A stretch of DNA of 64,000 nucleotides from Rhodospirillaceae bacterium (GTDB taxonomy: Bacteria; Pseudomonadota; Alphaproteobacteria; MPNO01; VGEU01), in contig JBFWQM010000002.1 in NCBI GenBank assembly GCA_050249455.1, positions 8,888 through 72,887 on the forward strand. The letters are read 5' to 3'. The position numbers were made by a program, and so were the translations under genes. Under the pieces are notes generated by a model. That model had not been told where the DNA came from. It was given only the letters and a program-made list of their open reading frames with translations, and did no database searches. Each line of letters opens with the position of its first letter. Within the stretch, counting starts at the first letter, position 1. This document shows positions 1-64,000 of the stretch, one piece after another.

Positions 1-98
1 CCGCCGGGCTCCTGTTTCGGCGCTTCGTCGGCGGCACGCGCCGGGACCGTCGCGCCGGCGATCAGCGCGGCAGCCAGCCACCTCGCAGGCTTCAGCAT
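1..98 (-). CDS. 5' end of a secreted or periplasmic protein gene (partial, runs off the window start)
   Basis: Minus-strand ATG at about 96-98 preceded by GGAGGA. It translates to MLKPARWLAAALIAGATVPARAADEAPK, which looks like a signal peptide. Only about 32 codons are visible. Confidence 0.35.
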   Translation of the reverse strand, partial: MLKPARWLAAALIAGATVPARAADEAPKQEPG

Positions 99-222
99 GG
101 CGTCCTCCCGGCGGCCCTGCCGGGCGGGTCGCTGGCGCCGGCGGGCCGGTTTTGTTAAGGGTGCATCATAGCACCCGATGATTGCGGCCCTTCCATGACC
201 GTCGCACCATGACTGTCCCGCC

Positions 223-1236
223 ATGCCCATCCTGAGCGTGCTCGACCAGTCGCCGATCCGCCACGGCGCGACCCCGGCGGATGCCCTGCGCGAGACGCTG
301 GCGCTGGCGGAGGCCGCCGATCGGCTGGGCTACCACCGCTACTGGCTGGCCGAGCACCACAACAGCCAGGGCCTGGCCGGCACCGCGCCGGAGATCATGA
401 TCGGCCAGGTGGCGGCCCGGACGCGCAACCTGCGGGTTGGTTCCGGCGGGGTGATGCTCAGCCACTACAGCGCCCTCAAGGTGGCGGAAAGCTTCCGCCT
501 GCTGGAAGCGCTCTACCCCGGGCGGATCGACCTCGGCATCGGCCGCGCGCCCGGCAGCGACGGACTGACCGCGGCGGCGCTGCAGCACGGCCCCGGCGCG
601 CTCGGGATCGAGCAGTTCCCGGCCCAGATCCGCGACGTGATCGGCTACCTCCACGACGACCTGCCGGACGGCCACCCGTTCCGCCAGATCCAGGCCATGC
701 CGCGCATCGAGACCCAGCCGGAGCTGTGGCTGCTCGGCTCCTCAGACCAGAGCGCCGCCTATGCCGCCCATTTCGGCTGCGCGTTCTCGTTCGCCCACTT
801 CATCAACCACCAGGGCGGCGAGCACGTGATGCGCGGCTACCGCCACCATTTCCAGCCGTCGGAGAGTCTCGCGGCGCCGGCCGGCGGCATCGGCGTGTTC
901 TGCGTCTGCGCCGAGACGGAGGCGGAGGCCGACCGGCTGCGCGCCTGCCGCGAGCTGTGGATGCTGCGCCTGGCGCGCGGCGAGCTGCGCGCGTTCCCGA
1001 CCGCGGAGGAGGCGCTGGCGCAGAACTACTCGCCGCGCGAGCGCGCCTTCCTCGACCACCAGGCCGGCCGCACCATCTCCGGGACGCCAGCCCAGGTGCG
1101 CCACCGCCTGCTCGCGTTGGGGCGGGAGTACGAGGTGGACGAGTTCGTGGTCGTCACCATCTGCGCCGACTTCGAGGCGCGGCTGCGCTCCTACGAGCTG
1201 CTGGCCGCGGCCTTCGGATTGACCGCGCGGGGGTAG
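223..1236 (+). CDS. LLM-class (luciferase-like) flavin-dependent oxidoreductase
   Basis: Blocks SVLDQSPI, LGYHRYWLAEHHN, VGSGGVMLSHY and PGRIDLGIGRAPGSD match the luciferase-like monooxygenase family. Full ORF with TAG at 1234-1236. Confidence 0.85.
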   Translation: MPILSVLDQSPIRHGATPADALRETLALAEAADRLGYHRYWLAEHHNSQGLAGTAPEIMIGQVAARTRNLRVGSGGVMLSHYSALKVAESFRLLEALYPGRIDLGIGRAPGSDGLTAAALQHGPGALGIEQFPAQIRDVIGYLHDDLPDGHPFRQIQAMPRIETQPELWLLGSSDQSAAYAAHFGCAFSFAHFINHQGGEHVMRGYRHHFQPSESLAAPAGGIGVFCVCAETEAEADRLRACRELWMLRLARGELRAFPTAEEALAQNYSPRERAFLDHQAGRTISGTPAQVRHRLLALGREYEVDEFVVVTICADFEARLRSYELLAAAFGLTARG

Positions 1237-1261
1237 CAGGAGCCGCCGGGCCCGGGCGCCG

Positions 1262-1831
1262 TCAGTCCAGCGCCACCGGCGTCCGGTCCACCCGCTCGCC
1301 GACCCGCGGCACCAGGAACGGCACCAGCTTCCGCGCCACCGTCCACGAGTCGATGCCGCGCAGGTCGTGGTTGGCCTCGCCCTGCCACAGGCAGCGGCCG
1401 TTGGCCTTGTCGTGGATCATGACCGTCAGGCGCACCGTGTCGTCGCGCGCCGCCGCGCCGCCGCGCCCCGAGGGGCCGGTCCAAAGGGGCACGCGCACGC
1501 GCTCCTGGCCCTCGCGGTAGCTCTCGACGTCCGCCGGGTCGACCGCCTGGCCGCCGCGCAGGCCGGTGCCGTTGTTCACCGAAACCTCGAATCCGGCGCG
1601 CAAACCGGCCACGGGGGCGACCTGATGCCCGGCGCGCGTCAGCGCCTCGCCGATTGCCGCCGCGAGGTCGACGTACTCCGGCGCGTTGTCGGGCAGCACC
1701 AGGTCGATGGGCGCCCCCGCCGGCACGACGCCGCAGTTGATCGCCACGACATAGCCGTCCTCCGCCCCCGCCCGGGCCGCGACGGCGGCCATGACCAATC
1801 CGATCAGCAGTGCGATCGACAAGGCGCGCAT
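1262..1831 (-). CDS. secreted hypothetical protein
   Basis: N-terminus MRALSIALLIGLVMAAVAARAGA is a signal peptide. Composition looks natural. I recognise no catalytic motif. Confidence 0.6.
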   Translation of the reverse strand: MRALSIALLIGLVMAAVAARAGAEDGYVVAINCGVVPAGAPIDLVLPDNAPEYVDLAAAIGEALTRAGHQVAPVAGLRAGFEVSVNNGTGLRGGQAVDPADVESYREGQERVRVPLWTGPSGRGGAAARDDTVRLTVMIHDKANGRCLWQGEANHDLRGIDSWTVARKLVPFLVPRVGERVDRTPVALD

Positions 1832-1957
1832 GTGGCCCCCCGGTTCCCCGCTTGGTGTAGGCGTTTGCGACGCTGCGTGGAAGGGCCTTCGCGACGGCCG
1901 GCCAACCGTTCGTTAACCCTGTCGCAATAGCGTGGCCGGACCTGCGCACCGGGACCG

Positions 1958-3190
1958 ATGATGAGCGAACTCGCGCTCGATTACGAAACCGCCAAGGAGA
2001 TCGCCCGCAACGGCGCGGAAGGCGCGCGGGCGACGCTCGCGGCCGACCCGGCGACCGCGCCGGAGCTGCTCTATTTCCTGTCGCAGGACGCGTCCGCCGC
2101 CGTCCGCCGGGCCGTGGCCGGCAACCCGGCGACGCCGCGCCAGGCGGATTCGATGCTGTCGCGCGATTCCGACCACGGCGTGCGGGTGGCGCTGGCGCGC
2201 AAGGCGGTCGGCGTCGGCCTGTCCGACGGCGAGCGGAAATCGCTGTGGCGCATGACCTTCACACTGCTCGAAACGCTGGCGACCGACGCGGTCGTCCAGG
2301 TCCGTCGCTCGCTCAGCGATGCCCTGCGCAGCCTGGCCGACGCGCCGCGCGCGGTGGTTCTCAAGCTGGCGCGCGACCCGGCGCCCGACGTCGCGGTGCC
2401 GATCCTGCGCAGCTCGCCCGCCCTGACCGACAGCGACCTGATCGAGCTGGTGCAGGAGGCCTCGACCGACTGGGCCCAGGCGGCGATCGCCGACCGCCCG
2501 ACGGTGTCGGCGGCGGTGTGCGACGCGCTGGTGGCCCGCGGCTCGGTGCCAGCGATCGCGACGCTGCTCAACAACCGCAATGCGTCGATCAGCGATATGG
2601 CCCTGGAACGCATCGTCGACCAGGCGCAAGGGGTCGAGGCGTGGCACGCGCCGCTGGCGCATCGCCCGTCGATGCCGCAGCGGCTGCTGGAGCGGATCGG
2701 CCTGCTGGCAGCCATGCCGCGGCGCGGCGCCGCTGCGGCCAAGGCGGCCGTCTACGCCCCGGGCGGCGAAGCCCGGCGTCCGGCCGCGGCCGGGGCCGCC
2801 GACTGGGCCAAGGGCACGCCGGCCGAGCGATCGGCGCGGGGCTGGGAGACGCCCACCGAGCGGGCACGGCGGCTGTTCGCGGCGGGCCAGCTCACCGAGG
2901 AGCTGGTCGCCATGACGCTGGAGAACGGGCGGCGGGAATTCGCCGTCGAATCGCTGGCGCTCAAGGCGGGCCTCGGCCAGGACGCGGTCCGGCGGATCCT
3001 CGATTCGCGCAGCCCGCGGTCGATCACCGCGCTGTGCTGGAAGGCTGGCTTCACGATGCGCTTTGCGATGGAGGTGCAGCGGACCCTGGGCGGGGTGGCG
3101 CCGTCCGAGCTGCTGAACGCCCGCCACGGCATCGACTACCCGCTGACGCCGGAGCAGATGACCAGCCAGCTCGCGATGTTCGCCGGCTGA
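1958..3190 (+). CDS. DUF2336-like repeat protein
   Basis: 410 aa with HEAT-like repeated segments (AVRRAVAGNPATP, GVRVALARK, VQVRRSLSDAL), laid out as in alphaproteobacterial DUF2336 proteins. Confidence 0.65.
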   Translation: MMSELALDYETAKEIARNGAEGARATLAADPATAPELLYFLSQDASAAVRRAVAGNPATPRQADSMLSRDSDHGVRVALARKAVGVGLSDGERKSLWRMTFTLLETLATDAVVQVRRSLSDALRSLADAPRAVVLKLARDPAPDVAVPILRSSPALTDSDLIELVQEASTDWAQAAIADRPTVSAAVCDALVARGSVPAIATLLNNRNASISDMALERIVDQAQGVEAWHAPLAHRPSMPQRLLERIGLLAAMPRRGAAAAKAAVYAPGGEARRPAAAGAADWAKGTPAERSARGWETPTERARRLFAAGQLTEELVAMTLENGRREFAVESLALKAGLGQDAVRRILDSRSPRSITALCWKAGFTMRFAMEVQRTLGGVAPSELLNARHGIDYPLTPEQMTSQLAMFAG

Positions 3191-3197
3191 CGCCGCG

Positions 3198-3950
3198 CTA
3201 GCGCAGCGGGTGCGCCGTCGTCAGGGCGTCGATTTCCTCGGCCGGCATCGCCCAGGCCAGCATCTCGCTGCGCATCCGCACGCGCTGGACGCTGACCTCG
3301 TGAAGCGCCGTCCTCATCCGGGCGAGGTCGTCCGGCGCTGCTGCTGCTGCGGCGGCGTCCCTGGCGGCGCGGGTGTAGTGGTCCTTCTCGTCGACGTAGA
3401 TGACCTTCATCGCCGCCGCCAGCAGCTCCTCGAACGCGCCGCCGGAAAGGCGCGACATCTCGCGGAAGGTGCTCGAGCCGCCGCCCTCGGTCAGGCCCAT
3501 CACCGCTTTCAGGCAGGGGTCGCCCGACTCGACGTAGCGCCTGCGCATCGCATTGAGGATCTTGTCCTCCGGCAGCTGCTGCGGATCGTCGGGCGTCAGG
3601 TCGCGGCCGAGCAGGTACTCCAGCACCTCGGCGAGCACGAGGTAGTGGTTGAACTCGTCGGTCATCATGTGCATGCGGGCGTAGATCTCGCGCCGGTCGA
3701 TGCCGCGGTCGAGCTGCGGGAACATCGCGCACACCTCGGCGAACTCCATGTGCAGCGCGTTGGCGTAGCCCTCGGTCGAGCCGTAGCCGATCGAGGGGTT
3801 GAGCTCCTTGTAGATCGCCGCGCGCAGGTAGCGCACCCAGTCCTCGCGCGTCGGCCTGCCGGCGCAGAAACGGCGCGCCACCTCGGCCTCGGCATCCCAG
3901 AACGGCCGGGCGACGGCGATCAGCTCCTCGACGGTCCGGTCGGTATCCAT
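3198..3950 (-). CDS. uncharacterised ferritin-like (putative di-iron carboxylate) protein
   Basis: Start taken at the internal ATG (MDTDRTVEEL), which follows a GGAG. Two ExxH motifs (TDEFNHY, VDEKDHY) plus candidate partner glutamates (HMEFAE, LTEGGG) fit a four-helix-bundle di-iron site. Confidence 0.55.
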   Translation of the reverse strand: MDTDRTVEELIAVARPFWDAEAEVARRFCAGRPTREDWVRYLRAAIYKELNPSIGYGSTEGYANALHMEFAEVCAMFPQLDRGIDRREIYARMHMMTDEFNHYLVLAEVLEYLLGRDLTPDDPQQLPEDKILNAMRRRYVESGDPCLKAVMGLTEGGGSSTFREMSRLSGGAFEELLAAAMKVIYVDEKDHYTRAARDAAAAAAAPDDLARMRTALHEVSVQRVRMRSEMLAWAMPAEEIDALTTAHPLR

Positions 3951-4074
3951 CCGCGACTCCGCTCTCCGCTTAAAGCGGCGCGATTGTCGGGCCGGCGGCG
4001 TCCGGATGCAAGCGGCCACCGGCTGCGGCATAGCGCCCGTGACCCCCTTTCGGCGGCCACGGGCGCGGCGATGG

Positions 4075-5100
4075 CTATTCGATCGCCTTCTTGAACTTGG
4101 CGACCATCTCGGCCGGGGTCTTTGCGGCCTTGACGACGATCTTCTGGACCTCCTCCCCGCTCATCGGGTCGAGGTCCATCTTGCGCTTCTCGGCCTCGGC
4201 GATGAAATCGCGGTCCTTCATGGTGTCGGCGAAGGCCTTGCGCAGGGCGGCGGCGCGGTCGGCCGGCACGCCGGGCGGCAGGATGAAGACGCGCCCGACG
4301 GCGGTGGTGGAGGCCATCAGCTCGAGCAGGTCGCGGGCTTCTTCCGTCTTGGCGAGGTCCTTGACCACCGGGATGTGCTTGGCGTCGGGCGCCGGGGTCA
4401 GCGACACCATGGCGACCGGGATCAGCTCCTTCTTCTCCAGCTTCTGGGTCATCACCGACTTCACGCTGGCCCAGCTGTTGGCCATGCCGTGGACCTCCCC
4501 GCGCTCCATCGCGAGGTTGACCTCCTTCGAGCCCGTGTAGCCCAGGACGACCCGGTACTTCATGCCGAGCAGGTTCTTCATCAGGGTCGGATTCATGTAG
4601 TCCTGGCTCGCCTTGCCGGTGCCGCCGAACAGGACCTCCTTGGTCTCCATCTCCTTCAGCGTGGTCGCCGGCGCGGTGTGCCAGACCATGATGGCGCTGT
4701 TCATGTTGTCGATGCGGCCCAGGTGATAGGCCTCCGCCGCGTCGTACTTGATGCCGCCTTCCTGCAGCGCCTGTCCCAGCGCGTAGGAATTCGACGGCAT
4801 GCCGACATACGAGCCGTCCTTCGGCGCGACGTTGAACAGGTAGTTGGCGGCCTTCACCCCGCCGGCGCCGGGCATGAACTGGACGATGACGTTGGGGTGG
4901 CCCGGGATGTGCTTGCCCCAGAACTGGGCGAGCGTGCGCGCGTAGATCGAGTAGCCGCCGCCTTCCCCGAAGGCGACCACGACGGTGATGTCCTTGTCCT
5001 TGTAGAAATCGGAGACGGCGTCGGCGCGGGCCGCCGGCGCGGCGCAGAGCGTTGCGATCGCGGCCGCCGCGACGGTGCCGGCAAAAAGACGGTTCAGCAT
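4075..5100 (-). CDS. Bug/TctC-type tripartite tricarboxylate transporter substrate-binding protein (orphan)
   Basis: Signal peptide ending in ARADA. Blocks GEGGGYSIYART, PGHPNVIVQFMPGAGGVKAANYL and APKDGSYVG are as in Bug-family receptors. No TctA or TctB gene is in the window. Confidence 0.7.
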   Translation of the reverse strand: MLNRLFAGTVAAAAIATLCAAPAARADAVSDFYKDKDITVVVAFGEGGGYSIYARTLAQFWGKHIPGHPNVIVQFMPGAGGVKAANYLFNVAPKDGSYVGMPSNSYALGQALQEGGIKYDAAEAYHLGRIDNMNSAIMVWHTAPATTLKEMETKEVLFGGTGKASQDYMNPTLMKNLLGMKYRVVLGYTGSKEVNLAMERGEVHGMANSWASVKSVMTQKLEKKELIPVAMVSLTPAPDAKHIPVVKDLAKTEEARDLLELMASTTAVGRVFILPPGVPADRAAALRKAFADTMKDRDFIAEAEKRKMDLDPMSGEEVQKIVVKAAKTPAEMVAKFKKAIE

Positions 5101-5216
5101 AATTCACTCTCCCAGACTTATCCCTTGAACCCCTTCTAGCAGAACTTGGGCGAGTTGACATCCTGCGGCGGCGGCGCGGATCATGCCCGCCCGTTCCGCT
5201 GAGTGCAGGTAATCCC

Positions 5217-6869
5217 ATGGCCACCACCGCCCGACGCGTCGCCCCGATCCCGCCGCCGCGCGGGTACCGCGACCTGCGCGAGCACCTGGACGCGCTGAAG
5301 GAGGCGGGGCTGCTGCGCACCATCGACGCGCCGGTGAACAAGGACACCGAGCTGCACCCGTTGGTGCGCTGGCAGTTCCGCGGCGGCATCGCGGAAGCCG
5401 AGCGGACGGCGTTCCTGTTCACCCACGTGGTCGACGGCAAGGGGCGGCGCTACGACATGCCCGTGGTGGTCGGCGCGCTGGCCACCAACCCGGCGATCTA
5501 CGGCATCGGCATGCGGGCCGAAGTGGCCGACATCGGGGCGACGTGGACGCGTGCGATCGCCAGCCCGATTCCGCCGGTCGTGGTCGAGGATGCGGCCTGC
5601 CAGCAGGTGGTGTGGACCGGCGCCGACCTCGACGGCGAGGGCAGGGGGCTGGACGCGCTGCCGGTGCCGGTGTCGACCCCCGGCTTCGATGCGGCGCCGT
5701 TCCTGACCGCGACCTGCTGCATCAGTAGAGACCCTGATACCGGGGTCCAGAACATGGGCACCTATCGCTGCCAGATCAAAGGCTCGCGCAAGCTGGGGCT
5801 CAAGATGTTCCTGAACATCCGCGCCGGCGGCTACGAGCACTGGAGGAAGTACAAGGCCAAGGGCGAGCCGATGCCGATGGCGATCGTGGTCGGCTGCCCG
5901 CCGCCGGTCGCCTATCTTGGCCCGCAGAAGCTGCCGCACGGGATCGACGAGATCACCGTGGCCGGCGGCATCGCCGGCGAGCCGATCCACGTCGTGCGCG
6001 CCAAGACCGTGGACCTGAACGTCCCCGCGGAATCGGAGATCGTGATCGAGGGCCTGGTCGACACCGCGATCCTCGAGCCGGAAGGTCCGTTCGGCGAATC
6101 GCATGGCCACGTCAACCTGGAGGAATACAACTTCGTGGTCGACGTCACCGCGATCACGATGAAGAGCGACGCGGTGCTGTGCTCCATAATCTCGCAGGTG
6201 ACGCCGAGCGAATCCTCGGTCATCAAGCGGGTCGCCTACGAGCCGCGCTTCCTCGCCCACCTGCGCGACCACTTGGGCGTCAAGGGCGTGACGCGGGTCG
6301 CGATGCACGAGCCGCTGACCAATCTGCGCAAGCTGATGATCGTGCAGTTCGAGGCCGGGGTGCCGCGGACCGAGGTGTGGCGCGCGCTCTACGGCGCGGC
6401 GAGCTACGACCCGATCTGCGGCAAGTACGTGATCGCGGTGAACCAGGACATCGACCCCGACAACGCCGACGCGGTGTTCTGGGCGATGGCCTACCGTGCC
6501 GACCCGGGGCGCGACAGCCAGCTCCTGCACCACCGCCCGCCCGGCCACGGGCCGAAGCACGGCAACGACGAGGAGTCCGCGCTCCTGATCGACGCCACGT
6601 TGAAGGCGGCGTCGGCGCCGGTGGCGCTGCCGACGCGGCCCTACATGGAGAACGCGCGCGCGCTGTGGGAGAAGCTCGGCCTGCCGGCGCTGCGCCCGGA
6701 ATCGCCGTGGCACGGCTACCAGCTCGGCGACTGGTCGGAGAAGTGGGACCAGGACGCCGCCCGCGCCGCCGCCGGCGACTATCAGGAAAACGCCCGCCGC
6801 GCCGCACAGGACCGCCGCGGCGACGTGGCGCCCAACACCTATATCAGCGCGGCGCCGAAGCGGACCTGA
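5217..6869 (+). CDS. UbiD-family (prFMN-dependent) decarboxylase, paralogue 1
   Basis: N-terminal block YRDLREHLDALKEAGLLRTIDAPVNKDTELHPLVRWQF, the GVQNMGTYR block and the EGPFGESHGH block are typical of the UbiD fold. There is a C-terminal extension of about 60 aa. Confidence 0.85.
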   Translation: MATTARRVAPIPPPRGYRDLREHLDALKEAGLLRTIDAPVNKDTELHPLVRWQFRGGIAEAERTAFLFTHVVDGKGRRYDMPVVVGALATNPAIYGIGMRAEVADIGATWTRAIASPIPPVVVEDAACQQVVWTGADLDGEGRGLDALPVPVSTPGFDAAPFLTATCCISRDPDTGVQNMGTYRCQIKGSRKLGLKMFLNIRAGGYEHWRKYKAKGEPMPMAIVVGCPPPVAYLGPQKLPHGIDEITVAGGIAGEPIHVVRAKTVDLNVPAESEIVIEGLVDTAILEPEGPFGESHGHVNLEEYNFVVDVTAITMKSDAVLCSIISQVTPSESSVIKRVAYEPRFLAHLRDHLGVKGVTRVAMHEPLTNLRKLMIVQFEAGVPRTEVWRALYGAASYDPICGKYVIAVNQDIDPDNADAVFWAMAYRADPGRDSQLLHHRPPGHGPKHGNDEESALLIDATLKAASAPVALPTRPYMENARALWEKLGLPALRPESPWHGYQLGDWSEKWDQDAARAAAGDYQENARRAAQDRRGDVAPNTYISAAPKRT

Positions 6870-6874
6870 GTTTT

Positions 6875-6903
6875 TGTATACATAAATCGTAGTTTGTATA
6901 TCA
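6875..6903. promoter_or_regulatory. GntR-type operator candidates upstream of the GntR gene
   Basis: In an AT-rich island: the perfect palindrome TGTATACA (6875-6882) and TTGTATATCA (6894-6903). Confidence 0.5.
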
Positions 6904-6935
6904 TTGGGGCGGGGACAACCGCTCGGGTGGCCGCG

Positions 6936-7628
6936 ATGGCGCCGCAGGATGCGGCCGAGACGCTGGCGGACGAGATCTTCCGCCGGCTGGCCGACGAGAT
7001 CGTGACCGGGGCGCTGGCGCCCGGCGCCAAGCTGGACGAGCAGGCGGTGGCGCAGCGCTACGGGGCGTCGCGAACGCCGGTGCGCGAGGCGCTGCGCCGG
7101 CTCGGCGGCGCCGGGCTGATCGAGCTGCGGCCGCGCCGCGGCGCGGCGGTGGCGCATATCGCGGTGGAGCAGCTCACCGACATGTTCGACGCGATGGGCG
7201 AGCTCGAGGGGCTGTGCGCCCGCCTCGCCGCGCAGCGCATGACCATGATGGAGCGGCGCCGGTTGGAGATGCTCGGCGAGCGCGCCAAGGCGGCGCTGCA
7301 GGCGGAGAGGCCGCCGGACTACGCGCGCCTCAACGACGAGTTCCACGACCTGATCTACCAGGGCGCGCACAACGCGACGATCGCCGCGCTGGCCATCGGG
7401 CTGCGCCAGCGCCTTGCCCCGTTCCGGGTGCTGCAGTTCGTGCGCGGCCACACCGAGGACTATTTCGTCGAGCACGAGGAGATCGCCGCCGCCATCGCGG
7501 CCGCCGACGGCGAGCGCGCCTATCGCGCCATGCGCAGCCACATGGCGAGCGCCAGCGTGCTGGTGATCGAGCATTTCGCCGGCGAGGCGGCGCCGGGTCC
7601 GGCCGCGCGGCGGGCCGGCGCGACTTGA
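6936..7628 (+). CDS. GntR-family transcriptional regulator (FadR/FCD subfamily)
   Basis: Winged-HTH block LDEQAVAQRYGASRTPVREALRRLGGAGLIELRPRRGAAV followed by an all-helical FCD-like domain. The ATG at 6936 is preferred over the TTG at 6894, which lies inside an operator-like site. Confidence 0.85.
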   Translation: MAPQDAAETLADEIFRRLADEIVTGALAPGAKLDEQAVAQRYGASRTPVREALRRLGGAGLIELRPRRGAAVAHIAVEQLTDMFDAMGELEGLCARLAAQRMTMMERRRLEMLGERAKAALQAERPPDYARLNDEFHDLIYQGAHNATIAALAIGLRQRLAPFRVLQFVRGHTEDYFVEHEEIAAAIAAADGERAYRAMRSHMASASVLVIEHFAGEAAPGPAARRAGAT

Positions 7629-7659
7629 CTTTGTATACACGATCTCCCAAACGTATACG
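7625..7659 (+). promoter_or_regulatory. promoter and operator candidate upstream of the Rieske oxygenase operon
   Basis: The sequence is TTGACT-TTGTATACA-N12-CGTATACG. TTGTAT-N17-TATACG has sigma70-like spacing, and both hexamers overlap GTATAC palindromes. Confidence 0.45.
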
Positions 7660-7683
7660 CCTGAGCAGGACGGAGCCCGCCCG

Positions 7684-8943
7684 ATGACCCAGCCCGCCAC
7701 AGTCTGGCCCGCCGACGACTTCTCGCGCGTACCCTATGGCCTCTACCACGACGCCGACGTCTACCGGCAGGAGCACGACCGCATCTTCCGCGGGCCGACG
7801 TGGTGCGTGCTGGCGCTGGAGGCGGAGCTGCCGAAGCCGGGCGACTTTCTGGTCAGCCACGTCGGCGACATCCCGGTGGTGGTCAACCGCACCGCCGCCG
7901 GCGCCATCGCCGCCTTCGTCAACCGCTGCGCCCACCGCGGGGCGGAGATCGTGCGCGTGCCGCGCGGCAACGCCCCGGACCACACCTGCATCTACCACGC
8001 GTGGTGCTACAGCCAGACCGGCGAGCTGCTCGGCGTGCCGTTCCAGCGCGGCGCCAACGGCAAGGGCGGCATGCCGGCCGGCTTCGACCGCAAGAAGCAC
8101 GGCCTCACGACATTGCGCATCTCGGTGTGGAAGGGGATCGTCTTCGGCAGCTTCAGCCCGGACGCCGAGCCGATCGAGGGCTACCTGGGACCGCTATTGG
8201 TCGACCACCTGGGCGAGCTGTTCGACAAACCGGTGCGCATCATCGGCTACCAGCGCCAGCGGGTGGCCGCCAACTGGAAGCTCTACCTGGAGAACGTGCG
8301 CGACGGTTACCACGGCAGCCTGCTGCACGAATTCAACCGCACCTTCGGGCTCAGCCGGCTGACCCAGGTGGCGCACAGCTACATGGACGCCGAGCATCGC
8401 CACAGCGTGCTGTTCCAGTTCGCCGGCTCCGACGACACCGGCGCTGCGCGCGGCGCCTACGCGCAGGAACGGGTGCATCAGGGCAACTACCTGACCCTGG
8501 AGGACAACGACATCGTCACCTTCGTGCCGGAAAACCCGCGCGGCATCACCACGCGGATCATCTCGGTGTTCCCGTCGGCGGTGTTCAACCAGATCTCGAA
8601 CTGCCTCGCGATGCGCCGCGTGCGCCCGATCGGTCCGGGCGAGTTCGAGGTGGTGTTCACCCTGTTCGGCTACGAAGACGACGACGAGACGATGACGGCG
8701 CACCGGGTCAACCAGTGCAACATGGTCGGCCCGTCCGGCCTGATCTCGATGGAGGACGGCGAGGCGCTGGAGCTGATCCAGCGCTCCACCGCGCCCGACC
8801 AGGACAACGCCGGCGTGGTGGAGATGGGCGGCACCGGACCGATCGTCGATCTCGACACGCGGGTGTGCGAGAACACGATCCGCGGCTTCTGGGCCTATTA
8901 TAGCCGGCTGATGGGCAACGCCCCGGCAGGAGCGCAGCGATGA
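7684..8943 (+). CDS. Rieske aromatic-ring-hydroxylating oxygenase, alpha subunit
   Basis: Rieske motif CAHRG...CIYHAW (CxH-N17-CxxH) followed by a catalytic domain. The stop overlaps the start of the next gene (ATGA at 8940-8943). Confidence 0.9.
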   Translation: MTQPATVWPADDFSRVPYGLYHDADVYRQEHDRIFRGPTWCVLALEAELPKPGDFLVSHVGDIPVVVNRTAAGAIAAFVNRCAHRGAEIVRVPRGNAPDHTCIYHAWCYSQTGELLGVPFQRGANGKGGMPAGFDRKKHGLTTLRISVWKGIVFGSFSPDAEPIEGYLGPLLVDHLGELFDKPVRIIGYQRQRVAANWKLYLENVRDGYHGSLLHEFNRTFGLSRLTQVAHSYMDAEHRHSVLFQFAGSDDTGAARGAYAQERVHQGNYLTLEDNDIVTFVPENPRGITTRIISVFPSAVFNQISNCLAMRRVRPIGPGEFEVVFTLFGYEDDDETMTAHRVNQCNMVGPSGLISMEDGEALELIQRSTAPDQDNAGVVEMGGTGPIVDLDTRVCENTIRGFWAYYSRLMGNAPAGAQR

Positions 8944-9416
8944 CCGTGACGCCGGAAGTCCGCGCGCTGGCGGAAGACCTGGTGCTGAAGAGCGCCTACC
9001 TGATCGACAACGACGAGCTGGAGGCGTGGCTCGACTGCTTCGACGACGACGGCAGCTACATCGTGATGCCGCGCGACAACCGCGACCTCGGCCTGCCGGT
9101 GGCGCTGATCCACTGCGCGACCAAGGCGCGGCTGCGCGACCGCATCGTCTGCCTGCGCCAGGCCAGCAAGGTCAACCCGCACGTCGACCGCCACATCGTC
9201 AGCCGGTCGCTGGTCACCGGCTGCGACGACGGCGTCGCCACCGTGCAGTCGAGCTTCATGGTGGTGCAGACCAGCCTGTCGGGGCTGTCGAAGCTGTTCT
9301 GCGCCGGGGTCTACGAAGACCGCATCCGCATCGCGAACGGCGCCGCCCGCTTCGCCGCGCGCACGGCGGTGGTCGACACGTTCTCGATCCCGACCATGCT
9401 CGGCACGCCGATCTGA
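8940..9416 (+). CDS. ring-hydroxylating oxygenase beta subunit (SnoaL-like fold)
   Basis: 158 aa. The block LIDNDELEAWLDCFDDDGSYIVMPRDN and the translational coupling to the alpha subunit support the call. Confidence 0.8.
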   Translation: MTVTPEVRALAEDLVLKSAYLIDNDELEAWLDCFDDDGSYIVMPRDNRDLGLPVALIHCATKARLRDRIVCLRQASKVNPHVDRHIVSRSLVTGCDDGVATVQSSFMVVQTSLSGLSKLFCAGVYEDRIRIANGAARFAARTAVVDTFSIPTMLGTPI

Positions 9417-9457
9417 CCGGCGGGCGCCGCCGGCCATCCCGCAACAGGAGGAAACCA

Positions 9458-9859
9458 ATGGCCCGTCTGCGTCACTTCGCGATAGTCGTCGGCGACCTGG
9501 AGAAGTCGGCGGCGTTCTACGAGAGCGTGTTCGAGCTCAAGCGCGTCGGGCAGGAGAAGCTCGACTTCGCCGCCGCGATCTACCTCAGCGACGGCGTGAT
9601 CAACCTCGCGCTGCTCAACTATTTCGGCAAGCGCGGATCGGGGCTGGACGACGCGGCGAAGTTCGTCGGCGCGCACCATTTCGGCTTCCAGGTCGACGAC
9701 ATCGCCGACGCCCAGAAGCGCATCGAGGCGGCCGGCGGCACGTTCTTCTTCGACCTCGGCGACGACCCGGAGAAGGAGAACTTCGAGCGCAAGTTCAAGG
9801 ACCCCGACGGGATCATCTTCGACGTCTCGCGCAAGGGCTGGCTCGGCGCGTCGGGCTAG
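9458..9859 (+). CDS. VOC (glyoxalase/bleomycin-resistance/dioxygenase) family protein
   Basis: Internal ATG preceded by AGGAGG. Contains LRHFAIVVGDLEKSAAFYESVF and HHFGFQVDD. Single-domain VOC of about 133 aa. Confidence 0.8.
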   Translation: MARLRHFAIVVGDLEKSAAFYESVFELKRVGQEKLDFAAAIYLSDGVINLALLNYFGKRGSGLDDAAKFVGAHHFGFQVDDIADAQKRIEAAGGTFFFDLGDDPEKENFERKFKDPDGIIFDVSRKGWLGASG

Positions 9860-11244
9860 CGCCGCGGCGTCGCGGCGGCGGGCGCGAAGCGGCGGACCAT
9901 GCCGTCGTACTTGGTCAGCACGTAGACCTCGCCGTCCTCGCCGATGCCGAAGCGCAGGTCGGCCCGCGGCGCGTCGCCCATCAGCGACAGCAGCGTGACC
10001 GCGCGGCCGTCGCGCAGCAGGGTCAGCTCGCCGATCCGCGGGTCGCGGCCGGCGATCAGGTCGGCCGCGGTCGCATGGAAGACGCGGCCGCCGAACAGGT
10101 CGCCGAACACATACTCGCCGGCAAGGTCAGGCACGCGCGCGCCGCGGTAGACGTAGCCGCCGACGATCGACCGGCCTTCGTCGTGGTCGTACTGCGCCAG
10201 CGGGTAGACGAAGCCGTGCCGCGCGTCGTCGGCAGGCAGCGGATACAGCGTCTCCGGGTTGGCGCGGTCGAGCACGAAGCGGCCCTCGCGCAGCGGCCAG
10301 CCGTAGTTGGCGCCGGCGCGGCCCAGGTCGATCTCCTCCACGTTGTCCTCGCCGATGTCGGCGATCAGCATCGCGCCGCTGTGGCCGACGTCCCAGCCGA
10401 AGCGCTGCGGGTTGCGCAGGCCGTAGGCCCAGACCTCGCCCAATGCGCCGCCTTGCGCGGCGAACGGGTTGTCCGGCGGGATCGCGTAGGCGCGGCTGCC
10501 AGCGGCGCGCGGGTCGATGCGCAGGATCTTGCCGAGCGGCGCCGACAGGTCCTGCGCGCGGCTGCCCGACGGCGGGAAGGTGCCGTCGCCGACGCCGACA
10601 TAGAGCATGCCGTAGCCCGCATCGCCCGGCCGCAAGGTCGGGTCGAACGCGAGCTGGCCGACGTTGTGGCCGAAGTTCGGGAACGCGACGCGCAAGAGCT
10701 CGCGCCGCGACGACGGGTCGGCGCGGTCGGGCGCGGCCGGGTCGACCCGCCACTCGGCGACCACGTCGACATGGTTCACCTTGGCCATCAGCGCCTCGCC
10801 AAGCGCGGGCAGCGCGGGGTCCGGGCGCTCCGAGCTGACGGTGTAGAACCGGCCCTCGCCGGGCGCGCCGCGCCGCGCATAGTCGGGGTGAAAGGCGATG
10901 GTCTTGGCGCCCTTCTCGCGGCTGTCGTCGAGGAAGCGGTCGCCGCGCGCGACGGCGAGGTCGAGGAACACGGCGGGGCGCGACATGCCGGGGCGGAAGA
11001 CGTAGATGCGCCCGCGCATGTCGACCACGAACAGCCGGCCCGAGCCGTCGCCGGCGTGGGTCAGGAAGTCGAGGCGCGCGCGTGGCGGGTCGGGGCTCGA
11101 CGGCGGGATGCGCACGACGTCGACCAGCTCCGCCGCCCGGCCGCTCGGCGCGATGCGCTGCGGGATCGGATCCGGCGTGACCGGCGCCTGCGCCGCCGCC
11201 GCGCCGGCCCACAGCGCGAGCGCGAAGACGGCCGCGCGCCTCAT
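9856..11244 (-). CDS. PQQ-dependent sugar (glucose/sorbosone) dehydrogenase-family beta-propeller, secreted
   Basis: Start at MRRAAVFALALWAGAAAAQA (signal peptide). Blocks HAGDGSGRLFVVDMRGRIYV, GVGDGT, ILRIDP, GLRNPQRFGWD and GANYGWPLREG are present. The upstream part of the 743-aa track ORF is not coding in this frame. Confidence 0.85.
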   Translation of the reverse strand: MRRAAVFALALWAGAAAAQAPVTPDPIPQRIAPSGRAAELVDVVRIPPSSPDPPRARLDFLTHAGDGSGRLFVVDMRGRIYVFRPGMSRPAVFLDLAVARGDRFLDDSREKGAKTIAFHPDYARRGAPGEGRFYTVSSERPDPALPALGEALMAKVNHVDVVAEWRVDPAAPDRADPSSRRELLRVAFPNFGHNVGQLAFDPTLRPGDAGYGMLYVGVGDGTFPPSGSRAQDLSAPLGKILRIDPRAAGSRAYAIPPDNPFAAQGGALGEVWAYGLRNPQRFGWDVGHSGAMLIADIGEDNVEEIDLGRAGANYGWPLREGRFVLDRANPETLYPLPADDARHGFVYPLAQYDHDEGRSIVGGYVYRGARVPDLAGEYVFGDLFGGRVFHATAADLIAGRDPRIGELTLLRDGRAVTLLSLMGDAPRADLRFGIGEDGEVYVLTKYDGMVRRFAPAAATPRR

Positions 11245-12152
11245 GATCCCTTGGCCGGCGGCCGCCCGGCGCGCGATTCGCGCATGGTGTTGTAGTACGT
11301 CGCGCCGAAGATGACCGCGCCGCCGACGAACGCCCACTCGTCGGGAATCTCGTCGTAGAGGAAGAAACCGACCATCGCGTTGAACGGCAGCCGCAGGAAG
11401 TCGAGAGAGATCACCAGGCTGGCGTCGGCGATGCGCAGGCCGCGCGTGAACAGGTAGGGAGCGATGGTGCCGGCGACGCCGATGATCAGCAGGCCCTGCA
11501 GGCCGCGCCAGTCCGGCGTCTGCCAGTAGTAGACCGTCGGCGCCAGCGTGAGCAGCCCCAGCCACAGATGCTGGTGCAGGATGACGGCCGCCGGCGAGTC
11601 GGTGCGCGTCAGCACCTTGGTCATGATCATCGACGCGGCGTAGAGCGCGGCCGATCCCAGCACGGCGAGCGCCGGCAGCCCAACCTCCGTCGCCCCGGGA
11701 CGCAGGATGATCACGACGCCCGCGAAGCCCACGATCGTCGCGACGACGCGGCTCATGGTCAGCCGCTCCTTCAGCAGGAACACCGCCAGCACGATGGCGA
11801 ACAGCGGCAGGGTGAAGTGCAGCGCGACGGCCTGGTCGAGCGCGATCTGCGTCATCGCCCAGAACCACATCACCATCCCGGTGCCCTGCATGAACGAGCG
11901 GGTGAGATATTGCCCGGTATGCCGCGTTCCGATGCCGCGGAACCCGGAGACGGCGAAGAACGGCAGCAGGATCAGGCAGGCGAGGAACCCGCGCAGGCAC
12001 ACGATCTCCACCGTCGGCACCGACTCGGAGGCCATGCGCACGCCGATCGGCACGATCGCGAACACCGCCGTCGACACCACCGCCCACACGATGGCGCGCA
12101 CGTTGGCCGGCAGCGCCTCGAACCGGGCGACGGCGGAGCGGATGGCGTTCAT
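11241..12152 (-). CDS. DMT-superfamily (EamA-like) transporter
   Basis: Ten predicted hydrophobic helices arranged as a duplicated EamA layout. The stop overlaps the next gene start (ATGA). Confidence 0.8.
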   Translation of the reverse strand: MNAIRSAVARFEALPANVRAIVWAVVSTAVFAIVPIGVRMASESVPTVEIVCLRGFLACLILLPFFAVSGFRGIGTRHTGQYLTRSFMQGTGMVMWFWAMTQIALDQAVALHFTLPLFAIVLAVFLLKERLTMSRVVATIVGFAGVVIILRPGATEVGLPALAVLGSAALYAASMIMTKVLTRTDSPAAVILHQHLWLGLLTLAPTVYYWQTPDWRGLQGLLIIGVAGTIAPYLFTRGLRIADASLVISLDFLRLPFNAMVGFFLYDEIPDEWAFVGGAVIFGATYYNTMRESRAGRPPAKGS

Positions 12153-12258
12153 GGCTGAAGGTTTAGCAGGTTTCGGCGGCGCGGGGGGCGCGTTGTCCTT
12201 GCTTTACCAAGGAGTCATGCGCGGGCGTGGGCGAGGGGCTCGTTCCGGAATAATAGTG

Positions 12259-12466
12259 GTCATGCGCGGACTTGATCCGCGCATCCAGCGCGCACGGTCA
12301 GTGCGCAAGAGACTCGTCTGCGCCGCAAGGCCGCGCTGCTGGATACGCGGATCGGGGACCGAAGGTCACCGATGCCCGCGTACGACTCCATTACTGGGGC
12401 AGATGGCGATTCCAATACCGTGTGTCGGCGGCTACCGGTAAGCCGCGGGTCGAGCCCGCATATGAC
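12259..12466. repeat. ~210-bp MITE-like element with hairpin-forming ends
   Basis: The left end GTCATGCGCGGACTTGATCCGCGCAT forms a 9-bp stem. The right end GCGGGTCGAGCCCGCATATGAC is, when reverse-complemented, a degenerate copy of the left end. Confidence 0.4.
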
Positions 12467-12470
12467 GAGC

Positions 12471-12507
12471 GGTGAAAAGAAGAAGGGGCGGGTCCGAGAC
12501 CCGCCCC
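12471..12507 (-). terminator. rho-independent terminator after the Mo-hydroxylase large-subunit gene
   Basis: A 10-bp GC stem (GGGGCGGGTC-cga-GACCCGCCCC) is followed on the minus strand by TTCTTCTTTTC. Confidence 0.7.
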
Positions 12508-12532
12508 TTCGACCCGCCGATGTTTAGTCGGC

Positions 12533-14806
12533 CTAGGCTTTCCCCGCCTCCTCGATCAGCTCGAGAATCTTCGGCGGCGACATGGGCAGCGAGCGCGGGC
12601 GGACGCCGATGGCGTTGCCGATCGCGTTGCCGATGGCGGCCATGGTCGGCACCACCGGCACTTCGCCGACGCCGCGCAGGCCGTAGGGGTGGCGCGGGTT
12701 CGGCACCTCGACGATCACGGTGTCGACCATCGGCACGTCGGAGGCGACCGGCATGCGGTAGTCGAGGAAGGTCGGGTTCTGCAGCCGCCCGTCGGGGCCG
12801 TAGACGTACTCCTCGTTCAGCGCCCAGCCGATGCCCTGCACCGCGCCGCCCTGGTACTGGCCTTCCACCTGCAGCGGGTGGATCGCCTTGCCGGCGTCCT
12901 CCACCACGGTGTAGCGCTTGATGTCGACCCTGCCGGTCTCCTTGTCGACCTCGACGTCCACGATGTGCAGGCCGAAGCCCGGGCCCTCACCGGTGACGTT
13001 CATCTCCGAGTGGCCGGCGATGGCGCCGTGGCTGGCGCTGGTCTTGGCCGCGATCTCGGCGATCGACAGCGGCGGGAACTCGCCGACGTTGGAGCTCGCC
13101 GGGCGGCAGAAGCCGTCCTCGAACACGACGCCTTCCTCCGGCACCTTCCACAGGATGGCGGCGCGCCGGCACAGTTCCTTGATCACCTTGCGCGCGCTGT
13201 CGACGATCACCATGCCCGACGAGAACGTGGTGCGGCTGCCGGCGGTGACCCGGTTGTTGCCGATCGACGAGGTGTCGGCCAGGATCGCGCGCACCTTCTC
13301 CAGCGGCACGCCGAGCTCCTCCGCAGCCATCATGCTGATCGACAGCCGCGAGCCCGCGACGTCGGAGGTGCCGAGCATGATCGTCACCGACCCGTCGGGC
13401 GTGACGGTCAGCGAGCCGGTGGTGTCGCCGCCGCGGTTGAACCAGAAGCCGGCCGCGACGCCGCGGCCCTGTCCCTTCGGCACCGGCGAGCGGTAGTGGT
13501 CGCAGTTCTTCGCCGCCTCCAGGGTCTCGACGAAGCCGATCACCTCGAAGGTCTGGCCGTAGATGGTGGTGTCGCCTTCCTTCATCGCGTTCTTGAGCCG
13601 GAAGTCGATCGGGTCCATGCCGACCTTCTTCGCCATCTCGTCGATGACGTGCTCGACGCCGAACACGATCTGCGGCACGCAGGGCGCGCGGAAGGAATTT
13701 ACCTTGGGCCGGTTCGACACCACCTCGTAGGACACCGTGCGGATGTTCTTCAGCGCATAGCGTGTGAACATCGCGTGCGGCGCGTTGAAGAACATCGAGC
13801 CGGTGAAGGCGCCGGTCTGGAAGATGAGCTCCGCCTCGGCGGCGGTGATGCGCCCGTCCTTGGTGCAGCCCATCTTGATCTTCGACCGGGTGCCCGACAC
13901 CGGGCCGGTGCCGCGGAAAACCTCGTTGCGGGTCAGCACGATCTTGACCGGCCGGCGCGCCTTCTTCGACAGCACGACGGCCAGCGGCTCGCCGTAGAAG
14001 CCCGTCTTGCCGCCGAAGCCGCCGCCCATCTCCGACTGCGTGACGCGGATCTTCGCCGACGGGATCTTCAGGATCTCGGCCAGGCGGTCGCGGAACACGT
14101 GGGTGCCCTGGGTGCAGCACCACAGCTCGATCTCGCCGTCGTCGCCGTAGTTGGCGACGCAGCCCTGCGGCTCGATGTAGCCCTGGTGCATCGGCTGGCT
14201 GTCGTAGTCGTACTCGACGATGACGTCGGCCTCGGCGAAGCCCTTGTCGGCGTCGCCGATGGCGAGCGCGAGACGCTCGACCACGTTGGTCTGCTTGTCG
14301 GCCGCGCCCTCGACGCCCTTGGTGCGGATGTGCGGGTGCAGGATCGGCGCGCCGGCCTGCATCGCCTCGACCGGGTCGATGACGTGCGGCAGCACCTCGT
14401 AGTCGACCTTGATCAGCTTGAGCGCGCGCTTGGCAATGGCCTCGCTGGTGGCGGCGACCGCGGCGACCGGATGGCCGTCATAGAGCGCCTTCTCGCGTGC
14501 CAGCGCGTTGCGCGTCATGTCGCCGCCATTGGTCCCGGCGGGGAGGTCGGGGAAGTCGTCGCGCGTCACCACCGCGCGCACGCCGGGCAGCGCCTCGGCG
14601 GCCGAGGTGTCGATCGACCGAATGATCGCGTGCGGGTGCGGGCTGCGCAGCACCTTGCCGAACAGCATGCCCGGCAGCATCAGGTCGGCGCCGAACTTCG
14701 CCCGGCCGGTGACCTTGTCGGGGCCGTCCTGCTTGACCGGGTTGCTGCCGACGATCTTCAGCTTGCGGTCGGGATTGAAATCGGGCTTCTCCAGGATCGT
14801 CGCCAT
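12533..14806 (-). CDS. xanthine dehydrogenase/aldehyde oxidase-family molybdopterin-binding large subunit
   Basis: Start at MATILEK, preceded by GAGGAGG. The N-terminal block VGSNPVKQDGPDKVTGRAKFGADL is typical of the family. 757 aa. Confidence 0.9.
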   Translation of the reverse strand: MATILEKPDFNPDRKLKIVGSNPVKQDGPDKVTGRAKFGADLMLPGMLFGKVLRSPHPHAIIRSIDTSAAEALPGVRAVVTRDDFPDLPAGTNGGDMTRNALAREKALYDGHPVAAVAATSEAIAKRALKLIKVDYEVLPHVIDPVEAMQAGAPILHPHIRTKGVEGAADKQTNVVERLALAIGDADKGFAEADVIVEYDYDSQPMHQGYIEPQGCVANYGDDGEIELWCCTQGTHVFRDRLAEILKIPSAKIRVTQSEMGGGFGGKTGFYGEPLAVVLSKKARRPVKIVLTRNEVFRGTGPVSGTRSKIKMGCTKDGRITAAEAELIFQTGAFTGSMFFNAPHAMFTRYALKNIRTVSYEVVSNRPKVNSFRAPCVPQIVFGVEHVIDEMAKKVGMDPIDFRLKNAMKEGDTTIYGQTFEVIGFVETLEAAKNCDHYRSPVPKGQGRGVAAGFWFNRGGDTTGSLTVTPDGSVTIMLGTSDVAGSRLSISMMAAEELGVPLEKVRAILADTSSIGNNRVTAGSRTTFSSGMVIVDSARKVIKELCRRAAILWKVPEEGVVFEDGFCRPASSNVGEFPPLSIAEIAAKTSASHGAIAGHSEMNVTGEGPGFGLHIVDVEVDKETGRVDIKRYTVVEDAGKAIHPLQVEGQYQGGAVQGIGWALNEEYVYGPDGRLQNPTFLDYRMPVASDVPMVDTVIVEVPNPRHPYGLRGVGEVPVVPTMAAIGNAIGNAIGVRPRSLPMSPPKILELIEEAGKA

Positions 14807-14808
14807 CG

Positions 14809-15288
14809 TCAGGCCCTCCTCATCTCTTCGGCGGCCGCCAGGACCGACCGGATGATCTTGTCGTAGCCGGTGCACCGGCACAGGTTACCCGCCAGCCAGA
14901 AGCGGACTTCCGTTTCCGTCGGATTCGGGTTGCGCCCCAGGAGCGCGCGCGCCGCCATCAGGATCCCGGGGGTGCAGATGCCGCATTGCAGCCCGTTCAT
15001 CTCCAGGAACGTGCGCTGCAGCGGGTGCAGCGTCTCGCCGTCGGCCATGCCCTCGATGGTGTCGACCGACTTGCCGTCGGCCTCCACCGCCAGCACCAGG
15101 CACGAGCAGACCAGCGCGCCGTCGACCAGGACGGTGCAGGCGCCGCAGTCGCCGGTGGAGCAGCCTTCCTTCGTCCCCGTGAGCTCGAGCTCGTTGCGCA
15201 GCACGTCGACCAGCGTCTGGCCGGGTTCGCACAACACCTCGTACTCGTCACCGTTCACGGTGATCGTGACGTGAGCCTTCTTGGCCAT
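14809..15288 (-). CDS. (2Fe-2S)-binding small subunit of the Mo-hydroxylase
   Basis: Contains GCSTGDCGACTV and CGICTPG...CRCTGY, the two [2Fe-2S] cysteine clusters. 159 aa. Confidence 0.9.
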   Translation of the reverse strand: MAKKAHVTITVNGDEYEVLCEPGQTLVDVLRNELELTGTKEGCSTGDCGACTVLVDGALVCSCLVLAVEADGKSVDTIEGMADGETLHPLQRTFLEMNGLQCGICTPGILMAARALLGRNPNPTETEVRFWLAGNLCRCTGYDKIIRSVLAAAEEMRRA

Positions 15289-15302
15289 CCGTTCGGTCCT
15301 CC

Positions 15303-16172
15303 TCAGTTGGCGCGGGCGCGTTCGAGCGCCTTCTCGGCCGCGCGCCGCGCCATGACCGCGGCAGTCTTGATGCGGTACTCCTTGGTGCCGCGCTTGTCGC
15401 TGATCGGGTTGCACGCCGCGCTCGCCGCCGCGCCCAGCTTCGCCAGCGCCGCGGCGTCCACCTTGGTCCCGACGATCGCGTCCGCCGCCGGCTTCACCAG
15501 GAGCGGGGTCGGCGCCACCGCGCCGAGCGACACGCGCGCCGCGGTGCAGGTGCCGGAGCCGTCGAGGGTCAGGCTGACGCCGGCGCCGACCACGGCGATG
15601 TCCATCTCGGTGCGCGGGGTCAGGCGCAGGTAGCAGTCGCCCGAATGCGGCGGGCGCTTCGGGAAGAAGAACGACGTGATGATCTCGCCCGGCGCCAGCG
15701 AGGTCTTGCCCGGCCCGGTGACGATGCTTTCCACCGGCGCCTCGCGCCGGCCGTTCGGCCCGACAATGGTGGCGACCGTGCCGGCGGCGATGATCGCCGG
15801 CACGCTGTCGGCGGCCGGCGATGCGTTGCACAGGTTACCGGCGATGGTGGCGCGGCCCTTGACCTGGATCGAGCCGATCAGCGCCACTCCCTCCACCACG
15901 CCCGGCCACGCGGCGCGGAAGGCCGCGTGGTCGAGGATCGCCATGCCCGGCACGGCGGCGCCGATGCGGAAGCCGCCGTTCTCGGCGGCGATGGCGCGCA
16001 GCTCCGGGATGTTCTTGATGTCGACGATGAGCTCGGGCTCGATCAGGTCGGCGTGCAGCTGGACCAGGACGTCGGTCCCGCCGGCCAGCACCTTGGCCTT
16101 GCCCCCGCCGCGCGCCAGCAGTGCGACCGCCGCGTCCAGTGTGTCCGGCGCCTTGTACGCCAGTTCCGCCAT
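15303..16172 (-). CDS. FAD-binding medium subunit of the Mo-hydroxylase
   Basis: Block AGGTDVLVQL and a CO-dehydrogenase-flavoprotein-like C-terminus. The ATG at 16172 (MAELAYKAP) follows GGGGAGG; an alternative start lies at 16187. Confidence 0.85.
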   Translation of the reverse strand: MAELAYKAPDTLDAAVALLARGGGKAKVLAGGTDVLVQLHADLIEPELIVDIKNIPELRAIAAENGGFRIGAAVPGMAILDHAAFRAAWPGVVEGVALIGSIQVKGRATIAGNLCNASPAADSVPAIIAAGTVATIVGPNGRREAPVESIVTGPGKTSLAPGEIITSFFFPKRPPHSGDCYLRLTPRTEMDIAVVGAGVSLTLDGSGTCTAARVSLGAVAPTPLLVKPAADAIVGTKVDAAALAKLGAAASAACNPISDKRGTKEYRIKTAAVMARRAAEKALERARAN

Positions 16173-16321
16173 GTCGTGCCTCCCCATCGGTAGCGTTCGT
16201 TGCCGCGATGATGGCCAAACCGGCGGGCAAAATCGAGTCCGGCCTGAGGCCGCACGCGAATTAGCGCGGCTGCCGCCCTTTCGCGGGTGCAGCAGCCGTT
16301 AGAGGGTGAAGGGTCGCGGAT

Positions 16322-17344
16322 TCAGCGGGCGGCGCGGCGCAGGGTGAACAGGGTCGCCTCGCCGCGCGAGTTGAAGCGCACCGGCAGGCACGACACCCCC
16401 GCGCCGGCGCTGGTGTAGCCGACCATCGGGCCGCACTGCCACAGACCGGCGCAGAATTCCTTGTGCGCGGTCAGGTTCCGGATGATCGGCCGGCCGCCGG
16501 GAAGGCAGACCTGGCCGCCGTGGGTGTGGCCGGTCAGGTAGAGCGCGATGCCGGCGTCGGCCGCCGCCTGCGCCAGCTCCGGGGAATGGACGAGGCCGAT
16601 GCGGAAGCCGTCGGGCATCGCGCCGAGCGCATGGTGCGCCTCGTCGGAATAGTAGTTGTGCACGTCATCGACGCCGGTAAGGTGGATGGCGGCGTTGCCG
16701 CGCGCAACCGATGCCGTCTCGTTGACCAGCACGCGCACGCCGATCGACTCCAGCGGCTCGACCATTTCCACCGAATCGTGGTTGCCGAGCGTCGCCAGCA
16801 CGCCGTCGGCGGTGGCGATCCCGTCGAGCAAGTGCGCGAGGTTGTCGATGACGCCCTGGTAGGGACCGCGCTTGCGGAAGCGGTAGTCGCCGGTCATGAC
16901 GCACAGGTCCACCGCGACGCCGTCGAACAGGGCGCGCAGCCGTTCGGCGAGGCCGGGCAGGCCGTCGATGTGGAGATCGGTCAGGTGCAGGACGGTGTAG
17001 CCGTCGAACGCGGCGGGCAGGTGGGGAAAGCCGAGCTCGATCCGGTTGACCCTGATGTCGAGCGCATTGCGGACGCCGCGCTCGTAGAGCCCCAGGCACC
17101 ACAGGCCGACCCCGGCCTTGTGGACGGCGCGGTCGAACAGCTCCCACGGCCGCAGGCTGCGGCGGCCGTCCGGCGTGCGCCGCTCCAGCCGCGCCTCCAT
17201 GCGCGCGCGCGCGATCGCCCATCGGGTGAACGCGGTCGGCTGACGCAACGAAGGTGCCGCGCCGGCCGGGACCGCCCCGACATGCGGGTTGGAAAGCGTC
17301 GCCGCTTCCTCGATGTCCCAGACCTTGACCTGCCGGCCTGACAT
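16322..17344 (-). CDS. metallophosphoesterase
   Basis: Ordered motifs DLHID, GDY, GNHD and GHTHGG. Start taken at MSGRQVKV. Confidence 0.8.
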   Translation of the reverse strand: MSGRQVKVWDIEEAATLSNPHVGAVPAGAAPSLRQPTAFTRWAIARARMEARLERRTPDGRRSLRPWELFDRAVHKAGVGLWCLGLYERGVRNALDIRVNRIELGFPHLPAAFDGYTVLHLTDLHIDGLPGLAERLRALFDGVAVDLCVMTGDYRFRKRGPYQGVIDNLAHLLDGIATADGVLATLGNHDSVEMVEPLESIGVRVLVNETASVARGNAAIHLTGVDDVHNYYSDEAHHALGAMPDGFRIGLVHSPELAQAAADAGIALYLTGHTHGGQVCLPGGRPIIRNLTAHKEFCAGLWQCGPMVGYTSAGAGVSCLPVRFNSRGEATLFTLRRAAR

Positions 17345-17433
17345 GCGACTACCCCGCTCTACCCGCGCTACGACGCTACGCAATTCGACTGCCCTGACCC
17401 TCGGGCCCCCGCCGGAGGTATAGCGCAAACCCT

Positions 17434-17461
17434 ATTCACATGGGGTGAAACGAACGTGAAT
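17434..17461. promoter_or_regulatory. repeat motif upstream of the metallophosphoesterase gene
   Basis: The sequence is ATTCAC-atggg-GTGAA-acgaac-GTGAAT. It contains a direct GTGAA repeat with 11-bp periodicity and an outer inverted repeat. Confidence 0.2.
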
Positions 17462-17498
17462 CAAAGATCGGGCCCCGTCCCGGCGGTCCGACGACGCC

Positions 17499-19001
17499 TT
17501 ATTGGGTCATCGAGAGGACGAGGCAGCCTTGTTTCGAGTCACGCGACTGGATGTTAGCACAGATCGTCCTGGCCTGGTCGCGCTGTTCGAACGGACCCAG
17601 GTAGACGCGGGTGAACGTGCCGCGGCCGCTCAGCTCCACCGTCTTGTAGACGGGCGTCTGGCCGGCCAGGGCGTCGGGAAACGCCCGGCTGACCGTGGTC
17701 CAGGTCTCGCGCGCCAGAGCCTCGGACGGTTGCGAGCCGAGCTGGACCATGAAGACGCGGCTGCCTGCGCGGGGGGCCGGCGTGGCGCTGGCGACCGCGA
17801 CCGGCGCCGGGTCGGCAGGTTTCGCTGCGGCCTCGGCCGGGCGCGGCGTCGGGATCTTGACGCTGGGGGTGGCCTCGGACGCGGCGACTGCCGCAGGGGT
17901 CGGCGACGGTTCGGCGGGCCTGGCGGGCGCCGGCTCGGCGGCCTTGACGGGGGCCAGCGGCGGCGCGGCCGGCTTTACGGCGGGCGGCGGCGCGGCCGGC
18001 TTTACGGCGGGCGGCGGCTCGGCCGGCTTTGCGGCGGTCTGCGTCGCGGCAGGCTTGGCCGGCTGGGGCTCGGCGGGCCGGGCGGCGGGCCGAGACGGCT
18101 CCGGCTTGACCACCGAGGCCGTTTGCGACGCCGGCGCCGGCCGGCCGGGGATGGCGTCGGTCATCGTGACGGCCGGCTTGTCCGCACGCGGCACGGCGGC
18201 GTGGCCGGTCTCCTTCGCCGTGCGGATGAAGGTCGGGATGCCGCCCAGCGCATCATTGCGCCGCGCATCCTCGCGGCTCGCCGCTCGCATCGGCGGCAGG
18301 TCTTCCAGGTTCGCCAGGCCGGTGCGCGCGATGATCGACTTGACCCGCTCGCGGGCGCGCGGGTGGCCGCCCGCCGCGGCGCGCTGGTACCAGTTCAGCG
18401 CCCGCGCCGGGTCCGCCACGACGCCGACGCCGTTCTCGTAGATCACGCCGAGCTGGTAGGCCGCCGGCATGAATCCCTGGTCGGCCGACTTCTGGATCCA
18501 GCCCAGCATCTCGCCGACATCGCGCTGCACGCCTTCGCCGCGATAATAGAGGACGCCGAGGTTGAACTGCGCGTTGGGCACGCCCTGCTCGGCCGCCTTG
18601 GCGAACCAGCGCGCGGCCTCGGCGTAGTCGCGGGCGACGCCGGCGCCGCGGTAGTAGAGGACCGCCAGGCCGTGCTGGGCCAGCGGCACGCCCTGCTCGG
18701 CGGCCTTGCGGAACCAGAAGGCCGCCTCGCGCATGTTGCGCTCGACGCCGCGGCCTTCGAAAAACATGCCCCCGACATTGAATTGCGACACCGCGTCGCC
18801 GGTCTCGGCAGCGCGCTGGAAATCGCGATAGGCCGCGTCGAACTCGCCACGCTCATAGGCGGCGATCCCGGGACCCTCGTCGGCGGCGCCCGCCAGGCCA
18901 GGCGACAGCGCCAGCAGCGCCGCGACCGAGACGGCGGATAGGATGCGCCGCAGCGACGCCGGACGGGACGGATATCGGTTCATGATGCGGTTGCCTTCCA
19001 T
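17499..19001 (-). CDS. Sel1-repeat protein with a Pro/Ala-rich linker and a C-terminal SPOR domain
   Basis: Signal peptide, then five Sel1-like units (A..W..KAAEQG...AQ..LG.LY..G.GV). A PAxKPA-rich linker follows, and the SPOR-like end FMVQLGSQPSEALARETW...YLGPF. An alternative start at 18983 (MNRYPS) has the better RBS. Confidence 0.8.
   Translation of the reverse strand: MEGNRIMNRYPSRPASLRRILSAVSVAALLALSPGLAGAADEGPGIAAYERGEFDAAYRDFQRAAETGDAVSQFNVGGMFFEGRGVERNMREAAFWFRKAAEQGVPLAQHGLAVLYYRGAGVARDYAEAARWFAKAAEQGVPNAQFNLGVLYYRGEGVQRDVGEMLGWIQKSADQGFMPAAYQLGVIYENGVGVVADPARALNWYQRAAAGGHPRARERVKSIIARTGLANLEDLPPMRAASREDARRNDALGGIPTFIRTAKETGHAAVPRADKPAVTMTDAIPGRPAPASQTASVVKPEPSRPAARPAEPQPAKPAATQTAAKPAEPPPAVKPAAPPPAVKPAAPPLAPVKAAEPAPARPAEPSPTPAAVAASEATPSVKIPTPRPAEAAAKPADPAPVAVASATPAPRAGSRVFMVQLGSQPSEALARETWTTVSRAFPDALAGQTPVYKTVELSGRGTFTRVYLGPFEQRDQARTICANIQSRDSKQGCLVLSMTQ
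17958..18038 (-). repeat. 27-bp in-frame tandem repeat (three units) in the Pro/Ala linker of the Sel1-SPOR gene
   Basis: CTTTAC recurs at 17973 and 18000, with the variant CTTTGC at 18027, giving a period of 27. The units encode the repeated A-V-K-P-A-A-P-P-P nonapeptide (P-A-V-K-P-A-A-P-P register). Confidence 0.7.
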
Positions 19002-19140
19002 GCCTGCGGCACGGAGAGTGCATTATGGTTATTTCCGGTTGGTTTCGAAACCGTCGATTCTGCGCCCCGGCCCGATCCGGATGAGCGCGTAGGGCGTCGC
19101 CTCCCTATCTTCCGTTCTTACACGTATAAGTAGTATTCAT

Positions 19141-19166
19141 AAAAAGCCTGCGTCTGCAGGTTTTTT
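19141..19166. promoter_or_regulatory. terminator-like hairpin inside the AT-rich leader/promoter region of the RTX gene
   Basis: AAAAAGCCTGC-gtct-GCAGGTTTTTT has an A-run before and a T-run after the stem. It lies 28 nt upstream of the RTX start codon. Confidence 0.4.
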
Positions 19167-19193
19167 AGATATTTAATCAATTGGGAGGCTTCG

Positions 19194-21668
19194 ATGGCGA
19201 CCAAGATCGGGTCAGAGTTCGCAGTCAATTCCACCACCTCGGGCAAACAGGTGCCCGGCGGCGTCACGGCTCTCAGCAACGGCCACTTCGTCGCCGGCTG
19301 GTACGACACCAGCGGCGCCGGTGCCGACACGTCCGTCTCCGCGCTGCGGGCCCAGATATTCGACGGCGACGGCGATGCCGTCGGGAGCGAGTTCCAGCTC
19401 AACACCAGCGCCTCGGGCGAACAGGGGCACGAGCGCGTCACCGCGCTGGGCGACGGCCGTTTCGTCGCCACCTGGTCCGACTGGGGCTCCAACGGCGGCG
19501 GCGATTCCAGCAGCGACGCCGTGCGCGGCCAAGTCTTCGATTCCGACGGCGACAAGGTCGGCAGCGAGTTCCTGATCAATACCACCACGGCGAACAGCCA
19601 GATGTGGCCGCGCGCGACCCTGCTGACCAACGGCAACTTCCTGGTCACCTGGGACGACTACAGCGCCTCGGGCGGCGACACCTCGGGCGTGGCGGTGCGC
19701 GCCCAGATCTTCGATCCCGACGGCGACAAGGTCGGCAGCGAGATCTTGGTCAACGCGACGACGTCTTCGAACCAGCAGCACAGCTACGTGGCGGGCCTGG
19801 CGGGAGGCGGGTTCGTTGCCGTGTACAACGACCTCAGCCAATCCGGCGGCGACATCAGCAGCTACGCCATCCGCGCCCGGCGCTTCGACGGCTCCGGCAG
19901 CGCGGTCGGCAGCGAATTCCTGGTCAATTCCACCACTTCGGGCGCGCAGCAGGAAGCGTCCGTCGCCGGCCTGGCTGGCGGCGGCTTCGTGGTGGTCTGG
20001 GAGGACCATTCGAGCGGCACCTGGTCGCGCGACGTGAAGGGCCGGGTGTTCGACGCATCCGGCAGCGCGGTTGGCGGCGAGTTCACGGTCAACACCACGA
20101 CTACGGACACGCAGAACCATCCGGAGGTCGCGGCGCTGCCGACCGGCGGTTTCGTCGTCGTGTGGGGCGACGTCCATTTCAATACCGGCGTTTCCGAGTA
20201 CGACACCGGCGAGGTGCGCGGGCAGGAATTCGATGCCGACGGCGACAAGGTGGGCTCGGAGTTCCTGGTCAACACCACGACCGCCGGCGTCCAGATGAAC
20301 CCGCACATCGCGGTGTTCGACGACGGCCGCTTCGTCGTCGCATGGCGCGACAACAACGACACCGGGGCGGTCACCGCGGCATGGGACGGGCGCGCCCAGC
20401 TGTTCATCGCGGAGAACGCGGTGACGCCGCCGGAGCTGGTATCGACCGCGCCGGCCGACGACGCCGGCGACGTGGCCGCCGCCGCCGACATCGTGCTGAC
20501 CTTCGACGAGGACGTGATCGCCGGCACCGGGTCGATCACGATCGTCAACGCCGACGACGCCGACGACAGCCGCGTGCTGGCGGCGGACGGCGCGCAGGTG
20601 ACATTCGACGGCGACACCGTGACCCTCGACCCCACGGCGGACCTTCGGATCGGCGAGCGCTACTACGTCCTGGTCGGCGACGAGGCGGTGACCGACCTGC
20701 TCGGCACGCCGTTCGCCGGCATCGCCGATCCGACGACGTTCAATTTCTCGATCGGCCCGGACGAGGCGGAAGTCGTGCCGGGCGAGGACGGCGACACCCA
20801 TCTCGGCACCACCGGGGCCGACACCGTGAGCGCCGGGGCGGGCACGGACACGATCGTCGCCGGCGCAGGGGCCGACTCGCTCGACGCGGGCTCGGGCGAC
20901 GACTCGGTCTCCGCCGGCCCGGGCAACGACACGGTCGCCGGGGGCTCGGGCGACGACTGGATCGACGGCGGCGCCGGCGCGGACTCGATGGACGGCGGCA
21001 GCGGCGCCGACGCCATCGCCGGCGGCAGCGGCAACGACACCATCCTGGGTGGGCTCGGCGACGATTCGATCGACGGCGGCGGCGGCCGGGACTCGATCGC
21101 CGGTGGCAACGGCGCCGACACGATCCTGGGCGGCGAAGGCGACGACACGATCGATGGCGGCGCGGGTGATGATTCCATCATCGGCGCCGCCGGCCAGGAT
21201 ACCGTCGTGGCGGGATCCGGCGACGATTCGGTCGACGGCGACGTCGGCAACGACGACCTCGCCGGCGGCCTGGGCAGCGATGTCCTGATCGGCGGCGACG
21301 GCGATGACACGCTCGACGGCGGCAACGGCGACGACAGCCTGTCCGGCGGTTCGGGCGGCGACGAACTGGTCGGCGGCCTCGGCGCCGATACGCTCAACGG
21401 AGGCGCCGATGACGACGATCTCTACGGCGGCGCCGGCAACGACGTTTTCGTGCTCGCCGCCGGCTGCGGCGACGACACGATCCACGACTACGCGGCCGAC
21501 CGCGACCAGGTCGATCTGTCGGCCTTCGCCTTCGCGGACTTCGCCGCGGTGCTGGCGGCGACCGCTTATGCCGGCGGCGACAGCACGATCGACCTCGGCG
21601 GCGGCCACAGCGTCGTGCTGGTCGGGGTCACATTGAGCGGCGCCGACGCCGACTCGTTCGTCCTTTAG
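19194..21668 (+). CDS. RTX (hemolysin-type calcium-binding) repeat protein with a 7-repeat N-terminal module and an Ig-like (SbsA/Big_5-type) domain
   Basis: No signal peptide. Seven units of about 58 aa begin GSEF.VN(T/S)TT. An Ig-like segment follows (LVSTAPADDAGDVAAAADIVLTFDEDV). Then about 24 GGxGxD nonapeptides. RBS GGGAGG. Confidence 0.9.
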   Translation: MATKIGSEFAVNSTTSGKQVPGGVTALSNGHFVAGWYDTSGAGADTSVSALRAQIFDGDGDAVGSEFQLNTSASGEQGHERVTALGDGRFVATWSDWGSNGGGDSSSDAVRGQVFDSDGDKVGSEFLINTTTANSQMWPRATLLTNGNFLVTWDDYSASGGDTSGVAVRAQIFDPDGDKVGSEILVNATTSSNQQHSYVAGLAGGGFVAVYNDLSQSGGDISSYAIRARRFDGSGSAVGSEFLVNSTTSGAQQEASVAGLAGGGFVVVWEDHSSGTWSRDVKGRVFDASGSAVGGEFTVNTTTTDTQNHPEVAALPTGGFVVVWGDVHFNTGVSEYDTGEVRGQEFDADGDKVGSEFLVNTTTAGVQMNPHIAVFDDGRFVVAWRDNNDTGAVTAAWDGRAQLFIAENAVTPPELVSTAPADDAGDVAAAADIVLTFDEDVIAGTGSITIVNADDADDSRVLAADGAQVTFDGDTVTLDPTADLRIGERYYVLVGDEAVTDLLGTPFAGIADPTTFNFSIGPDEAEVVPGEDGDTHLGTTGADTVSAGAGTDTIVAGAGADSLDAGSGDDSVSAGPGNDTVAGGSGDDWIDGGAGADSMDGGSGADAIAGGSGNDTILGGLGDDSIDGGGGRDSIAGGNGADTILGGEGDDTIDGGAGDDSIIGAAGQDTVVAGSGDDSVDGDVGNDDLAGGLGSDVLIGGDGDDTLDGGNGDDSLSGGSGGDELVGGLGADTLNGGADDDDLYGGAGNDVFVLAAGCGDDTIHDYAADRDQVDLSAFAFADFAAVLAATAYAGGDSTIDLGGGHSVVLVGVTLSGADADSFVL
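19209..20420 (+). repeat. seven tandem ~58-codon repeats (blade-like) in the RTX gene
   Basis: The unit GSEF.VN.TT...Q..P.V..L..G.FVV.W.D......GV.G..FD..G recurs seven times. Confidence 0.75.
20806..21450 (+). repeat. RTX nonapeptide array (~24 GGxGxD units)
   Basis: An uninterrupted run of G-x-G-x-D-x-(I/L/V)-x-G nonamers. Confidence 0.85.
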
Positions 21669-21678
21669 CGGGGGGCGG

Positions 21679-22977
21679 TCAGCGGTACAGCGGCACCGCG
21701 GCGATGCGGCGGTCGATCTCCTGGATCGCCGCCGCATAGGCCGGGCTGTTCAGGTCGCCGTAGCGGCGCTTGAAGACGGCCTCGCTCAGGCCCTCGGGCA
21801 GGTCGCCGACCTTGGGGAAGAAGTCGGCCTCCTTCGGCTGGCCGGCCAGCGCCTGCTGGACCCGGCGGGCGGCGTCGGCGCCCGCGGTCGCCCGCTCGGC
21901 CAGCCGCACCCCGGTGCGGTCGGCGGCGATGTCGGTCAGGCTGAAGCCGGACGGGCCGTCGGCGTCCTTGATCTCCTTCACCTCGCCGATCACGTTGGCC
22001 GCGCCGGTGCCGCCGACGACGGTGAGCGCCGCCGAGATGGTGAAATGCTGCACCCAGTCGTGGCGGCCCTCCAGCTTGACGTGGCGGCTGTCCGGCATCG
22101 GGCCAGCCAATGCGCCGGTGCGCACCGGGCCGACCACCCGCTCGAAGCGGTCGTCGCCGAAATACGTCGCCAGCGCCAGGAGGAGGGCGCCGTTCTCCGC
22201 CGCCGGGTCGCCGTTGCGCGACCGTTCGGCGGCGAGCTGGAACAGGGGGCCCACGAAGGCGGCGAACGACACCGGCCGCGGGCCCGGGTTGGCCTTGGCG
22301 AGGCGCGCGATCTCGGCGTAGTACGCGCGCACCGTCTCGGCGTTGGCGATGTCGAGCGCGCGGCGGGCGGCGGACTTCACGTCCTCCGCCAACGTCGGCG
22401 GGGGGCGGAATCCGACGGTTATGCGGTTGCCCGTCACCGCGACCGAGCGCACGCTCGCCAGCATCTCCTCGCCCTTGCCGGGGCCGGCCAGCCGGTCGAA
22501 GGCGCGGGCGGCGGCATAGCGCACCAGCGCCGGCGGCACCTCGATGCGGCCGATCGAGAACTGCGCGATCTCGAGGCCTGCCGTCGACGGCGCGACGATG
22601 GCGTGCAGGTTGAGGTAGCGGCCGAACCGCTCGAGCTGGCCCGGCAGCTCCACCGTGGCGCCCATCTGCACCCCGGCGCGCGACGCCGCGACCCCGCCGG
22701 AAACCCGCCACACGGCGGTCAGCGCGGTGGCGATCGCGGCGTTGACCTCGCGGTCGGTGGCGGTGACGGTGGAGACGCGGTCGGGCGGCATCTCGCGCGG
22801 GTCGGCGCGCTGCAGCAGCGCCCGCGCGCGCGTCACCTCGTCGAACGCGAGGTCGCCGGTCTTGGTGTAGATCGGCGCCTTGTCGAGCCCCCACAGCACC
22901 AGCGCCGCCGGCACGGCGAGCAGCGCCAGCGGCACCAGGATGACGACCAGGACGATCAGGCGGACGATCAGGCGCAT
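21679..22977 (-). CDS. membrane-anchored hypothetical protein
   Basis: Start at MRLIVRLIVLVVILVPLALLAVPAALVLW (an N-terminal TM helix). The soluble domain of about 400 aa has natural composition. I do not recognise the family. Confidence 0.6.
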   Translation of the reverse strand: MRLIVRLIVLVVILVPLALLAVPAALVLWGLDKAPIYTKTGDLAFDEVTRARALLQRADPREMPPDRVSTVTATDREVNAAIATALTAVWRVSGGVAASRAGVQMGATVELPGQLERFGRYLNLHAIVAPSTAGLEIAQFSIGRIEVPPALVRYAAARAFDRLAGPGKGEEMLASVRSVAVTGNRITVGFRPPPTLAEDVKSAARRALDIANAETVRAYYAEIARLAKANPGPRPVSFAAFVGPLFQLAAERSRNGDPAAENGALLLALATYFGDDRFERVVGPVRTGALAGPMPDSRHVKLEGRHDWVQHFTISAALTVVGGTGAANVIGEVKEIKDADGPSGFSLTDIAADRTGVRLAERATAGADAARRVQQALAGQPKEADFFPKVGDLPEGLSEAVFKRRYGDLNSPAYAAAIQEIDRRIAAVPLYR

Positions 22978-23044
22978 GGCGGCAGGTTGTCGCCCGGGGG
23001 TGAAGGTTTGGTCAATCGCGGGCCGCGTACCGGACCCGGTGACG

Positions 23045-23115
23045 CCCCCTCCCGCGAGGGGGGGGCTAGTAGAGACTTCCCCTCCCCTCACGGGAGGGGG
23101 TTGGGGGGAGGGGGC
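23045..23115. repeat. ORF-less derivative of the DUF559-cassette repeat (truncated right arm, 12-nt spacer, full left arm)
   Basis: 23045-23066 is CCCCCTCCCGCGAGGGGGGGGC. The spacer is tagtagagactt. 23079-23115 is CCCCTCCCCTCACGGGAGGGGGTTGGGGGGAGGGGGC. Confidence 0.6.
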
Positions 23116-23130
23116 GGAAAAATGGAGTCT

Positions 23131-24690
23131 TCAGCCGCGCCCCTGCTTCCACAGGGCGACCAGGCCGTTGCGGTCGACCTTGCCGCGGTCGGTCTTGAGG
23201 ATGGTCTCGACGAAGACGATCTCCTTCGGCCGCTTGAAATCCGGCAGCGCGGCGGCGCAGTGTGCCTGCACGGCGGCGGCATCCAGCGCGCGGCCGGCCT
23301 TCGGCGCGACGTAGCACACCACCGCCTCGCCGTAGATCGGGTCGGGCACGCCGACGGTGGCGGCCTCCGCGATGTCGGGATGGGTCATCAAGAGGTTGTC
23401 GATCTCCAGCGGCGCGATGTTGACGCCGCCGCGGATGATCAGGTCCTTGGCGCGGCCGGTCACGTAGAGGAAGCCGTCCGGGTCGAGATAGCCGAGGTCG
23501 CCGGTCTTCAGCCGGTTGCCGCGGATCTGCTGCACGGTGCCGTCCTCCAGCAGGTAGCCGAAGGCGTTCTGCGCGCCGCCGATCTCAATTTCGCCGACCG
23601 CGCCCTGCGGCAGCTTCTGGCCGTCCTCGCCGACGATGCGCAGGTTCTGGTAGAGCCCCGGCCGGCCGACCGAGCCGATGCGCCGCGTCTCCGGGCTGTT
23701 GCCGGCGACCACGCCGCCTTCGCTCATGCCGTAGAGCTGGACCAGGCGGATGCCGTAGGTCTCCTCGAACCGGCGGTGCTGGTCGAGCATCAGCGGCGCG
23801 GTCGACGACGACATGAAGCGCAGGCTGCCGAACTGCCGCGTCCGCACGTCGACCGGGCGGTCGAGCAGCATGTTGATGACGGTCGGCACGCCGATCGCGA
23901 TGGTCGGCTTCAGGTCGCGCACCCAGTCGAAGAACCGGCTCTGCGAGAAGCGCTTTGCGAACAGCAATGTCGCGCCCGACAGCAGGCACGGGTGCAGGCA
24001 CAGCATGTGCGACGACGCCCAGCTGAACGAGCGGTATTCCAGGATGCGGTCGGCCTCGCTCAGTCCCCACATCGCGACCGTTTGCTCGGCGATGCGCTGG
24101 TAGTCGTCGAAGCTGTGCATCACGCCCTTGGGCTTGGCGGACGTGCCCGAGGTGAAGCTGATCAAGGCGAGGTCGTCGGGCGCCGCGGTGCACGCCAGCT
24201 CCGGCGCATCCGGCAGCGCATCGACCGCCGCGAACAGCCCGCCGTCGTCGCTGCCGAACGCGCCGAACGGGATCCAGTCGCCGGGCGCGCCGACGCCGAG
24301 CGCCTCCGGGTCGAGCGTCCTGTCCCACAGCACCAGCTTCGGCTGCAGCCGCGACAGCATCTCCTTCAGATGGGCCGACTGGATCTCGACGTTGACCGTG
24401 CAGTAGGTCGCGCCGGCGCGCATCACCGCGTAATAGAGGACGACGTTCTCCAGCGAGTTGTCCGTCATCACGGCGATGCGGTCGCCCGGCCCGATGCCCC
24501 GGTCCGCGCAGAACCGGGCGAACCGGTTGGCGAAGCGATAGAGCGCGTCCCAGCCGACCGAGGTGCCCTGGTCGATCGAATGCAGGAACGTCCGCCCGCC
24601 GTGCCGCGCCGCGCCGGCGCGCAGCAGGTCGAGCACGCTGCGGAAGCTGCCCGGCGGCGGGGCGGCGGGGATGTCTGCGGTCAAGCTCAC
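23131..24690 (-). CDS. AMP-dependent synthetase/ligase (acyl- or aryl-CoA ligase)
   Basis: Contains SFTSGTSAKPKGV (the AMP-binding motif), YGMSEGG, TGDLGYLDPDGFLYVTGRAKD and the terminal K in GKVDR. A GTG start at 24690 after GGGAGA is preferred, because the longer track ORF runs through the DUF559 cassette in another frame. Confidence 0.85.
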   Translation of the reverse strand: MSLTADIPAAPPPGSFRSVLDLLRAGAARHGGRTFLHSIDQGTSVGWDALYRFANRFARFCADRGIGPGDRIAVMTDNSLENVVLYYAVMRAGATYCTVNVEIQSAHLKEMLSRLQPKLVLWDRTLDPEALGVGAPGDWIPFGAFGSDDGGLFAAVDALPDAPELACTAAPDDLALISFTSGTSAKPKGVMHSFDDYQRIAEQTVAMWGLSEADRILEYRSFSWASSHMLCLHPCLLSGATLLFAKRFSQSRFFDWVRDLKPTIAIGVPTVINMLLDRPVDVRTRQFGSLRFMSSSTAPLMLDQHRRFEETYGIRLVQLYGMSEGGVVAGNSPETRRIGSVGRPGLYQNLRIVGEDGQKLPQGAVGEIEIGGAQNAFGYLLEDGTVQQIRGNRLKTGDLGYLDPDGFLYVTGRAKDLIIRGGVNIAPLEIDNLLMTHPDIAEAATVGVPDPIYGEAVVCYVAPKAGRALDAAAVQAHCAAALPDFKRPKEIVFVETILKTDRGKVDRNGLVALWKQGRG

Positions 24691-25172
24691 GCGCGTCTCC
24701 CAGGAGCGAAAGCCCCCTCCCCTCGCGGGAGGGGGTTGGGGGAGGGGGTGTCCGAAGCGCATCGCCGCTCGACCGTCTCCGCGATCGTCTGCACCACGCT
24801 TTCGAGATTGGTCAGCACGTCGTGGTTCCAAAATCGCATGATTTCGTAACCTTGCGCGACAAGCCACGCGTCGCGCTCCGCATCGCGCCGACGATCCGGT
24901 GCACGCGTGTGCTGTCCGCCATCGATTTCGACCGCGATGCGCGCGGGAAAGCAGACGAAGTCGACAACGTAGGGGCCGAGCGGTACTTGACGGCGGAAGC
25001 GCAGTCCGCCGAGGGCGTGACGGCGGAGCGCAAACCACAGACGAGTCTCGGCTTCGGTCATGCGCTTGCGCAGCGAGCGTGCCCGCCCGGTGAGGTCGGC
25101 GGACGGCACCGCCCCCTCCCCCAACCCCCTCCCGCGAGGGGAGGGGGCTCTTCCTCGCGCGGTCGGGCTCAT
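24687..25172 (-). CDS. DUF559 (Vsr-like / PD-(D/E)xK-type endonuclease fold) protein, copy 1
   Basis: Core block TEAETRLWFALRRHALGGLRFRRQVPLGPYVVDFVCFPARIAVEIDGGQH...RDAWLVAQGYEIMRFWNHDV. Both protein termini are encoded by the flanking G/C repeats (PSPRGRGLGEG, PSPNPLPRGEG). The ATG at 25061 is an alternative start. Confidence 0.75.
   Translation of the reverse strand: MSPTARGRAPSPRGRGLGEGAVPSADLTGRARSLRKRMTEAETRLWFALRRHALGGLRFRRQVPLGPYVVDFVCFPARIAVEIDGGQHTRAPDRRRDAERDAWLVAQGYEIMRFWNHDVLTNLESVVQTIAETVERRCASDTPSPNPLPRGEGAFAPGRRA
24712..25148 (-). mobile_element. DUF559 cassette 1: ORF bounded by perfect 37-bp inverted repeats
   Basis: 24712-24748 is GCCCCCTCCCCTCGCGGGAGGGGGTTGGGGGAGGGGG. 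25112-25148 is its exact reverse complement. The DUF559 core lies between them. Confidence 0.5.
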
Positions 25173-25176
25173 TGCT

Positions 25177-26685
25177 TCACGCGAACCCGGTGTCGCCCAT
25201 GAACCGCAGATATTCCGACTGCTGCGCCTTCATCTGGCGGATTTCCTCGGGCGTGAACCACTTGGTGAAGTCCATCTGCTGGACCGGGTAGACCGCGCGG
25301 GTGAAGTGCTCCTTGGCGGCGAGCGGGACGGTGGCGTCGATGCCGAGGCCGCCGTCGAACATCGAGACCTGCTCGGCGGCCGACATGCGCTCGGCCGGCA
25401 TGTAGGCGTGGCCCTTGCCGCCGGCGGCACCGGTGATGATGTCGGTGTGCGGGTTGACCCGGGTCGACATCGCCCACAGCACGTCCTCGGGCTGGTAGAT
25501 GTCGATGTCCTCGTCGACCACCACCACCATGCGCATGCCGCGCGCCAGGCCCATCACCGCGGCCAGCAGGTTGCGCTGCAGCCCCTCGTCGGAGCGGCGG
25601 CGCTTCTTCACCTGGATCACGATGCCGCCCCACATCATGAACGCGGTCGGCGCGGTGACGTCCAGCACGAAGCCGGGCGCGATGCGCTCGCACAGCTCGA
25701 AGTAGTTGGCCGCCGCGAACGGCACCCACTGCCAGATCGAGCCGAGATGCGGCACGAAGTAGATCGGCTTGTCCTTGCGATGGGTGATCGCCGTCACCTC
25801 GAACCGCCGCGCGCGGTAGGCGCGGCCCATGTAGCGCGCCCATTCCGGGTGGAACATCGCGGTGCCCTGCGATGCGGTGCGCTCCGCCTCCTCGGTCTCC
25901 CAGACCCGCTGGCTGGGCACGATGTAGCCCTCGATCACGTACTCGGCGTTGGCCACCGCATAGGCGTCCACCGTCTTCGCCTTGACGATCTCGATCGGCG
26001 CGCCGCCCATCCGCCCGGCGCAGCCGAGCTCGTCGTCCACCGTCGGGAAGATCGCGGCGTTGAGGAAGCCCATCCCCATCAGCTCGACCATCGGCGGCGG
26101 CGAGACGTTGACCGTGCACGGGATGCGCTGGTCGTAGTTGGCGTCGGCGATCTGGTCGCCGTGGCCGCCCGGCACCATGTTGATCGAGGCGTAGTCGTTG
26201 CCGCGGAAGCTCATGCGGTAGAACGACAGCTGGTTGCCGCCATTGGCCCACTTGCCGCTGATGCAGTGGACGCCGGAGCCGAAGAAGCGGCCGCCGTCGA
26301 GCGGGGTGTGCTGCACCATCGGCAGGACCGCGAAGGGGTTCACCTCCTCGCGCGGGATCACCACCTCCTGGCACGGCGCGTCCTTGACCTCGACCGGCGG
26401 CAGCGGGTTCTTGATGCCGTCCAGCACCTTGAACTTGGTGTCGCGCATGTGGTCGACGCCGAGCAGCTTGCACAGCCGCTCGCGCCGGCCCCACAGGCTC
26501 GCGATCAGCCGCGCGTTGGGATAGCCGGTGACGTTCTCCATCAGGAACGCGGGCCCGTCGTCGAAGGCCTTGTTGATGGCGGTCGCCTCCAGCACCGGGC
26601 TGACCGGGGCGGCGACCTTCTTCACGTCGGGCCCGAGCCAGTCGAGCGTGGTCCTGAGGCTCTTGAGCGCTTCCTCGCGGTTCAT
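25177..26685 (-). CDS. UbiD-family decarboxylase, paralogue 2 (divergent)
   Basis: Start at MNREEALK. UbiD-like blocks are AFLMENVTGYP, GGRFFGSGVHCI, NQLSFYRM and the GGIVIQVKKRR region. About 502 aa. Confidence 0.8.
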   Translation of the reverse strand: MNREEALKSLRTTLDWLGPDVKKVAAPVSPVLEATAINKAFDDGPAFLMENVTGYPNARLIASLWGRRERLCKLLGVDHMRDTKFKVLDGIKNPLPPVEVKDAPCQEVVIPREEVNPFAVLPMVQHTPLDGGRFFGSGVHCISGKWANGGNQLSFYRMSFRGNDYASINMVPGGHGDQIADANYDQRIPCTVNVSPPPMVELMGMGFLNAAIFPTVDDELGCAGRMGGAPIEIVKAKTVDAYAVANAEYVIEGYIVPSQRVWETEEAERTASQGTAMFHPEWARYMGRAYRARRFEVTAITHRKDKPIYFVPHLGSIWQWVPFAAANYFELCERIAPGFVLDVTAPTAFMMWGGIVIQVKKRRRSDEGLQRNLLAAVMGLARGMRMVVVVDEDIDIYQPEDVLWAMSTRVNPHTDIITGAAGGKGHAYMPAERMSAAEQVSMFDGGLGIDATVPLAAKEHFTRAVYPVQQMDFTKWFTPEEIRQMKAQQSEYLRFMGDTGFA

Positions 26686-26821
26686 TCGTAAGTTCCCTAT
26701 CGAAATGGCGGGCGCACTGTAGCGCCGCGGGCGGCGGAAATGAAAGGCTCGACCGGCTTGACCGCGCTCGCGCGGCGACGCAAAAGTGGATGACCGACAG
26801 GCATCATAAGGGGAAGCCGCC

Positions 26822-28153
26822 ATGGACGGGAACGGACGCCGCCTCGACCTCGCGCCCCTGGTCGACGACCGCCTCGAAGACGGCGTGTTCCGGGTCGACC
26901 GCTCGATCTACCTCGACCCGGCGATCTACGAGGCCGAGATTGACCTGTTCTTCGAGCGCGGCTGGGTGTTCCTGTGCCACGAGAGCCAGATCCCCAAGGC
27001 CGGCGACTACTTCGCCACCTGGATCGGCCGCCAGCCGGTGTTCGCCGTGCGCAAGCCCGATGGCGGCTTCGCCGCCTTCATCAACGCCTGCGCCCACCGC
27101 GGCGCGGTGCTGACGCCCTACCAGTGCGGCAACGCCAAGGCGTTCACCTGCCGGTTCCACGGCTGGACCTACGGCCTCGACGGCCGCTGCATCAAGATCA
27201 AGAACGAGGAGACCGGCTTCCCCGGCCCCGGCTTCGACCGCAGCAAGTACAACCTGACCGCGGTGCCGCAGGTGGAGCACTACCGCGGCTTCGTGTTCGG
27301 CTGCCTGGATGCGCACGCGGCGCCGCTCGGCGACCACCTGGGCGACACCCGGCCGTTCATCGACCTGTTCGCCGACCAGTCGCCGGCCGGCATCGAGGTG
27401 CTGCCTGGCGCGCAGACCTATGTCTGCGACCACAACTGGAAGCTCCAGGCCGAGAACGTGACCGACGGCTACCACGTCTCCACCGTGCACCGGAACTTCA
27501 TGACCACCGTGCTGCACCGCGAGGAGCGCGACGGAACCTCGGGCCTCCTGAAGACCGAGGTCGGGCGCATCCAGGGCGGCGTGATGAACGGCCAGTACGA
27601 CCTCGGGCGCGGCCACAACGCGCTGTGGGCGGACCGGTCGAGCCCGGAGGCGGCGCCGATCGCGCCGCTGGCCGCCGAGGTGGCGGCGCGGGTGCCGCCC
27701 GGCCGAGCCAAGTGGATGCTCAAGCGCGGCCGCAACCTGCTGGTGTTCCCCAACATGGTGCTGAACGACCTCGCCTCCACCCACATGCGCACCCACCGGC
27801 CGCTGGCGGTGGACAAGACGGAGGTGACGATCTGGTGCGTCGCGCCGAAGGGCGAGTCCAAGGAGGCGCGCTACGCCCGTCTGCGCAAGTTCGAGGACTT
27901 CTTCCTCGCCACCGGCATGTCGACCTCCGACGACATCGTCTCGCTCGACACCGCGCACGCCGGCTACTTCGCCCGCCATGCGCGGTGGTCGGACATGACC
28001 CGGGGCCTCGCCGGCCTCAGGCCCGGCCCCGACGATGCGGCGCGCGAGCTCGGCATCGACCCGCCCTACCACGGCGCGAGCTGGGACCACGAGGGCATCT
28101 ATGTCGGCTTCTACCGCTACTGGCGCGATGCGCTGATGCGGGGCGAAGTTTGA
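26822..28153 (+). CDS. Rieske non-heme iron oxygenase alpha subunit (no adjacent beta subunit)
   Basis: Rieske motif CAHRGAVL...CRFHGW. Catalytic-domain block NWKLQAENVTDGYHVSTVH. Divergent from UbiD paralogue 2. Confidence 0.9.
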   Translation: MDGNGRRLDLAPLVDDRLEDGVFRVDRSIYLDPAIYEAEIDLFFERGWVFLCHESQIPKAGDYFATWIGRQPVFAVRKPDGGFAAFINACAHRGAVLTPYQCGNAKAFTCRFHGWTYGLDGRCIKIKNEETGFPGPGFDRSKYNLTAVPQVEHYRGFVFGCLDAHAAPLGDHLGDTRPFIDLFADQSPAGIEVLPGAQTYVCDHNWKLQAENVTDGYHVSTVHRNFMTTVLHREERDGTSGLLKTEVGRIQGGVMNGQYDLGRGHNALWADRSSPEAAPIAPLAAEVAARVPPGRAKWMLKRGRNLLVFPNMVLNDLASTHMRTHRPLAVDKTEVTIWCVAPKGESKEARYARLRKFEDFFLATGMSTSDDIVSLDTAHAGYFARHARWSDMTRGLAGLRPGPDDAARELGIDPPYHGASWDHEGIYVGFYRYWRDALMRGEV

Positions 28154-28166
28154 AGAATGTTGCGTA

Positions 28167-28236
28167 GGGGCGGGTTTCAAACCCGCCCGTGACCCTCTCC
28201 GTGCGCACGGCGAAAGGGCGGGTCTGAGACCCGCCC
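28167..28236. repeat. twin GC-rich hairpins (GGGCGGG-N-CCCGCCC family) between convergent genes
   Basis: The hairpins are GGGGCGGGTTTcAAACCCGCCC (28167-28188) and GGGCGGGTCtgaGACCCGCCC (28216-28236). There is no downstream T-run on the plus strand; an A-run follows the second hairpin. Confidence 0.55.
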
Positions 28237-28270
28237 CTACAAAAAAATCGGTGTGAACGTGCGTCCCGGC

Positions 28271-29053
28271 TCAGCGCGGCTGGGCGTCGAGGAACTTCGC
28301 CACCGTCGTCGTGAACCCGGCCGGGTTGTCGAGGTTGGCGAGGTGGCCGGCGTTTGGGATCACCTCCAGGGTCGCGCCCTTCACGGCGTCGCGGATCTTC
28401 TCCGACATCGGCATCGGGGTCGACTTGTCCTGGTCGCCGATCAGCACCTTGGTCGGCACGGTGATCTTCGGCAGCACGGGCGACAGGTCGTCGGTGAACA
28501 CCGACCGCACGGTCGCGAGGTAGTGCGCCTTGTCGATCTTGGCGATCGCGGCGGCGAGATCGTCGTGCGCGGCCCTCGACGTGGTCTTGAGCAGGCGGTC
28601 GTCGGCGTACCACGCGCCGAAGTCCTTCATCGTGGTCTTGCCGAGCGCGGTCTCCATGCCCTTGATGCGGTCCTGGCCGCCGATGTTCTGCTCCGCGAAC
28701 GAGTCGGCGATGATCATCGAGCGCACCATCTGCGGGTGCTTGTCGTAGAAGGCGAGCGCGATCGGCCCCCCCATCGAGAGACCCAGGATGTGCGCCTGCT
28801 TGACGCCGCAGGCGTCCAGTACCGCCTTCAGGTCGGCCGCCGCCTTCGCCACCGTCCACTGGCCGCCGTTGCAGGTGGAATCGCCATGGCCGCGGGTGTC
28901 GTAGGCGATGCAGGTGTAGCGGTCCTTCAGCGCGTCGATCTGGTCGCGGTAGAGGTAGAGGCCGGTGCCCAGGCTGTGGATGAAGGCGAGTGCCGGGCCC
29001 GTGCCCTCCTTGACGTAGGCGATGCGTTCGCCATCGGTTTCGACGAAGGGCAT
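28271..29053 (-). CDS. alpha/beta hydrolase
   Basis: Start MPFVETDG after AAGGAGG. Contains HSLG, the nucleophile elbow GLSMGG, and a C-terminal GH (NAGHLANL). Confidence 0.85.
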   Translation of the reverse strand: MPFVETDGERIAYVKEGTGPALAFIHSLGTGLYLYRDQIDALKDRYTCIAYDTRGHGDSTCNGGQWTVAKAAADLKAVLDACGVKQAHILGLSMGGPIALAFYDKHPQMVRSMIIADSFAEQNIGGQDRIKGMETALGKTTMKDFGAWYADDRLLKTTSRAAHDDLAAAIAKIDKAHYLATVRSVFTDDLSPVLPKITVPTKVLIGDQDKSTPMPMSEKIRDAVKGATLEVIPNAGHLANLDNPAGFTTTVAKFLDAQPR

Positions 29054-29091
29054 GGAAGCCTCCTTTGCGCTGATCCGTTGTCGCGGGCGTT

Positions 29092-29901
29092 CTAGCACCC
29101 GCCGCCGGCGCGGTCGAGGAACGCGGCGAGCGCCGTATCGAACGCCGCCGGGTCCTCCAGGCAGCCGTAATGTCCGACGCCGGGAAGGAGGGCGAACGCC
29201 GCGCCCAGCGCATCCGCCACCGCGCGGCAGGCGGCTTCCGGCGCCACCTTGTCGGCGCCGCCGCACATCACCAGCGCCGGCGCCGCAATGCGCGGCGCGT
29301 CGGCGATCACGTCGGCGCGCGCCAGCATCTCGACCATGCCGCGATAGCCGGCAGGGCGCACCGCCGCCATCGTCGCCACCACGTCCGTGACCAGCGCCGG
29401 CGCGGCGCCGGGCCCCAGGACGCCCGGCCCGCGCGCCGCCGCGAAGCCGGCCGGCCCCAGCGCCGCGAACGGCTCCAGCCGCGCCCGCCTGGCGGCCTCG
29501 CGCGCCTCGGGGGCCAGCATCGCGGTGCCGGCGAGGCCATGGCAGAACGTGAAGCTCAGCGCGCGGGGCGGGAACAGCCGGCAGAACGCGGCTGCGATCG
29601 GCGCCCCGGCGGATTGCCCGACCACGTGCGCCCGCTCGACCTTCAGCTTATCGAGCAGGCCGGCCAGCGCCCGCGCATAGTCGTCCGGCGACGGCGTTTC
29701 GTGGGCCAGGTCGTCCGACCCGCCATATCCCGGCGCATCCCACGCGATCACCTTGAACCGCGCCGCGAAGCTGTCGAGCTGGTTCGCCCACGTCTGCGAC
29801 GCGCCGCCGATCCCATGCAGCAGGACCAGCGCGGGACCGGCGCCGGCCTCGCGGAAGGCGATGGTGCGGCCGTCGACTCGAGCTTTCCGGAGCGGCGCCA
29901 C
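29092..29901 (-). CDS. alpha/beta hydrolase
   Basis: GTG start. Contains LLHGIGG, the nucleophile elbow GQSAG and GVGHYGCLE. Confidence 0.8.
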   Translation of the reverse strand: MAPLRKARVDGRTIAFREAGAGPALVLLHGIGGASQTWANQLDSFAARFKVIAWDAPGYGGSDDLAHETPSPDDYARALAGLLDKLKVERAHVVGQSAGAPIAAAFCRLFPPRALSFTFCHGLAGTAMLAPEAREAARRARLEPFAALGPAGFAAARGPGVLGPGAAPALVTDVVATMAAVRPAGYRGMVEMLARADVIADAPRIAAPALVMCGGADKVAPEAACRAVADALGAAFALLPGVGHYGCLEDPAAFDTALAAFLDRAGGGC

Positions 29902-30329
29902 TACTTCCCCTCCCCTCGTGGGAGGGGGTTGGGGGGAGGGGGTGCCTGCCCCAGAGATGCTCTATCGCGCACGATGGAATCGATGCGCTGCAGGACGCCC
30001 TCCAGGTTCTCCATTACGTCGTTGTTCCAGAAGCGGAGAACGATGAACCCGCTCAGGCCGAACCAGGCGTCGCGCTTGCCATTCGCGTCACGGCCCGCAT
30101 CGGTGTTGTGCTGTCCGCCGTCGATCTCGATGACGACGCGGGCTCCGTAACAGACAAAATCCGCGATGTAGGGGCCGAACGGTACCTGGCGGCGGAAGCG
30201 CAGGCCGGCGATCTGCTTCGATCGGAGTGCCTGCCAAAGCTTCTTTTCCGCGTCGGTCATGGCGACGCGGAGGGCGCGGGATTTGGAAATGGGTGGGATC
30301 GAGTCCGTGGCTGGCGCCCCCTCCCCCAA
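29901..30329 (-). CDS. DUF559 (Vsr-like endonuclease fold) protein, copy 2
   Basis: Core block TDAEKKLWQALRSKQIAGLRFRRQVPFGPYIADFVCYGARVVIEIDGGQH...RDAWFGLSGFIVLRFWNNDV. The track start is a TTG inside the repeat; the ATG at 30260 is an alternative. The C-terminus PPPPNPLPRGEGK is repeat-encoded. Confidence 0.75.
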   Translation of the reverse strand: MGEGAPATDSIPPISKSRALRVAMTDAEKKLWQALRSKQIAGLRFRRQVPFGPYIADFVCYGARVVIEIDGGQHNTDAGRDANGKRDAWFGLSGFIVLRFWNNDVMENLEGVLQRIDSIVRDRASLGQAPPPPNPLPRGEGK

Positions 30330-30353
30330 CCCCCTCCCACGAGGGGAGGGGGC
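29907..30353 (-). mobile_element. DUF559 cassette 2: ORF bounded by the same repeat family
   Basis: 29907-29942 is CCCCTCCCCTCGTGGGAGGGGGTTGGGGGGAGGGGG. 30317-30353 is CCCCCTCCCCCAACCCCCTCCCACGAGGGGAGGGGGC. The arms are near-identical to cassette 1, and the single loop substitution is mirrored in both arms. Confidence 0.5.
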
Positions 30354-30360
30354 TAATAGT

Positions 30361-31182
30361 TTAGGCCGCGGTCGCCTTCTGCGATGCGGCCTTGTAGAGG
30401 CCGTAGGCGGTGTCGAGGGCGGCGAGGCAGTCGGGGTCGAAGTCGCGCGTCGGGGTCGGCTCGACGTTCCAGAAGCCGTGGGTGTCGCGGCCGCGGCAGA
30501 CCATGGCGGTGGCGCCCTCGAACAGGGTCTGGCGCACGTTGGGCGCGATGTAGTGGATCGAGTAGCCGATGCGCCGGTCGTCGGAGCCGTTGGGCGGCGA
30601 GGCGTGGAAGGTGAGCTCGCTGTGGAACGAGAACTCGCCGGCCTTGAGCACGACGTCGACCGCCTTGGACTCGTCGATGCCGCGGATGGTCTGGCCGCGC
30701 GACAAGAGGTTGTTGGGGTCGAACGTCTCGTCGTGCGTCGCCTGTGTGCCGTCGCGGTGGCTGCCCGGCAGCATCTTCATGCAGCCGTTCTCGGTGTTCG
30801 CGTCGGTGAAGGCGACCCAGGCGGTCAGCGTATCGCGCGGCTTCAGCCCGTAATAGGTGGTGTCCTGGTGCCAGGAGACGTAGCGCGGGTCGCGCGCGTT
30901 CTTGGAGAAGAAGCTCGAGCCCCAGCATAGGATATTGGGGCCGATCATGTCCTCCACCGCGTCGAGCAGCTTGGGATGGCGGATCAGGTTGCACAGCCAC
31001 GGGAACGGCAGATGCGCCTTGATCTTGTAGCGGACCTGCGCCTCCTCGCCGATGTGGGCCTCCAGCGTCTCGAACCGCCGGCGCAGCTCGCGCGCCTCCG
31101 GGCCGTTCAGCAGGGGCACCGGCGCAAGGAACCCGTCGTGCTTGTAGCGCGCGACCTGCTCGTCGCTCAGAACTCTTCCCAT
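30361..31182 (-). CDS. phytanoyl-CoA dioxygenase (PhyH) family Fe(II)/2-oxoglutarate oxygenase
   Basis: Start MGRVLSDEQVARYKHDGF. Contains the HxD motif (WHQDTTYY) and a distal His in FHSELTFHAS. Confidence 0.85.
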   Translation of the reverse strand: MGRVLSDEQVARYKHDGFLAPVPLLNGPEARELRRRFETLEAHIGEEAQVRYKIKAHLPFPWLCNLIRHPKLLDAVEDMIGPNILCWGSSFFSKNARDPRYVSWHQDTTYYGLKPRDTLTAWVAFTDANTENGCMKMLPGSHRDGTQATHDETFDPNNLLSRGQTIRGIDESKAVDVVLKAGEFSFHSELTFHASPPNGSDDRRIGYSIHYIAPNVRQTLFEGATAMVCRGRDTHGFWNVEPTPTRDFDPDCLAALDTAYGLYKAASQKATAA

Positions 31183-31193
31183 GACGCCCTCCG

Positions 31194-32048
31194 CTATGCC
31201 GCCGCTTCGACCGGGCGGTCCTGGCCCTGGACGGTGGTGCGGCGCAGGAGGCGCCGCTCGGTTTCGGGAAAATCGGTGCGCGCGTGCGTCGAGCAGCGGT
31301 TGTCCCACATGACGAGGTCGCCCGGGCGCCAGCGGTGCTCGTAGACGAATGCGCGGTTCTCGCAGTGGTCGCACACCGCGGCGATCAGCGCCTCGCTCTC
31401 GGCCGGGTCCATGTCGATGATGTGATGGGTCATCAGGCGGTTCATGTAGACCGCCTTGCGCCCGGTCTCCGGGTGCGTCCACACAACCGGGTGCTCGCTC
31501 TTGCCGAACGCCGGCGTGCCCTTGCCGTCGCCGCGCTGCGTCGAGCCGTAGTGGTAGTGGACATAGGCGCGCCGGCCGGCGAGCTTGTCCTTCAGCCGCT
31601 GCGGCAGCGTCTCGTAGGCCTTGTACATGTTGGCGAACATCGTGTTGCCGCCGACCGACGGCACCTCGATCGCATACAGCAGGGTCGCCTTGTCGGGCGT
31701 ATCGATATGCATCATGTCGTGATGGAACATCATCTCGCCGTCGGGCAGCGAGCCGATCGGCTTGCCGTTCTCGCGGATGTTGGAGATCAGCATCGTCGCC
31801 GGGTGCAGGTCGTCGGACTCGGCGCGGAACTCCTTCGGCCGCGGGCGGATGCCGGGGGTGCCGAAGATCTCGGTGAACCGGATCTGGTCCATCTCGGCCA
31901 GGTTCTGGCCGCGGAACAGGACGATCACGTTGTCGAGCCACGCCTGATAGACCGCGCGCTTCGTGGCGGCGTCGATCGGCTTGGTCAGGTCGACGCCGCG
32001 GATCTCCGCCCCGATCGCCGGTGACAGCGGCACCACCTCGATCGTCAT
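31194..32048 (-). CDS. TauD/TfdA-family Fe(II)/2-oxoglutarate dioxygenase, copy A
   Basis: Start MTIEVVPLSPAIGAEIRGVDL after GGGAGG. Contains FHHDMM (HxD), NTMFANMY and WDNRCSTHAR. Confidence 0.9.
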   Translation of the reverse strand: MTIEVVPLSPAIGAEIRGVDLTKPIDAATKRAVYQAWLDNVIVLFRGQNLAEMDQIRFTEIFGTPGIRPRPKEFRAESDDLHPATMLISNIRENGKPIGSLPDGEMMFHHDMMHIDTPDKATLLYAIEVPSVGGNTMFANMYKAYETLPQRLKDKLAGRRAYVHYHYGSTQRGDGKGTPAFGKSEHPVVWTHPETGRKAVYMNRLMTHHIIDMDPAESEALIAAVCDHCENRAFVYEHRWRPGDLVMWDNRCSTHARTDFPETERRLLRRTTVQGQDRPVEAAA

Positions 32049-32067
32049 CGATAGCCTCCCTGCAGGT

Positions 32068-32946
32068 TTATTCGTGAAGCGGCTGGCCCAGGATCGTGCA
32101 GCGGCGCAAGAGCCGCCGTTCGCTGGCGGGGAAATCGGTGCGCGCATGGATCGAGCACCAGTTGTCCCACATCATCAGGTCGTCCTTGCGCCAGACGTGC
32201 TCGTAGTACACCGCCGGATCCTCGGCGTGCTGGAACAGCTCCTCCAGCAGCGCGTCGCTCTCCGCCGGCTCCAGCCCCTCGATCCAGCCGGTGATCAGCC
32301 GGTTGACGTAGAGCGCCTTGCGGCCGGTCAGGGGGTGGGTGATCGCGATCGGCTGCGCGCGGTGCGCCACCTTGGACAGGTCGGCTTCGCGCTTCAGCTT
32401 CTCGCTGGTGCCGTAGTCGTAGAGGTGCATCGCCTTCAGGCCGCGGATGCGCTCCTTCGTCTTCGACGGCAGGTTGTCGTAGGCCTTGTACATGTTGGCG
32501 AAGCGCGTGTTGCCGCCGGTCGACGGCAGCTCTATCGCGTACAGGAACGTGCCGCGATACGGCGCCTCCACGTATGACATGTCGTGGTGGAACCACATCT
32601 CGCCGTCCGGCAGCGAGCCGATCGGCACGCCGTTCTTGCGGATGTTGGAGATCAGCATCACCGCCGGGTTCATCTCGGCGCCTTCGGGCCGCCGCTCGAC
32701 CGGGCGCGAGCGCGCGCCCAGCGGGCCGAACAGCCCGGCGAAGGCGAGCTGCTGGTCCTGGTCGATGGTCTGGCCACGGAACAGCAGGATGACGTGGTCG
32801 AGCCACGCCTGCTCGATCGCGGCGAACGTCGCGGCGTCGAGCGGCTTCGCCAGGTCGACGCCGCGGACCTCGGCGCCGATCGCCGGCGACAGCGGGACGA
32901 TCTCCAGGGCCGAAGTCCGCGTGGCGGTGGTGAGCGTCATGCGCAT
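32068..32946 (-). CDS. TauD/TfdA-family Fe(II)/2-oxoglutarate dioxygenase, copy B
   Basis: Contains LEIVPLSPAIGAEVRGVDL, FHHDMS, NTRFANMY and WDNWCSIHAR. It is a tandem paralogue of copy A. Confidence 0.9.
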   Translation of the reverse strand: MRMTLTTATRTSALEIVPLSPAIGAEVRGVDLAKPLDAATFAAIEQAWLDHVILLFRGQTIDQDQQLAFAGLFGPLGARSRPVERRPEGAEMNPAVMLISNIRKNGVPIGSLPDGEMWFHHDMSYVEAPYRGTFLYAIELPSTGGNTRFANMYKAYDNLPSKTKERIRGLKAMHLYDYGTSEKLKREADLSKVAHRAQPIAITHPLTGRKALYVNRLITGWIEGLEPAESDALLEELFQHAEDPAVYYEHVWRKDDLMMWDNWCSIHARTDFPASERRLLRRCTILGQPLHE

Positions 32947-33041
32947 CCTCTCCGGAAGTCGATTACCTGCTTAGCCGAATAGTCCGGCAACGCGAATTCT
33001 TATAGCACCGGTCGGCGCTGGCGTTGCACCCGTTCGGGATA

Positions 33042-33055
33042 GTAAGCTAGCTTAC
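33042..33055. promoter_or_regulatory. MarR operator candidate in the tauD/marR divergent region
   Basis: The perfect 14-bp palindrome GTAAGCTAGCTTAC lies 23 nt upstream of the MarR start, and AAGCTT is repeated just downstream. Confidence 0.45.
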
Positions 33056-33077
33056 AAAAGCTTGGCAAGGGATACCC

Positions 33078-33557
33078 ATGCGCGGCGACGTGCCGGAAAG
33101 CGACGATGTGCAACGCAGCATCGGCTTCCTCATCGGGGAAGTGTCGCGGCTGCTGCGCATCGTCTACGACCGCCGGGTGGAGCCGCTGGGGCTAACCCGC
33201 TCGCAATGGCGGCTGCTCGTCCACCTGCGCCGGCGCGAGGGCCCGACCCAGTCGGAGCTCGCGGCGGCGCTGGAGATCGAGCGGCCGACCGCCGGGCAGC
33301 TGATCGACCGGCTGGAGGCGAAGGGCTGGGTCGAACGGCGCGCCGACGATCGCGACCTGCGCACGCGGCGCGTGTTCATCGCCGAGGCGGTGCAGCCGCT
33401 GCTGCACGACATGATGGAACTCGCCGAAAGCGTCCACGCCGACGCGCTGGACGGCCTGCCCGCCGGCGACGCCGAGCGGCTGGTCGACATCCTGCTGCAC
33501 ATCAAGGGCAACCTGTCGCGCATCGCCGCCGACGGCGGCGGCAACGGCCGGGGCTGA
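33078..33557 (+). CDS. MarR-family transcriptional regulator
   Basis: Contains LTRSQWRLLVHLRRREGPTQSELAAALEIERPTAGQLIDRLEAKGWVERR, a winged HTH. Confidence 0.9.
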   Translation: MRGDVPESDDVQRSIGFLIGEVSRLLRIVYDRRVEPLGLTRSQWRLLVHLRRREGPTQSELAAALEIERPTAGQLIDRLEAKGWVERRADDRDLRTRRVFIAEAVQPLLHDMMELAESVHADALDGLPAGDAERLVDILLHIKGNLSRIAADGGGNGRG

Positions 33558-33560
33558 GCG

Positions 33561-34628
33561 ATGGTCCGGCTGCGCCGCGGGCTGATCCGCTTCCTGCTGC
33601 TGGTGGTCGTGCCGCTGGCCGTGGTGTTCGCCGGCGTCCAGTACTACCTCGCCAACAGCCGCTACGTGACCACCGAGAACGCCTACGTCAAGGCGACCCA
33701 GGTCGCGGTCAGCGCCGAGGTGTCGGGCCGCGTGATCGCCGTGCCGGTCGACACCAACCAGCGGGTTCGCGCGGGCGACGTGCTGTTCCGCATCGACCCG
33801 GAGCCGTTCGCGCTGGAGCTCGCTAAGTCGGAGGCGGAGATCGGGCGCATCCGCAACGAGATCGAGGTGATGCGCGCGGCGTGGCGCGAAGCCTCGATGG
33901 CGCTTGCGGAAGCCGAGCAGAACCTGCAGTACAACCAGCGGGCGTTCGAGCGCCAGCGCACCCTGGAAGGCGCCGGCGTCGCCTCGCGCGCGCGCTACGA
34001 CGAGGCGCAGAACGCGCTGGCGACCAATCGCGAGCGGGTGCGCGCGCTGCGCCAGAAGATGAACGGCATCCAGGCGAGCCTGGGCGGGCGCATCGACCTG
34101 CCGACGGCGGAGCACCCGATGTACCTGGAATCGGTGGCCAAGCGCGACCGCGCCGCGCTCGACCTCGACCATGCGGTGGTGCGCGCGCCGGTCGACGGCG
34201 TCGCGGGCAAGGTGAACGTCGAACTCGGCGAGTTCGTCAACCGCGGCCAGATGGTGATCGCGCTGGTGCAGAGCCACGAGCCGTACCTCGAGGCCAACGT
34301 CAAGGAGACCCGGCTGACCCACGTGCGGGTCGGGCAGCGCGCGACGATCACGCTCGACACGTTCCCCGACCTGGCGATCCGCGCGCGGGTGAAGTCGATC
34401 AGCCCATCCACGGGCGCGGAGTTCGCGATCCTGCCGCCGCAGAACGCGACCGGGAACTGGGTCAAGATCGTCCAGTGGGTGCCGATCCGCCTCGAGTTCG
34501 ACGGCCTCGACGAACGCGTCCCGCTGCGCGCCGGCATGACCGCCACCGTGCGCATCGACACCGAGCGCGAAACCTCGCTCGGCGACTTCCTCGCGCCCGC
34601 CGTGGCGTGGACCGGGTTCGGGAAGTGA
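33561..34628 (+). CDS. HlyD/EmrA-type membrane fusion protein
   Basis: An N-terminal TM helix, then a coiled-coil region and lipoyl-like and beta-barrel blocks (VSGRVIAVPVDTNQRVRAGDVLFRIDP). Confidence 0.85.
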   Translation: MVRLRRGLIRFLLLVVVPLAVVFAGVQYYLANSRYVTTENAYVKATQVAVSAEVSGRVIAVPVDTNQRVRAGDVLFRIDPEPFALELAKSEAEIGRIRNEIEVMRAAWREASMALAEAEQNLQYNQRAFERQRTLEGAGVASRARYDEAQNALATNRERVRALRQKMNGIQASLGGRIDLPTAEHPMYLESVAKRDRAALDLDHAVVRAPVDGVAGKVNVELGEFVNRGQMVIALVQSHEPYLEANVKETRLTHVRVGQRATITLDTFPDLAIRARVKSISPSTGAEFAILPPQNATGNWVKIVQWVPIRLEFDGLDERVPLRAGMTATVRIDTERETSLGDFLAPAVAWTGFGK

Positions 34629-34701
34629 CGCGGCGGCGCGCAATGCTTTCTGCGCGCTGTCGCGCGGGCATCGGTCCATGTGAAGAGTCGGCGCCGCCGC
34701 C

Positions 34702-36219
34702 ATGACCGACGGCGCGCATCATCACGTCTCGCCGTCGGAGCGGCGGCTGATCTCGATCACGGTGGCGCTGGCGACCATCGTGATCATCCTCGACATGAAC
34801 ATCGCCGGCATCGCGCTGCCGCACATGCAGGGCAGCCTGTCGGCGAGCCAGGACCAGATCATCTGGGTGATGACGGCGTTCTTCGTCGCCCAGGCGCTGA
34901 TGACGGCGTGCGGCGGCTGGCTGGCCGGCATGCTGGGGCGCAAGCGGCTCTACATGATCGCGCTGATCGGCTACTCCGTCTGCTCGCTGCTGGCGGCGCA
35001 GTCGTCCAGCCTCGGCGAGCTGGTGCTGTTCCGCGCCATGCCGGGCGCGTTCGGCGCGCCGATCGTGCCGCTGTCGCAGGCGGTGCTGCTCGATATCTAC
35101 CCGCGCGAGAAGCATGGCATCGCGCTGTCGGTGTGGGGCATGGGCGTGACGGTGGCGCCGGTGATGGGGCCGGTGCTGGGCGGCTGGCTGACCGACGCCT
35201 ACAGCTGGCGGGCGATCTACTTCATCGGCGCGCCGTTCGCGGTGCTCGCCTGCGTCGGGGTGTGGGCGTTCTTCCCCGGCGGCGAGCGCGACTCGCGCCG
35301 GCCGCTCGACTGGAAAGGCTTCGGCTTCCTCGCCATCGGCCTCGCGGCGCTGCAGCTCGTGCTCGACCGCGGCCAGATAAAGGGCTGGTTCGACTCGAGC
35401 GAGATCGTCATCGCCGCCAGCTTCGCCGCGTTCGGGTTCTACGCCTTCGTGGTGCACAGCATGACGACCGACCGGCCGTTCCTCAGCCCCGCCCTGTTCG
35501 CCGACCGCAACTTCGTGCTCGGCGTGATCTTCGTCTTCCTGGTCGGGGCGATCGTGTTCTCGTCCAACGTCATCATGCCGCTGTTCCTGCAGAACCTCGC
35601 GGGCTATCCGGTGCAGACGGCAGGCCTCCTGATGGCGCCGCGCGGCGTCGGCACACTGATCGCGCTGTTCGTCGCCGGCCGTCTGGTCAACCGGATCGAT
35701 CCGCGCATCCTGACCGCCGCCGGTTTCGTCGCCGTGGCGCTGTCGTCGTGGGAGCTGTCGGTGATGAACTTGGAGGTGGAGGCGTGGCATTTCATCCTCG
35801 CCTCCATCGGCAACGGCATGGGGATCGGGCTGGTGTGGGTGCCGCTGACCACGCTGGCGTTCGCCACCCTGGCGCCGCATCTGCGCAACGAGGCGGCCAA
35901 CCTGTGGTCGCTGGTGCGCATCTACGGCAGCGCGGTCGGCATCTCGCTGCTCAACAACCTGCAGATCACCACACGCACCGAGACGCGGGCGCGGCTGGTC
36001 GACCACGTCAACCCGTTCAACAGCATCCTCACGGCGCCCGACGTGCCGTCGCAGTGGGACCCGGCGACCACCACCGGCCTTGCGGCGCTGGCGCGCGAGA
36101 TCGACCGCCAGTCGTCGATGATCGGCTACCTCGCCGACTTCAACCTGATGCTGATGATGTCGGTCGCCATGCTGCCGTTCCTGATCTGGCTGCGCATCGG
36201 CGCCCGGCCGGCGCGGTAG
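34702..36219 (+). CDS. MFS transporter, DHA2 (EmrB/QacA-like, 14-TMS) type
   Basis: 505 aa and multi-helical. Contains GWLAGMLGRKRLY (the MFS motif A region). It directly follows the MarR and HlyD genes. Confidence 0.85.
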   Translation: MTDGAHHHVSPSERRLISITVALATIVIILDMNIAGIALPHMQGSLSASQDQIIWVMTAFFVAQALMTACGGWLAGMLGRKRLYMIALIGYSVCSLLAAQSSSLGELVLFRAMPGAFGAPIVPLSQAVLLDIYPREKHGIALSVWGMGVTVAPVMGPVLGGWLTDAYSWRAIYFIGAPFAVLACVGVWAFFPGGERDSRRPLDWKGFGFLAIGLAALQLVLDRGQIKGWFDSSEIVIAASFAAFGFYAFVVHSMTTDRPFLSPALFADRNFVLGVIFVFLVGAIVFSSNVIMPLFLQNLAGYPVQTAGLLMAPRGVGTLIALFVAGRLVNRIDPRILTAAGFVAVALSSWELSVMNLEVEAWHFILASIGNGMGIGLVWVPLTTLAFATLAPHLRNEAANLWSLVRIYGSAVGISLLNNLQITTRTETRARLVDHVNPFNSILTAPDVPSQWDPATTTGLAALAREIDRQSSMIGYLADFNLMLMMSVAMLPFLIWLRIGARPAR

Positions 36220-36272
36220 CGGGGCGCGGCGCACATCTGCTAACAACGGCGTCGCGGTGTTGCGGAGAGGCT

Positions 36273-36420
36273 GGCGGCCGCCCACCTCACCCTCCCCATC
36301 GCGTTGCGATGGGTCCCCTCCCTCTCCCCCCATGGCGGGCGGAGAGGGACGCTTCATGCCCTCTCCGCCCATTGGGGGAGAGGGTGCGAGCGCAGCGAAC
36401 GGGTGAGATGGGCGGCCGCC
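36273..36420. repeat. 148-bp composite palindromic (MITE/REP-like) element
   Basis: The 20-nt termini GGCGGCCGCCCACCTCACCC and GGGTGAGATGGGCGGCCGCC are inverted repeats (19/20). Inside are two CCCTCTCC...GGAGAGGG hairpins. Confidence 0.6.
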
Positions 36421-36469
36421 GGCTTATCCGCGCCGCGATATTCCTGCCGCCGCGGGGTGCCTGTCCGCC

Positions 36470-37240
36470 ATGCCGTCGTTCGACAAGCCGCGCCTGCGCC
36501 AGATCTGGCGGCGCCTCGCCGCCGTGCCGGCTGCGGCGTCCGACGCGGACACGCAGGCCGAGGCGGCGCAGGAACGGCTCGATTTCGTCGCCATGCTGGC
36601 CGGGCTCAAGCCGGCCTACCTGCTCGGGCGCGGCTACGACGACCCGACGTGGCGCGAGGCGGTGCTGAACCTGGCCAGGGACCTTGGCCTCCACGTCGTG
36701 ATCGGCCCGTTCTGGCAGGCGATCGGCACCGAGGGGACGTGGCCCGACTGGTACGCCGCGCATGTGCGCGCGGAGACCACGGGGCTGTCGGCCTGGTACA
36801 TCTGCCGCGCCCGCGCCGTCGCGGCGGAACTGCAGGGGCTCGCCGCGACCGGCCGGCCGACGGTGGCGCAGGAGGCGCGCCTGCTCGGCTATCCCGAATG
36901 CTGCGTGCGCGCGCACTACGAGCGTGCGCGGATCTTCCACGAGCTGTGGCTCGCCATGCTGGACCGCGCGGCCGGCGGCGACGTGGCGGCGATGCAGCAG
37001 ATCCTGCGCGCCGGCACCTGGATCGAGCCGGCGACCGACGCGGAGCGGGAGACGATGGCGGCGGCGCTCGACATGGCGCCGGCACCGTTCACCTCGGTCA
37101 ACATGTGCGCCGCCTGCGCGGCGGACCCCGACGGCCCCGCGCGCCGGCTGTCGGCGAAGTACCGGGCGCTGCTGACCAGCCTTGACCCCCTCGCGGCGGC
37201 CGCGGCGGAACCACCGCCGCGCGCGCTGCCGCGGCACTGA
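36470..37240 (+). CDS. hypothetical protein with paired Cys motifs
   Basis: 256 aa with natural composition. Contains LLGYPECCV and NMCAACAAD (four Cys in two pairs). I do not recognise the family. Confidence 0.5.
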   Translation: MPSFDKPRLRQIWRRLAAVPAAASDADTQAEAAQERLDFVAMLAGLKPAYLLGRGYDDPTWREAVLNLARDLGLHVVIGPFWQAIGTEGTWPDWYAAHVRAETTGLSAWYICRARAVAAELQGLAATGRPTVAQEARLLGYPECCVRAHYERARIFHELWLAMLDRAAGGDVAAMQQILRAGTWIEPATDAERETMAAALDMAPAPFTSVNMCAACAADPDGPARRLSAKYRALLTSLDPLAAAAAEPPPRALPRH

Positions 37241-37243
37241 CCG

Positions 37244-38695
37244 TTAGGCCGCCCGCGAGTCGGTCAGCCAAGCCCGCGCGGTCTCGAGGTCGCCGACCAG
37301 CCGCGCCAGTTCGTCGGCGCGCGCCGACTCTTCCGGCAGCCGCAGCACGTAGGACGGGTGCGCCGTGACCAGCACCGGGCCGCTGTCGTCGGCGGCGGCC
37401 AGGATGCGCCCGCGCATCCGCGCGATGGCGACCGGCCGGCCGAGGAGCGCCCGCGCCGCGGTGGCACCCAGCGCCACCGTCAGCCGCGGCGCGACCAGGC
37501 GGCGCTCCTCCGCCAGCCACCATTTGCACGCCTCGATCTCGGCGGCCTCCGGGCGCTGGTGCAGCCGGCGCTTGCCGCGGCGGACGTGCTTGAAGTGCTT
37601 CACCGCGTTGGTCAGGTAGACCGCATTGCGGTCGATTGCGGCGGCAGCCAGCGCGCGGTCGAGCACGCCGCCGGCCGGCCCCACGAACGGCCGGCCCTGC
37701 AGATCTTCCTGGTCGCCCGGCTGCTCGCCGACCAACATCAGCTCGGCCGTCGCCGGCCCCTCGCCGAACACAGTCTGCGTCGCGTCGCGCCACAGCGGGC
37801 AGTGGCGGCAGCCATCTGCCGAACGGCGCAGCTCCTCGACCGAGAGCGCCGGCACGTCGAGCTCGGCCAGGCGCTCGCGCCGCGTCGCTAGCCGGTCGTG
37901 GAACGGCGGCGGCGCGCCGGGCGGCGCGGCGACCATCGCGTCGGTGCGCCGCGCGGCGTCGGCGACCAGGTCCGGGATCAGCGCTGCCTCCGGCAAATTG
38001 CGCCAGTACTTCTTCGGCATTTCGCGCGTCATCGCGTCCACGTTCAGCCGTGCCGGGTTGAACGTGCTGGCGTAGTAGGTGCGCCACAGCGCTTCCAGCT
38101 CGTCGTCCGGCGGGGCGCTGCGGCGCGCCACGCCGGGCGAGTAGGCGAGCGTCTTGCCGTCCCAGTGGGCGCACTTCTCCGGCGTCAGGATCGACCAGCG
38201 CATGGTGGCGAAGCGTTCGGCGAAGAACGGCGCGGCGCGCGCGACGATGTGGTGCTCCGGCTCGAACCAGGCGACATAATGCGGCCCGTCGTCGGCGTCG
38301 ACGCGGCGGAACCGGACGAAAGCGTGCATCTTGTGCACGTCGCGGCGCACCGCCTTCGCCATCGCCTCGGCGGCGGCAACGTCGGGGTCGGCGGCGTAGT
38401 CGAGCATCTGCGGCACCGCGCGCAGCCGCCACAGCAGGCGATAGAGCAGGGCGAAGCGCTCCGCGTCGCGGTGGCACACGACGTCCGCGGCGAGGTCGCG
38501 GAACCGGCGCGGCACCGTGAAGCTCGCGTCGGGTGCCGCCGCCGGCGGCAGCACGGTGTCGGCGAACAGGTCCTCGGACTCGCCCGGCGCCACCCAGCTC
38601 ACCGCGTCGGGCACCACGTCGGCCCGCACCAGCGCGCGGGCGGCATTGCGCCAGCCGTCGAAGTCGTCGGGCGCGGCGAGGCGGACCTGGTGCAT
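37244..38695 (-). CDS. DUF4130-type domain fused to a UdgX-like family-4 uracil-DNA glycosylase domain
   Basis: Start MHQVRLAAPDDFDGWR. The C-terminal half has GEQPGDQED (UDG family-4 motif A), the KRRLH loop (compare KRRIH in UdgX) and HPSYVLR (motif B). The start overlaps the stop of the radical SAM gene (TGATG). Confidence 0.8.
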   Translation of the reverse strand: MHQVRLAAPDDFDGWRNAARALVRADVVPDAVSWVAPGESEDLFADTVLPPAAAPDASFTVPRRFRDLAADVVCHRDAERFALLYRLLWRLRAVPQMLDYAADPDVAAAEAMAKAVRRDVHKMHAFVRFRRVDADDGPHYVAWFEPEHHIVARAAPFFAERFATMRWSILTPEKCAHWDGKTLAYSPGVARRSAPPDDELEALWRTYYASTFNPARLNVDAMTREMPKKYWRNLPEAALIPDLVADAARRTDAMVAAPPGAPPPFHDRLATRRERLAELDVPALSVEELRRSADGCRHCPLWRDATQTVFGEGPATAELMLVGEQPGDQEDLQGRPFVGPAGGVLDRALAAAAIDRNAVYLTNAVKHFKHVRRGKRRLHQRPEAAEIEACKWWLAEERRLVAPRLTVALGATAARALLGRPVAIARMRGRILAAADDSGPVLVTAHPSYVLRLPEESARADELARLVGDLETARAWLTDSRAA

Positions 38696-39945
38696 CAGAA
38701 CAGCGCCATCTGGCGCGGCCGCGGCGGGGGCGGTCGCAGTGACGCGCGGTCGGCGAGGCCGGTCGGCCGCCAGCCGTCGGCGACGATGAACGGGCGCGCG
38801 CGGCCGAGCGCGCGGGTCAGTCGGCCGACGTCGGCGAGCGTCAGCCGGGCGTGGCGGCGCGAGGCGATCATGCGGTCGACCGCGCGCACGCCGAGGCCCG
38901 GCACGCGCAGCAGCACCTCGCGCGGGGCGCGGTTGACGTCGACCGGGAAGGCGCCGCGGTGCTTCAGCGCCCACGCCAGCTTGGGGTCGATGTCGAGGTC
39001 CAGCATGCCGCCGTCCGTCCCGGCCACCACCTCGTCGAGATCGAAGCCGTAGTATCGCATCAGCCAGTCGGCCTGGTACAGGCGATGCTCGCGCCGCAGC
39101 GGCGCCGGCTGCAGCGGCAGCCGCGGGCTGGCGTCGGGGATCGGGCTGAACGCCGAGTAGTAGACCCGCTTCAGCCCGTGGTCGCGGTAGAGACCGGCGC
39201 TGCGCGTCAGCAGCCGCGCGTCGTCCAGCCCGTCGGCGCCGACGATGAGCTGCGTGCTCTGCCCAGCGGGCGCGAAGCGCGGCGGCCGCGCGCGCGCCGC
39301 CCGGTCGGGCTTCGCCGCGTCAATCCAGCCGCGCAGCCGGCCCATCGCGCCGACGATCGCGCGCTCGTCCTTCTCCGGGGCCAGCCTCTGCAGTGCCGCG
39401 GCGGAGGCGAGCTCGATGTTGATCGACAGCCGGTCGGCGTGCCGCCCCGCCTCGCGCAGGAGCGCCGGGTCGGCATTGGGGATCGCCTTCAAGTGGATGT
39501 AGCCGCGGAAGTCGTGGCCCTCGCGCAGCGTGCGGACCACGTCGATCAGCGCCTCCATCGTGTAGTCGGGGCTCTGGATGATGCCGGAGGAGAGGAACAG
39601 CCCCTCGATGCAGTTGCGCCGGTAGAAGGCGAGCGTCAGGCCGACCAACTCGTCGGTGGTGAAACGCGCGCGCGGCGTGTTGCTCGACGACCGGTTGATG
39701 CAGAAGGCGCAGTCGTAGATGCAGAAATTGGTCAGCAGCACCTTGAGCAGCGAGATGCAGCGCCCGTCCGGCGCATAGGCGTGGCATATCCCCATGCCGT
39801 TGGTCGAGCCGATGCCGTGGCCCCCCAACGAGTTCCGCCGCTCCCCGCCGCTCGACGCGCAGGAGGCGTCGTACTTCGCCGCGTCGGCGAGTACCGCGAG
39901 CTTCGCGGCCAGCGGATCGGCGTTGTCGGAGACCGAGATGTTCAT
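38695..39945 (-). CDS. putative DNA modification/repair radical SAM protein with a C-terminal helix-hairpin-helix region
   Basis: Contains CIYDCAFC (CxxxCxxC), a TIM-barrel-like middle region and LLRVPGLGVRAVDRMIASR (HhH-like). Confidence 0.8.
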   Translation of the reverse strand: MNISVSDNADPLAAKLAVLADAAKYDASCASSGGERRNSLGGHGIGSTNGMGICHAYAPDGRCISLLKVLLTNFCIYDCAFCINRSSSNTPRARFTTDELVGLTLAFYRRNCIEGLFLSSGIIQSPDYTMEALIDVVRTLREGHDFRGYIHLKAIPNADPALLREAGRHADRLSINIELASAAALQRLAPEKDERAIVGAMGRLRGWIDAAKPDRAARARPPRFAPAGQSTQLIVGADGLDDARLLTRSAGLYRDHGLKRVYYSAFSPIPDASPRLPLQPAPLRREHRLYQADWLMRYYGFDLDEVVAGTDGGMLDLDIDPKLAWALKHRGAFPVDVNRAPREVLLRVPGLGVRAVDRMIASRRHARLTLADVGRLTRALGRARPFIVADGWRPTGLADRASLRPPPPRPRQMALF

Positions 39946-39954
39946 GTTTTGTAC
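39940..39954. promoter_or_regulatory. SOS-box-like motif overlapping the radical SAM start codon
   Basis: GTTCATGTTTTGTAC reads as GTTC-N7-GTAC. This is one mismatch from the GTTC-N7-GTTC direct-repeat LexA box reported for alphaproteobacteria. Confidence 0.3.
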
Positions 39955-40070
39955 ACTTAGGGCGAGGCCCGTCGTCCGTCAATGTCTCCCCTGTAACGCG
40001 CCATCTGCGGTTTCGGGTGAGTCGCGCCGGCAAGCGGCCGGGCGGTGACGAGGGACGCCGCCGGCTCCGG

Positions 40071-40101
40071 ACAAACAAAAGGGCGGGTCGATGACCCGCC
40101 C
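40071..40101 (-). terminator. rho-independent terminator after the DapA-like gene
   Basis: The stem GGGCGGGTC-gat-GACCCGCCC is followed on the minus strand by TTTTGTTTGT. Confidence 0.7.
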
Positions 40102-40142
40102 TCCGTCACCTTCGCCTTGAGCGAGGCGGGCGACCTCGCCGC

Positions 40143-41039
40143 TCAGAGCAGCTTGGCGCGCTTCAGGACGCCGTCGAGGCGTTCCTCCAGCTCCTTCGTG
40201 GCGGGCACCATCGGCAGGCGGTGCTCGTTGCGCGGGATGACGCCCAGCTTCTTCATCATGTACTTGATGGCGATCGGGTTGGTGTCGAAGAAGACCGCCT
40301 GGTTGAGCTCGAACAGCTCGTAGTGGAGGTCGCGGGCGCCCTTCATGTCGCCGGCGAAGACACGCTCGCACAGCTGCGAGACCTTCTTAGGCAGCACGTT
40401 GCCGACCGCGTTCATCAGCCCGCAGGCGCCGACCGCCATCATCGGGTAGGACAGCTCCTCCAGCCCGACGAAGATGCGGAAGTCCATGCCGAAGCGGTCG
40501 AGGCACTTGGTCACGAACTCCAGGTCGTTGACCGCGTGCTTGATGCCGACCAGCTGCGGGACCCGGTCGCAGATCGCCGCCACCGTCTCGACGGTGACGT
40601 TGACCGCGGCGCGGCCGGGGATGTGGTAGATCATCATCGGCAGCTGGGTGCGCTTGCCGAGGTCGGCGTAGTACTCCACCAGCCCGCGCTGCGGCGGGCG
40701 GATGTAGTAGGGCGTGACGATCAGCAGCGCGTCGGCGCCCGCCTTGTCGGCATGCGTCGTGAGCTCCACCGTCTCGGCGTGCGACTGCGAGCCGGTGGCG
40801 GCGACGATCGGCTTCCTGCCCTTGGCGATCGCCACCGCGATCTCGAGGAGCTTCTTGCGCTCCTCCACCGCCAGGGTGGAGGGCTCCGACGTCGTGCCGC
40901 ACACCAGGATGCCGTGCGAGTCCTTGGCCTGGATCTCGACCAGCTTCTGGTAGGTGTCGTAGTCGACCGCGCCGTCCTTGAACGGCGTGATGATCGGCGG
41001 GTACGAGCCGCGCAGGAAGTCCTTGTCGAGCGACATCAT
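40143..41039 (-). CDS. DapA/NAL-family class I aldolase-type enzyme (dihydrodipicolinate synthase family)
   Basis: Contains GTTSE (GTTGE-like), the IYHIPGR block (Y.P) and a Schiff-base Lys context (VGIKHA). Confidence 0.85.
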   Translation of the reverse strand: MMSLDKDFLRGSYPPIITPFKDGAVDYDTYQKLVEIQAKDSHGILVCGTTSEPSTLAVEERKKLLEIAVAIAKGRKPIVAATGSQSHAETVELTTHADKAGADALLIVTPYYIRPPQRGLVEYYADLGKRTQLPMMIYHIPGRAAVNVTVETVAAICDRVPQLVGIKHAVNDLEFVTKCLDRFGMDFRIFVGLEELSYPMMAVGACGLMNAVGNVLPKKVSQLCERVFAGDMKGARDLHYELFELNQAVFFDTNPIAIKYMMKKLGVIPRNEHRLPMVPATKELEERLDGVLKRAKLL

Positions 41040-42154
41040 CGCTTGGCGCCCACCTTGGCGCGGTTGGTGTCGAAGCCGGTCTCGGCGCCGAGCACGTGGA
41101 ACGGCAGCTTGAGGTCCTCCTGCCAGAGGAGGGACTCCATCATGATGTTGAGCGGCTGGTCCTGGATGGTCAGCTCATAGACCGGGTCGTCGTAGGACGC
41201 GTGGTTGTGCACGCCCCAGCCCGGCGCCGACAGCATCAGGTCGCCGGCGCTCCATTCGTAGACCTTGCCGTCCACCGTCGAGCGCCCGCTGCCGGCGAAG
41301 TAGTAGTTGATCGCCGCCGAGATGTGGCGGTGCGGCCGGTCGACGATCTTGCCGGGGCGGATGGTCATGGTGGCGAAGAAGTTCGGCGTCGTGCCGTTGG
41401 TGCGCCCGGTCATCGGGTTCCACAGCAGATACAGCCGGCGGCCCTTGTAGTCCTTGCCCAGCGCGACCAGCTTGTCGAGCTCCGCCTTCACCGTCTGCCA
41501 CGGCCAGTGCAGCGCCTTCGATTCGACCGACGGCGGGTTGATCAGGATCTCGTAGGGCATCAGCCAGGCGCCGTCGTCGGTGAGCTGGAAGGTGCCGTAG
41601 GGGCTCTTGCGCGTCGGGTCGTCGGCGTGCGCCTCCTCGTGGCTCTCGCCGCCCACCGCCTCGAGCTCGGCCGGCGGGGCCTCGTCGATGATGTGGACGT
41701 TCATCTTCTCCAGCAGCGGCGCGTTGGAGTAGCTGAACCGCGCCTGCACCTGGTCGGTGTCGTTGACGTGGCGATAGGTCAGCATCGACGGGAAGTTGTA
41801 GACGTCGTACTGCTTGAAATCGATGCGCTTGCCGCCGACGATCGAGTGGCCGCCGCCCAGGATGCAGAAGTTCACCTGGGTCGAGTTGTGGCGGATCGGC
41901 GCCGACTGCTCGCCGGGGTTCAGCACCTCCAAGGTCACGCGGATGCCGGGCGCCAGGCCGGGGCCGACGCCGAGTTCCTGCCACTGCGGATGGACGATCA
42001 GCGAATGGCGGCGGCCATTGGCCGGGCGCGGCAGCGCGCTGAGCCGGCCGATCTCGTCGTCGATCGCCGACTTGGGGATCACCACGGGGGGCCACAGCTT
42101 CATATCCGGCGCGGTCCAGCCGGTGCGGTCCATGAAGAACGGGTTGGCGCTCAT
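41036..42154 (-). CDS. bicupin protein (gentisate-1,2-dioxygenase-like architecture)
   Basis: Start MSANPFFMD after GAGGAGG. Two cupin barrels. The C-terminal one carries PHRHISAAINYYFAGSG...WGVHNH (an HxH...H metal site). ATGA overlap with the downstream DapA-like gene. Confidence 0.7.
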   Translation of the reverse strand: MSANPFFMDRTGWTAPDMKLWPPVVIPKSAIDDEIGRLSALPRPANGRRHSLIVHPQWQELGVGPGLAPGIRVTLEVLNPGEQSAPIRHNSTQVNFCILGGGHSIVGGKRIDFKQYDVYNFPSMLTYRHVNDTDQVQARFSYSNAPLLEKMNVHIIDEAPPAELEAVGGESHEEAHADDPTRKSPYGTFQLTDDGAWLMPYEILINPPSVESKALHWPWQTVKAELDKLVALGKDYKGRRLYLLWNPMTGRTNGTTPNFFATMTIRPGKIVDRPHRHISAAINYYFAGSGRSTVDGKVYEWSAGDLMLSAPGWGVHNHASYDDPVYELTIQDQPLNIMMESLLWQEDLKLPFHVLGAETGFDTNRAKVGAKR

Positions 42155-42176
42155 GCTCGAAGTCCTCCTCTGAATG

Positions 42177-43205
42177 TCATTCCGCGGCCTGCAGCCGCGG
42201 CGCCGCCCGCTCGCGCGTCGGCAATGGCCGGCCGGCGCCCGCCCGTTCGGCGCGCGCCAGAAGTTCGATTCCCATCGCAAGGTCGGACAGGCCCATGCCC
42301 ATCGCCTTGAACAGGGTCAGGTCGGCGCCGGCCGGGCGTCCCGCGCCGGCGGCGACGATGGCGGAGATCGGCCGCACGTCGGCCCAGTCGCCGCCGCCGC
42401 CGTCATAGTAGTCGCGAAACTCCTGCGACAGGTTCCGCACCGTCGCCGGCTCGTCCACCGCCACCACCGTGCAACGCGGGAACACGTCGCGCGCCAGTTC
42501 GATCCGCGCCGGCACGATGGCGCCGACCGCGTTCACGTGGGTTCCCGCCGCCAGCATGCGCGCCGACAGGATCGGCGCGGTCGCGCGAGTCACCACGGTG
42601 ACGATCGGCGCGTCCTTCGCCGCCGCCTCGGCCGTCTCGGCGACGACCGCCTCGAACCCGAACTGCGCCGCCATGCGCTCGGCGAAGGAGCGACGGTTGG
42701 CCGCGGTCGGGCTGAACACCCGCAGCCGCTTCAGCGGCCGCACGGCGTGCACGGCCGCGACCTGGGTCACTGCCTGCGGGCCGGTGCCGATCACCGCCAT
42801 CTCGTCGGCGTCCGGCCGCGCGAGCCAGCGGGTGGCGAGGCCGGAGATGCCGCCGGTCCGCATCTGGCCCAGCGCGAACGCCTCCACCACCGCCCTCAGC
42901 GCGCCGGTCTTCGAATCCCACAGGATCAGCGTCGGCGCCGCGCCGCCCTCGGTATGCGCCCAGGTCTTGGTGCCGACCAGCCCGGCGCCGGGCACCGCCG
43001 CGCCCAGCGCGTGCAGGCTGTCATGCGCGTTGAAGCCGACCTGTGTCTTGGTCAGGTTGACCGCGGCGCCCTGGGATTCAAGCGGCAGCGTGCGCTCAAG
43101 CGCGTCGATGGCGTCCCCCAGCGTCATCAGGGAAACCACCTCGGCCTCGGTCAGCCAGATCGGCTCGCGCGCGCTCATATCCCGGAACTTAGACTCCCGT
43201 TCCAA
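42177..43205 (-). CDS. ornithine cyclodeaminase/mu-crystallin family protein
   Basis: Contains the Rossmann block MAVIGTGPQAV, GQMRTGG and a family-typical C-terminus LFKAMGMGLSDLA. An alternative ATG lies at 43178 (MSAREPIWL). Confidence 0.85.
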   Translation of the reverse strand: MERESKFRDMSAREPIWLTEAEVVSLMTLGDAIDALERTLPLESQGAAVNLTKTQVGFNAHDSLHALGAAVPGAGLVGTKTWAHTEGGAAPTLILWDSKTGALRAVVEAFALGQMRTGGISGLATRWLARPDADEMAVIGTGPQAVTQVAAVHAVRPLKRLRVFSPTAANRRSFAERMAAQFGFEAVVAETAEAAAKDAPIVTVVTRATAPILSARMLAAGTHVNAVGAIVPARIELARDVFPRCTVVAVDEPATVRNLSQEFRDYYDGGGGDWADVRPISAIVAAGAGRPAGADLTLFKAMGMGLSDLAMGIELLARAERAGAGRPLPTRERAAPRLQAAE

Positions 43206-43229
43206 GGGTAAACGGCCGGTAAGCCGGGG

Positions 43230-46200
43230 TCAAACCGGGCGAACCGTCGCACCGGCGGCGAGCGCGGCGTCGAGGGCGGGCAGGGCGGCGGCCATGTCGA
43301 GGCGGCGGGCCTCCGCCGCCACGGCGGCGAGCCGCGCGCGGACGGCGTCGTCCGGGGCGGCCCCCCCGGCGTCGGCCAGTGCGCGGCCGCGGGCGACCAG
43401 GAAGTCCGACAGCGGCAGCGGCTCGGCGCGGGTATAGGCCTCCAGCGCGTCGGCGAAGCGGCGGGCGGCGGCCCAGTCGCCCAGGCCGGCGGCGGCGTCG
43501 ATGGCGAAATAGGCGAACCAGAAGTGATTGTGGCTGGCCGCGGTGCCGCCCAGCGCCGCCTCGCCCTCGGCCAGCGCGGCGCGCCGTCCGGCCGGGTCGT
43601 CGATGGCGCTCGCCAGGACCGCGAAGGCCATGGCGCCGCCGAAGCTGTAGCCGATGTCGCGGCACACCGCGATCGCCTCCTCGGCGAGCCCGCGCGCCCC
43701 GGCGCGGTCGCCGCGGCGCAGCGCGCACGCCGCGCGCTGGACCAGCAGGATCGATTCGAACCGGCGCGAGCCGAGCGCGCGGGCCATCTCGAGCGCCGGC
43801 GCCTGCTCGGCCTCCGCCGCCTCGTCGGCGCCCCAGAAGGTCAGGATCATGCCGGCGGACTGGCGGGCGAACATCTCGCCGAACCGGTTGCCGGCGCGTC
43901 GCGCGGCCTCGGCCGATTCGCGGATCAGCGCGACGCCGGCATCGGGCTCGCCGAGATAGAGCAGGCAATGGCCGATCATCACCCGGTTGGACGCCGCGAC
44001 CCGGCCGAGGCCCAGCCGCTCGGCCAGCGCCACGCAGCGCGCGAACATGTCGCGCGCCGAGCGCATGCGCCCGACCGAATAGAGCGCATCGCCCAGCCCG
44101 CTCAGCGCGCGCGCCTGCAGCTCCGGCGCGTCGGCGGCGGTCGCGGCGGCCAGCGCCGCCTCGTGCGCAATGCGGCATTCCTCGGTCAGGCCGCGCGCGA
44201 AGTGCAGGCTGCCGCGGTGGTAGTGAATGGCCGCGAGGTCGGGGGTCAGTCCGTCGCGCGCGGCGATCGCCTCGGCGCGGTCCAGCGCGGCGTGCGCCTC
44301 GTCCACCGCGCCGAGCTGCCGCTCCGCCGCCGCGACGCCGATCAGCGCGGCGCAGCGCGCCCGGTCGTCGGGCGCCAGCGCCAGCGCCTCGCCGTAGGTG
44401 GCGCGCGAGGCGCGGGCGTCGCCCGATTCGCGCTCGATCTCGCCGACCAGCGCGAGCAGCGCGAAGCGCTCGCCGTCCGTCGCCGCCAGCGCCATCCCGC
44501 GGCGCGCCGCGGCCGTCGCCTCCGCGCCGCGGTAGTCGGCGGCCAGGCCGCGCGCGGCGGCCAAATAGGCGCCGGCCGCCTCCGGCGCCTCGGCGCGCTC
44601 CAAATGCTCGGCGCGGAGCAGGGGGTCGCGGCCGTCGTACCAGCGCGCGGCCGCGGCGTGCAGCTCGCGCCGGCTGGCGCGGGTGAGCGAGGCGTAGATG
44701 CCGTCGCGGATCAGCGCATGGTCGAACAGCATCTCGGCGCCGAGCGGCCGCACCAGGCCGGCGGCGCTCAGCCCGGCGCAGGCATCGCCCGGCGCCGCCA
44801 GCACGGCGGCGAGGCCGTCGGGCGGGAAGCGCTGGCCGAACACCGCCGCCGCCTGCGCGGCGCGGCGGTCGGCCGGCGGCAGCCGGTCGAGGCGGGCGAG
44901 CACCAGCCCGTGCAGCGTCTCCGGCATCGCCTCGCCGCCGCGGTCGGCGGTGCGCGCGAGCTGCTCCAGGAACAGCGGGTTGCCGCCGGCCCGCGCGACG
45001 CAGCGCGCCACCGCCTCCGGATCGGCGCCGTGGGCTGCGGCAAGCGCCGCGGCGTCGCCGGCGTCGAGCGGCGCCAGGGTGATCGCCGCGACGTCGTCGA
45101 CGCCCTGCGACGCCCACCAGTCCGGGCCGGTCCGCTCGCCTTCGAGCCGCGTGGTGGCGACCAGCGCGATCGGCGCCGCACGCGCCGTGCGGCCCAGCGC
45201 GGCGAGCGCGTCGGCCGTCGCGTCGTCCGCCCAATGGGTGTCCTCCATGACCAGCAGGACCGGCCGGCGCTCGGCCGCGGCGCGCGCGACGCGGTCGATC
45301 GCGGCCTGCTGCCGCGCGCCGCGGATCGCCGGCGCCATCGATTCGTAGAGGCCGCGCTCGTCGTCGGGCAGCGCGAGGCCCAGCACGGCGCGCAGCGGCG
45401 CGGCTTCCTCCGGCGCCAGGCGGCCGGCGGCGCGCAGCGTGTCGATGCCGTGCGAGTCCGCGGTCGCGTCCCAGGCGGCCGTCACGAGGCCGCGGACCGT
45501 CGCGCCGATCGCCCCGGCATCGCGTGCGGCGCCGAAGTCGAGGACGAGGCCGGTGACGACGGCCAGGCCGGCGGCGGTCGCGGCGGCGCGCGCCGCCTCG
45601 GTCAGCCGCGACTTGCCGATGCCCGCCTCGCCGCGCAGCACGGCGACCCCGCCGGCGCCGCGCGCGGCGCAGCCGTCGATCAGCGCCCGCAGCCGGGCGA
45701 GCTCGCGCTCGCGGCCGACCAGCGGTCGGTCGGTCGGCTCGGCGATGCGGCCCACCGCGTGCAGCCGGTGGACCCCGACCGGCCGGTCGAGGCCCTTGAT
45801 CTGCCGTTCGCCGGCCGGCGCGCAATCGATGCGGCCGCGCGCCGCCTCGACGGTCGCCGCGCATACCAGCGTCTCGCCGGCGCCCGCCTCGCCCTGCAGG
45901 CGCGACGCCAGGTTCACGGCGTCGCCGGTGACGGTGTATTCGCTGAACCGCGCGCTGCCCAGCGTGCTGGCCACCACCGTGCCGCTGGCGACGCCGACGT
46001 GCAATTCGAGCGGCAGCGCGATGCTGCGCCCGAGCGCGGCCACCGCCTCGTGCATCGCGAGCGCCGCGGCGCAGGCGCGCTCGGCGTCGTTGCCGTGTGA
46101 GACCGGCGCGCCGAACACCGCCATGACGTTGTCGCCGATGTGCTTGTCCACGTGGCCGCCGTAGCGCGTGACGATGCCGTCCAGCGTCTCGAACAGCCGG

Positions 46201-46403
46201 CCGAGCATGTCGCGGGTGTCTTCCGGGTCGCGCGCGGCGGTCAGGCGGGTGAAGTCGGCAAGATCGGCGAACAGCACGGTGACGTGCCGGCGTTCGCCGG
46301 TCGGGCCGCTCGATGCGCCGGGCAGCGCGCCGCCGCAACCGCCGCAGAAGCGGTTGGCCTGGGCATTGTCGAAACCGCAAGCGGGGCAGCGCATGGTGCG
46401 CAT
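43230..46403 (-). CDS. multidomain signalling protein: zinc ribbon, class III adenylate/guanylate cyclase, AAA/STAND-type ATPase, TPR-like repeats
   Basis: Start MRTMRCPACGF..CGGCG. Cyclase blocks are RRHVTVLFADLADFT and GDNVMAVFGAP. A Walker A follows (GEAGIGKS), then a long Ala-rich helical repeat region. The 1223-aa track ORF has a non-coding-looking N-terminal extension. Confidence 0.85.
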   Translation of the reverse strand: MRTMRCPACGFDNAQANRFCGGCGGALPGASSGPTGERRHVTVLFADLADFTRLTAARDPEDTRDMLGRLFETLDGIVTRYGGHVDKHIGDNVMAVFGAPVSHGNDAERACAAALAMHEAVAALGRSIALPLELHVGVASGTVVASTLGSARFSEYTVTGDAVNLASRLQGEAGAGETLVCAATVEAARGRIDCAPAGERQIKGLDRPVGVHRLHAVGRIAEPTDRPLVGRERELARLRALIDGCAARGAGGVAVLRGEAGIGKSRLTEAARAAATAAGLAVVTGLVLDFGAARDAGAIGATVRGLVTAAWDATADSHGIDTLRAAGRLAPEEAAPLRAVLGLALPDDERGLYESMAPAIRGARQQAAIDRVARAAAERRPVLLVMEDTHWADDATADALAALGRTARAAPIALVATTRLEGERTGPDWWASQGVDDVAAITLAPLDAGDAAALAAAHGADPEAVARCVARAGGNPLFLEQLARTADRGGEAMPETLHGLVLARLDRLPPADRRAAQAAAVFGQRFPPDGLAAVLAAPGDACAGLSAAGLVRPLGAEMLFDHALIRDGIYASLTRASRRELHAAAARWYDGRDPLLRAEHLERAEAPEAAGAYLAAARGLAADYRGAEATAAARRGMALAATDGERFALLALVGEIERESGDARASRATYGEALALAPDDRARCAALIGVAAAERQLGAVDEAHAALDRAEAIAARDGLTPDLAAIHYHRGSLHFARGLTEECRIAHEAALAAATAADAPELQARALSGLGDALYSVGRMRSARDMFARCVALAERLGLGRVAASNRVMIGHCLLYLGEPDAGVALIRESAEAARRAGNRFGEMFARQSAGMILTFWGADEAAEAEQAPALEMARALGSRRFESILLVQRAACALRRGDRAGARGLAEEAIAVCRDIGYSFGGAMAFAVLASAIDDPAGRRAALAEGEAALGGTAASHNHFWFAYFAIDAAAGLGDWAAARRFADALEAYTRAEPLPLSDFLVARGRALADAGGAAPDDAVRARLAAVAAEARRLDMAAALPALDAALAAGATVRPV

Positions 46404-46450
46404 CGTACACCCTGCGGCCGGCGCGTGCACGCCGGCGTAGTGCCTGCGGC

Positions 46451-46933
46451 TCAGCCGCGCTCGGCGGCCAGCCGCTCGGCGAGCGCCGCCAGAGCGTCCT
46501 GCTGTCCGCGCGCCTCGACCGCGCCGGGACGGGCGCGGCGCACCCGCTCGATCGCCTCGGGGGCGCTCAGGCGCGCGCGGCGCATCCAGTAGGCCGCGGC
46601 CATCAGCCCGGTTCGCCCCACGCCGGCGTAGCAGTGGACCAACACCTTGCCGGCGCGCAGCCCGTCGCCCACGAAGTGATAGAACAGGTCGAACTGGGCC
46701 GGCATCGGCGCGCCGAAATCGCGGACCGGCAGGTTGTGGCGCGCGAAGCCGAGCGCCACCGCCTCCGCCACCGGATAGCCGGGCGGCTGGCCGGGCTCGT
46801 CGAGCAGGCTGATGACGGTCGCGAAGCCGTTCTCGCGCAACGTCCGCAGCGTCTCGATCGACGGATTGGCGCCGCCGGCAAGGCGGTCCTCGTCGATCCA
46901 CCAGAGATCGTAGCCGTAGGGGAAGCTCGCCAT
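46451..46933 (-). CDS. dual-specificity/tyrosine protein phosphatase family protein
   Basis: Contains the CX5R signature VLVHCYAGVGRTG. Confidence 0.8.
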   Translation of the reverse strand: MASFPYGYDLWWIDEDRLAGGANPSIETLRTLRENGFATVISLLDEPGQPPGYPVAEAVALGFARHNLPVRDFGAPMPAQFDLFYHFVGDGLRAGKVLVHCYAGVGRTGLMAAAYWMRRARLSAPEAIERVRRARPGAVEARGQQDALAALAERLAAERG

Positions 46934-46959
46934 CGCCGTCTCCAGCGGGAGGCGGCCCG

Positions 46960-47418
46960 TCAGCGCTGGGCCTCGACGTCGCGGGAGAGATTGTCGCGGA
47001 TCTTGCGCAGCGTCGAGCGCAAGCCCGACAGCTCGTCCGCGCCGATGTCGCCGCCCGCCACGGCGTTCACCTCGAGGTGGCAGTGGTGGACGGTCGCCAG
47101 CAGGCTGCGCGCCTCGTCAGTCAGGAAGACGTTGATCGTGCGGCGGTCGGCGGCATTGCGCACCCGCCGGATCATGCCGTCGCGCTCCAGCAGGCGCAGC
47201 GCCGCGACCGTACTGGGCTCGGTGGTGCCGACGCGGCGGCTGAGCTCGCGCTGGCTGACTCCTTCCTCCAGCGACAGCATGCGCAGCACGAACCACTGCC
47301 CCGGCGTCAGGCCGTAGGGGTGCAGCCGCGTGCGCAGGGCCTTGGTCATCAGGTTGTCGGTGTCGCGCACGATATAGCCTAACGATAATTCGGGGTCTTC
47401 GGACTCATGGACGTTCAT
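46960..47418 (-). CDS. MarR-family transcriptional regulator
   Basis: Start MNVHESED. Contains LTPGQWFVLRMLSLEEGVSQRELSRRVGTTEPSTVAALRLLERDGMIRR. ATGA overlap with the upstream UbiD gene. Confidence 0.85.
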   Translation of the reverse strand: MNVHESEDPELSLGYIVRDTDNLMTKALRTRLHPYGLTPGQWFVLRMLSLEEGVSQRELSRRVGTTEPSTVAALRLLERDGMIRRVRNAADRRTINVFLTDEARSLLATVHHCHLEVNAVAGGDIGADELSGLRSTLRKIRDNLSRDVEAQR

Positions 47419-48815
47419 GTCAAGAACTCGCTGATATCGATCTGGCCATGGTTGGTCGGCATCGCCTTGGCGAAGCGCGCCCGGTCGGGCGACGTGACCG
47501 GCGGCCGCGTCGCATCGATGATCCACTTGGTGCCGACGCGGTACATCGCGCTCATGCCGGGCACGATGTCGGAGATGTTGTCGAGCGACCAGATGCGGCT
47601 GTTCGGCAGCTTCACGATGTCGTCTTCGGCGTGCACCCGTGTGGTCAGCGACCAGAACACCTGGCGCAGGTCGGACGCGTCGATGTCGTCGTCCACCGCG
47701 ATGGCGAGCTTGGGATGCATGTAGGGGCTCGACAGCGCGGCGATCAGCGCGGTCTTGGCTTGGCCGGCCACGCGCGGGCGGATCTTCAGCACCACCGCCA
47801 TCAGCCCGGCGATGCCGAGGCAGCGCACGTCGAGCAGGTCGAGCCCGCCTTCGACGTTCTTCAGGTGGTCGGTGATCACCGTCTCGATGCAGGTCGCGGT
47901 GATCGACTGGGTGTCGGTCATCGGCGCGCCGCACTGCATGCCGTAGAAGATCGGGTCGCGCCGGTGGGTGATCGCCTTGACGACGAACACCTCGGTGGAG
48001 CCTTCCATCGCGTAGTTGCCGCTGGCCTCGCCGAACGGGCCCTCCGGCGTCATCTCCTCGGGCAGGATCTCGCCCTCGATCACCAGCTCGGCGTCGGCCG
48101 GCACCTCGATGTCGATGGTCTCGCACTTGACCATCCGGATCGGATCCTCCAGCAGGCCGCCGGCCACCTCCAGCTCGTCGAGCCCGTAGGACGAGGTGAA
48201 GCCGGCGGCGTAGTAGAGCGCCGGATGGGCGCCGACCACCACCGCCGCGGGCATCGGCTGCTTCTTCTTCTGATACATCTCGTAGATGCGCAGCGCGTGC
48301 CGCGGGCAGATCAGGAAGCCGGTGCGGTCCGGCCCCAGGATCTGCTGGCGGTGGATCGACATGTTGCGGATGCCGGTCTCCGGATCCTTGATGATGACCA
48401 TGCCGGCGGCGATGTAGGGGCCGGGGTCGGCCTGCGAGGTCCACATCGCCGGGAGCTTGGTGAGGTCGGCGTCCTTGCCGAGCTTGATGACCTCCTTGCA
48501 CGGCGCGGTCGCGCGCTCGACCATCGCCGGCTTGACCGGCTTCTTGATGCGCTCCACCAGCGTGGAGATCAGGCGGTCCGGCTCCACCCCCAGCGCGATC
48601 GACCACTTGGTGCGGTCGGCGATCGCCTGGTTGACGACCTGCCAGCCGGGGAAGCCCTTCAGGTTGGTGAACAGCGTGGACTTCGCGAGCCGGTCGTAGG
48701 CCTTCCAGCCGACCGCCGAGAGGTTCTCATGAGGGTCGACTTCCTTGGTGATCCGAAGCAGCTCTCCCTGCTGCTCCAGGTTCCGGACGTGGGCCCGTAG
48801 AGACTGGTCACGCAT
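47415..48815 (-). CDS. UbiD-family decarboxylase, paralogue 3
   Basis: Contains LRITKEVDPHENLSAV, GIRNMSIHR, EGPFGEASGNY and the IAVDDDID block. 466 aa. Confidence 0.85.
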   Translation of the reverse strand: MRDQSLRAHVRNLEQQGELLRITKEVDPHENLSAVGWKAYDRLAKSTLFTNLKGFPGWQVVNQAIADRTKWSIALGVEPDRLISTLVERIKKPVKPAMVERATAPCKEVIKLGKDADLTKLPAMWTSQADPGPYIAAGMVIIKDPETGIRNMSIHRQQILGPDRTGFLICPRHALRIYEMYQKKKQPMPAAVVVGAHPALYYAAGFTSSYGLDELEVAGGLLEDPIRMVKCETIDIEVPADAELVIEGEILPEEMTPEGPFGEASGNYAMEGSTEVFVVKAITHRRDPIFYGMQCGAPMTDTQSITATCIETVITDHLKNVEGGLDLLDVRCLGIAGLMAVVLKIRPRVAGQAKTALIAALSSPYMHPKLAIAVDDDIDASDLRQVFWSLTTRVHAEDDIVKLPNSRIWSLDNISDIVPGMSAMYRVGTKWIIDATRPPVTSPDRARFAKAMPTNHGQIDISEFLT

Positions 48816-48877
48816 GCGGTTCGGCCTTCTCTAGGACAGCGGGGCCATGGGACAAAAAAGACCGCAAGTTCTATGTT

Positions 48878-48911
48878 GAGTCGTTGTGTTTAGGCAACGA
48901 AGTTTCGACTC
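48878..48911. promoter_or_regulatory. nested inverted repeat in the UbiD3-MarR / MetE-like divergent region
   Basis: The sequence is GAGTCG-TTG...CAACGA...-CGACTC. The outer pair is GAGTCG/CGACTC and the inner pair is TCGTTG/CAACGA. Confidence 0.3.
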
Positions 48912-48972
48912 CGAACGATGTGCTACAACGCCGCAGCGCATGCGTTTCACCGGTGAATTTTTTGGAGACCCT

Positions 48973-50019
48973 ATGTCGATCCCCATCCTTCCCACTACCG
49001 TCGTCGGCAGCTACGTGCAGCCCGACTGGCTGGTCGACCGCGAAAAGCTGATCGGGCGGTCGCCGTCGCGGGTGCGCACCGAGGACATCTGGCGCATCCC
49101 GCCGCCGTGGCTGGAGGCGGCGCAGGACGACGCCACGCTGCTCGCCGTGCGCGACCTGGAGCGCGCGGGGATTGACGTGATCACCGACGGCGAGATCCGG
49201 CGCGAAAGCTATTCGAACCGGTTCGCGACCGCGCTGGGCGGCATCGACAACGCCAATCCGGCGGTGATCCCCGGCCGGTCGGGCCGGCCAAACCTGGTGC
49301 CGCGAATCACCGGCCCGATCCGCCGCACCGGCCCGGTCGAGGTGCGCGACGTGGCGTTCCTGCGCGCCGCGACCGACCGGGCGATCAAGATCACCATCCC
49401 CGGCCCGTTCACCATGCTGCAGCAGGCGGTCAACGAGCACTATCCGGACGAAGCGTCGGCGGCGATGGACTACGCCGCGGCGGTGAACGAGGAGGTCAAG
49501 GCGCTGTTCGCCGCCGGCGCCGACGTGGTGCAGATCGACGAACCCTACGTCCAGGCCAACCCGGACAAGGCGCGCGCCTACGCGGTGCCGGCGATCAACC
49601 GGGCGCTGGAAGGGACGAAGGGTCTCGGCGCCACCTGCGTCCACCTGTGCTTCGGCTACGCCTATGTCGTGTTCGGCAAGCCCGGCGGCTACTCGTTCCT
49701 GCCGGAGCTGGAGGCCTGCGCGGCCGACCAGGTCTCGATCGAGGCGGCGCAGCCGAAGCTCGACCTCGAGATCCTGAAGGCGCTGCCGTCGAAGACCATC
49801 GTGCTCGGCGTCATCGACAACGGCGACCCGGCGGTGGAGACCGCGGAGACGGTGGCGGGCCGCATTCGTGCCGCGCTGAAGGTGCTGCCGGCGGAACGGC
49901 TGGTGCTGGCGCCCGACTGCGGCATGAAGTACCTGCCGCGCGAGACCGCGTTCGGCAAGCTGAAGGCGATGGCGGACGGGGCGAGGATCGTGCGGCGCGA
50001 GATCGGGGCGGCCGGCTGA
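48973..50019 (+). CDS. cobalamin-independent methionine synthase (MetE C-terminal domain)-like Zn-dependent transferase, copy 1
   Basis: Start MSIPILPTTVVGSYVQP after GGAGA. Contains DGEIRRESY, VQIDEP, HLCFGY (HxC) and APDCGMKY, consistent with MetE-type Zn ligands. Confidence 0.8.
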   Translation: MSIPILPTTVVGSYVQPDWLVDREKLIGRSPSRVRTEDIWRIPPPWLEAAQDDATLLAVRDLERAGIDVITDGEIRRESYSNRFATALGGIDNANPAVIPGRSGRPNLVPRITGPIRRTGPVEVRDVAFLRAATDRAIKITIPGPFTMLQQAVNEHYPDEASAAMDYAAAVNEEVKALFAAGADVVQIDEPYVQANPDKARAYAVPAINRALEGTKGLGATCVHLCFGYAYVVFGKPGGYSFLPELEACAADQVSIEAAQPKLDLEILKALPSKTIVLGVIDNGDPAVETAETVAGRIRAALKVLPAERLVLAPDCGMKYLPRETAFGKLKAMADGARIVRREIGAAG

Positions 50020-50032
50020 GCCCGGCCGCCGG

Positions 50033-53000
50033 TCAGACGAACGTCGCGTCGATGGCGAGCACCTGGAGCTGCTGGATGTTCGCCAGCCCGCCGGTCCCCG
50101 CGCCGAAGCCGAGATAGGCGAACTCGGAGTTGCCGAGGTAGCTCGACATCATGTCGGTGGCGAGCGAGCCGCGCGACACGCCGTCGAAGGTGTAGCTCAG
50201 CACCTTCAGCGCCGAGTCCCAGTTGACGACGACCGTGTGCCACAGCCCGTCCTCGATGTTGGGCAGCGCGACCGGCGTGGTGCCCGTCAGGGCGTCGGGG
50301 TCGAGGAAGCCGGTGTGGTCCGCGGCGATGTCGGCGACGCCGATGGTGCGGTTGCCCGCCGGGCTGTTGTAGGTGTCGAACTCGATCGCGAGGCCGTTGC
50401 GGATGCCGGCGATTCCCAGGCCGCTGCCGGCGCCGCCGTTGACCGTCGCGCCGGCCGGATCGTTGTGGATCACGAAGGCCATGCCGTCGGCGGCCCAGTC
50501 GGCGTCGCCGAAGTTGAGCTTGAAGCTGGCGGAGAAGTCCTCGCGGACGTCGACCCGGGCGGAGGTCGTCACCCCGCCAGACTGGCCGGTCGTGGAAGTC
50601 AGGGTGTAGGTGTCCGTCGCCGCGTTGAACGTCGCGCTGCCGTGCGCGACCAGGGTGACGGCGGGCGGCGGCGTGACTGTGACGCTGACGGTGGCCGCGC
50701 GCTGCGCCGCGCCGTCGCTGATCGTGTAGCTGAAGCTGTCGGGACCGGAATAGCCGGCGGCCGGGGTGTAGACGATGAAGTCGTCGGCCGGGTTGGCGGC
50801 GGTGCCGTTGTTGTTGATCGTGGCGGTGCCGTGGCCCGGCGCGGTCACGCCGACGATCGTCAGCGGGTCGTTGTTCGGATCGCTGTCGTTGCCCAGCACG
50901 TTGACCGAGACCGGGGTGCCAGCGGCGGTCGTCGCGCTGTCATTGTTGGCCACCGGCGGGCTGTTGGGCGGCGGCACGGCATTGACGGTGACGTTCACCG
51001 CCCCAACCGTCGAGGCCTTGCCGTCGGAGATCGTGTAGCTGAAGCCGTCGGGGCCCGAGTAGCCGGCGGCCGGGGTGTAGACGATGAAGTCGTCAGCCGG
51101 GTTGGCGGCGGTGCCGTTGTTGTTGATCGCGGCGGTGCCGTGGCCCGGCGTGGTCACGCCGACGATGGTCAGCGGGTCGCCGTTCGCGTCGCTGTCGTTG
51201 GCCAGCACGTTGACCGAGACCGGCGTGCCGGCGACGGTGGCGGCGGTGTCGGTGTTCGCCACCGGCGGCGTATTGGGCGGCGGGGTGATCGTCACGCCGA
51301 CGTTGCCCACCGTCGTGGCGGTGCCGTCGGAGATCGTATAGGTGAAGCCGTCCGGTCCGGAATAGCCGGCCGCCGGCGTGTAGACGACGGTGTCGTCGGC
51401 CGGGTTGGCGGGCGTGCCGTTGTTGTTGATCGTCGCCGTGCCGTGCGCCGGCGCGGAGACCGCGACGATGGTGATCGGGTTGGCGTCGGCATCGCTGTCG
51501 TTGGCGAGCACGTTGACCGTGACCGGCGCGCCGGCGGCGGTCGTCGCGGAGTCGGCGTTGGCGACCGGCGGGGTATTGGGCGCCTGGCCCTGCACGGTCG
51601 CGCTGATGTTGTGGACGCGCAGCTTCTGCACGTTGTCGAGGCCGCCGGTACCGGCCCCGAAGCCGAGATAGGCGAACTCCGAATTGCCGAGGTACTGCGA
51701 CATCATGTCGGTGGCGAGCGAGCCCATCGACACGCCGTCGAAGGTGTAGCTGAGGACCTTGGTGGCGGCGTTCCAGTTGACCGAGACGGCGTGCCACAGG
51801 CCGTCCTCGATGTTCGCCAGCGCGACCGGGGTGGTGCCGGTCAGGCTGTCGGTGTCGAGGAAGCCGGTATGGTCGGCGGCGATGTCGGCGACCCCGATCG
51901 TGCGGTTGCCGGCCGGGCTGTTGTAGGTATCGAACTCGATCGCGAGTCCGTTGGCGAGGCCCGCGATGCCCAGGCCGCTGCCGCCGCCGCCCACGGCGTT
52001 CGCCCCCGCGGCGGCGTTGTGGATCACGAACGCCATTCCGTCGGCGGCCCAGTCGCGGTCGCCGAAGTTCAGGTCGAAGGCGAGGGAGAAGTTCTGCCGC
52101 ACGTCGACGCGCGCGGTGGTCATCACCGTGCCGGCCTGGCCGGTGCTCGACGTCAGGGTGTAGACGCCGGTGCCGCTGTCGAACGTCGTGCTGCCGTTTG
52201 CCTTGAGCGACAGCGTCGCGGGCGGCGGCGCGGTGACCGTCACGCCAACGCTGCCGACGGTCGAGGCCTTGCCGTCGGAGATGGTGTAGGTGAAGCCGTC
52301 CGGCCCGGAATAGCCGGCCGCCGGGGTGTAGACGATGGTGTCGTCGGCCGGGTTTGCGGGGGTGCCGTTGTTGTTGATGACGGCGGTGCCGTGCGCCGGG
52401 GCGGAGACCGCGATGATGGTGATCGGGTCGGCGTTGGCGTCGCTGTCGTTGGCGAGCACGCTCACCGTCACCGGCGTGCCGGCGGCGGTCGACGCGGTGT
52501 CGGGGTTGGCCACGGGCGGGGTGTTGGGCGGCGGCACCGCGTTCACGGTGACGCTGACCGATCCGACCGTCGAGGCCGTCCCGTCGGAGATCGTGTAGGT
52601 GAAGCTGTCGGGTCCGGCGTAGCCGGACGCCGGCGTGTAGACGATGAAGTCGTCGGCGCCGTTTGCGGGCGTGCCGTTGTCGTTGATGGTCGCCGTGCCG
52701 TGCGCGGGGTTCGCCACCGAGATGATGCTGAGCGGGTCGAGGTTCGGGTCGGAATCGTTGGCCAGGACGTTGATGCTGACCGGGGTGTTGGTCGCCGTGC
52801 TCGCGCTGTCGGCGATCGCGACCGGCGCGCCGTTGCCCGGCGTCTCGTTCTCGTAGGTGGCGGCGATGCTGGTCAGCTTCACCATCTGGAGATTGGCGAG
52901 CCCGCCGGTGCCGCCGCCGACGCCGAAATAGGCGAACGACGAGCCGCCCAGGAAGGTGGTGACCAGGTCGGTCGTCAGCGACCCCATCGACACGCCGTCG

Positions 53001-53500
53001 AGGGTGTAGGACAGCGTCTGCGCCGACGCGTCCCAGCTCACCACGACGGAGTGCCACTGGTTGTCCTCGAGGTTGGCCAGCGCGACCGGCGTGGTGCCGG
53101 TCTTGCTGTCGGTGTCGAAGAAGCCGGTATGGTCGGCCGCGATGTCGGCGACGCCGGAAACCCAGTCGATCGGCAGGTTGTTGTAGGTGTCGAACTCGAT
53201 GCCGATGCCGTTCTTGATCAGCATGGTGCCGAGGCCGCTGCCGTCGACGCCCACGACGTTGTAGCCCAGCGGGTCGTTGTGGACGACGAACGCGATGCCG
53301 TCGGCGCCGCTGTCGCTGGCGCCCAGGTAGGCGTCGAACGCGATGGTGAAGTCCTCCCGCACGTCGATGCGGTCGGTGGACGACACCATGCCGGCCTGGT
53401 GGCTTCCGGCGGCGGTGGTCAGCGTGTAGACGTCGTCGTCGGGGTTGTAGAACGCGTTGCCGCGCGCCACCAGGTCGAGCTCGTCGATGTCGGCGATCAG
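50033..53500 (-). repeat. intragenic repeats in the giant gene: ~309-bp Ig-like units (x3 at ~50665-51590, x2 at ~52225-52850) and ~640-bp lectin-like units (x3)
   Basis: Adjacent Ig-unit DNA copies (for example 50760-51065 versus 51070-51375) and lectin copies (50095-50500 versus 51655-52060) align at roughly 85-90% by eye. Confidence 0.75.
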
Positions 53501-55240
53501 CAGCCGCCCCACCTCGCCCGAGAACAGGTTGGCATAGTAGACATAGCCGTCCGGGCCCTGCGTGAAGTGGACCGGGCCATCATTGCTGGAATAGAGGAAG
53601 CGGACCTCGCGGCGGTCGTTGACGTCGATGACGTAGACTTCGCCGTCGACGATGTCGCTGAAGAAGTAGTCGTTGAGGAACTCGGCCGGATAGCGCGAGC
53701 CGGAATAGACCACGTCGCCGCCGACGATCGCCTGAACCTCGTAGCCCGGCGCGCCCTCGGAATGGTTGAAGGCGCGATAGGCCGGCGTGATATCGATCGA
53801 GCCGTTGGCGACCGCGGCATAGAACGCCGGCGCGGTGGAGAGGTTTTGGTAGCTCGGCGTCTTCTCCAGGACGCCGTTGTCGCCGCCTTCGTAGTACGGC
53901 CAGCCGAAGTTGGCGCCCGGCGGCCCGCTCTCGATCTCCTCCCAGGTGTTCCACCCGGTGTTGGTCATGTAGAGGCGGCCGTCGGAGTCGAACCCCATGG
54001 AATAGGAGTTGCGCAGGCCGAGCTGGTAGACCTTGGCGTGGTTCGACGACAGGTCGTCGCCGGGCTGGACGAACGGGTTGTCGGCGAGGCCGAGGCCGGT
54101 GATCGGATCGACGCGCAGGATCTTGCCCGACAGGCTGTCGATCTGCTGCACGCTGTGGCTACGCGGGTCGGCGGTGTTGTAGGAGGTCCCGTCGCCGACC
54201 GAGATGTACAGCATGCCGTCGGGGCCGAACGCGAGCGCGCCGCCGGCATGGCTGAGCGAATCGACCTTGATGTAGTTGTCGGTGTAGACGCCCGTCTGCG
54301 CGTTGTAGCCGGATTCCGCCTGGCTGATGTTGTCGGTGCTGTTGACGGTGCCGCCGCCGCTGATGTCGGAGAGCGAATCGCCGGCGCCGCCGACCAGGAT
54401 CGTCTTGCTGCCCGGCAGCGGCGTCGTGTAGCCGGTCGCCGGGTCGAGCGTCCAGCGCACCACCCAGGCGAAGCGGTTGCCGTCGCCGTCCGGGCCGGCG
54501 TTGCCCGTGCGCCCGGCGGTGTCCGGCGGGTCGACCACGTAAAAGGCGTAGAGGTAGGGGTTGTTCGCGAAGTCGGGGTGGAACGCGATGTCCATCAGGC
54601 CGCGGTCGGCCGCGTGGTTGACCTCCGCGCTCAGGTTCACGAAGTTCGGCAGATAGGTGCCCGTGTCGAGGTCGAAGACCCGCAGCACGCCGTCCTTCTG
54701 GGGAATGAAGACGATCGAGGGGTCGTGCGGCGAGAACTCCAGCCGCATGGGATTCTCGAGCCCGGTGATCAGCGTCTGCTGGGTGACGGCGTAGGGCGAG
54801 CTGAGCGGCGGCGCCGGCGGGTCGACCACCGGATTCTCGTCGTCCAGGATCGCCACGGTCGCCGTGCGCGGGAACAGCAGCGTCGATCCGCTGTCCACGC
54901 TGATGATCGAAAAGGCGATGGTCTCGGTGGGCTCCGACAGGCCGTCGTTGAGGATCTGCACCGGGACCAGGATGCGGTCCTGTCCGGCGGCCATCGTGAC
55001 GCTGCCGTTCCCGGCGACGAAATCCACGCCCTCGGTGGCGCTGTTTCCCGTCACGCCGTAGTTGACGACGGCGGAGCCGCTGAGATCCCCGGTGCGGACC
55101 ACCGGGACGTAGACGATGCCGTTGGCCTCGCCGACGCTGATCTCGCTTTCTTCCAGAAAGACTGTACCGGTCATGACCGGACCATGACCGGAACCGGCAC
55201 GTTCACGCATCACCCGTTCGGGTGATGCGGCAAAAAGCAA
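50033..55240 (-). CDS. giant multidomain surface or secreted protein: Calx-beta, PQQ-sugar-dehydrogenase-like propeller, three L-type-lectin-like domains interleaved with five Ig/cadherin-like domains
   Basis: Calx-beta-like block VVNYGVTGNSATEGVDFV...VQILNDGLSEPTE. Propeller blocks are DIAFHPDF, GDGT, ILRVDP, GLRNSYSMGFD and GANFGWPYYEG. ConA-like blocks (DGIAFVVHN...IEFDTYN...AADHTGF) occur three times. Units of about 103 aa (PPVAN.DSA.T..GTPV.VNVLANDSD...YTISDG) occur five times. No signal peptide. In-frame alternative starts lie at 55210 and 55174. Confidence 0.85.
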   Translation of the reverse strand: MLFAASPERVMRERAGSGHGPVMTGTVFLEESEISVGEANGIVYVPVVRTGDLSGSAVVNYGVTGNSATEGVDFVAGNGSVTMAAGQDRILVPVQILNDGLSEPTETIAFSIISVDSGSTLLFPRTATVAILDDENPVVDPPAPPLSSPYAVTQQTLITGLENPMRLEFSPHDPSIVFIPQKDGVLRVFDLDTGTYLPNFVNLSAEVNHAADRGLMDIAFHPDFANNPYLYAFYVVDPPDTAGRTGNAGPDGDGNRFAWVVRWTLDPATGYTTPLPGSKTILVGGAGDSLSDISGGGTVNSTDNISQAESGYNAQTGVYTDNYIKVDSLSHAGGALAFGPDGMLYISVGDGTSYNTADPRSHSVQQIDSLSGKILRVDPITGLGLADNPFVQPGDDLSSNHAKVYQLGLRNSYSMGFDSDGRLYMTNTGWNTWEEIESGPPGANFGWPYYEGGDNGVLEKTPSYQNLSTAPAFYAAVANGSIDITPAYRAFNHSEGAPGYEVQAIVGGDVVYSGSRYPAEFLNDYFFSDIVDGEVYVIDVNDRREVRFLYSSNDGPVHFTQGPDGYVYYANLFSGEVGRLLIADIDELDLVARGNAFYNPDDDVYTLTTAAGSHQAGMVSSTDRIDVREDFTIAFDAYLGASDSGADGIAFVVHNDPLGYNVVGVDGSGLGTMLIKNGIGIEFDTYNNLPIDWVSGVADIAADHTGFFDTDSKTGTTPVALANLEDNQWHSVVVSWDASAQTLSYTLDGVSMGSLTTDLVTTFLGGSSFAYFGVGGGTGGLANLQMVKLTSIAATYENETPGNGAPVAIADSASTATNTPVSINVLANDSDPNLDPLSIISVANPAHGTATINDNGTPANGADDFIVYTPASGYAGPDSFTYTISDGTASTVGSVSVTVNAVPPPNTPPVANPDTASTAAGTPVTVSVLANDSDANADPITIIAVSAPAHGTAVINNNGTPANPADDTIVYTPAAGYSGPDGFTYTISDGKASTVGSVGVTVTAPPPATLSLKANGSTTFDSGTGVYTLTSSTGQAGTVMTTARVDVRQNFSLAFDLNFGDRDWAADGMAFVIHNAAAGANAVGGGGSGLGIAGLANGLAIEFDTYNSPAGNRTIGVADIAADHTGFLDTDSLTGTTPVALANIEDGLWHAVSVNWNAATKVLSYTFDGVSMGSLATDMMSQYLGNSEFAYLGFGAGTGGLDNVQKLRVHNISATVQGQAPNTPPVANADSATTAAGAPVTVNVLANDSDADANPITIVAVSAPAHGTATINNNGTPANPADDTVVYTPAAGYSGPDGFTYTISDGTATTVGNVGVTITPPPNTPPVANTDTAATVAGTPVSVNVLANDSDANGDPLTIVGVTTPGHGTAAINNNGTAANPADDFIVYTPAAGYSGPDGFSYTISDGKASTVGAVNVTVNAVPPPNSPPVANNDSATTAAGTPVSVNVLGNDSDPNNDPLTIVGVTAPGHGTATINNNGTAANPADDFIVYTPAAGYSGPDSFSYTISDGAAQRAATVSVTVTPPPAVTLVAHGSATFNAATDTYTLTSTTGQSGGVTTSARVDVREDFSASFKLNFGDADWAADGMAFVIHNDPAGATVNGGAGSGLGIAGIRNGLAIEFDTYNSPAGNRTIGVADIAADHTGFLDPDALTGTTPVALPNIEDGLWHTVVVNWDSALKVLSYTFDGVSRGSLATDMMSSYLGNSEFAYLGFGAGTGGLANIQQLQVLAIDATFV

Positions 55241-55413
55241 TCGACTTTCCTGTGAGCAAGTCCCGAATCGGCGACGCGCCGCCGGAGGTCGGGATTTCCC
55301 TTATCCGCCAAGCCTCCGGCGCCGTCGCGCGCGCCAATCCGCCGTCGCGCCTTCCCCGACCATCGCCTATAGTCGGCGCAAACCGATTCGCCGCTTGCCA
55401 GGGAGCCGCCCTC

Positions 55414-56451
55414 ATGCCCGAACTTCTGCCCACCACCGTCGTCGGCAGCTACGTCCAGCCCGACTGGCTGGTCGACCGCGACAATCTGAAGGGCCGTCTG
55501 CCGCCGCGGGTGCGGGCGAAGGAGATGTGGCGCATCCCGGCGCCGTGGCTGGAGGAAGCGCAGGACGACGCGACCCTGCTCGCCATCCGCGACATGGAGC
55601 GGGCGGGGGTGGACATCATCTCCGACGGCGAGGTGCGGCGGGAGAGCTATTCCAACCACTTCGCCACCGCGCTGGACGGCATCGACATCGACCGGCCGGG
55701 CACCGCGATCGACCGCACCGGCCATGCCAACCCCGTGCCTCGCATCGCCGGGCCGATCCGCCGCACCCGCCCGGTGGAGCGGCGCGACGTCGAGTTCCTG
55801 CGCGCCAACACCGACCGGCGGATCAAGATCACCATCCCCGGCCCGTTCACCATGACCCAGCAGGCCCAGAACGACCACTACGCGGACGACGCCGCGGCAG
55901 CGATGGACTATGCGGCGGCGGTCAACGCCGAGATCAGGGACCTGTTCGCCGCCGGCGCCGACGTGGTGCAGCTCGACGAGCCCTACATGCAGGCGCGTCC
56001 GGACAAGGCCAAGACCTACGCCATCAAGGCGATCAACCGGGCGCTGGAGGGGGTCGGCGGCACCACCGCGGTGCACCTCTGCTTCGGCTACGCCCACATC
56101 GTCCACAACCGGCCGTCGACCGGCTACTCGTTCCTGCCTGAGCTGGAGGATTGCGCCGTCCAGCAGGTCTCGATCGAGGCGGCGCAGCCCGACCTCGACG
56201 TCGCGGTGCTGAAGTCGCTGCCGACCAAGACCGTCATCCTCGGCGTCATCAATAACGGCGACCCGGCGGTCGAGACGCCGGAGACGGTCGCCGCGCGCAT
56301 CCGCAAGGCGCTCAAGGCGGTGCCGGCGGAGCGCCTGGTGATCGCGCCGGACTGCGGCATGAAGTACCTGCCGCGGGCGACGGCGTTCGGCAAGCTCAGG
56401 GCGATGGTCGACGGCACCCGCATCGTGCGCCGCGAGCTCGGGGGCGGTTGA
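55414..56451 (+). CDS. MetE C-terminal-domain-like Zn-dependent transferase, copy 2
   Basis: Start MPELLPTTVVGSYVQP. It aligns with copy 1 along its whole length at roughly 70% identity by eye. HLCFGY and APDCGMKY are conserved. Confidence 0.8.
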   Translation: MPELLPTTVVGSYVQPDWLVDRDNLKGRLPPRVRAKEMWRIPAPWLEEAQDDATLLAIRDMERAGVDIISDGEVRRESYSNHFATALDGIDIDRPGTAIDRTGHANPVPRIAGPIRRTRPVERRDVEFLRANTDRRIKITIPGPFTMTQQAQNDHYADDAAAAMDYAAAVNAEIRDLFAAGADVVQLDEPYMQARPDKAKTYAIKAINRALEGVGGTTAVHLCFGYAHIVHNRPSTGYSFLPELEDCAVQQVSIEAAQPDLDVAVLKSLPTKTVILGVINNGDPAVETPETVAARIRKALKAVPAERLVIAPDCGMKYLPRATAFGKLRAMVDGTRIVRRELGGG

Positions 56452-56531
56452 GGCGGTGGATCGCCGGGCTTTTCGAGCGGCCCGGCGGTTGGATAAGATG
56501 ATGTCTCGCGAAACGACCGCGGAGCGAACGG

Positions 56532-56840
56532 ATGGACGAGAGGCGCTATCACGACATGGGCGGGCTGACGGCCGGTCCTGTGGAGGCATCGACGCATGAT
56601 GCCGAGCCGTGGCAGAAGCTGCTTACCGCCTCCCGCAACGCGCTGGGCGACCGCTACTGCCGGGTGGACGAACTGCGCCGGGCGATCGAGGACCTGCCGG
56701 CGGCGCAGTACGACCTGCCCTATTTCGAGAAGTGGGCCTGCGCGCTGGCGAACCTCTACGTCGAGAAGGGGCTGTTCACCCGCGAGGAGCTGACGGCGAA
56801 GATGGACGCGGTGCGGCGGCGGATGCGCGAGGCGGCATGA
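56532..56840 (+). CDS. nitrile hydratase-family beta subunit, N-terminal-half polypeptide
   Basis: Contains YHDMGG (compare the HDLGG start of NHase beta), EPWQ and DELRRAIEDLPAAQYDLPYFEKWACALANLYVEKGLFTREEL. 102 aa. ATGA overlap with the next ORF. Confidence 0.75.
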   Translation: MDERRYHDMGGLTAGPVEASTHDAEPWQKLLTASRNALGDRYCRVDELRRAIEDLPAAQYDLPYFEKWACALANLYVEKGLFTREELTAKMDAVRRRMREAA

Positions 56841-57121
56841 GCCTGAGATACGCCGTCGGCGACCGGGTCACCATCAAGCGGACGCACCCACCCGGCCACC
56901 GCCGCACGCCGTTCTACATCCGCGGCAAGACCGGCGTGATCGAGCGCTACGCCGGCGCCTTCCCCAACCCGGAGGAGCTGGCCTACGGATTCGACGGGCT
57001 GCCGGCGCGCCCGCTCTACCGGGTGCGCTTCAGACAGAAGGACATCTGGCCGAAATACGACGGGCCGGAACACGACACCCTCGACCTCGAGGTCTTCGAG
57101 CACTGGCTGGAGCCGGCGTGA
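56837..57121 (+). CDS. nitrile hydratase-family beta subunit, C-terminal-half (SH3-like) polypeptide
   Basis: Contains GDRVTIKRTHPPGHRRTPFYIRGKTGVIE...YRVRF...LDLEVFEHWLEP, which matches the C-terminal domain pattern of NHase beta. 94 aa. Confidence 0.75.
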   Translation: MSLRYAVGDRVTIKRTHPPGHRRTPFYIRGKTGVIERYAGAFPNPEELAYGFDGLPARPLYRVRFRQKDIWPKYDGPEHDTLDLEVFEHWLEPA

Positions 57122-57146
57122 CCGGCACGGCGCGAAGGAGCAGGCG

Positions 57147-57806
57147 ATGAGCGACGAACGCGACACCCACGGCCACGCGCACGGCCACGACCACCCGCAC
57201 GACCACAACCATCCGCACGAGGCGATCGAGGCCGACGAGTCGGCCAACGAGTTCGCGGTGATGGCCGAGGCGATGAAGGAGCTCCTGATCGAGCACGGCT
57301 ACATCACCGCCGACGACGTGCGCACCGCGCTGGAGTACATGGACAGCCGCGACCCCGCGATGGGCGCGCGGGTGGTCGCCAAGGCGTGGACCGACCCGAC
57401 CTTCAAGGCGCGGCTGATCGACGACGCGCCGTCGGCGTGCAAGGAGCTCGGCATCGACGTCAGCCCCGCGCACCTCGTGGTGGTGGAAAACACGCCGCAG
57501 ATCCACAACGTCATCGTCTGCACGCTGTGCTCGTGCTACCCGCGCACGCTGCTGGGCCTGCCGCCCGACTGGTACAAGTCGCGCGCCTACCGCTCGCGCG
57601 TGGTGATCGAGCCGCGCACGGTGCTGAAGGAGTTCGGCACCGAGCTGCCCGGCAACGTCACCGTGCGGGTGCACGATTCCAACGCCGACCTGCGCTACAT
57701 CGTGCTGCCGATGCAGCCCAAGGGCACCGAGGGCTGGAGCGAGGACAGGCTCGCCGCCCTGGTCAGCCGCGACGCCATGGTCGGCGTCACGCTGCCGCAC
57801 GCTTGA
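57147..57806 (+). CDS. nitrile hydratase-family alpha subunit (Co-type-like VCTLCSCYP centre) with a His-rich N-terminal extension
   Basis: Contains the metal-binding claw IVCTLCSCYPRTLLGLPPDWYKS. The N-terminus is MSDERDTHGHAHGHDHPHDHNHPHE. Confidence 0.85.
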   Translation: MSDERDTHGHAHGHDHPHDHNHPHEAIEADESANEFAVMAEAMKELLIEHGYITADDVRTALEYMDSRDPAMGARVVAKAWTDPTFKARLIDDAPSACKELGIDVSPAHLVVVENTPQIHNVIVCTLCSCYPRTLLGLPPDWYKSRAYRSRVVIEPRTVLKEFGTELPGNVTVRVHDSNADLRYIVLPMQPKGTEGWSEDRLAALVSRDAMVGVTLPHA

Positions 57807-57825
57807 CCGCAAGGGAGCGACATCG

Positions 57826-58200
57826 ATGCCGCGCGCGCGCCTGCGCCATCTCGCCATCCTGACCGAGGACGTCGACAAGCTGGTGAAGTTCTACATGGAC
57901 TCCTTCGGCATGGAGATTGTGGACGGGGTCGGCACCGCCACCTACCTGACCGACGGCCACATCAACCTCGCGATCATCCCGATCGGGCCGGAGCGCGAGA
58001 TCGAGGGCGACCACCTGAGGGTCGGCATCAACCACTTCGGCTTCGAGGTGGAGAGCGTCGCGGAGGTGGCGCCGGTTGCGCTCGGCTCCGGCGCCTCCGA
58101 CCAGGTGCGCAAGCGCCCGCCCAACCGCGAGGCCGAGTATCGCGTCCACGACCCCGACGGCAACCCGATCGACCTGTCCCAGCACGGCTGGCCGCACTGA
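57826..58200 (+). CDS. VOC (glyoxalase-fold) family protein
   Basis: Contains LRHLAILTEDVDKLVKFYMDSFGM and INHFGFEVES. It resembles the VOC gene at 9458-9859. Confidence 0.75.
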   Translation: MPRARLRHLAILTEDVDKLVKFYMDSFGMEIVDGVGTATYLTDGHINLAIIPIGPEREIEGDHLRVGINHFGFEVESVAEVAPVALGSGASDQVRKRPPNREAEYRVHDPDGNPIDLSQHGWPH

Positions 58201-58228
58201 CCCGGCGCTGATGCATCGACGGTGCGAG

Positions 58229-58257
58229 GGGGCGGGCGACGAACCCGCCCCTTTTTT
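58229..58257 (+). terminator. rho-independent terminator after the NHase/VOC operon (between convergent genes)
   Basis: The stem GGGGCGGG-cgacgaa-CCCGCCCC is followed by TTTTTT. Confidence 0.75.
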
Positions 58258-58269
58258 ATTTCGGGCGGC

Positions 58270-59190
58270 CTATGTGGTCTGCGGCCGTGCGGGCGCGGGA
58301 CGGGCGGGCATCCAGGTGGCGAGCACGATGCCGCCGAGGATCAGCGCCGCCGCGGCGATGTGGAACCAGGCGAACGTCTCGCCCAGGAACAGTATCGCGA
58401 ACAGCGAGCCGAACACGGGGTAGAGGTTGCCGAGATAGCCGGCCGCCGCCGCGCCCGCCCGCAGGACGCCCAGGTTCCACAGGGTGAACCCGAACACGCT
58501 GGCGACGACGCCGACATAGGCGAGCAGCGCGATCGTCGTCGGGTTCAGCGGCATGGTGCCGACGGTGGCCATCTCCCACGCCAGCAGCGGCGCCAGCGCC
58601 ACGAGACCGACCACGAACATCACCACCTGGAAGCCCATCAGGTCCATGCCGGGCGGCATCTTGCGCAGCAGCAGGATGTGCCCCGCCCACATGACGATGG
58701 CGCCCATGATCCACACGTCGCCGACATTGAGCTGCAGCCGCAACAGCACGGACGGGTCGCCGCGCCCGACGATCAGCACCAGCCCGCCGAAGCACAGCAC
58801 GATGCCGGCGACCTGGCGCGGGGTGATCCGGCTGCGGAAGAACAGCCATGCGCCAGTCAGCACCATCGCCGGCAGCGCGCCCGCCATCAGCGACCCCTGC
58901 ACCGCCGTCGTCGTCTGCAGCCCGATGTAGTAGAACGTGTTGAAGCCGGCGATGGCGACCAGGCCGATCGCGACGCAGAACCGCCAGTGCCGGACGTAGA
59001 GCAGGCGGTCCCGGCGCAGGCCGCGCAGCGCGAACGGCAGCACCACCACCAGCGCAATGGTCCAGCGCGCGAAGTTCAGCGCGACCGGCGGGATGTCGAC
59101 CGACGACGCGGCTCGGCCGATCACCGCATTGCCGCCCCACAGGGCGACGGCGAGGATCGCGAAGACGTAACCCCAGGCGCTGCGGCTCAT
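58270..59190 (-). CDS. DMT-superfamily (EamA-like) transporter
   Basis: Start MSRSAWGYVFAILAVALWGGN. Ten hydrophobic helices. The upstream part of the 435-aa track ORF looks non-coding. Confidence 0.8.
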   Translation of the reverse strand: MSRSAWGYVFAILAVALWGGNAVIGRAASSVDIPPVALNFARWTIALVVVLPFALRGLRRDRLLYVRHWRFCVAIGLVAIAGFNTFYYIGLQTTTAVQGSLMAGALPAMVLTGAWLFFRSRITPRQVAGIVLCFGGLVLIVGRGDPSVLLRLQLNVGDVWIMGAIVMWAGHILLLRKMPPGMDLMGFQVVMFVVGLVALAPLLAWEMATVGTMPLNPTTIALLAYVGVVASVFGFTLWNLGVLRAGAAAAGYLGNLYPVFGSLFAILFLGETFAWFHIAAAALILGGIVLATWMPARPAPARPQTT

Positions 59191-59296
59191 GTGCCTGTCT
59201 AGCCCAGCCGCAGCGGCGGGTCCACCTTGGTCATGTTGTCGCAGCGACGCGGCCGCATGCGGCCGCGCGTCGTCGGCCGCCTTATCTTCGATTTCC

Positions 59297-60022
59297 ATGG
59301 ACGATGGGACCAGGACCTGGTCGGCCGCGTCTGAAACGGCCGAATGCGTGAGCGCCCCGCCGCGGCCGACCCGGCCGGTGGTGGTTTGGGACCTACCGAC
59401 GCGCGTCTTCCACTGGACCGTCGTCGGCGCCGTGCTGCTGGGCTGGCTGACCGCCGAAGCGCCCGGCATCTGGTTCGCGCTGCACAAGCTCGCCGGCTTC
59501 GTAATCCTGGTCGCGCTGCTGTTCCGCGTGGTGTGGGGCATCGGCGGCAGCCGCCATTCGCGCTTCAGCGACTTCATCTATTCGTGGCCCGCGGTGCGGG
59601 CGCAGGTTGCGGACGCCATCCGTCTCCGCGCGCGGCCGCACGTGGGGCACACGCCCGCCGGCGGCTGGATGATCGTCGCGCTGCTGCTGACATTGGCCAC
59701 GATCGCGATTTCCGGCCTGTTCGCCGCCGCGCGCGATGTCGCCGGCCCGCTGGCGGCCGTGCTGCCCGCGGCGCTGTCGCACCTCGCGAAGGAAGTGCAC
59801 GAGACCGCGTTCAACATCCTGCTGTTCCTTGTCGTCGTGCATGTCTGCGGCGTCGTCGCAGAAGCCGCGCTGACCGGCGCGCGGCTGGTGCGTGCGATGT
59901 GGACCGGCCGCAAGGACCTGACGCCCGAGCAGGCGGCGGGGGAAGGGCGCCTCGTCGCCGTACGTTGGGCGGTCGCCGCGGCGGTCGCGGCCGCGGTGCT
60001 CGTCCTCGGCGCGTTCGGCTGA
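59297..60022 (+). CDS. cytochrome b (b561 / Ni-Fe-hydrogenase b-type cytochrome-like) membrane protein
   Basis: Start MDDGTRTW. Four TM helices carry conserved His residues (VFHWT, LHKLAG, VHETAF, VVHVCG). Confidence 0.7.
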   Translation: MDDGTRTWSAASETAECVSAPPRPTRPVVVWDLPTRVFHWTVVGAVLLGWLTAEAPGIWFALHKLAGFVILVALLFRVVWGIGGSRHSRFSDFIYSWPAVRAQVADAIRLRARPHVGHTPAGGWMIVALLLTLATIAISGLFAAARDVAGPLAAVLPAALSHLAKEVHETAFNILLFLVVVHVCGVVAEAALTGARLVRAMWTGRKDLTPEQAAGEGRLVAVRWAVAAAVAAAVLVLGAFG

Positions 60023-60025
60023 CCG

Positions 60026-60400
60026 ATGGGCCGCTGGCTGATCTGGGCCGGCCTCAACGGCCTGATCGCTGTGGCGGCCGGCGCTTTCGCCGCGCATGCG
60101 CTGCAGGCGACGCTGGAGCCGAAGGCGCTCGGGTGGATCGAGACTGCCTCGCGCTACGAGCTTGCGCATGCGCTGGCGCTGCTTTGGGTCGCGGTCCTGG
60201 CGCGCGACGACGTCTCGCCGTGGATCGCCCGCGCCGGTTGGCTGTTCGCCGCCGGCACGGTGCTGTTCTGCGGCAGCCTCTACGCGCTCGCCTTCACCGG
60301 GATGCGTCCGTTCGCGTGGGTCACGCCGCTCGGCGGGCTTGCCTTCCTCGCCGGCTGGGCCGCGCTGATCGCGGCGGGGCTCGCCGCGAAGCGTCGCTAG
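60026..60400 (+). CDS. DUF423 (YgdD-like) small membrane protein
   Basis: 124 aa with four TM helices. Contains GAFAAHAL...ASRYELAHALAL. Confidence 0.75.
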   Translation: MGRWLIWAGLNGLIAVAAGAFAAHALQATLEPKALGWIETASRYELAHALALLWVAVLARDDVSPWIARAGWLFAAGTVLFCGSLYALAFTGMRPFAWVTPLGGLAFLAGWAALIAAGLAAKRR

Positions 60401-60500
60401 AGCTTTATCCGATCAGGTTTGATCGGATACCGCTCTCGGTTCTTCGTTGGTCGCATTCTCTGCGGCGAACCGGATTCCACTTCGCCGGATAATGCTCTAG
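60397..60500. repeat. 104-bp MITE-like element with 15-bp terminal inverted repeats
   Basis: The left TIR is CTAGAGCTTTATCCG. The right TIR is CGGATAATGCTCTAG, a 14/15 inverted match. The internal perfect hairpin is TATCCGATCA-ggtt-TGATCGGATA (60406-60429). Confidence 0.55.

Positions 60501-64000: not shown

What the first reader, a model, noticed from the sequence alone, without database searches (positions are those of the whole stretch)
50033..55240. Gene of ~1,735 codons fusing Calx-beta, a sugar-dehydrogenase-like propeller, three lectin-like domains and five Ig-like domains, with no visible secretion signal
Read from the translation, the domain order is:
1. Calx-beta-like
2. a propeller of about 400 aa with the blocks of PQQ-dependent glucose/sorbosone dehydrogenases (GDGT, ILRVDP, GLRN, GWPYYEG)
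3. [ConA/L-type-lectin-like + 2 Ig-like]
4. [lectin-like + 3 Ig-like]
5. lectin-like

The Ig-like and lectin-like units are also repeated at the DNA level, at about 85-90% identity by eye. That implies recent intragenic duplication of a lectin+Ig block of about 1.55 kb and scope for recombinational size variation.

There is no signal peptide, no RTX block and no anchor motif. A stand-alone secreted paralogue of the propeller is encoded at 9856-11244. A putative redox propeller joined to multiple carbohydrate-binding modules is an unusual combination.
Basis: partly seen in the sequence, partly recalled or inferred. Interest (0 to 1): 0.6.

Follow-up and report, generated by a model that had tools for sequence, protein, structure and literature searches.

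The report
Leaderless multi-lectin exoprotein with dehydrogenase-like propeller
This is a real 1,713-codon gene for a large, probably exported sugar-binding protein (one Calx-beta, one glucose-dehydrogenase-like propeller, three legume-type lectins, five cadherin-like repeats). It belongs to a widespread but experimentally unstudied protein family, so it is sound but fairly ordinary.

Summary
The gene is real. It lies on the minus strand at 50033-55174 (ATG start, 1,713 aa). The 1,662-aa plus-strand frame is a high-GC shadow.

**Domains.** Profile and fold searches confirm every domain call and the order: Calx-beta, six-bladed sGDH/Asd-type propeller, then lectin+2 Ig, lectin+3 Ig, lectin.

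- The repeats are 72-88% identical in DNA (dS 0.30-0.75, exact tracts of 35 nt or less), so they are old, not recent.
- A 99.9%-identical sibling MAG has the same length.
- The fusion is not unusual. Among the 120 best relatives, 53 carry lectin domains (1-5 copies), 40 carry Ig units and 36 carry at least three RTX nonapeptides.

**Secretion.** The "missing" signal is best explained by type I secretion:
- Gram-negative relatives start directly at Calx-beta.
- They end in an acidic-then-hydrophobic tail, and this gene ends in IDATFV.
- The genome holds two PrtD-type exporters and many RTX proteins.
- Actinobacterial relatives instead carry N-terminal signal peptides.

**Propeller chemistry.** The catalytic His and the Arg-Asn pair are kept. 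The C-terminal Arg clamp for PQQ appears to be absent, and the genome lacks pqqC and pqqE. PQQ chemistry is therefore uncertain.

The scan has noted similar cyanobacterial architectures before on other DNA.

The parts
50033..55174 (-). Whole gene: 1,713 codons plus stop (TGA/stop at 50033-50035). ATG start at 55174. The maximal ORF extends to a TTG at 55240.
   Evidence: family N-termini
54836..55168 (-). Calx-beta domain (aa 3-113). It ends in the ILDDEN acidic motif.
   Evidence: Pfam PF03160 64 bits; Foldseek against CALX/NCX CBD1, TM 0.9
53486..54802 (-). Six-bladed sGDH/Asd-type beta-propeller (aa 125-563). His309 lies in SLSHAGG and Arg388-Asn389 in GLRN. Strand A of the last blade reads PVHFTQ (534-539) where canonical enzymes have R-x-R.
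   Evidence: PF07995 121 bits; PDB matches 2ISM, 3DAS, 1C9U, 2G8S; AF2 pLDDT 80 with Foldseek TM 0.77-0.81 to Asd structures
52841..53485 (-). L-type lectin domain 1 (aa 564-778). It is the divergent copy, 55% aa identity to L2 and L3.
   Evidence: PF18483; PDB 7ELV E=7e-21
52229..52825 (-). Cadherin-like/tandem-95 units Ig1 and Ig2 (aa 784-982).
   Evidence: PF17963, PF17892, PF17803 and NF012211
51581..52228 (-). L-type lectin domain 2 (aa 983-1198).
50669..51568 (-). Cadherin-like/tandem-95 units Ig3, Ig4 and Ig5 (aa 1203-1502).
50036..50674 (-). L-type lectin domain 3 (aa 1501-1713). Its last beta-strand is the protein's C-terminus, ...LQVLAIDATFV, the proposed type I secretion tail.
   Evidence: AF2 pLDDT 88.5; Foldseek 7ELV TM 0.87, YwfG, SraP and plant legume lectins; tail statistics
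55175..55413 (.). 239-bp divergent intergenic region between the giant gene and the upstream MetE-like gene. It is the presumed promoter region; no sigma-70 consensus was found.

Best explanation
The gene encodes an extracellular, calcium-dependent, glycan-targeting protein. It belongs to a large uncharacterised family whose conserved N-terminal module is Calx-beta plus an sGDH/Asd-type six-bladed propeller, and whose C-terminal tails are freely exchanged (RTX, L-type lectins, cadherin-like repeats, PA14 and others).

Proposed mechanism (inferred):
1. The protein has no Sec/Tat leader. It is exported C-terminus first by one of the genome's PrtD/PrsD-type type I secretion systems, which recognise the acidic-then-hydrophobic C-terminal tail (...IDATFV).
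2. Outside the cell, Ca2+ folds and stiffens the Calx-beta and cadherin-like units. These act as spacers.
3. The three legume-type lectin domains bind carbohydrate on a polysaccharide or cell surface. Their E-x-D-x-Y ... D-x4-H metal site and A-D-G sugar-binding Asp are kept. Targets could be the cell's own matrix or another organism's wall.
4. The highly conserved propeller acts on, or binds, the same glycan. It is most likely a sugar-acting enzyme.

Classical PQQ/Ca2+ sugar-dehydrogenase chemistry is possible (about 0.4) but not established.

Shown: the gene, the domains, the folds, the family pattern, and the presence of T1SS and absence of pqq genes in the genome. Inferred: the export route, calcium dependence, sugar binding and catalysis.
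For: - Domains and folds.
- Family: 722 relatives were found. Among the top 120, 53 carry lectins, 40 carry Ig units and 36 carry at least 3 RTX nonapeptides.
- Termini: 83 leaderless members start directly at Calx-beta. Of these, 56 end in an acidic-then-hydrophobic tail, against 16.5% for random internal 9-mers. The query tail fits the pattern.
- Own genome: the RTX proteins end alike (DADSFVL, TDAVFGFA, GDVVFAV). There are two PrtD-type ABC exporters above the NCBIfam cut-off, each with an adjacent HlyD-type MFP, and about ten RTX loci.
- Co-occurrence: 4 of 4 Gram-negative genomes carrying a homologue have such an exporter, and the Mycolicibacterium genome has none.
- Actinobacterial homologues carry N-terminal signal-peptide-like segments instead, so the family is extracellular in both envelope types.
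- The propeller is 57-69% identical across phyla. His309 and Arg388-Asn389 are invariant and align to sGDH His144 and Arg228-Asn229 (roles from PMC6881789).
- Repeat units are under purifying selection, dN/dS 0.2-0.5. Five of seven SNPs against the sibling MAG are synonymous.
- Precedents: RapA and PlyA/B cadherin-like lectins and glycanases are exported by the PrsDE T1SS, with substrate genes not always linked to it (PMC5061743). SraP combines an L-lectin with cadherin-like stalks (PMC4047093). Fungal AA12 is a PQQ dehydrogenase joined to a CBM (PMC6881789, PMC4133262).
Against: - No RTX repeats are present.
- No T1SS genes lie next to the gene or within 10 kb of the homologues examined.
- The C-terminal tail is also simply the last strand of lectin 3. 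The motif is loose, with a 16.5% background rate.
- PQQ chemistry:
  - NCBIfam TIGR03606 scores 63 against a cut-off of 434.
  - Profile alignments to solved PQQ enzymes and to the genome's own canonical Asd stop after blade 4.
  - The strand that carries Arg406/Arg408 in sGDH reads PVHFTQ here and PVAF in many relatives.
  - pqqC and pqqE were not found in a 93%-complete genome.
Confidence: 0.6

Rival explanations
1. The propeller is a true PQQ/Ca2+ (or PQQ/lanthanide) sugar dehydrogenase. On this reading the protein is a lectin-targeted extracellular glycan oxidase, a bacterial counterpart of fungal AA12 pyranose dehydrogenase with a CBM. It would use PQQ scavenged from the environment.
For: The best fold matches are PQQ enzymes. 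The catalytic His and the ortho-quinone-binding Arg-Asn are invariant in the family. The propeller is strongly conserved. The genome holds five GSDH-family genes without pqq genes, so scavenging would have to be the rule for them all. E. coli Asd works this way (established knowledge).
Against: The C-terminal Arg conserved in sGDH, Asd and AA12 (PMC6881789) has no visible counterpart. The Lys377 equivalent reads Val/Asp, but this rests on a motif-anchored inference. TIGR03606 scores far below its cut-off. HHIP shows that this fold can be non-catalytic.
Confidence: 0.4
2. The propeller is a cofactor-free binding or scaffold module, like the HHIP propeller. The whole protein would then be purely a matrix or adhesion lectin with no catalysis.
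For: HHIP is among the fold matches, and it binds ligands and heparin without PQQ. The Arg clamp is missing and there is no PQQ synthesis. The tails are all adhesin-type modules.
Against: Arg-Asn and His are invariant across phyla. From recalled sequence (not tested here), HHIP does not seem to keep the Arg-Asn pair. The level of conservation (57-69%) is higher than is usual for adhesin tips.
Confidence: 0.25
3. One reading: this is a contingency-type gene whose lectin+Ig cassette number changes often by recombination between near-identical repeats, giving size-variable surface proteins.
For: Copy number ranges from 1 to 5 among relatives, and copies cluster by protein. Some relatives carry identical cassettes (P0005). 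Two clustered differences against the sibling MAG make its Ig3 match Ig2, which could be a short conversion tract.
Against: In this gene the units differ by 12-28% in DNA, dS is at least 0.30, and the longest shared tract is 35 nt. Two independent MAGs have the same length and no indel.
Confidence: 0.1
4. The protein is a LapA-type surface-retained adhesin. Its N-terminal module plugs the outer-membrane channel and is released by a LapG-like protease.
For: Two Peptidase_C93 (LapG-like) genes are in the genome. Type I export is C-terminus first, so a large N-terminal fold could stall in the channel (established knowledge of LapA/MpIBP).
Against: The first 23 residues of the called protein hold no Ala-Ala pair. 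There are no RTX repeats. Short family members (Calx-beta + propeller + RTX, about 960 aa) look like secreted RTX enzymes rather than adhesins.
Confidence: 0.1
5. The gene is not functional: a cytoplasmic relic, an unexpressed gene or an assembly artefact of a repeat-rich region.
For: Both sources are short-read MAGs. The copy in the sister genus is broken across contig ends. No expression data are available.
Against: There is a 5.1-kb open frame in two independent assemblies with mostly synonymous differences. Repeat units are under purifying selection. GC3 is 95%, like the neighbouring genes.
Confidence: 0.05

Closest known systems
Soluble PQQ-dependent sugar dehydrogenases: A. calcoaceticus sGDH (1C9U), E. 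coli Asd/YliI (2G8S), S. coelicolor Adh (3DAS), T. thermophilus 2ISM, P. aerophilum 3A9G
   Same: Six-bladed propeller fold (TM 0.77-0.81 normalised to the target). The blocks HxGG..FGPDG.LY..GDG, ILR.DP, G.RN and GWP are shared. The catalytic His and the Arg-Asn pair are kept.
   Different: These enzymes are periplasmic or secreted through a signal peptide and have a single domain. Here blades 5-6 do not align to them, the R-x-R clamp is not seen, there is an extra insertion of about 40 aa before the His, and Calx-beta, lectin and cadherin-like modules are fused on.
Fungal AA12 pyranose dehydrogenase CcPDH (AA8 cytochrome + AA12 PQQ propeller + CBM1)
   Same: The concept of a six-bladed PQQ-type propeller tethered to a carbohydrate-binding module in an extracellular protein (PMC4133262, PMC6881789).
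   Different: There is no cytochrome domain here. The binding modules are L-type lectins rather than CBM1. AA12 membership and its nine PQQ residues were not tested here. Export is by a different route.
Rhizobium leguminosarum Rap lectins and PlyA/PlyB glycanases (PrsDE type I secretion substrates with Ra/cadherin-like domains)
   Same: They are leaderless, contain cadherin-like domains, are calcium-dependent and bind or process polysaccharide. Their genes are often unlinked to the exporter (PMC5061743, PMC9298526).
   Different: Rap proteins are small, with 1-2 CHDL domains, and in them the cadherin-like domain is itself the lectin. They have no propeller and no L-type lectin. Homology of the Ig units to Ra/CHDL was not tested.
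Staphylococcus aureus SraP binding region, Lactococcus YwfG and M. jannaschii legume-lectin domain (7ELV)
   Same: The prokaryotic L-type lectin fold (Foldseek hits 1-9). SraP also combines the lectin with cadherin-like stalk modules (PMC4047093).
   Different: SraP and YwfG are Gram-positive, wall-anchored proteins with signal peptides and one lectin each. Here there are three lectins, no anchor and an N-terminal propeller.
RTX exoenzymes and RTX adhesins (serralysin and lipase 2Z8X type; LapA/MpIBP)
   Same: No leader, an N-terminal functional domain and calcium-binding beta-sandwich repeats. About a third of the close family members carry true RTX blocks and the same kind of C-terminal tail.
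   Different: This protein itself has no nonapeptide repeats and no recognisable LapG site.

Membership tests
Glucose/sorbosone dehydrogenase superfamily (Pfam PF07995, sGDH/Asd fold) | Profile match above the gathering score | tested here: met
   121.2 bits against a cut-off of 25
Glucose/sorbosone dehydrogenase superfamily (Pfam PF07995, sGDH/Asd fold) | Six-bladed beta-propeller fold like the solved members | tested here: met
   AF2 pLDDT 80, pTM 0.78. Foldseek gives 1C9U E=8e-20, and 3DAS, 7CDY, 3A9G and 2G8S at TM 0.77-0.81
PQQ-dependent soluble sugar dehydrogenases (functional class; NCBIfam TIGR03606) | Curated family score | tested here: not met
   63 bits against a cut-off of 434.55
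PQQ-dependent soluble sugar dehydrogenases (functional class; NCBIfam TIGR03606) | Catalytic base His (sGDH His144) and ortho-quinone ligands Arg228/Asn229 | tested here: met
   SLSHAGG aligns to SKDHQSG and GLRN aligns to GHRN. His309, Arg388 and Asn389 are invariant in 23 family members. Residue roles are taken from PMC6881789
PQQ-dependent soluble sugar dehydrogenases (functional class; NCBIfam TIGR03606) | C-terminal Arg clamp for the PQQ carboxylates (sGDH Arg406/Arg408; conserved in Asd and AA12) and Lys377 | tested here: inconclusive
   Profile and HH alignments stop after blade 4. A motif-anchored reading gives GPVHFTQGPDG against GRFRDAVVGPDD in the genome's own Asd, with no Arg, and the His is Ala in many relatives. 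An alternative clamp through the invariant Arg467/His471 cannot be excluded
PQQ-dependent soluble sugar dehydrogenases (functional class; NCBIfam TIGR03606) | Cofactor supply and dye-linked sugar oxidation | not testable with these tools
   pqqE and pqqC are not found in the 93%-complete genome. Scavenging is possible. Enzyme activity needs bench work
Type I secretion substrates (RTX type) | No N-terminal Sec/Tat signal peptide | tested here: met
   The N-terminus MTGTVFLEESEISVGE has no basic or hydrophobic leader. The 22 upstream in-frame codons have none either. This is by reading; no predictor was available
Type I secretion substrates (RTX type) | GGxGxDxUx nonapeptide repeats (PF00353) | tested here: not met
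   No PF00353 hit and 0 GGxGxD motifs. 36 of 120 relatives have at least 3
Type I secretion substrates (RTX type) | C-terminal secretion tail (acidic residue followed by hydrophobic residues at the extreme end) | tested here: met
   The protein ends in ...IDATFV. 56 of 83 leaderless relatives fit the pattern against a 16.5% background. The genome's own RTX proteins end in DADSFVL, TDAVFGFA and GDVVFAV. The motif is loose
Type I secretion substrates (RTX type) | Cognate ABC exporter plus MFP in the genome, or linked to the gene | tested here: inconclusive
   Present in the genome: two PrtD-type ABC genes at 761 and 674 bits (cut-off 510) with adjacent HlyD-type genes. Not linked: none in the window flanks or within 10 kb of homologues
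L-type (legume) lectin domain (PF18483 / PF00139) | Profile match and beta-sandwich fold | tested here: met
   PF18483 386 bits, three stretches. PDB 7ELV E=7e-21. The model has pLDDT 88.5, with Foldseek 7ELV at TM 0.87, then YwfG, SraP and plant lectins
L-type (legume) lectin domain (PF18483 / PF00139) | Mn/Ca ligands (E-x-D-x-Y-x-N ... D-x4-H) and the sugar-binding Asp in A-D-G | tested here: inconclusive
   By reading, all three copies have (G/A)ADG(I/M)AF, EFDTYN(N/S) and ADIAADHTG. The mapping to ConA-type ligands is from recalled knowledge. The Asn position is shifted in L2 and L3
Tandem-95 / Big_9 / bacterial cadherin-like repeats | Curated profile matches, in tandem units of about 100 aa | tested here: met
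   NF012211 215 bits (cut-off 90), PF17963 327 bits, PF17892 250 bits, five units
Calx-beta domain | Profile match and fold | tested here: met
   PF03160 64 bits (cut-off 27). Foldseek CALX CBD1 at TM 0.9, rmsd 1.3-1.5
LapA-type retained RTX adhesins | N-terminal retention module with a LapG di-alanine site, plus RTX repeats | tested here: not met
   No Ala-Ala near the N-terminus and no RTX. LapG-like genes do exist in the genome
CAZy AA12 | The nine PQQ-binding residues of CcPDH, or an AA12 profile match | not tested
   No AA12 profile or CcPDH alignment was available. CcPDH did not appear among the sequence hits

The most novel reading that the evidence does not exclude
The Calx-beta plus sGDH-like propeller module defines a widespread family of exported glycan-modifying enzymes. 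Members occur in Alphaproteobacteria, Planctomycetota, Gemmatimonas, cyanobacteria and mycobacteria. They are sent out by type I secretion in diderms and by signal peptides in actinobacteria, and they are aimed at their substrate by swappable lectin, cadherin-like, PA14 or RTX tails. Their cofactor pocket differs from all solved PQQ enzymes: the C-terminal Arg clamp is absent and an invariant Arg467/His471 is present instead. The family may therefore use PQQ in a new binding mode, another cofactor, or a different chemistry on extracellular polysaccharide.
Probability: 0.25. Interest if true: 0.6.

Novelty: new variant of a known kind. Interest (0 to 1): 0.33.

Why it matters
If the family is what it appears to be, bacteria from several phyla export a conserved dehydrogenase-like propeller aimed at glycans by interchangeable binding modules. 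That would be a bacterial parallel to the fungal AA12 enzymes used in biomass oxidation. It would also be a candidate player in biofilm-matrix or cell-wall remodelling.

For this particular gene the value is mostly as a clean, full-length, three-lectin example that could be expressed and tested. Nothing about it is anomalous once its relatives are seen.

Tried and rejected
1. The plus-strand 1,662-aa ORF was rejected as a shadow frame.

2. I tried three ways to place the PQQ carboxylate-binding residues, and none reached blades 5-6. These were a family profile against PDB, a profile of the C-terminal 128 residues against PDB at E up to 10, which gave only weak virginiamycin B lyase blade hits, and hhalign against the genome's own canonical Asd. 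What remains is a motif-anchored reading.

3. I looked for T1SS genes beside the gene and beside 80 homologous loci by tblastn. There was only one weak ABC hit, so there is no linkage.

4. A promoter and terminator scan found no promoter-like site. The 'terminators' are antisense artefacts inside the Ig repeats.

I therefore made no read-level check of repeat number, population variants or expression.

6. I could not name the organism. Relatives of the protein suggest an alphaproteobacterium, but this is not shown.

7. Literature searches for Calx-beta with sorbosone dehydrogenase, and for the dehydrogenase with RTX, lectin or T1SS terms, found no paper on this family.

8. Recent horizontal transfer was considered because the gene is patchy: 0 of 59 genomes in the other families of the order carry it. 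Composition gives no support, with GC3 at 95% like the neighbours.
Full report
**The gene**

The window is 70% GC. At this locus it carries two long antiparallel ORFs. The minus-strand frame 50033-55240 gives a normal multidomain protein. The plus-strand frame 50237-55225 gives an Arg/Gly/Val/Asp-rich string with no family matches, so it is a shadow frame.

The gene called for this window (P0123) and its sibling-MAG counterpart P0003 (the 90%-identity cluster representative) both begin at the ATG at 55174 (MTGTVFLEE..., 1,713 aa). More than eighty relatives begin with the same M[ST]G.[IV]FLE..E.SV.E string. I therefore take 50033-55174 as the gene.

The gene is monocistronic. It sits between two plus-strand MetE-like genes. 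The downstream one is convergent, with only 13 bp between the stops. The upstream one is divergent, across 239 bp.

**Domains**

Pfam and NCBIfam give:
- Calx-beta: 64 bits.
- GSDH: 121 bits.
- Three L-type lectin domains: PF18483, 386 bits.
- Five tandem-95 / Big_9 / cadherin-like units: NF012211, 215 bits against a cut-off of 90.

An AlphaFold2 model of residues 1-563 has pLDDT 80 and pTM 0.78. Its best matches are sGDH 1C9U and the Asd-type enzymes 3DAS, 7CDY, 3A9G and 2G8S (TM 0.77-0.81 on the target), followed by HHIP. Its first 113 residues match CALX/NCX CBD1 at TM 0.9.

A model of Ig5-L3 has pLDDT 88.5. It matches the M. jannaschii legume-lectin domain 7ELV (TM 0.87), the mannose-binding YwfG, SraP and plant legume lectins. 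The domain calls are therefore right.

**Repeats**

| Comparison | DNA identity |
|---|---|
| Ig units, overall range | 75-88% |
| Ig2/Ig3 (best pair) | 87.8% |
| Ig4/Ig5 | 86.5% |
| L2/L3 | 81% |
| L1 against L2 or L3 | 72% |
| Ig-Ig-lectin block | 80% |

Synonymous divergence is 0.30-0.75. dN/dS is 0.2-0.5, except about 0.9 for L1 against L2/L3. The longest exact shared tracts are 13-35 nt. The units are therefore old duplicates under purifying selection, not recent ones.

A second MAG (GCA_050187845.1, contig JBFWXC010000004.1) carries the same gene in the same context. It is 99.91% identical over 11.1 kb, with ten substitutions, no indel and the same 1,713 codons. Seven substitutions fall in the gene and five of those are synonymous. 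The two non-synonymous ones lie 14 nt apart in Ig3 and make the sibling's Ig3 match Ig2. That is either a short conversion tract or two G-to-A changes.

At the family level the picture differs. Relatives have 1-5 lectin domains. In a maximum-likelihood tree of 56 lectin domains, the copies group by protein in nearly every multi-lectin relative, often with near-zero branch lengths. Cassette duplication therefore recurs in the family (or copies are homogenised), but this gene is a quiescent example.

**Family**

A search seeded on the N-terminal 500 residues found 722 relatives. The N-terminal Calx-beta+propeller module is 57-69% identical across them, while the tails vary.

Among the top 120:
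- 53 have L-type lectins.
- 40 have Ig units.
- 36 have at least three RTX nonapeptides.
- 15 share this gene's lectin+Ig, no-RTX type.

Named genomes with the full module include Hyphomicrobiaceae, Hyphomicrobium, Hyphomonadaceae, Rhizobiaceae, Gemmatimonas, Planctomycetota, Nostoc and Mycolicibacterium.

Within the window's own order the gene is patchy. It is present in the one other genome of its family, where it is fragmented at contig ends. It was not found in 59 genomes of four other families. GC3 is 95%, the same as the neighbours.

The fusion of this propeller to lectins is therefore common, not unusual. Earlier notes of this scan describe similar cyanobacterial architectures on other DNA. 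I did not test those notes.

**Secretion**

No possible start gives a leader, and there are no RTX repeats. The family pattern is nevertheless informative.

- Diderm members start directly at Calx-beta.
- 56 of 83 end in an acidic residue followed by hydrophobic residues (SEIVVIA, DDFFV, DDFRFV and so on), against 16.5% for random internal 9-mers. This protein ends in IDATFV.
- The genome's own RTX proteins end alike. One lies in this window at 19194-21668 and ends in DADSFVL.
- The genome has two PrtD-type ABC exporters above the curated cut-off, each beside a HlyD-type gene.
- Four of four diderm genomes with a homologue also have such an exporter, and the Mycolicibacterium genome has none.
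- Actinobacterial homologues instead carry an N-terminal hydrophobic signal-like segment and a linker of about 300 aa.

Together this says the family is extracellular, and that diderm members most likely leave by type I secretion.

Against this, no exporter gene is linked. The tail is also the last strand of lectin 3. The precedent of the Rhizobium PrsDE system shows that neither objection is disqualifying. PrsDE exports cadherin-like lectins and glycanases, and the genes for several of those substrates are unlinked to it (PMC5061743).

**Propeller chemistry**

sGDH His144 (the catalytic base) and Arg228/Asn229 (the quinone ligands; roles from PMC6881789) align to His309 and Arg388/Asn389. These three residues are invariant in 23 family members.

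The C-terminal blades do not align to any solved PQQ enzyme or to the genome's own canonical Asd. Anchoring on the GPDG motif, the innermost strand of the last blade reads PVHFTQ (a confident strand in the model). The genome's Asd has RFRDAVV at that place, and many relatives have PVAF. The Arg clamp shared by sGDH, Asd and AA12 therefore seems to be missing.

NCBIfam's PQQ-dehydrogenase model scores 63 against a cut-off of 434. pqqE and pqqC are absent from the 93%-complete genome, which nevertheless has five GSDH-family genes.

I rate classical PQQ chemistry at about 0.4, another catalytic activity at about 0.3, and a non-catalytic binding role at about 0.25.

**Lectins and spacers**

By reading, all three lectins keep the (G/A)ADG(I/M)AF, EFDTYN and ADIAADHTG blocks. 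From general knowledge of legume lectins, these correspond to the sugar-binding Asp and the Mn/Ca ligands. The cadherin-like units carry LANDSD.N.DP acidic motifs typical of calcium-stiffened stalks. SraP is a solved example of an L-lectin held out on cadherin-like modules (PMC4047093).

**Verdict**

The interpretation needs three corrections: the repeats are old, the fusion is common, and there is a plausible type I export signal. The protein is a new, clean member of an uncharacterised but widespread family. The open question of interest is what the conserved propeller does outside the cell.

No paper on the family was found.

Noticed in passing
window 50237-55225 (+): A 1,662-aa open frame runs antiparallel to the real gene. 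It is R/G/V/D-rich with no family hits. It is a shadow ORF typical of 70% GC DNA and could mislead gene callers.
   Followed up: yes
window 48973-50019 (+) and 55414-56451 (+): Two MetE-like (Meth_synt_2) paralogues, about 80% identical in DNA, bracket the giant gene on the opposite strand. The arrangement is identical in the sibling MAG. The giant gene may have been inserted into, or been flanked by, a tandem duplication.
   Followed up: partly
window 19194-21668 (+): An 824-aa leaderless RTX protein. It has about eight N-terminal 'GSEF.VNTTT.G.Q' repeats and at least 15 nonapeptides, and it ends in DADSFVL. It is a probable type I substrate in the same window.
   Followed up: partly
window 9856-11244 (-): A stand-alone GSDH-family protein with a signal-peptide-like start (MRRAAVFALALWAGAAAAQA). 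It is only 28% identical to the giant gene's propeller. Like that propeller, it lacks a clear R-x-R before its GEDG motif.
   Followed up: partly
window 51289 and 51303 (Ig3), compared with L094: The only two non-synonymous differences from the sibling MAG lie 14 nt apart. They make the sibling's Ig3 identical to Ig2 over that stretch. This is either a short gene-conversion tract or two G-to-A changes.
   Followed up: partly
proteins P0013, P0015, P0016, P0019, P0040, P0042 and others (Mycolicibacterium and other actinobacterial relatives): These relatives carry an N-terminal VGRVGALAVALGIGGA-type signal segment, or a recurring W(A/V)xLGWxRR motif, plus a linker of about 300 aa before Calx-beta. 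This is a different export solution for the same module.
   Followed up: no
P0005 and P0004 (metagenomic relatives, 59-63% identical): These relatives hold three to four Ig-Ig-lectin cassettes that are identical or nearly identical at the protein level, so they have undergone very recent cassette amplification, unlike this gene.
   Followed up: partly
G001:C86 and G001:C167 (L096-L098): The only other genome of the same family has the gene split over contig ends (63-69% identity). The likely cause is assembly breaks in the repeats, so its architecture could not be read.
   Followed up: no
own genome, whole (G000): There are five GSDH-family genes but no pqqC or pqqE (the genome is 93% complete). 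If any of the five is a quinoprotein, the organism must scavenge PQQ.
   Followed up: partly

Follow-up and report, generated by a model that had tools for sequence, protein, structure and literature searches.

A probable three-polypeptide cobalt-type nitrile hydratase with a two-protein beta subunit and a histidine-rich alpha tail in a Rhodospirillaceae genome

Classical cobalt-type nitrile hydratases (NHases), such as those of P. thermophila, R. rhodochrous J1, and P. putida, have a single beta subunit of ~220 to 230 aa, an alpha subunit with a CSCYPW motif, and a dedicated accessory gene beside the structural genes. In P. putida, the accessory protein P14K is necessary for cobalt incorporation (PMC4709657). 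An arrangement of three genes, in which beta is made as two proteins, is already known from Streptomyces and Microvirga. The toyocamycin NHase ToyJKL of Streptomyces rimosus, an (alpha beta gamma)2 complex with subunits of 21.2, 10, and 11.4 kDa (PMC8574189), belongs to a nucleoside-antibiotic biosynthetic cluster and has a defined substrate; its alpha subunit, ToyJ, matures by itself, as PMC7329996 relates from Nelp 2014. The Co-type NHase of S. canus CGMCC 13662 (ScNHase), with separate beta halves encoded in the order betaN-betaC-alpha (AnhD, AnhE, and AnhA) and no activator gene, is documented to mature activator free, with AnhD (betaN) as swap and metal chaperone (PMC7329996). The alphaproteobacterial NHase of Microvirga flocculans, which also has a split beta subunit and is reported without an activator, is among the reviewed acetamiprid- and flonicamid-degrading NHases, all of which are Co-type (PMC11573777). 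Two other systems share parts of this plan. Thiocyanate hydrolase (SCNase) of Thiobacillus thioparus (PDB 2DD4) consists of three polypeptides, ScnB, ScnA, and ScnC, in the order N-half, C-half, alpha-like, and its alpha-like subunit carries an HD-repeat N terminus and a Co(III) claw with Arg after CSCYP. In the fused NHase of the Monosiga brevicollis type, a His-rich stretch lies directly N terminal to the alpha domain (PMC3323583).

The locus studied here lies in a 64-kb stretch of a Rhodospirillaceae metagenome-assembled genome, the whole of which we call the window. We read it, with a probability of roughly 0.75, as a three-polypeptide Co-type NHase, most likely (alpha·betaN·betaC)2, that matures without a dedicated accessory protein. 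The original prediction, made from the nucleotide sequence, had described a three-polypeptide enzyme of the NHase family in which beta is split, alpha has a His-rich extension, and the neighborhood lacks an activator gene. This structural reading was right; direct reading and profile matches confirmed the window coordinates of all four sequence observations on which it was built, and the precedents that it named, SCNase and ToyJKL, are the correct ones.

The beta subunit is encoded by two small ORFs on the plus strand. The first, betaN (ORF1, 56532..56840, 102 aa, 11.8 kDa), is the N-terminal half: it matches PF21006 (NHase_beta_N) with an E value of 3e-14 over profile positions 3-101 of 115 and covers positions 3-99 of TIGR03888. 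The second, betaC (ORF2, 56837..57121, 94 aa, 11.0 kDa), is the C-terminal, SH3-like half, matching PF02211 (NHase_beta_C) with an E value of 2e-22 and covering positions 137-226 of TIGR03888. Two coupled ORFs of this size that match the halves of NHase beta had been claimed; together they amount to the usual beta subunit of ~220 aa minus a linker of ~40 residues. The ATG of ORF2 overlaps the TGA of ORF1 as ATGA, which suggests that the two halves are translationally coupled, and the start codon of betaC is backed by the homologues Plankt_bC and Strep_bC. Shine-Dalgarno-like, purine-rich motifs were read directly before all three ORFs, namely GGAG 7 nt upstream of the betaN ATG, GAGG before betaC, and a strong AAGGAG before alpha. 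Alignment to full-length beta subunits and to PDB chains 4fm4_B and 3qxe_B assigns Arg49, Tyr64, and Trp68 in betaN, with Arg49 the counterpart of the conserved beta Arg that hydrogen bonds the oxidized Cys ligands; alignments of betaC to 4zgd_B, 3qyg_B, and reference sequences assign a GH21-R-R23 motif, Tyr27, and Arg29. The betaN residues Arg49 and Tyr64 and betaC Arg23 align with the FRH, PYY, and GHTR positions conserved in full-length beta, so that in these alignments the two halves jointly supply the two Arg and the Tyr of an NHase beta subunit.

The alpha subunit follows (ORF3, 57147..57806, plus strand, 219 aa, 24.3 kDa). It matches the full PF02979 (NHase_alpha) profile with an E value of 2e-81, scores 260.1 bits on TIGR01323 (cut-off, 249.85), and is ~50% identical to the alpha subunit of the P. 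thermophila Co-NHase. Its AF2 model (mean pLDDT, 83) superposes on the alpha-type chains of both Co-NHase and SCNase, with TM scores of ~0.75 to 0.79 to 1IRE, 3VYH, and 2DD4. The predicted VCTLCSCYP claw was found at alpha residues 124-132; read directly at 57519..57545 on the plus strand, it comprises C125-T-L-C128-S129-C130 followed by Y-P-R133. Thr at this place in the claw is typical of Co-type NHases and Ser of the Fe type, and the C-T-L-C-S-C sequence of this alpha is accordingly that of a Co-type enzyme. The locus thus shares with the classical Co-NHases the alpha fold, the CTLCSC claw, and the beta Arg and Tyr residues, whereas it differs from them in its divided beta subunit, in having CSCYPR instead of CSCYPW, and in having no dedicated accessory gene beside the structural genes.

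From these residues we infer that alpha would bind a non-corrin Co(III) through Cys125, Cys128, Ser129, and Cys130, while betaN Arg49, betaC Arg23, and betaN Tyr64 would hold and activate the oxidized cysteine ligands. The subunit masses (24.3, 11.0, and 11.8 kDa) resemble those of ToyJKL, although the window has no nucleoside-antibiotic context of that kind. If the toyocamycin NHase is taken as the model, the three proteins most likely form an (alpha·betaN·betaC)2 heterohexamer of ~94 kDa that would hydrate an organic nitrile to the amide.

That the substrate is an organic nitrile is not certain, as Arg133 is an SCNase-like pocket residue. It sits at the position of SCNase gammaArg136 and of P. 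thermophila alphaTrp116, which PDB entries 3VYH (alphaW116R) and 3VYG (SCNase R136W) mark as a switch separating SCNase from NHase. The enzyme might then not be an NHase in function but hydrolyze thiocyanate or act on another small anion, and it does share with SCNase the three-subunit layout, the gene order (N-half, C-half, alpha-like), and a His/Asp-rich N terminus, which lines up with the DHDHDH stretch in chain 2dd4_C. ORF3 also scores 231 bits on the SCNase gamma model TIGR03887; this value (231.2 bits) nevertheless lies below the cut-off of 291.45, whereas the NHase alpha model scores above its own. The profile searches proposed with the original prediction match the two small ORFs to the NHase beta halves and place ORF3 above the cut-off for NHase alpha and below that for SCNase gamma. 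ORF1 and ORF2, at 102 and 94 aa, are also shorter than SCNase beta (157 aa) and alpha (126 aa), whose long N-terminal extensions they do not have, and both match NHase beta chains better than they match 2dd4_A and 2dd4_B. A sulfur-oxidation or COS-related context is absent from the Pfam calls across positions 28.7 to 64 kb of the window. Arg133 and the HD-rich tail are not diagnostic of SCNase, because both are common to the three-subunit homologues of Streptomyces and Microvirga, which likewise have CSCYPR and belong to genera whose enzymes of the same layout hydrate organic nitriles (PMC7329996, PMC11573777). We consider an SCNase-like function quite improbable and retain the assignment as an NHase.

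The comparison with related loci bears on how common this architecture is. Among 80 such loci, beta is split in all resolvable cases (~70 of ~70), and the order betaN-betaC-alpha is kept in the same ~70 across many lineages; it also occurs in cultured Streptomyces and Planktothrix. Family representatives include natural betaN-alpha, betaC-alpha, and betaN-betaC-alpha fusions, which indicates that the three parts act together. The original prediction had also proposed a phylogenetic placement. In a neighbor-joining tree of 126 alpha cores, computed without bootstrap and with ToyJ, AnhA, and the M. flocculans alpha left out, the window alpha falls in a 12-member clade, all YPR or YPK, with the three-subunit types of Streptomyces, Planktothrix, and Microvirga, and the classical CSCYPW alpha of Rhodococcus connects to them only at the root. 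With two separate beta ORFs beside alpha, the locus has the layout of the ToyJKL and AnhDEA class.

The possibility that the split is a frameshift or pseudogene produced by assembly, and the locus nonfunctional, deserves mention since the source is a metagenome-assembled genome. However, the same split is kept in all of the ~70 independent loci, many of which also share the ATGA-type junction. Each beta half has its own ribosome-binding site, the linker region is cleanly missing and not disrupted, and the catalytic residues are all intact. Conservation across the related loci effectively refutes an artefact, to which we assign almost no probability.

A genuine split beta subunit is also far from rare, contrary to what had been implied. 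The CTLCSCYPR motif and a His tail are present in 120/120 of the closest alpha homologues, and activator-independent three-subunit NHases have already been characterized in S. canus (AnhD/E/A) and Microvirga flocculans (PMC7329996, PMC11573777). Judged by sequence, the architecture is the norm of a very large clade and very common in uncultured bacteria, and the split beta is the default across marine, freshwater, and soil Alpha- and Betaproteobacteria, Cyanobacteria, and Actinomycetota. The three-subunit type is still called "unusual" in reviews, but the comparative data presented here say the opposite: the present locus is typical of a majority class that is under-studied, and is not a singular oddity.

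Identity of the window alpha to its nearest cultured homologues does not exceed ~57%. A homologue on a Streptomyces plasmid (L084) has this identity, the same layout, CSCYPR, and a His-containing N-terminal tail, and belongs to the same clade of the tree; its locus includes aquaporin and HoxN cobalt transporter genes, both of which the window lacks, and the window tail, (HX)9, is longer and more regular. The S. canus AnhDEA system, from a different phylum, was compared by layout. A Microvirga terrae homologue (L090) likewise has CSCYPR and a His-rich N-terminal tail, but in Microvirga the gene order is betaC-alpha-betaN, with a HoxN cobalt transporter gene next to it, and the alpha identity is ~57%. 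The Monosiga-type enzyme is one polypeptide with an intact beta, encoded by a eukaryotic gene with introns, whereas the window has three separate ORFs and shares with it only the His-rich segment before alpha; two bacterial betaN-HD-alpha fusions (L047 and L049) bridge the two layouts.

As had been claimed, we found no activator-like ORF in the 64-kb window. When the window was translated in six frames, HMMs built from the 80 loci for each of the three parts (betaN, betaC, and alpha) detected only the three ORFs, and the classical accessory proteins of Rhodococcus and Aminobacter matched ORF1 alone, weakly (E = 0.0035); searched against the 80 related loci, the sole match of these accessory proteins was to a betaN gene. 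A CobW-type P-loop was not found in the window. A few CxCC strings occur there as pieces of reading frames without such a P-loop and look like off-frame translations of high-GC DNA. The called genes between 28.7 and 64 kb carry no accessory or CobW Pfam domain, and the window has no NiCoT/HoxN or CbtA/B cobalt transporter, which were seen in 1/80 related loci.

Since 64 kb of the genome were available, an accessory protein might still be required and encoded elsewhere, either of the classical P14K/NhlE type or as an extra betaN paralogue. Many relatives have two to four betaN domains; L002, the relative closest in synteny, carries an extra copy, betaN', with the MetE-like gene on one side and betaN on the other. 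Against this, ~55/80 related loci contain just one betaN, with no accessory gene within +/-8 kb, and characterized members of the class are active without an activator (PMC7329996, PMC11573777). The extra betaN copies, moreover, match the NHase beta model over its N-terminal half rather than the accessory model TIGR03889, and they were rejected as disguised activators. A requirement for a distant accessory gene thus strikes us as rather doubtful. One to three extra betaN paralogues occur in several of the closest relatives and are absent from the present locus; if they are the chaperones of the clade, the present enzyme may need a factor that this locus does not provide.

Maturation without a dedicated accessory protein remains the preferred reading, and we infer two possible routes from characterized relatives. 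Alpha might take up cobalt and oxidize its own cysteines, as ToyJ does according to the summary of Nelp 2014 in PMC7329996, or a betaN2·alpha intermediate might form from which alpha is then swapped, as proposed for S. canus AnhD (PMC7329996). Activator-independent Co-NHases are attractive as biocatalysts, because fewer genes are needed for their expression.

The N terminus of alpha carries a striking pattern. In residues 8-25 (HGHAHGHDHPHDHNHPHE), every other position is His, exactly 9 of 18, where about 9 had been noted; the (His-X)9 tail itself, residues 8-24 (HGHAHGHDHPHDHNHPH), was read directly at 57168..57218 on the plus strand. It is predicted to be disordered (pLDDT < 50 for residues 1-23) and may bind metal. 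A tail of ~36 aa with 6 to 14 His is present in 120/120 of the closest alpha homologues, and in the homologue alignment A1 the positions from H12 to H22 are nearly invariant. The conserved composition and the predicted disorder make a role in metal handling plausible, and the original prediction went further, proposing that the tail may act as a built-in metallochaperone that feeds Co2+ to the claw, such that no activator is needed. Several observations agree with that proposal: the tail is predicted to be flexible, it directly precedes the alpha core whether the architecture is split, fused, or of the eukaryote type (PMC3323583), a cobalt transporter or accessory gene was not found nearby, and the accessory protein of the Aminobacter NHase has an HD-rich tail at its C terminus, which ties such tails to NHase maturation.

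His/Asp-rich N termini also occur outside the activator-less group, however, in SCNase gamma (DHDHDHDHDHDHK) and in the P. putida alpha (SHTHDHHHD), and tails of this type are found on classical CSCYPW alphas as well. SCNase has its own activator, P15K. For the Monosiga NHase, a Co-type enzyme, Martinez et al. reportedly obtained active protein in 2017 with no activator present, and Yang, Bennett and Holz are said to have found in 2018 that it is still fully metallated without its His17 stretch, which counts against the metallochaperone proposal. A tail alone does not imply activator independence, since the P. putida alpha has one and P14K is still necessary for cobalt incorporation (PMC4709657). 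For the activator-less three-subunit enzymes, the published explanations assign the chaperone role to alpha itself (ToyJ) or to betaN (AnhD), with no part for a tail (PMC7329996). The His/Asp tail is a family-wide trait, and we regard a tail that stands in for the activator as unlikely. In the reading that we prefer, the disordered (HX)9 tail would plausibly raise the local Co2+ concentration, an auxiliary role at most and not the cause of activator independence; precedent suggests that its effect is modest.

The genes flanking the locus are those named in the original prediction, both on the same strand. Upstream, separated by 80 bp from the NHase genes, is a gene for a MetE-like, Zn-type alkyltransferase (55414..56451, plus strand), which matches PF01717 (Meth_synt_2) with an E value of 1.5e-37, scores below the cut-off of every NCBIfam methionine-synthase model, and has HLC and DCG Zn-ligand motifs in its translation. 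Downstream, beginning 19 bp after alpha, is a gene for a 124-aa protein of the VOC/glyoxalase fold (57826..58200, plus strand; PF00903, E = 6.5e-12). A VOC gene downstream of alpha was seen in none of the 80 related loci and is particular to the present genome. Between this gene and a convergent EamA transporter gene lies a terminator-like, GC-rich hairpin with an 11-bp stem followed by a T run (58226..58254, plus strand), detected by a consensus scan that returned 2 sites where 1.2 were expected. The hairpin is probably the end of an operon that, as far as consensus scans indicate, probably consists of the MetE-like, betaN, betaC, alpha, and VOC genes, with the MetE-like gene probably first and the VOC gene its putative last member. 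A sigma-70 promoter scan, which is uninformative at this GC content, gave no match, and Rfam searches found no riboswitches or other RNAs at the gathering threshold or at E <= 1. GC content is uniform (~0.69), with no signal of horizontal transfer.

Conservation of the neighborhood offers a weak clue to the substrate. EamA genes occur in 17 of the related loci, UbiD genes in 9, and amidase genes in 5/80, and a MetE-like gene is directly upstream and codirectional in 5/81 (L001, L002, L005, L011, and L015). The clade combines the CTLCSCYPR claw, an (HX)n tail, a split beta, no accessory gene, and only rarely an amidase gene nearby; the present locus has no amidase gene linked to it. A more speculative picture, to which we give little credence, is that of a clade of uncultured Proteobacteria without a characterized member in which the tail and betaN together might deliver cobalt in cis, Arg133 and the upstream MetE-like gene might point to a substrate unlike those of the industrial NHases (e.g., a small anionic or sulfur-bearing nitrile), and the variable arrays of two to four betaN paralogues in sister loci might serve as interchangeable specificity or chaperone modules. 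The MetE-like family corresponds to the catalytic domain of cobalamin-independent methionine synthase, and its member recurrent directly upstream is described as a thiol-alkyltransferase gene. A second MetE-like paralogue, 73% identical to the first, is located in the window at 48973-50019.

By its sequence, the locus typifies a known class, the three-subunit cobalt nitrile hydratases (NHases) that operate without an activator (a P14K-type accessory protein), and we predict an enzyme of that kind. Both the split-beta architecture and its activator independence are already established, since ToyJKL, AnhD/AnhE/AnhA of Streptomyces canus, and a plasmid-encoded Microvirga flocculans enzyme whose genes run beta-alpha-beta have been described (PMC7329996, PMC11573777); reviews nonetheless still term the layout unusual. 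The source lineage is one of abundant uncultured bacteria without a characterised member. Of the original prediction, the three-polypeptide structure stands, but neither its rarity nor the idea of the His tail as an activator does.

The three genes, all on the plus strand, encode betaN (ORF1, 56532-56840, 102 aa; PF21006 NHase_beta_N, E 3e-14; NCBIfam beta model positions 3-99), betaC (ORF2, 56837-57121, 94 aa; PF02211 NHase_beta_C, E 2e-22; positions 137-226 of the same model), and alpha (ORF3, 57147-57806, 219 aa; PF02979, E 2e-81; TIGR01323, 260.1 bits against a cut-off of 249.85). These matches, together with the ATGA overlap shared by the ORF1 stop codon and the ORF2 ATG, bear out the predicted split beta. 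A Shine-Dalgarno-like motif precedes each ORF. The expected neighbors are also present on the same strand, as judged by domain matches: a MetE-like gene upstream (55414-56451) and a VOC gene downstream (57826-58200), the latter followed by a GC-rich hairpin and T run (58226-58254). No RNA elements were found in the window, and no compositional anomaly was seen at the locus. An identical alpha protein is recorded for MAG GCA_050187845.1, labelled Rhodospirillales bacterium. The public contig JBFWXC010000004.1, with identical genes, begins at window position 25301, so window 1-25300 derives from a different contig or assembly; one ORF in that part has no exact protein match on record.

The metal-binding claw of alpha is C125-T-L-C128-S129-C130, followed by Y-P-R133. 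Alpha shares ~50% identity with Co-type NHase alphas of solved structure, and its AF2 model (mean pLDDT 83) fits P. thermophila NHase alpha and the gamma subunit of thiocyanate hydrolase (SCNase) with TM scores of 0.75-0.79. When the small subunits are aligned to full-length betas, betaN Arg49 falls on the conserved Arg of the FRH motif, betaN Tyr64 and Trp68 on PYYxHW, and betaC His21 and Arg23 on GHTR; the sole part of a classical beta that is absent is a linker of ~40 residues. Calculated masses of 24.3, 11.8, and 11.0 kDa (alpha, betaN, betaC) compare with 21.2, 11.4, and 10 kDa for the subunits of the toyocamycin NHase hexamer (PMC8574189). The betaN C-terminal helix (KGLFTREELTAKMD) and the first alpha helices (HGYITADDVRTALE) share weak reciprocal HMM similarity (betaN HMM to alpha, E 0.0012; alpha HMM to betaN, E 0.0039; window 56502-56837 and 56940-57803).

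The rarity that had been implied for the split layout is not borne out. When each GTDB species was scanned through one genome, 281 relatives emerged, and the best 80 loci were kept; all come from MAGs, mostly Alphaproteobacteria and Burkholderiales of ocean, lake, and soil origin. Their alphas are 53-71% identical to that of the window, and every resolvable locus among these 80 (~70) has separate betaN and betaC ORFs upstream of alpha. Among 5.8 billion proteins, the best 120 hits all carry CTLCSCYPR (120/120) and a tail of ~36 aa with 6-14 His (120/120). Related layouts are known from plasmids of cultured bacteria, as betaN-betaC-alpha in Streptomyces sp. NBC_01176 and Planktothrix agardhii and as permuted betaC-alpha-betaN in Burkholderia PAMC 26561, Rhizobium ruizarguesonis, and Microvirga terrae (L082 3481-4937, L083 3609-4935, L090 2584-3935), where HoxN or CbtAB cobalt transporter genes adjoin. 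All five plasmid examples have CSCYPR and a His-containing N-terminal tail, and an accessory gene is absent from all five loci. PGAP calls both small genes of the permuted loci "SH3-like domain-containing protein"; the downstream one in Burkholderia (L082) scores as betaN despite this label.

The window differs from the Rhodococcus cluster, whose alpha has CSCYPW and lacks a tail, whose beta is a single protein of 235 aa, and in which an accessory protein is annotated. The cluster of Aminobacter sp. MSH1 (L089) likewise pairs a tail-less CSCYPW alpha with an accessory protein, but there the annotation divides beta into two ORFs. A neighbor-joining tree of 126 alpha cores, which carries no bootstrap support, places the window alpha among the 12 members of a YPR clade that also holds the Streptomyces, Planktothrix, and Microvirga types. 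The next branch to join is an Azospirillum protein annotated as SCNase, and the classical alpha joins only at the root. The family's 50%-identity representatives include many natural fusions (betaN-alpha, betaC-alpha, betaN-betaC-alpha), and this Rosetta-stone evidence suggests that the three polypeptides act together.

The absence of a nearby activator gene holds within the 64-kb window, where accessory-protein queries matched only ORF1 (E 0.0035) and where we found no CobW-type GTPase, no Co transporter, and no betaN-, betaC-, or alpha-like gene besides ORF1-3; Pfam annotation across 28.7-64 kb likewise gave no accessory, CobW, or Co-transporter match. In S. canus, whose gene order is identical to the window's, AnhD (betaN) is the proposed metal and swap chaperone (PMC7329996), and ToyJKL alpha alone builds its own active site, according to Nelp 2014 as cited there. 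The window has a single betaN, whereas several nearest relatives have extra paralogues (betaN') directly upstream, as in the syntenic locus L002 (MetE-like, betaN', betaN, betaC, alpha). Tandem arrays of 2-4 paralogues precede betaC-alpha in many close relatives: L005 (6343-7600), L004, L010, L012, L015, L018-L020, L022, and L025, and, with two copies, L002 (1571-2395), L003, L007, L008, L013, L017, and L021. Four betaN domains, of which two are fused, are present in a group including L005, L010, L012, L015, L019, L020, and L022. One array protein of ~206 aa comprises two betaN domains, the first without the HDxGG start. The RR and YF motifs are retained in the extra copies, which might serve as alternative beta modules or as built-in chaperones; assignment to the accessory family TIGR03889 was rejected, since their scores match the N-terminal half of NHase beta.

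The predicted His-rich N-terminus is present: alpha residues 8-25 (HGHAHGHDHPHDHNHPHE) hold nine strictly alternating His. The tail is conserved in composition among the 120 best hits and predicted to be disordered (pLDDT < 50, residues 1-23). Its proposed role as a stand-in for the activator is not supported by comparison, as a similar tail (SHTHDHHHD) occurs in the P. putida Co-NHase alpha, where P14K is still necessary for cobalt incorporation (PMC4709657). Because tails are also found on SCNase gamma (DHDHDHDHDHDHK) and, as long HD tails, on classical CSCYPW alphas among family representatives, the feature is, at the sequence level, not a mark of activator independence. Yang, Bennett and Holz reportedly found in 2018 that the Monosiga enzyme was still metallated after removal of its His stretch. 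In the fused NHases of eukaryotes, a His-rich stretch occupies the equivalent place, between beta and alpha (PMC3323583). The tail is probably a metal-capture aid and not an activator replacement; a metal-handling role is favored because the Aminobacter sp. MSH1 accessory protein (L089 4264-4641) has a His/Asp-rich C-terminal end, HERDHDDHDDHGHQH (HERDHDDHDDHGHQHVAH). Two Rhodospirillaceae MAGs encode betaN-alpha fusions of 318-319 aa joined by an HD-rich linker (LPHDHDHDGKPIQEDEAGEG; L047 591-1547, L049 7671-8630), with no betaC detected near either; the fusion seems to bridge the split arrangement of bacteria and the fused beta-His-alpha arrangement of eukaryotes.

With respect to substrate, Arg133 sits at the position that separates SCNase (gammaArg136) from P. 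thermophila NHase (alphaTrp116), studied as a switch in PDB 3VYG (R136W) and 3VYH (W116R). However, the SCNase gamma model TIGR03887 scores the window alpha at 231 bits, under its cut-off of 291, and betaN and betaC are without the extensions of the SCNase small subunits. The Streptomyces and Microvirga homologues also have Arg here, and the characterised three-subunit enzymes of these genera hydrate organic nitriles (PMC7329996, PMC11573777). We consider it improbable that the window's clade combines an in-cis cobalt chaperone with a non-classical substrate.

The gene neighborhood is of little help on substrate. A MetE-like gene lies immediately upstream in 5/81 loci, all of the nearer sub-clade; EamA is downstream in 17 loci, a UbiD-family gene nearby in 9, and an amidase nearby in 5/80. 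Among the loci compared, the adjacent VOC gene is found in the window only. The window's UbiD-family decarboxylase gene (47415-48815, minus strand), with a MarR regulator gene adjoining upstream on that strand, is ~8 kb from the NHase genes. A second MetE-like gene (48973-50019, plus strand) is 73% identical to the first, and between them lies a gene (50033-55240, minus strand) whose giant product (~1713-1735 aa) contains Calx-beta, GSDH, L-type lectin, and cadherin-like repeats; this gene may have been inserted between the duplicates. Downstream of the NHase genes, window 58256-64000 is syntenic with L002 3365-10066, sharing the order EamA transporter, DmsC-like, 4Fe-4S, and molybdopterin oxidoreductase subunits, then an MBL-fold hydrolase; in the window, Ni_hydr_CYTB and DUF423 genes additionally separate EamA from DmsC.
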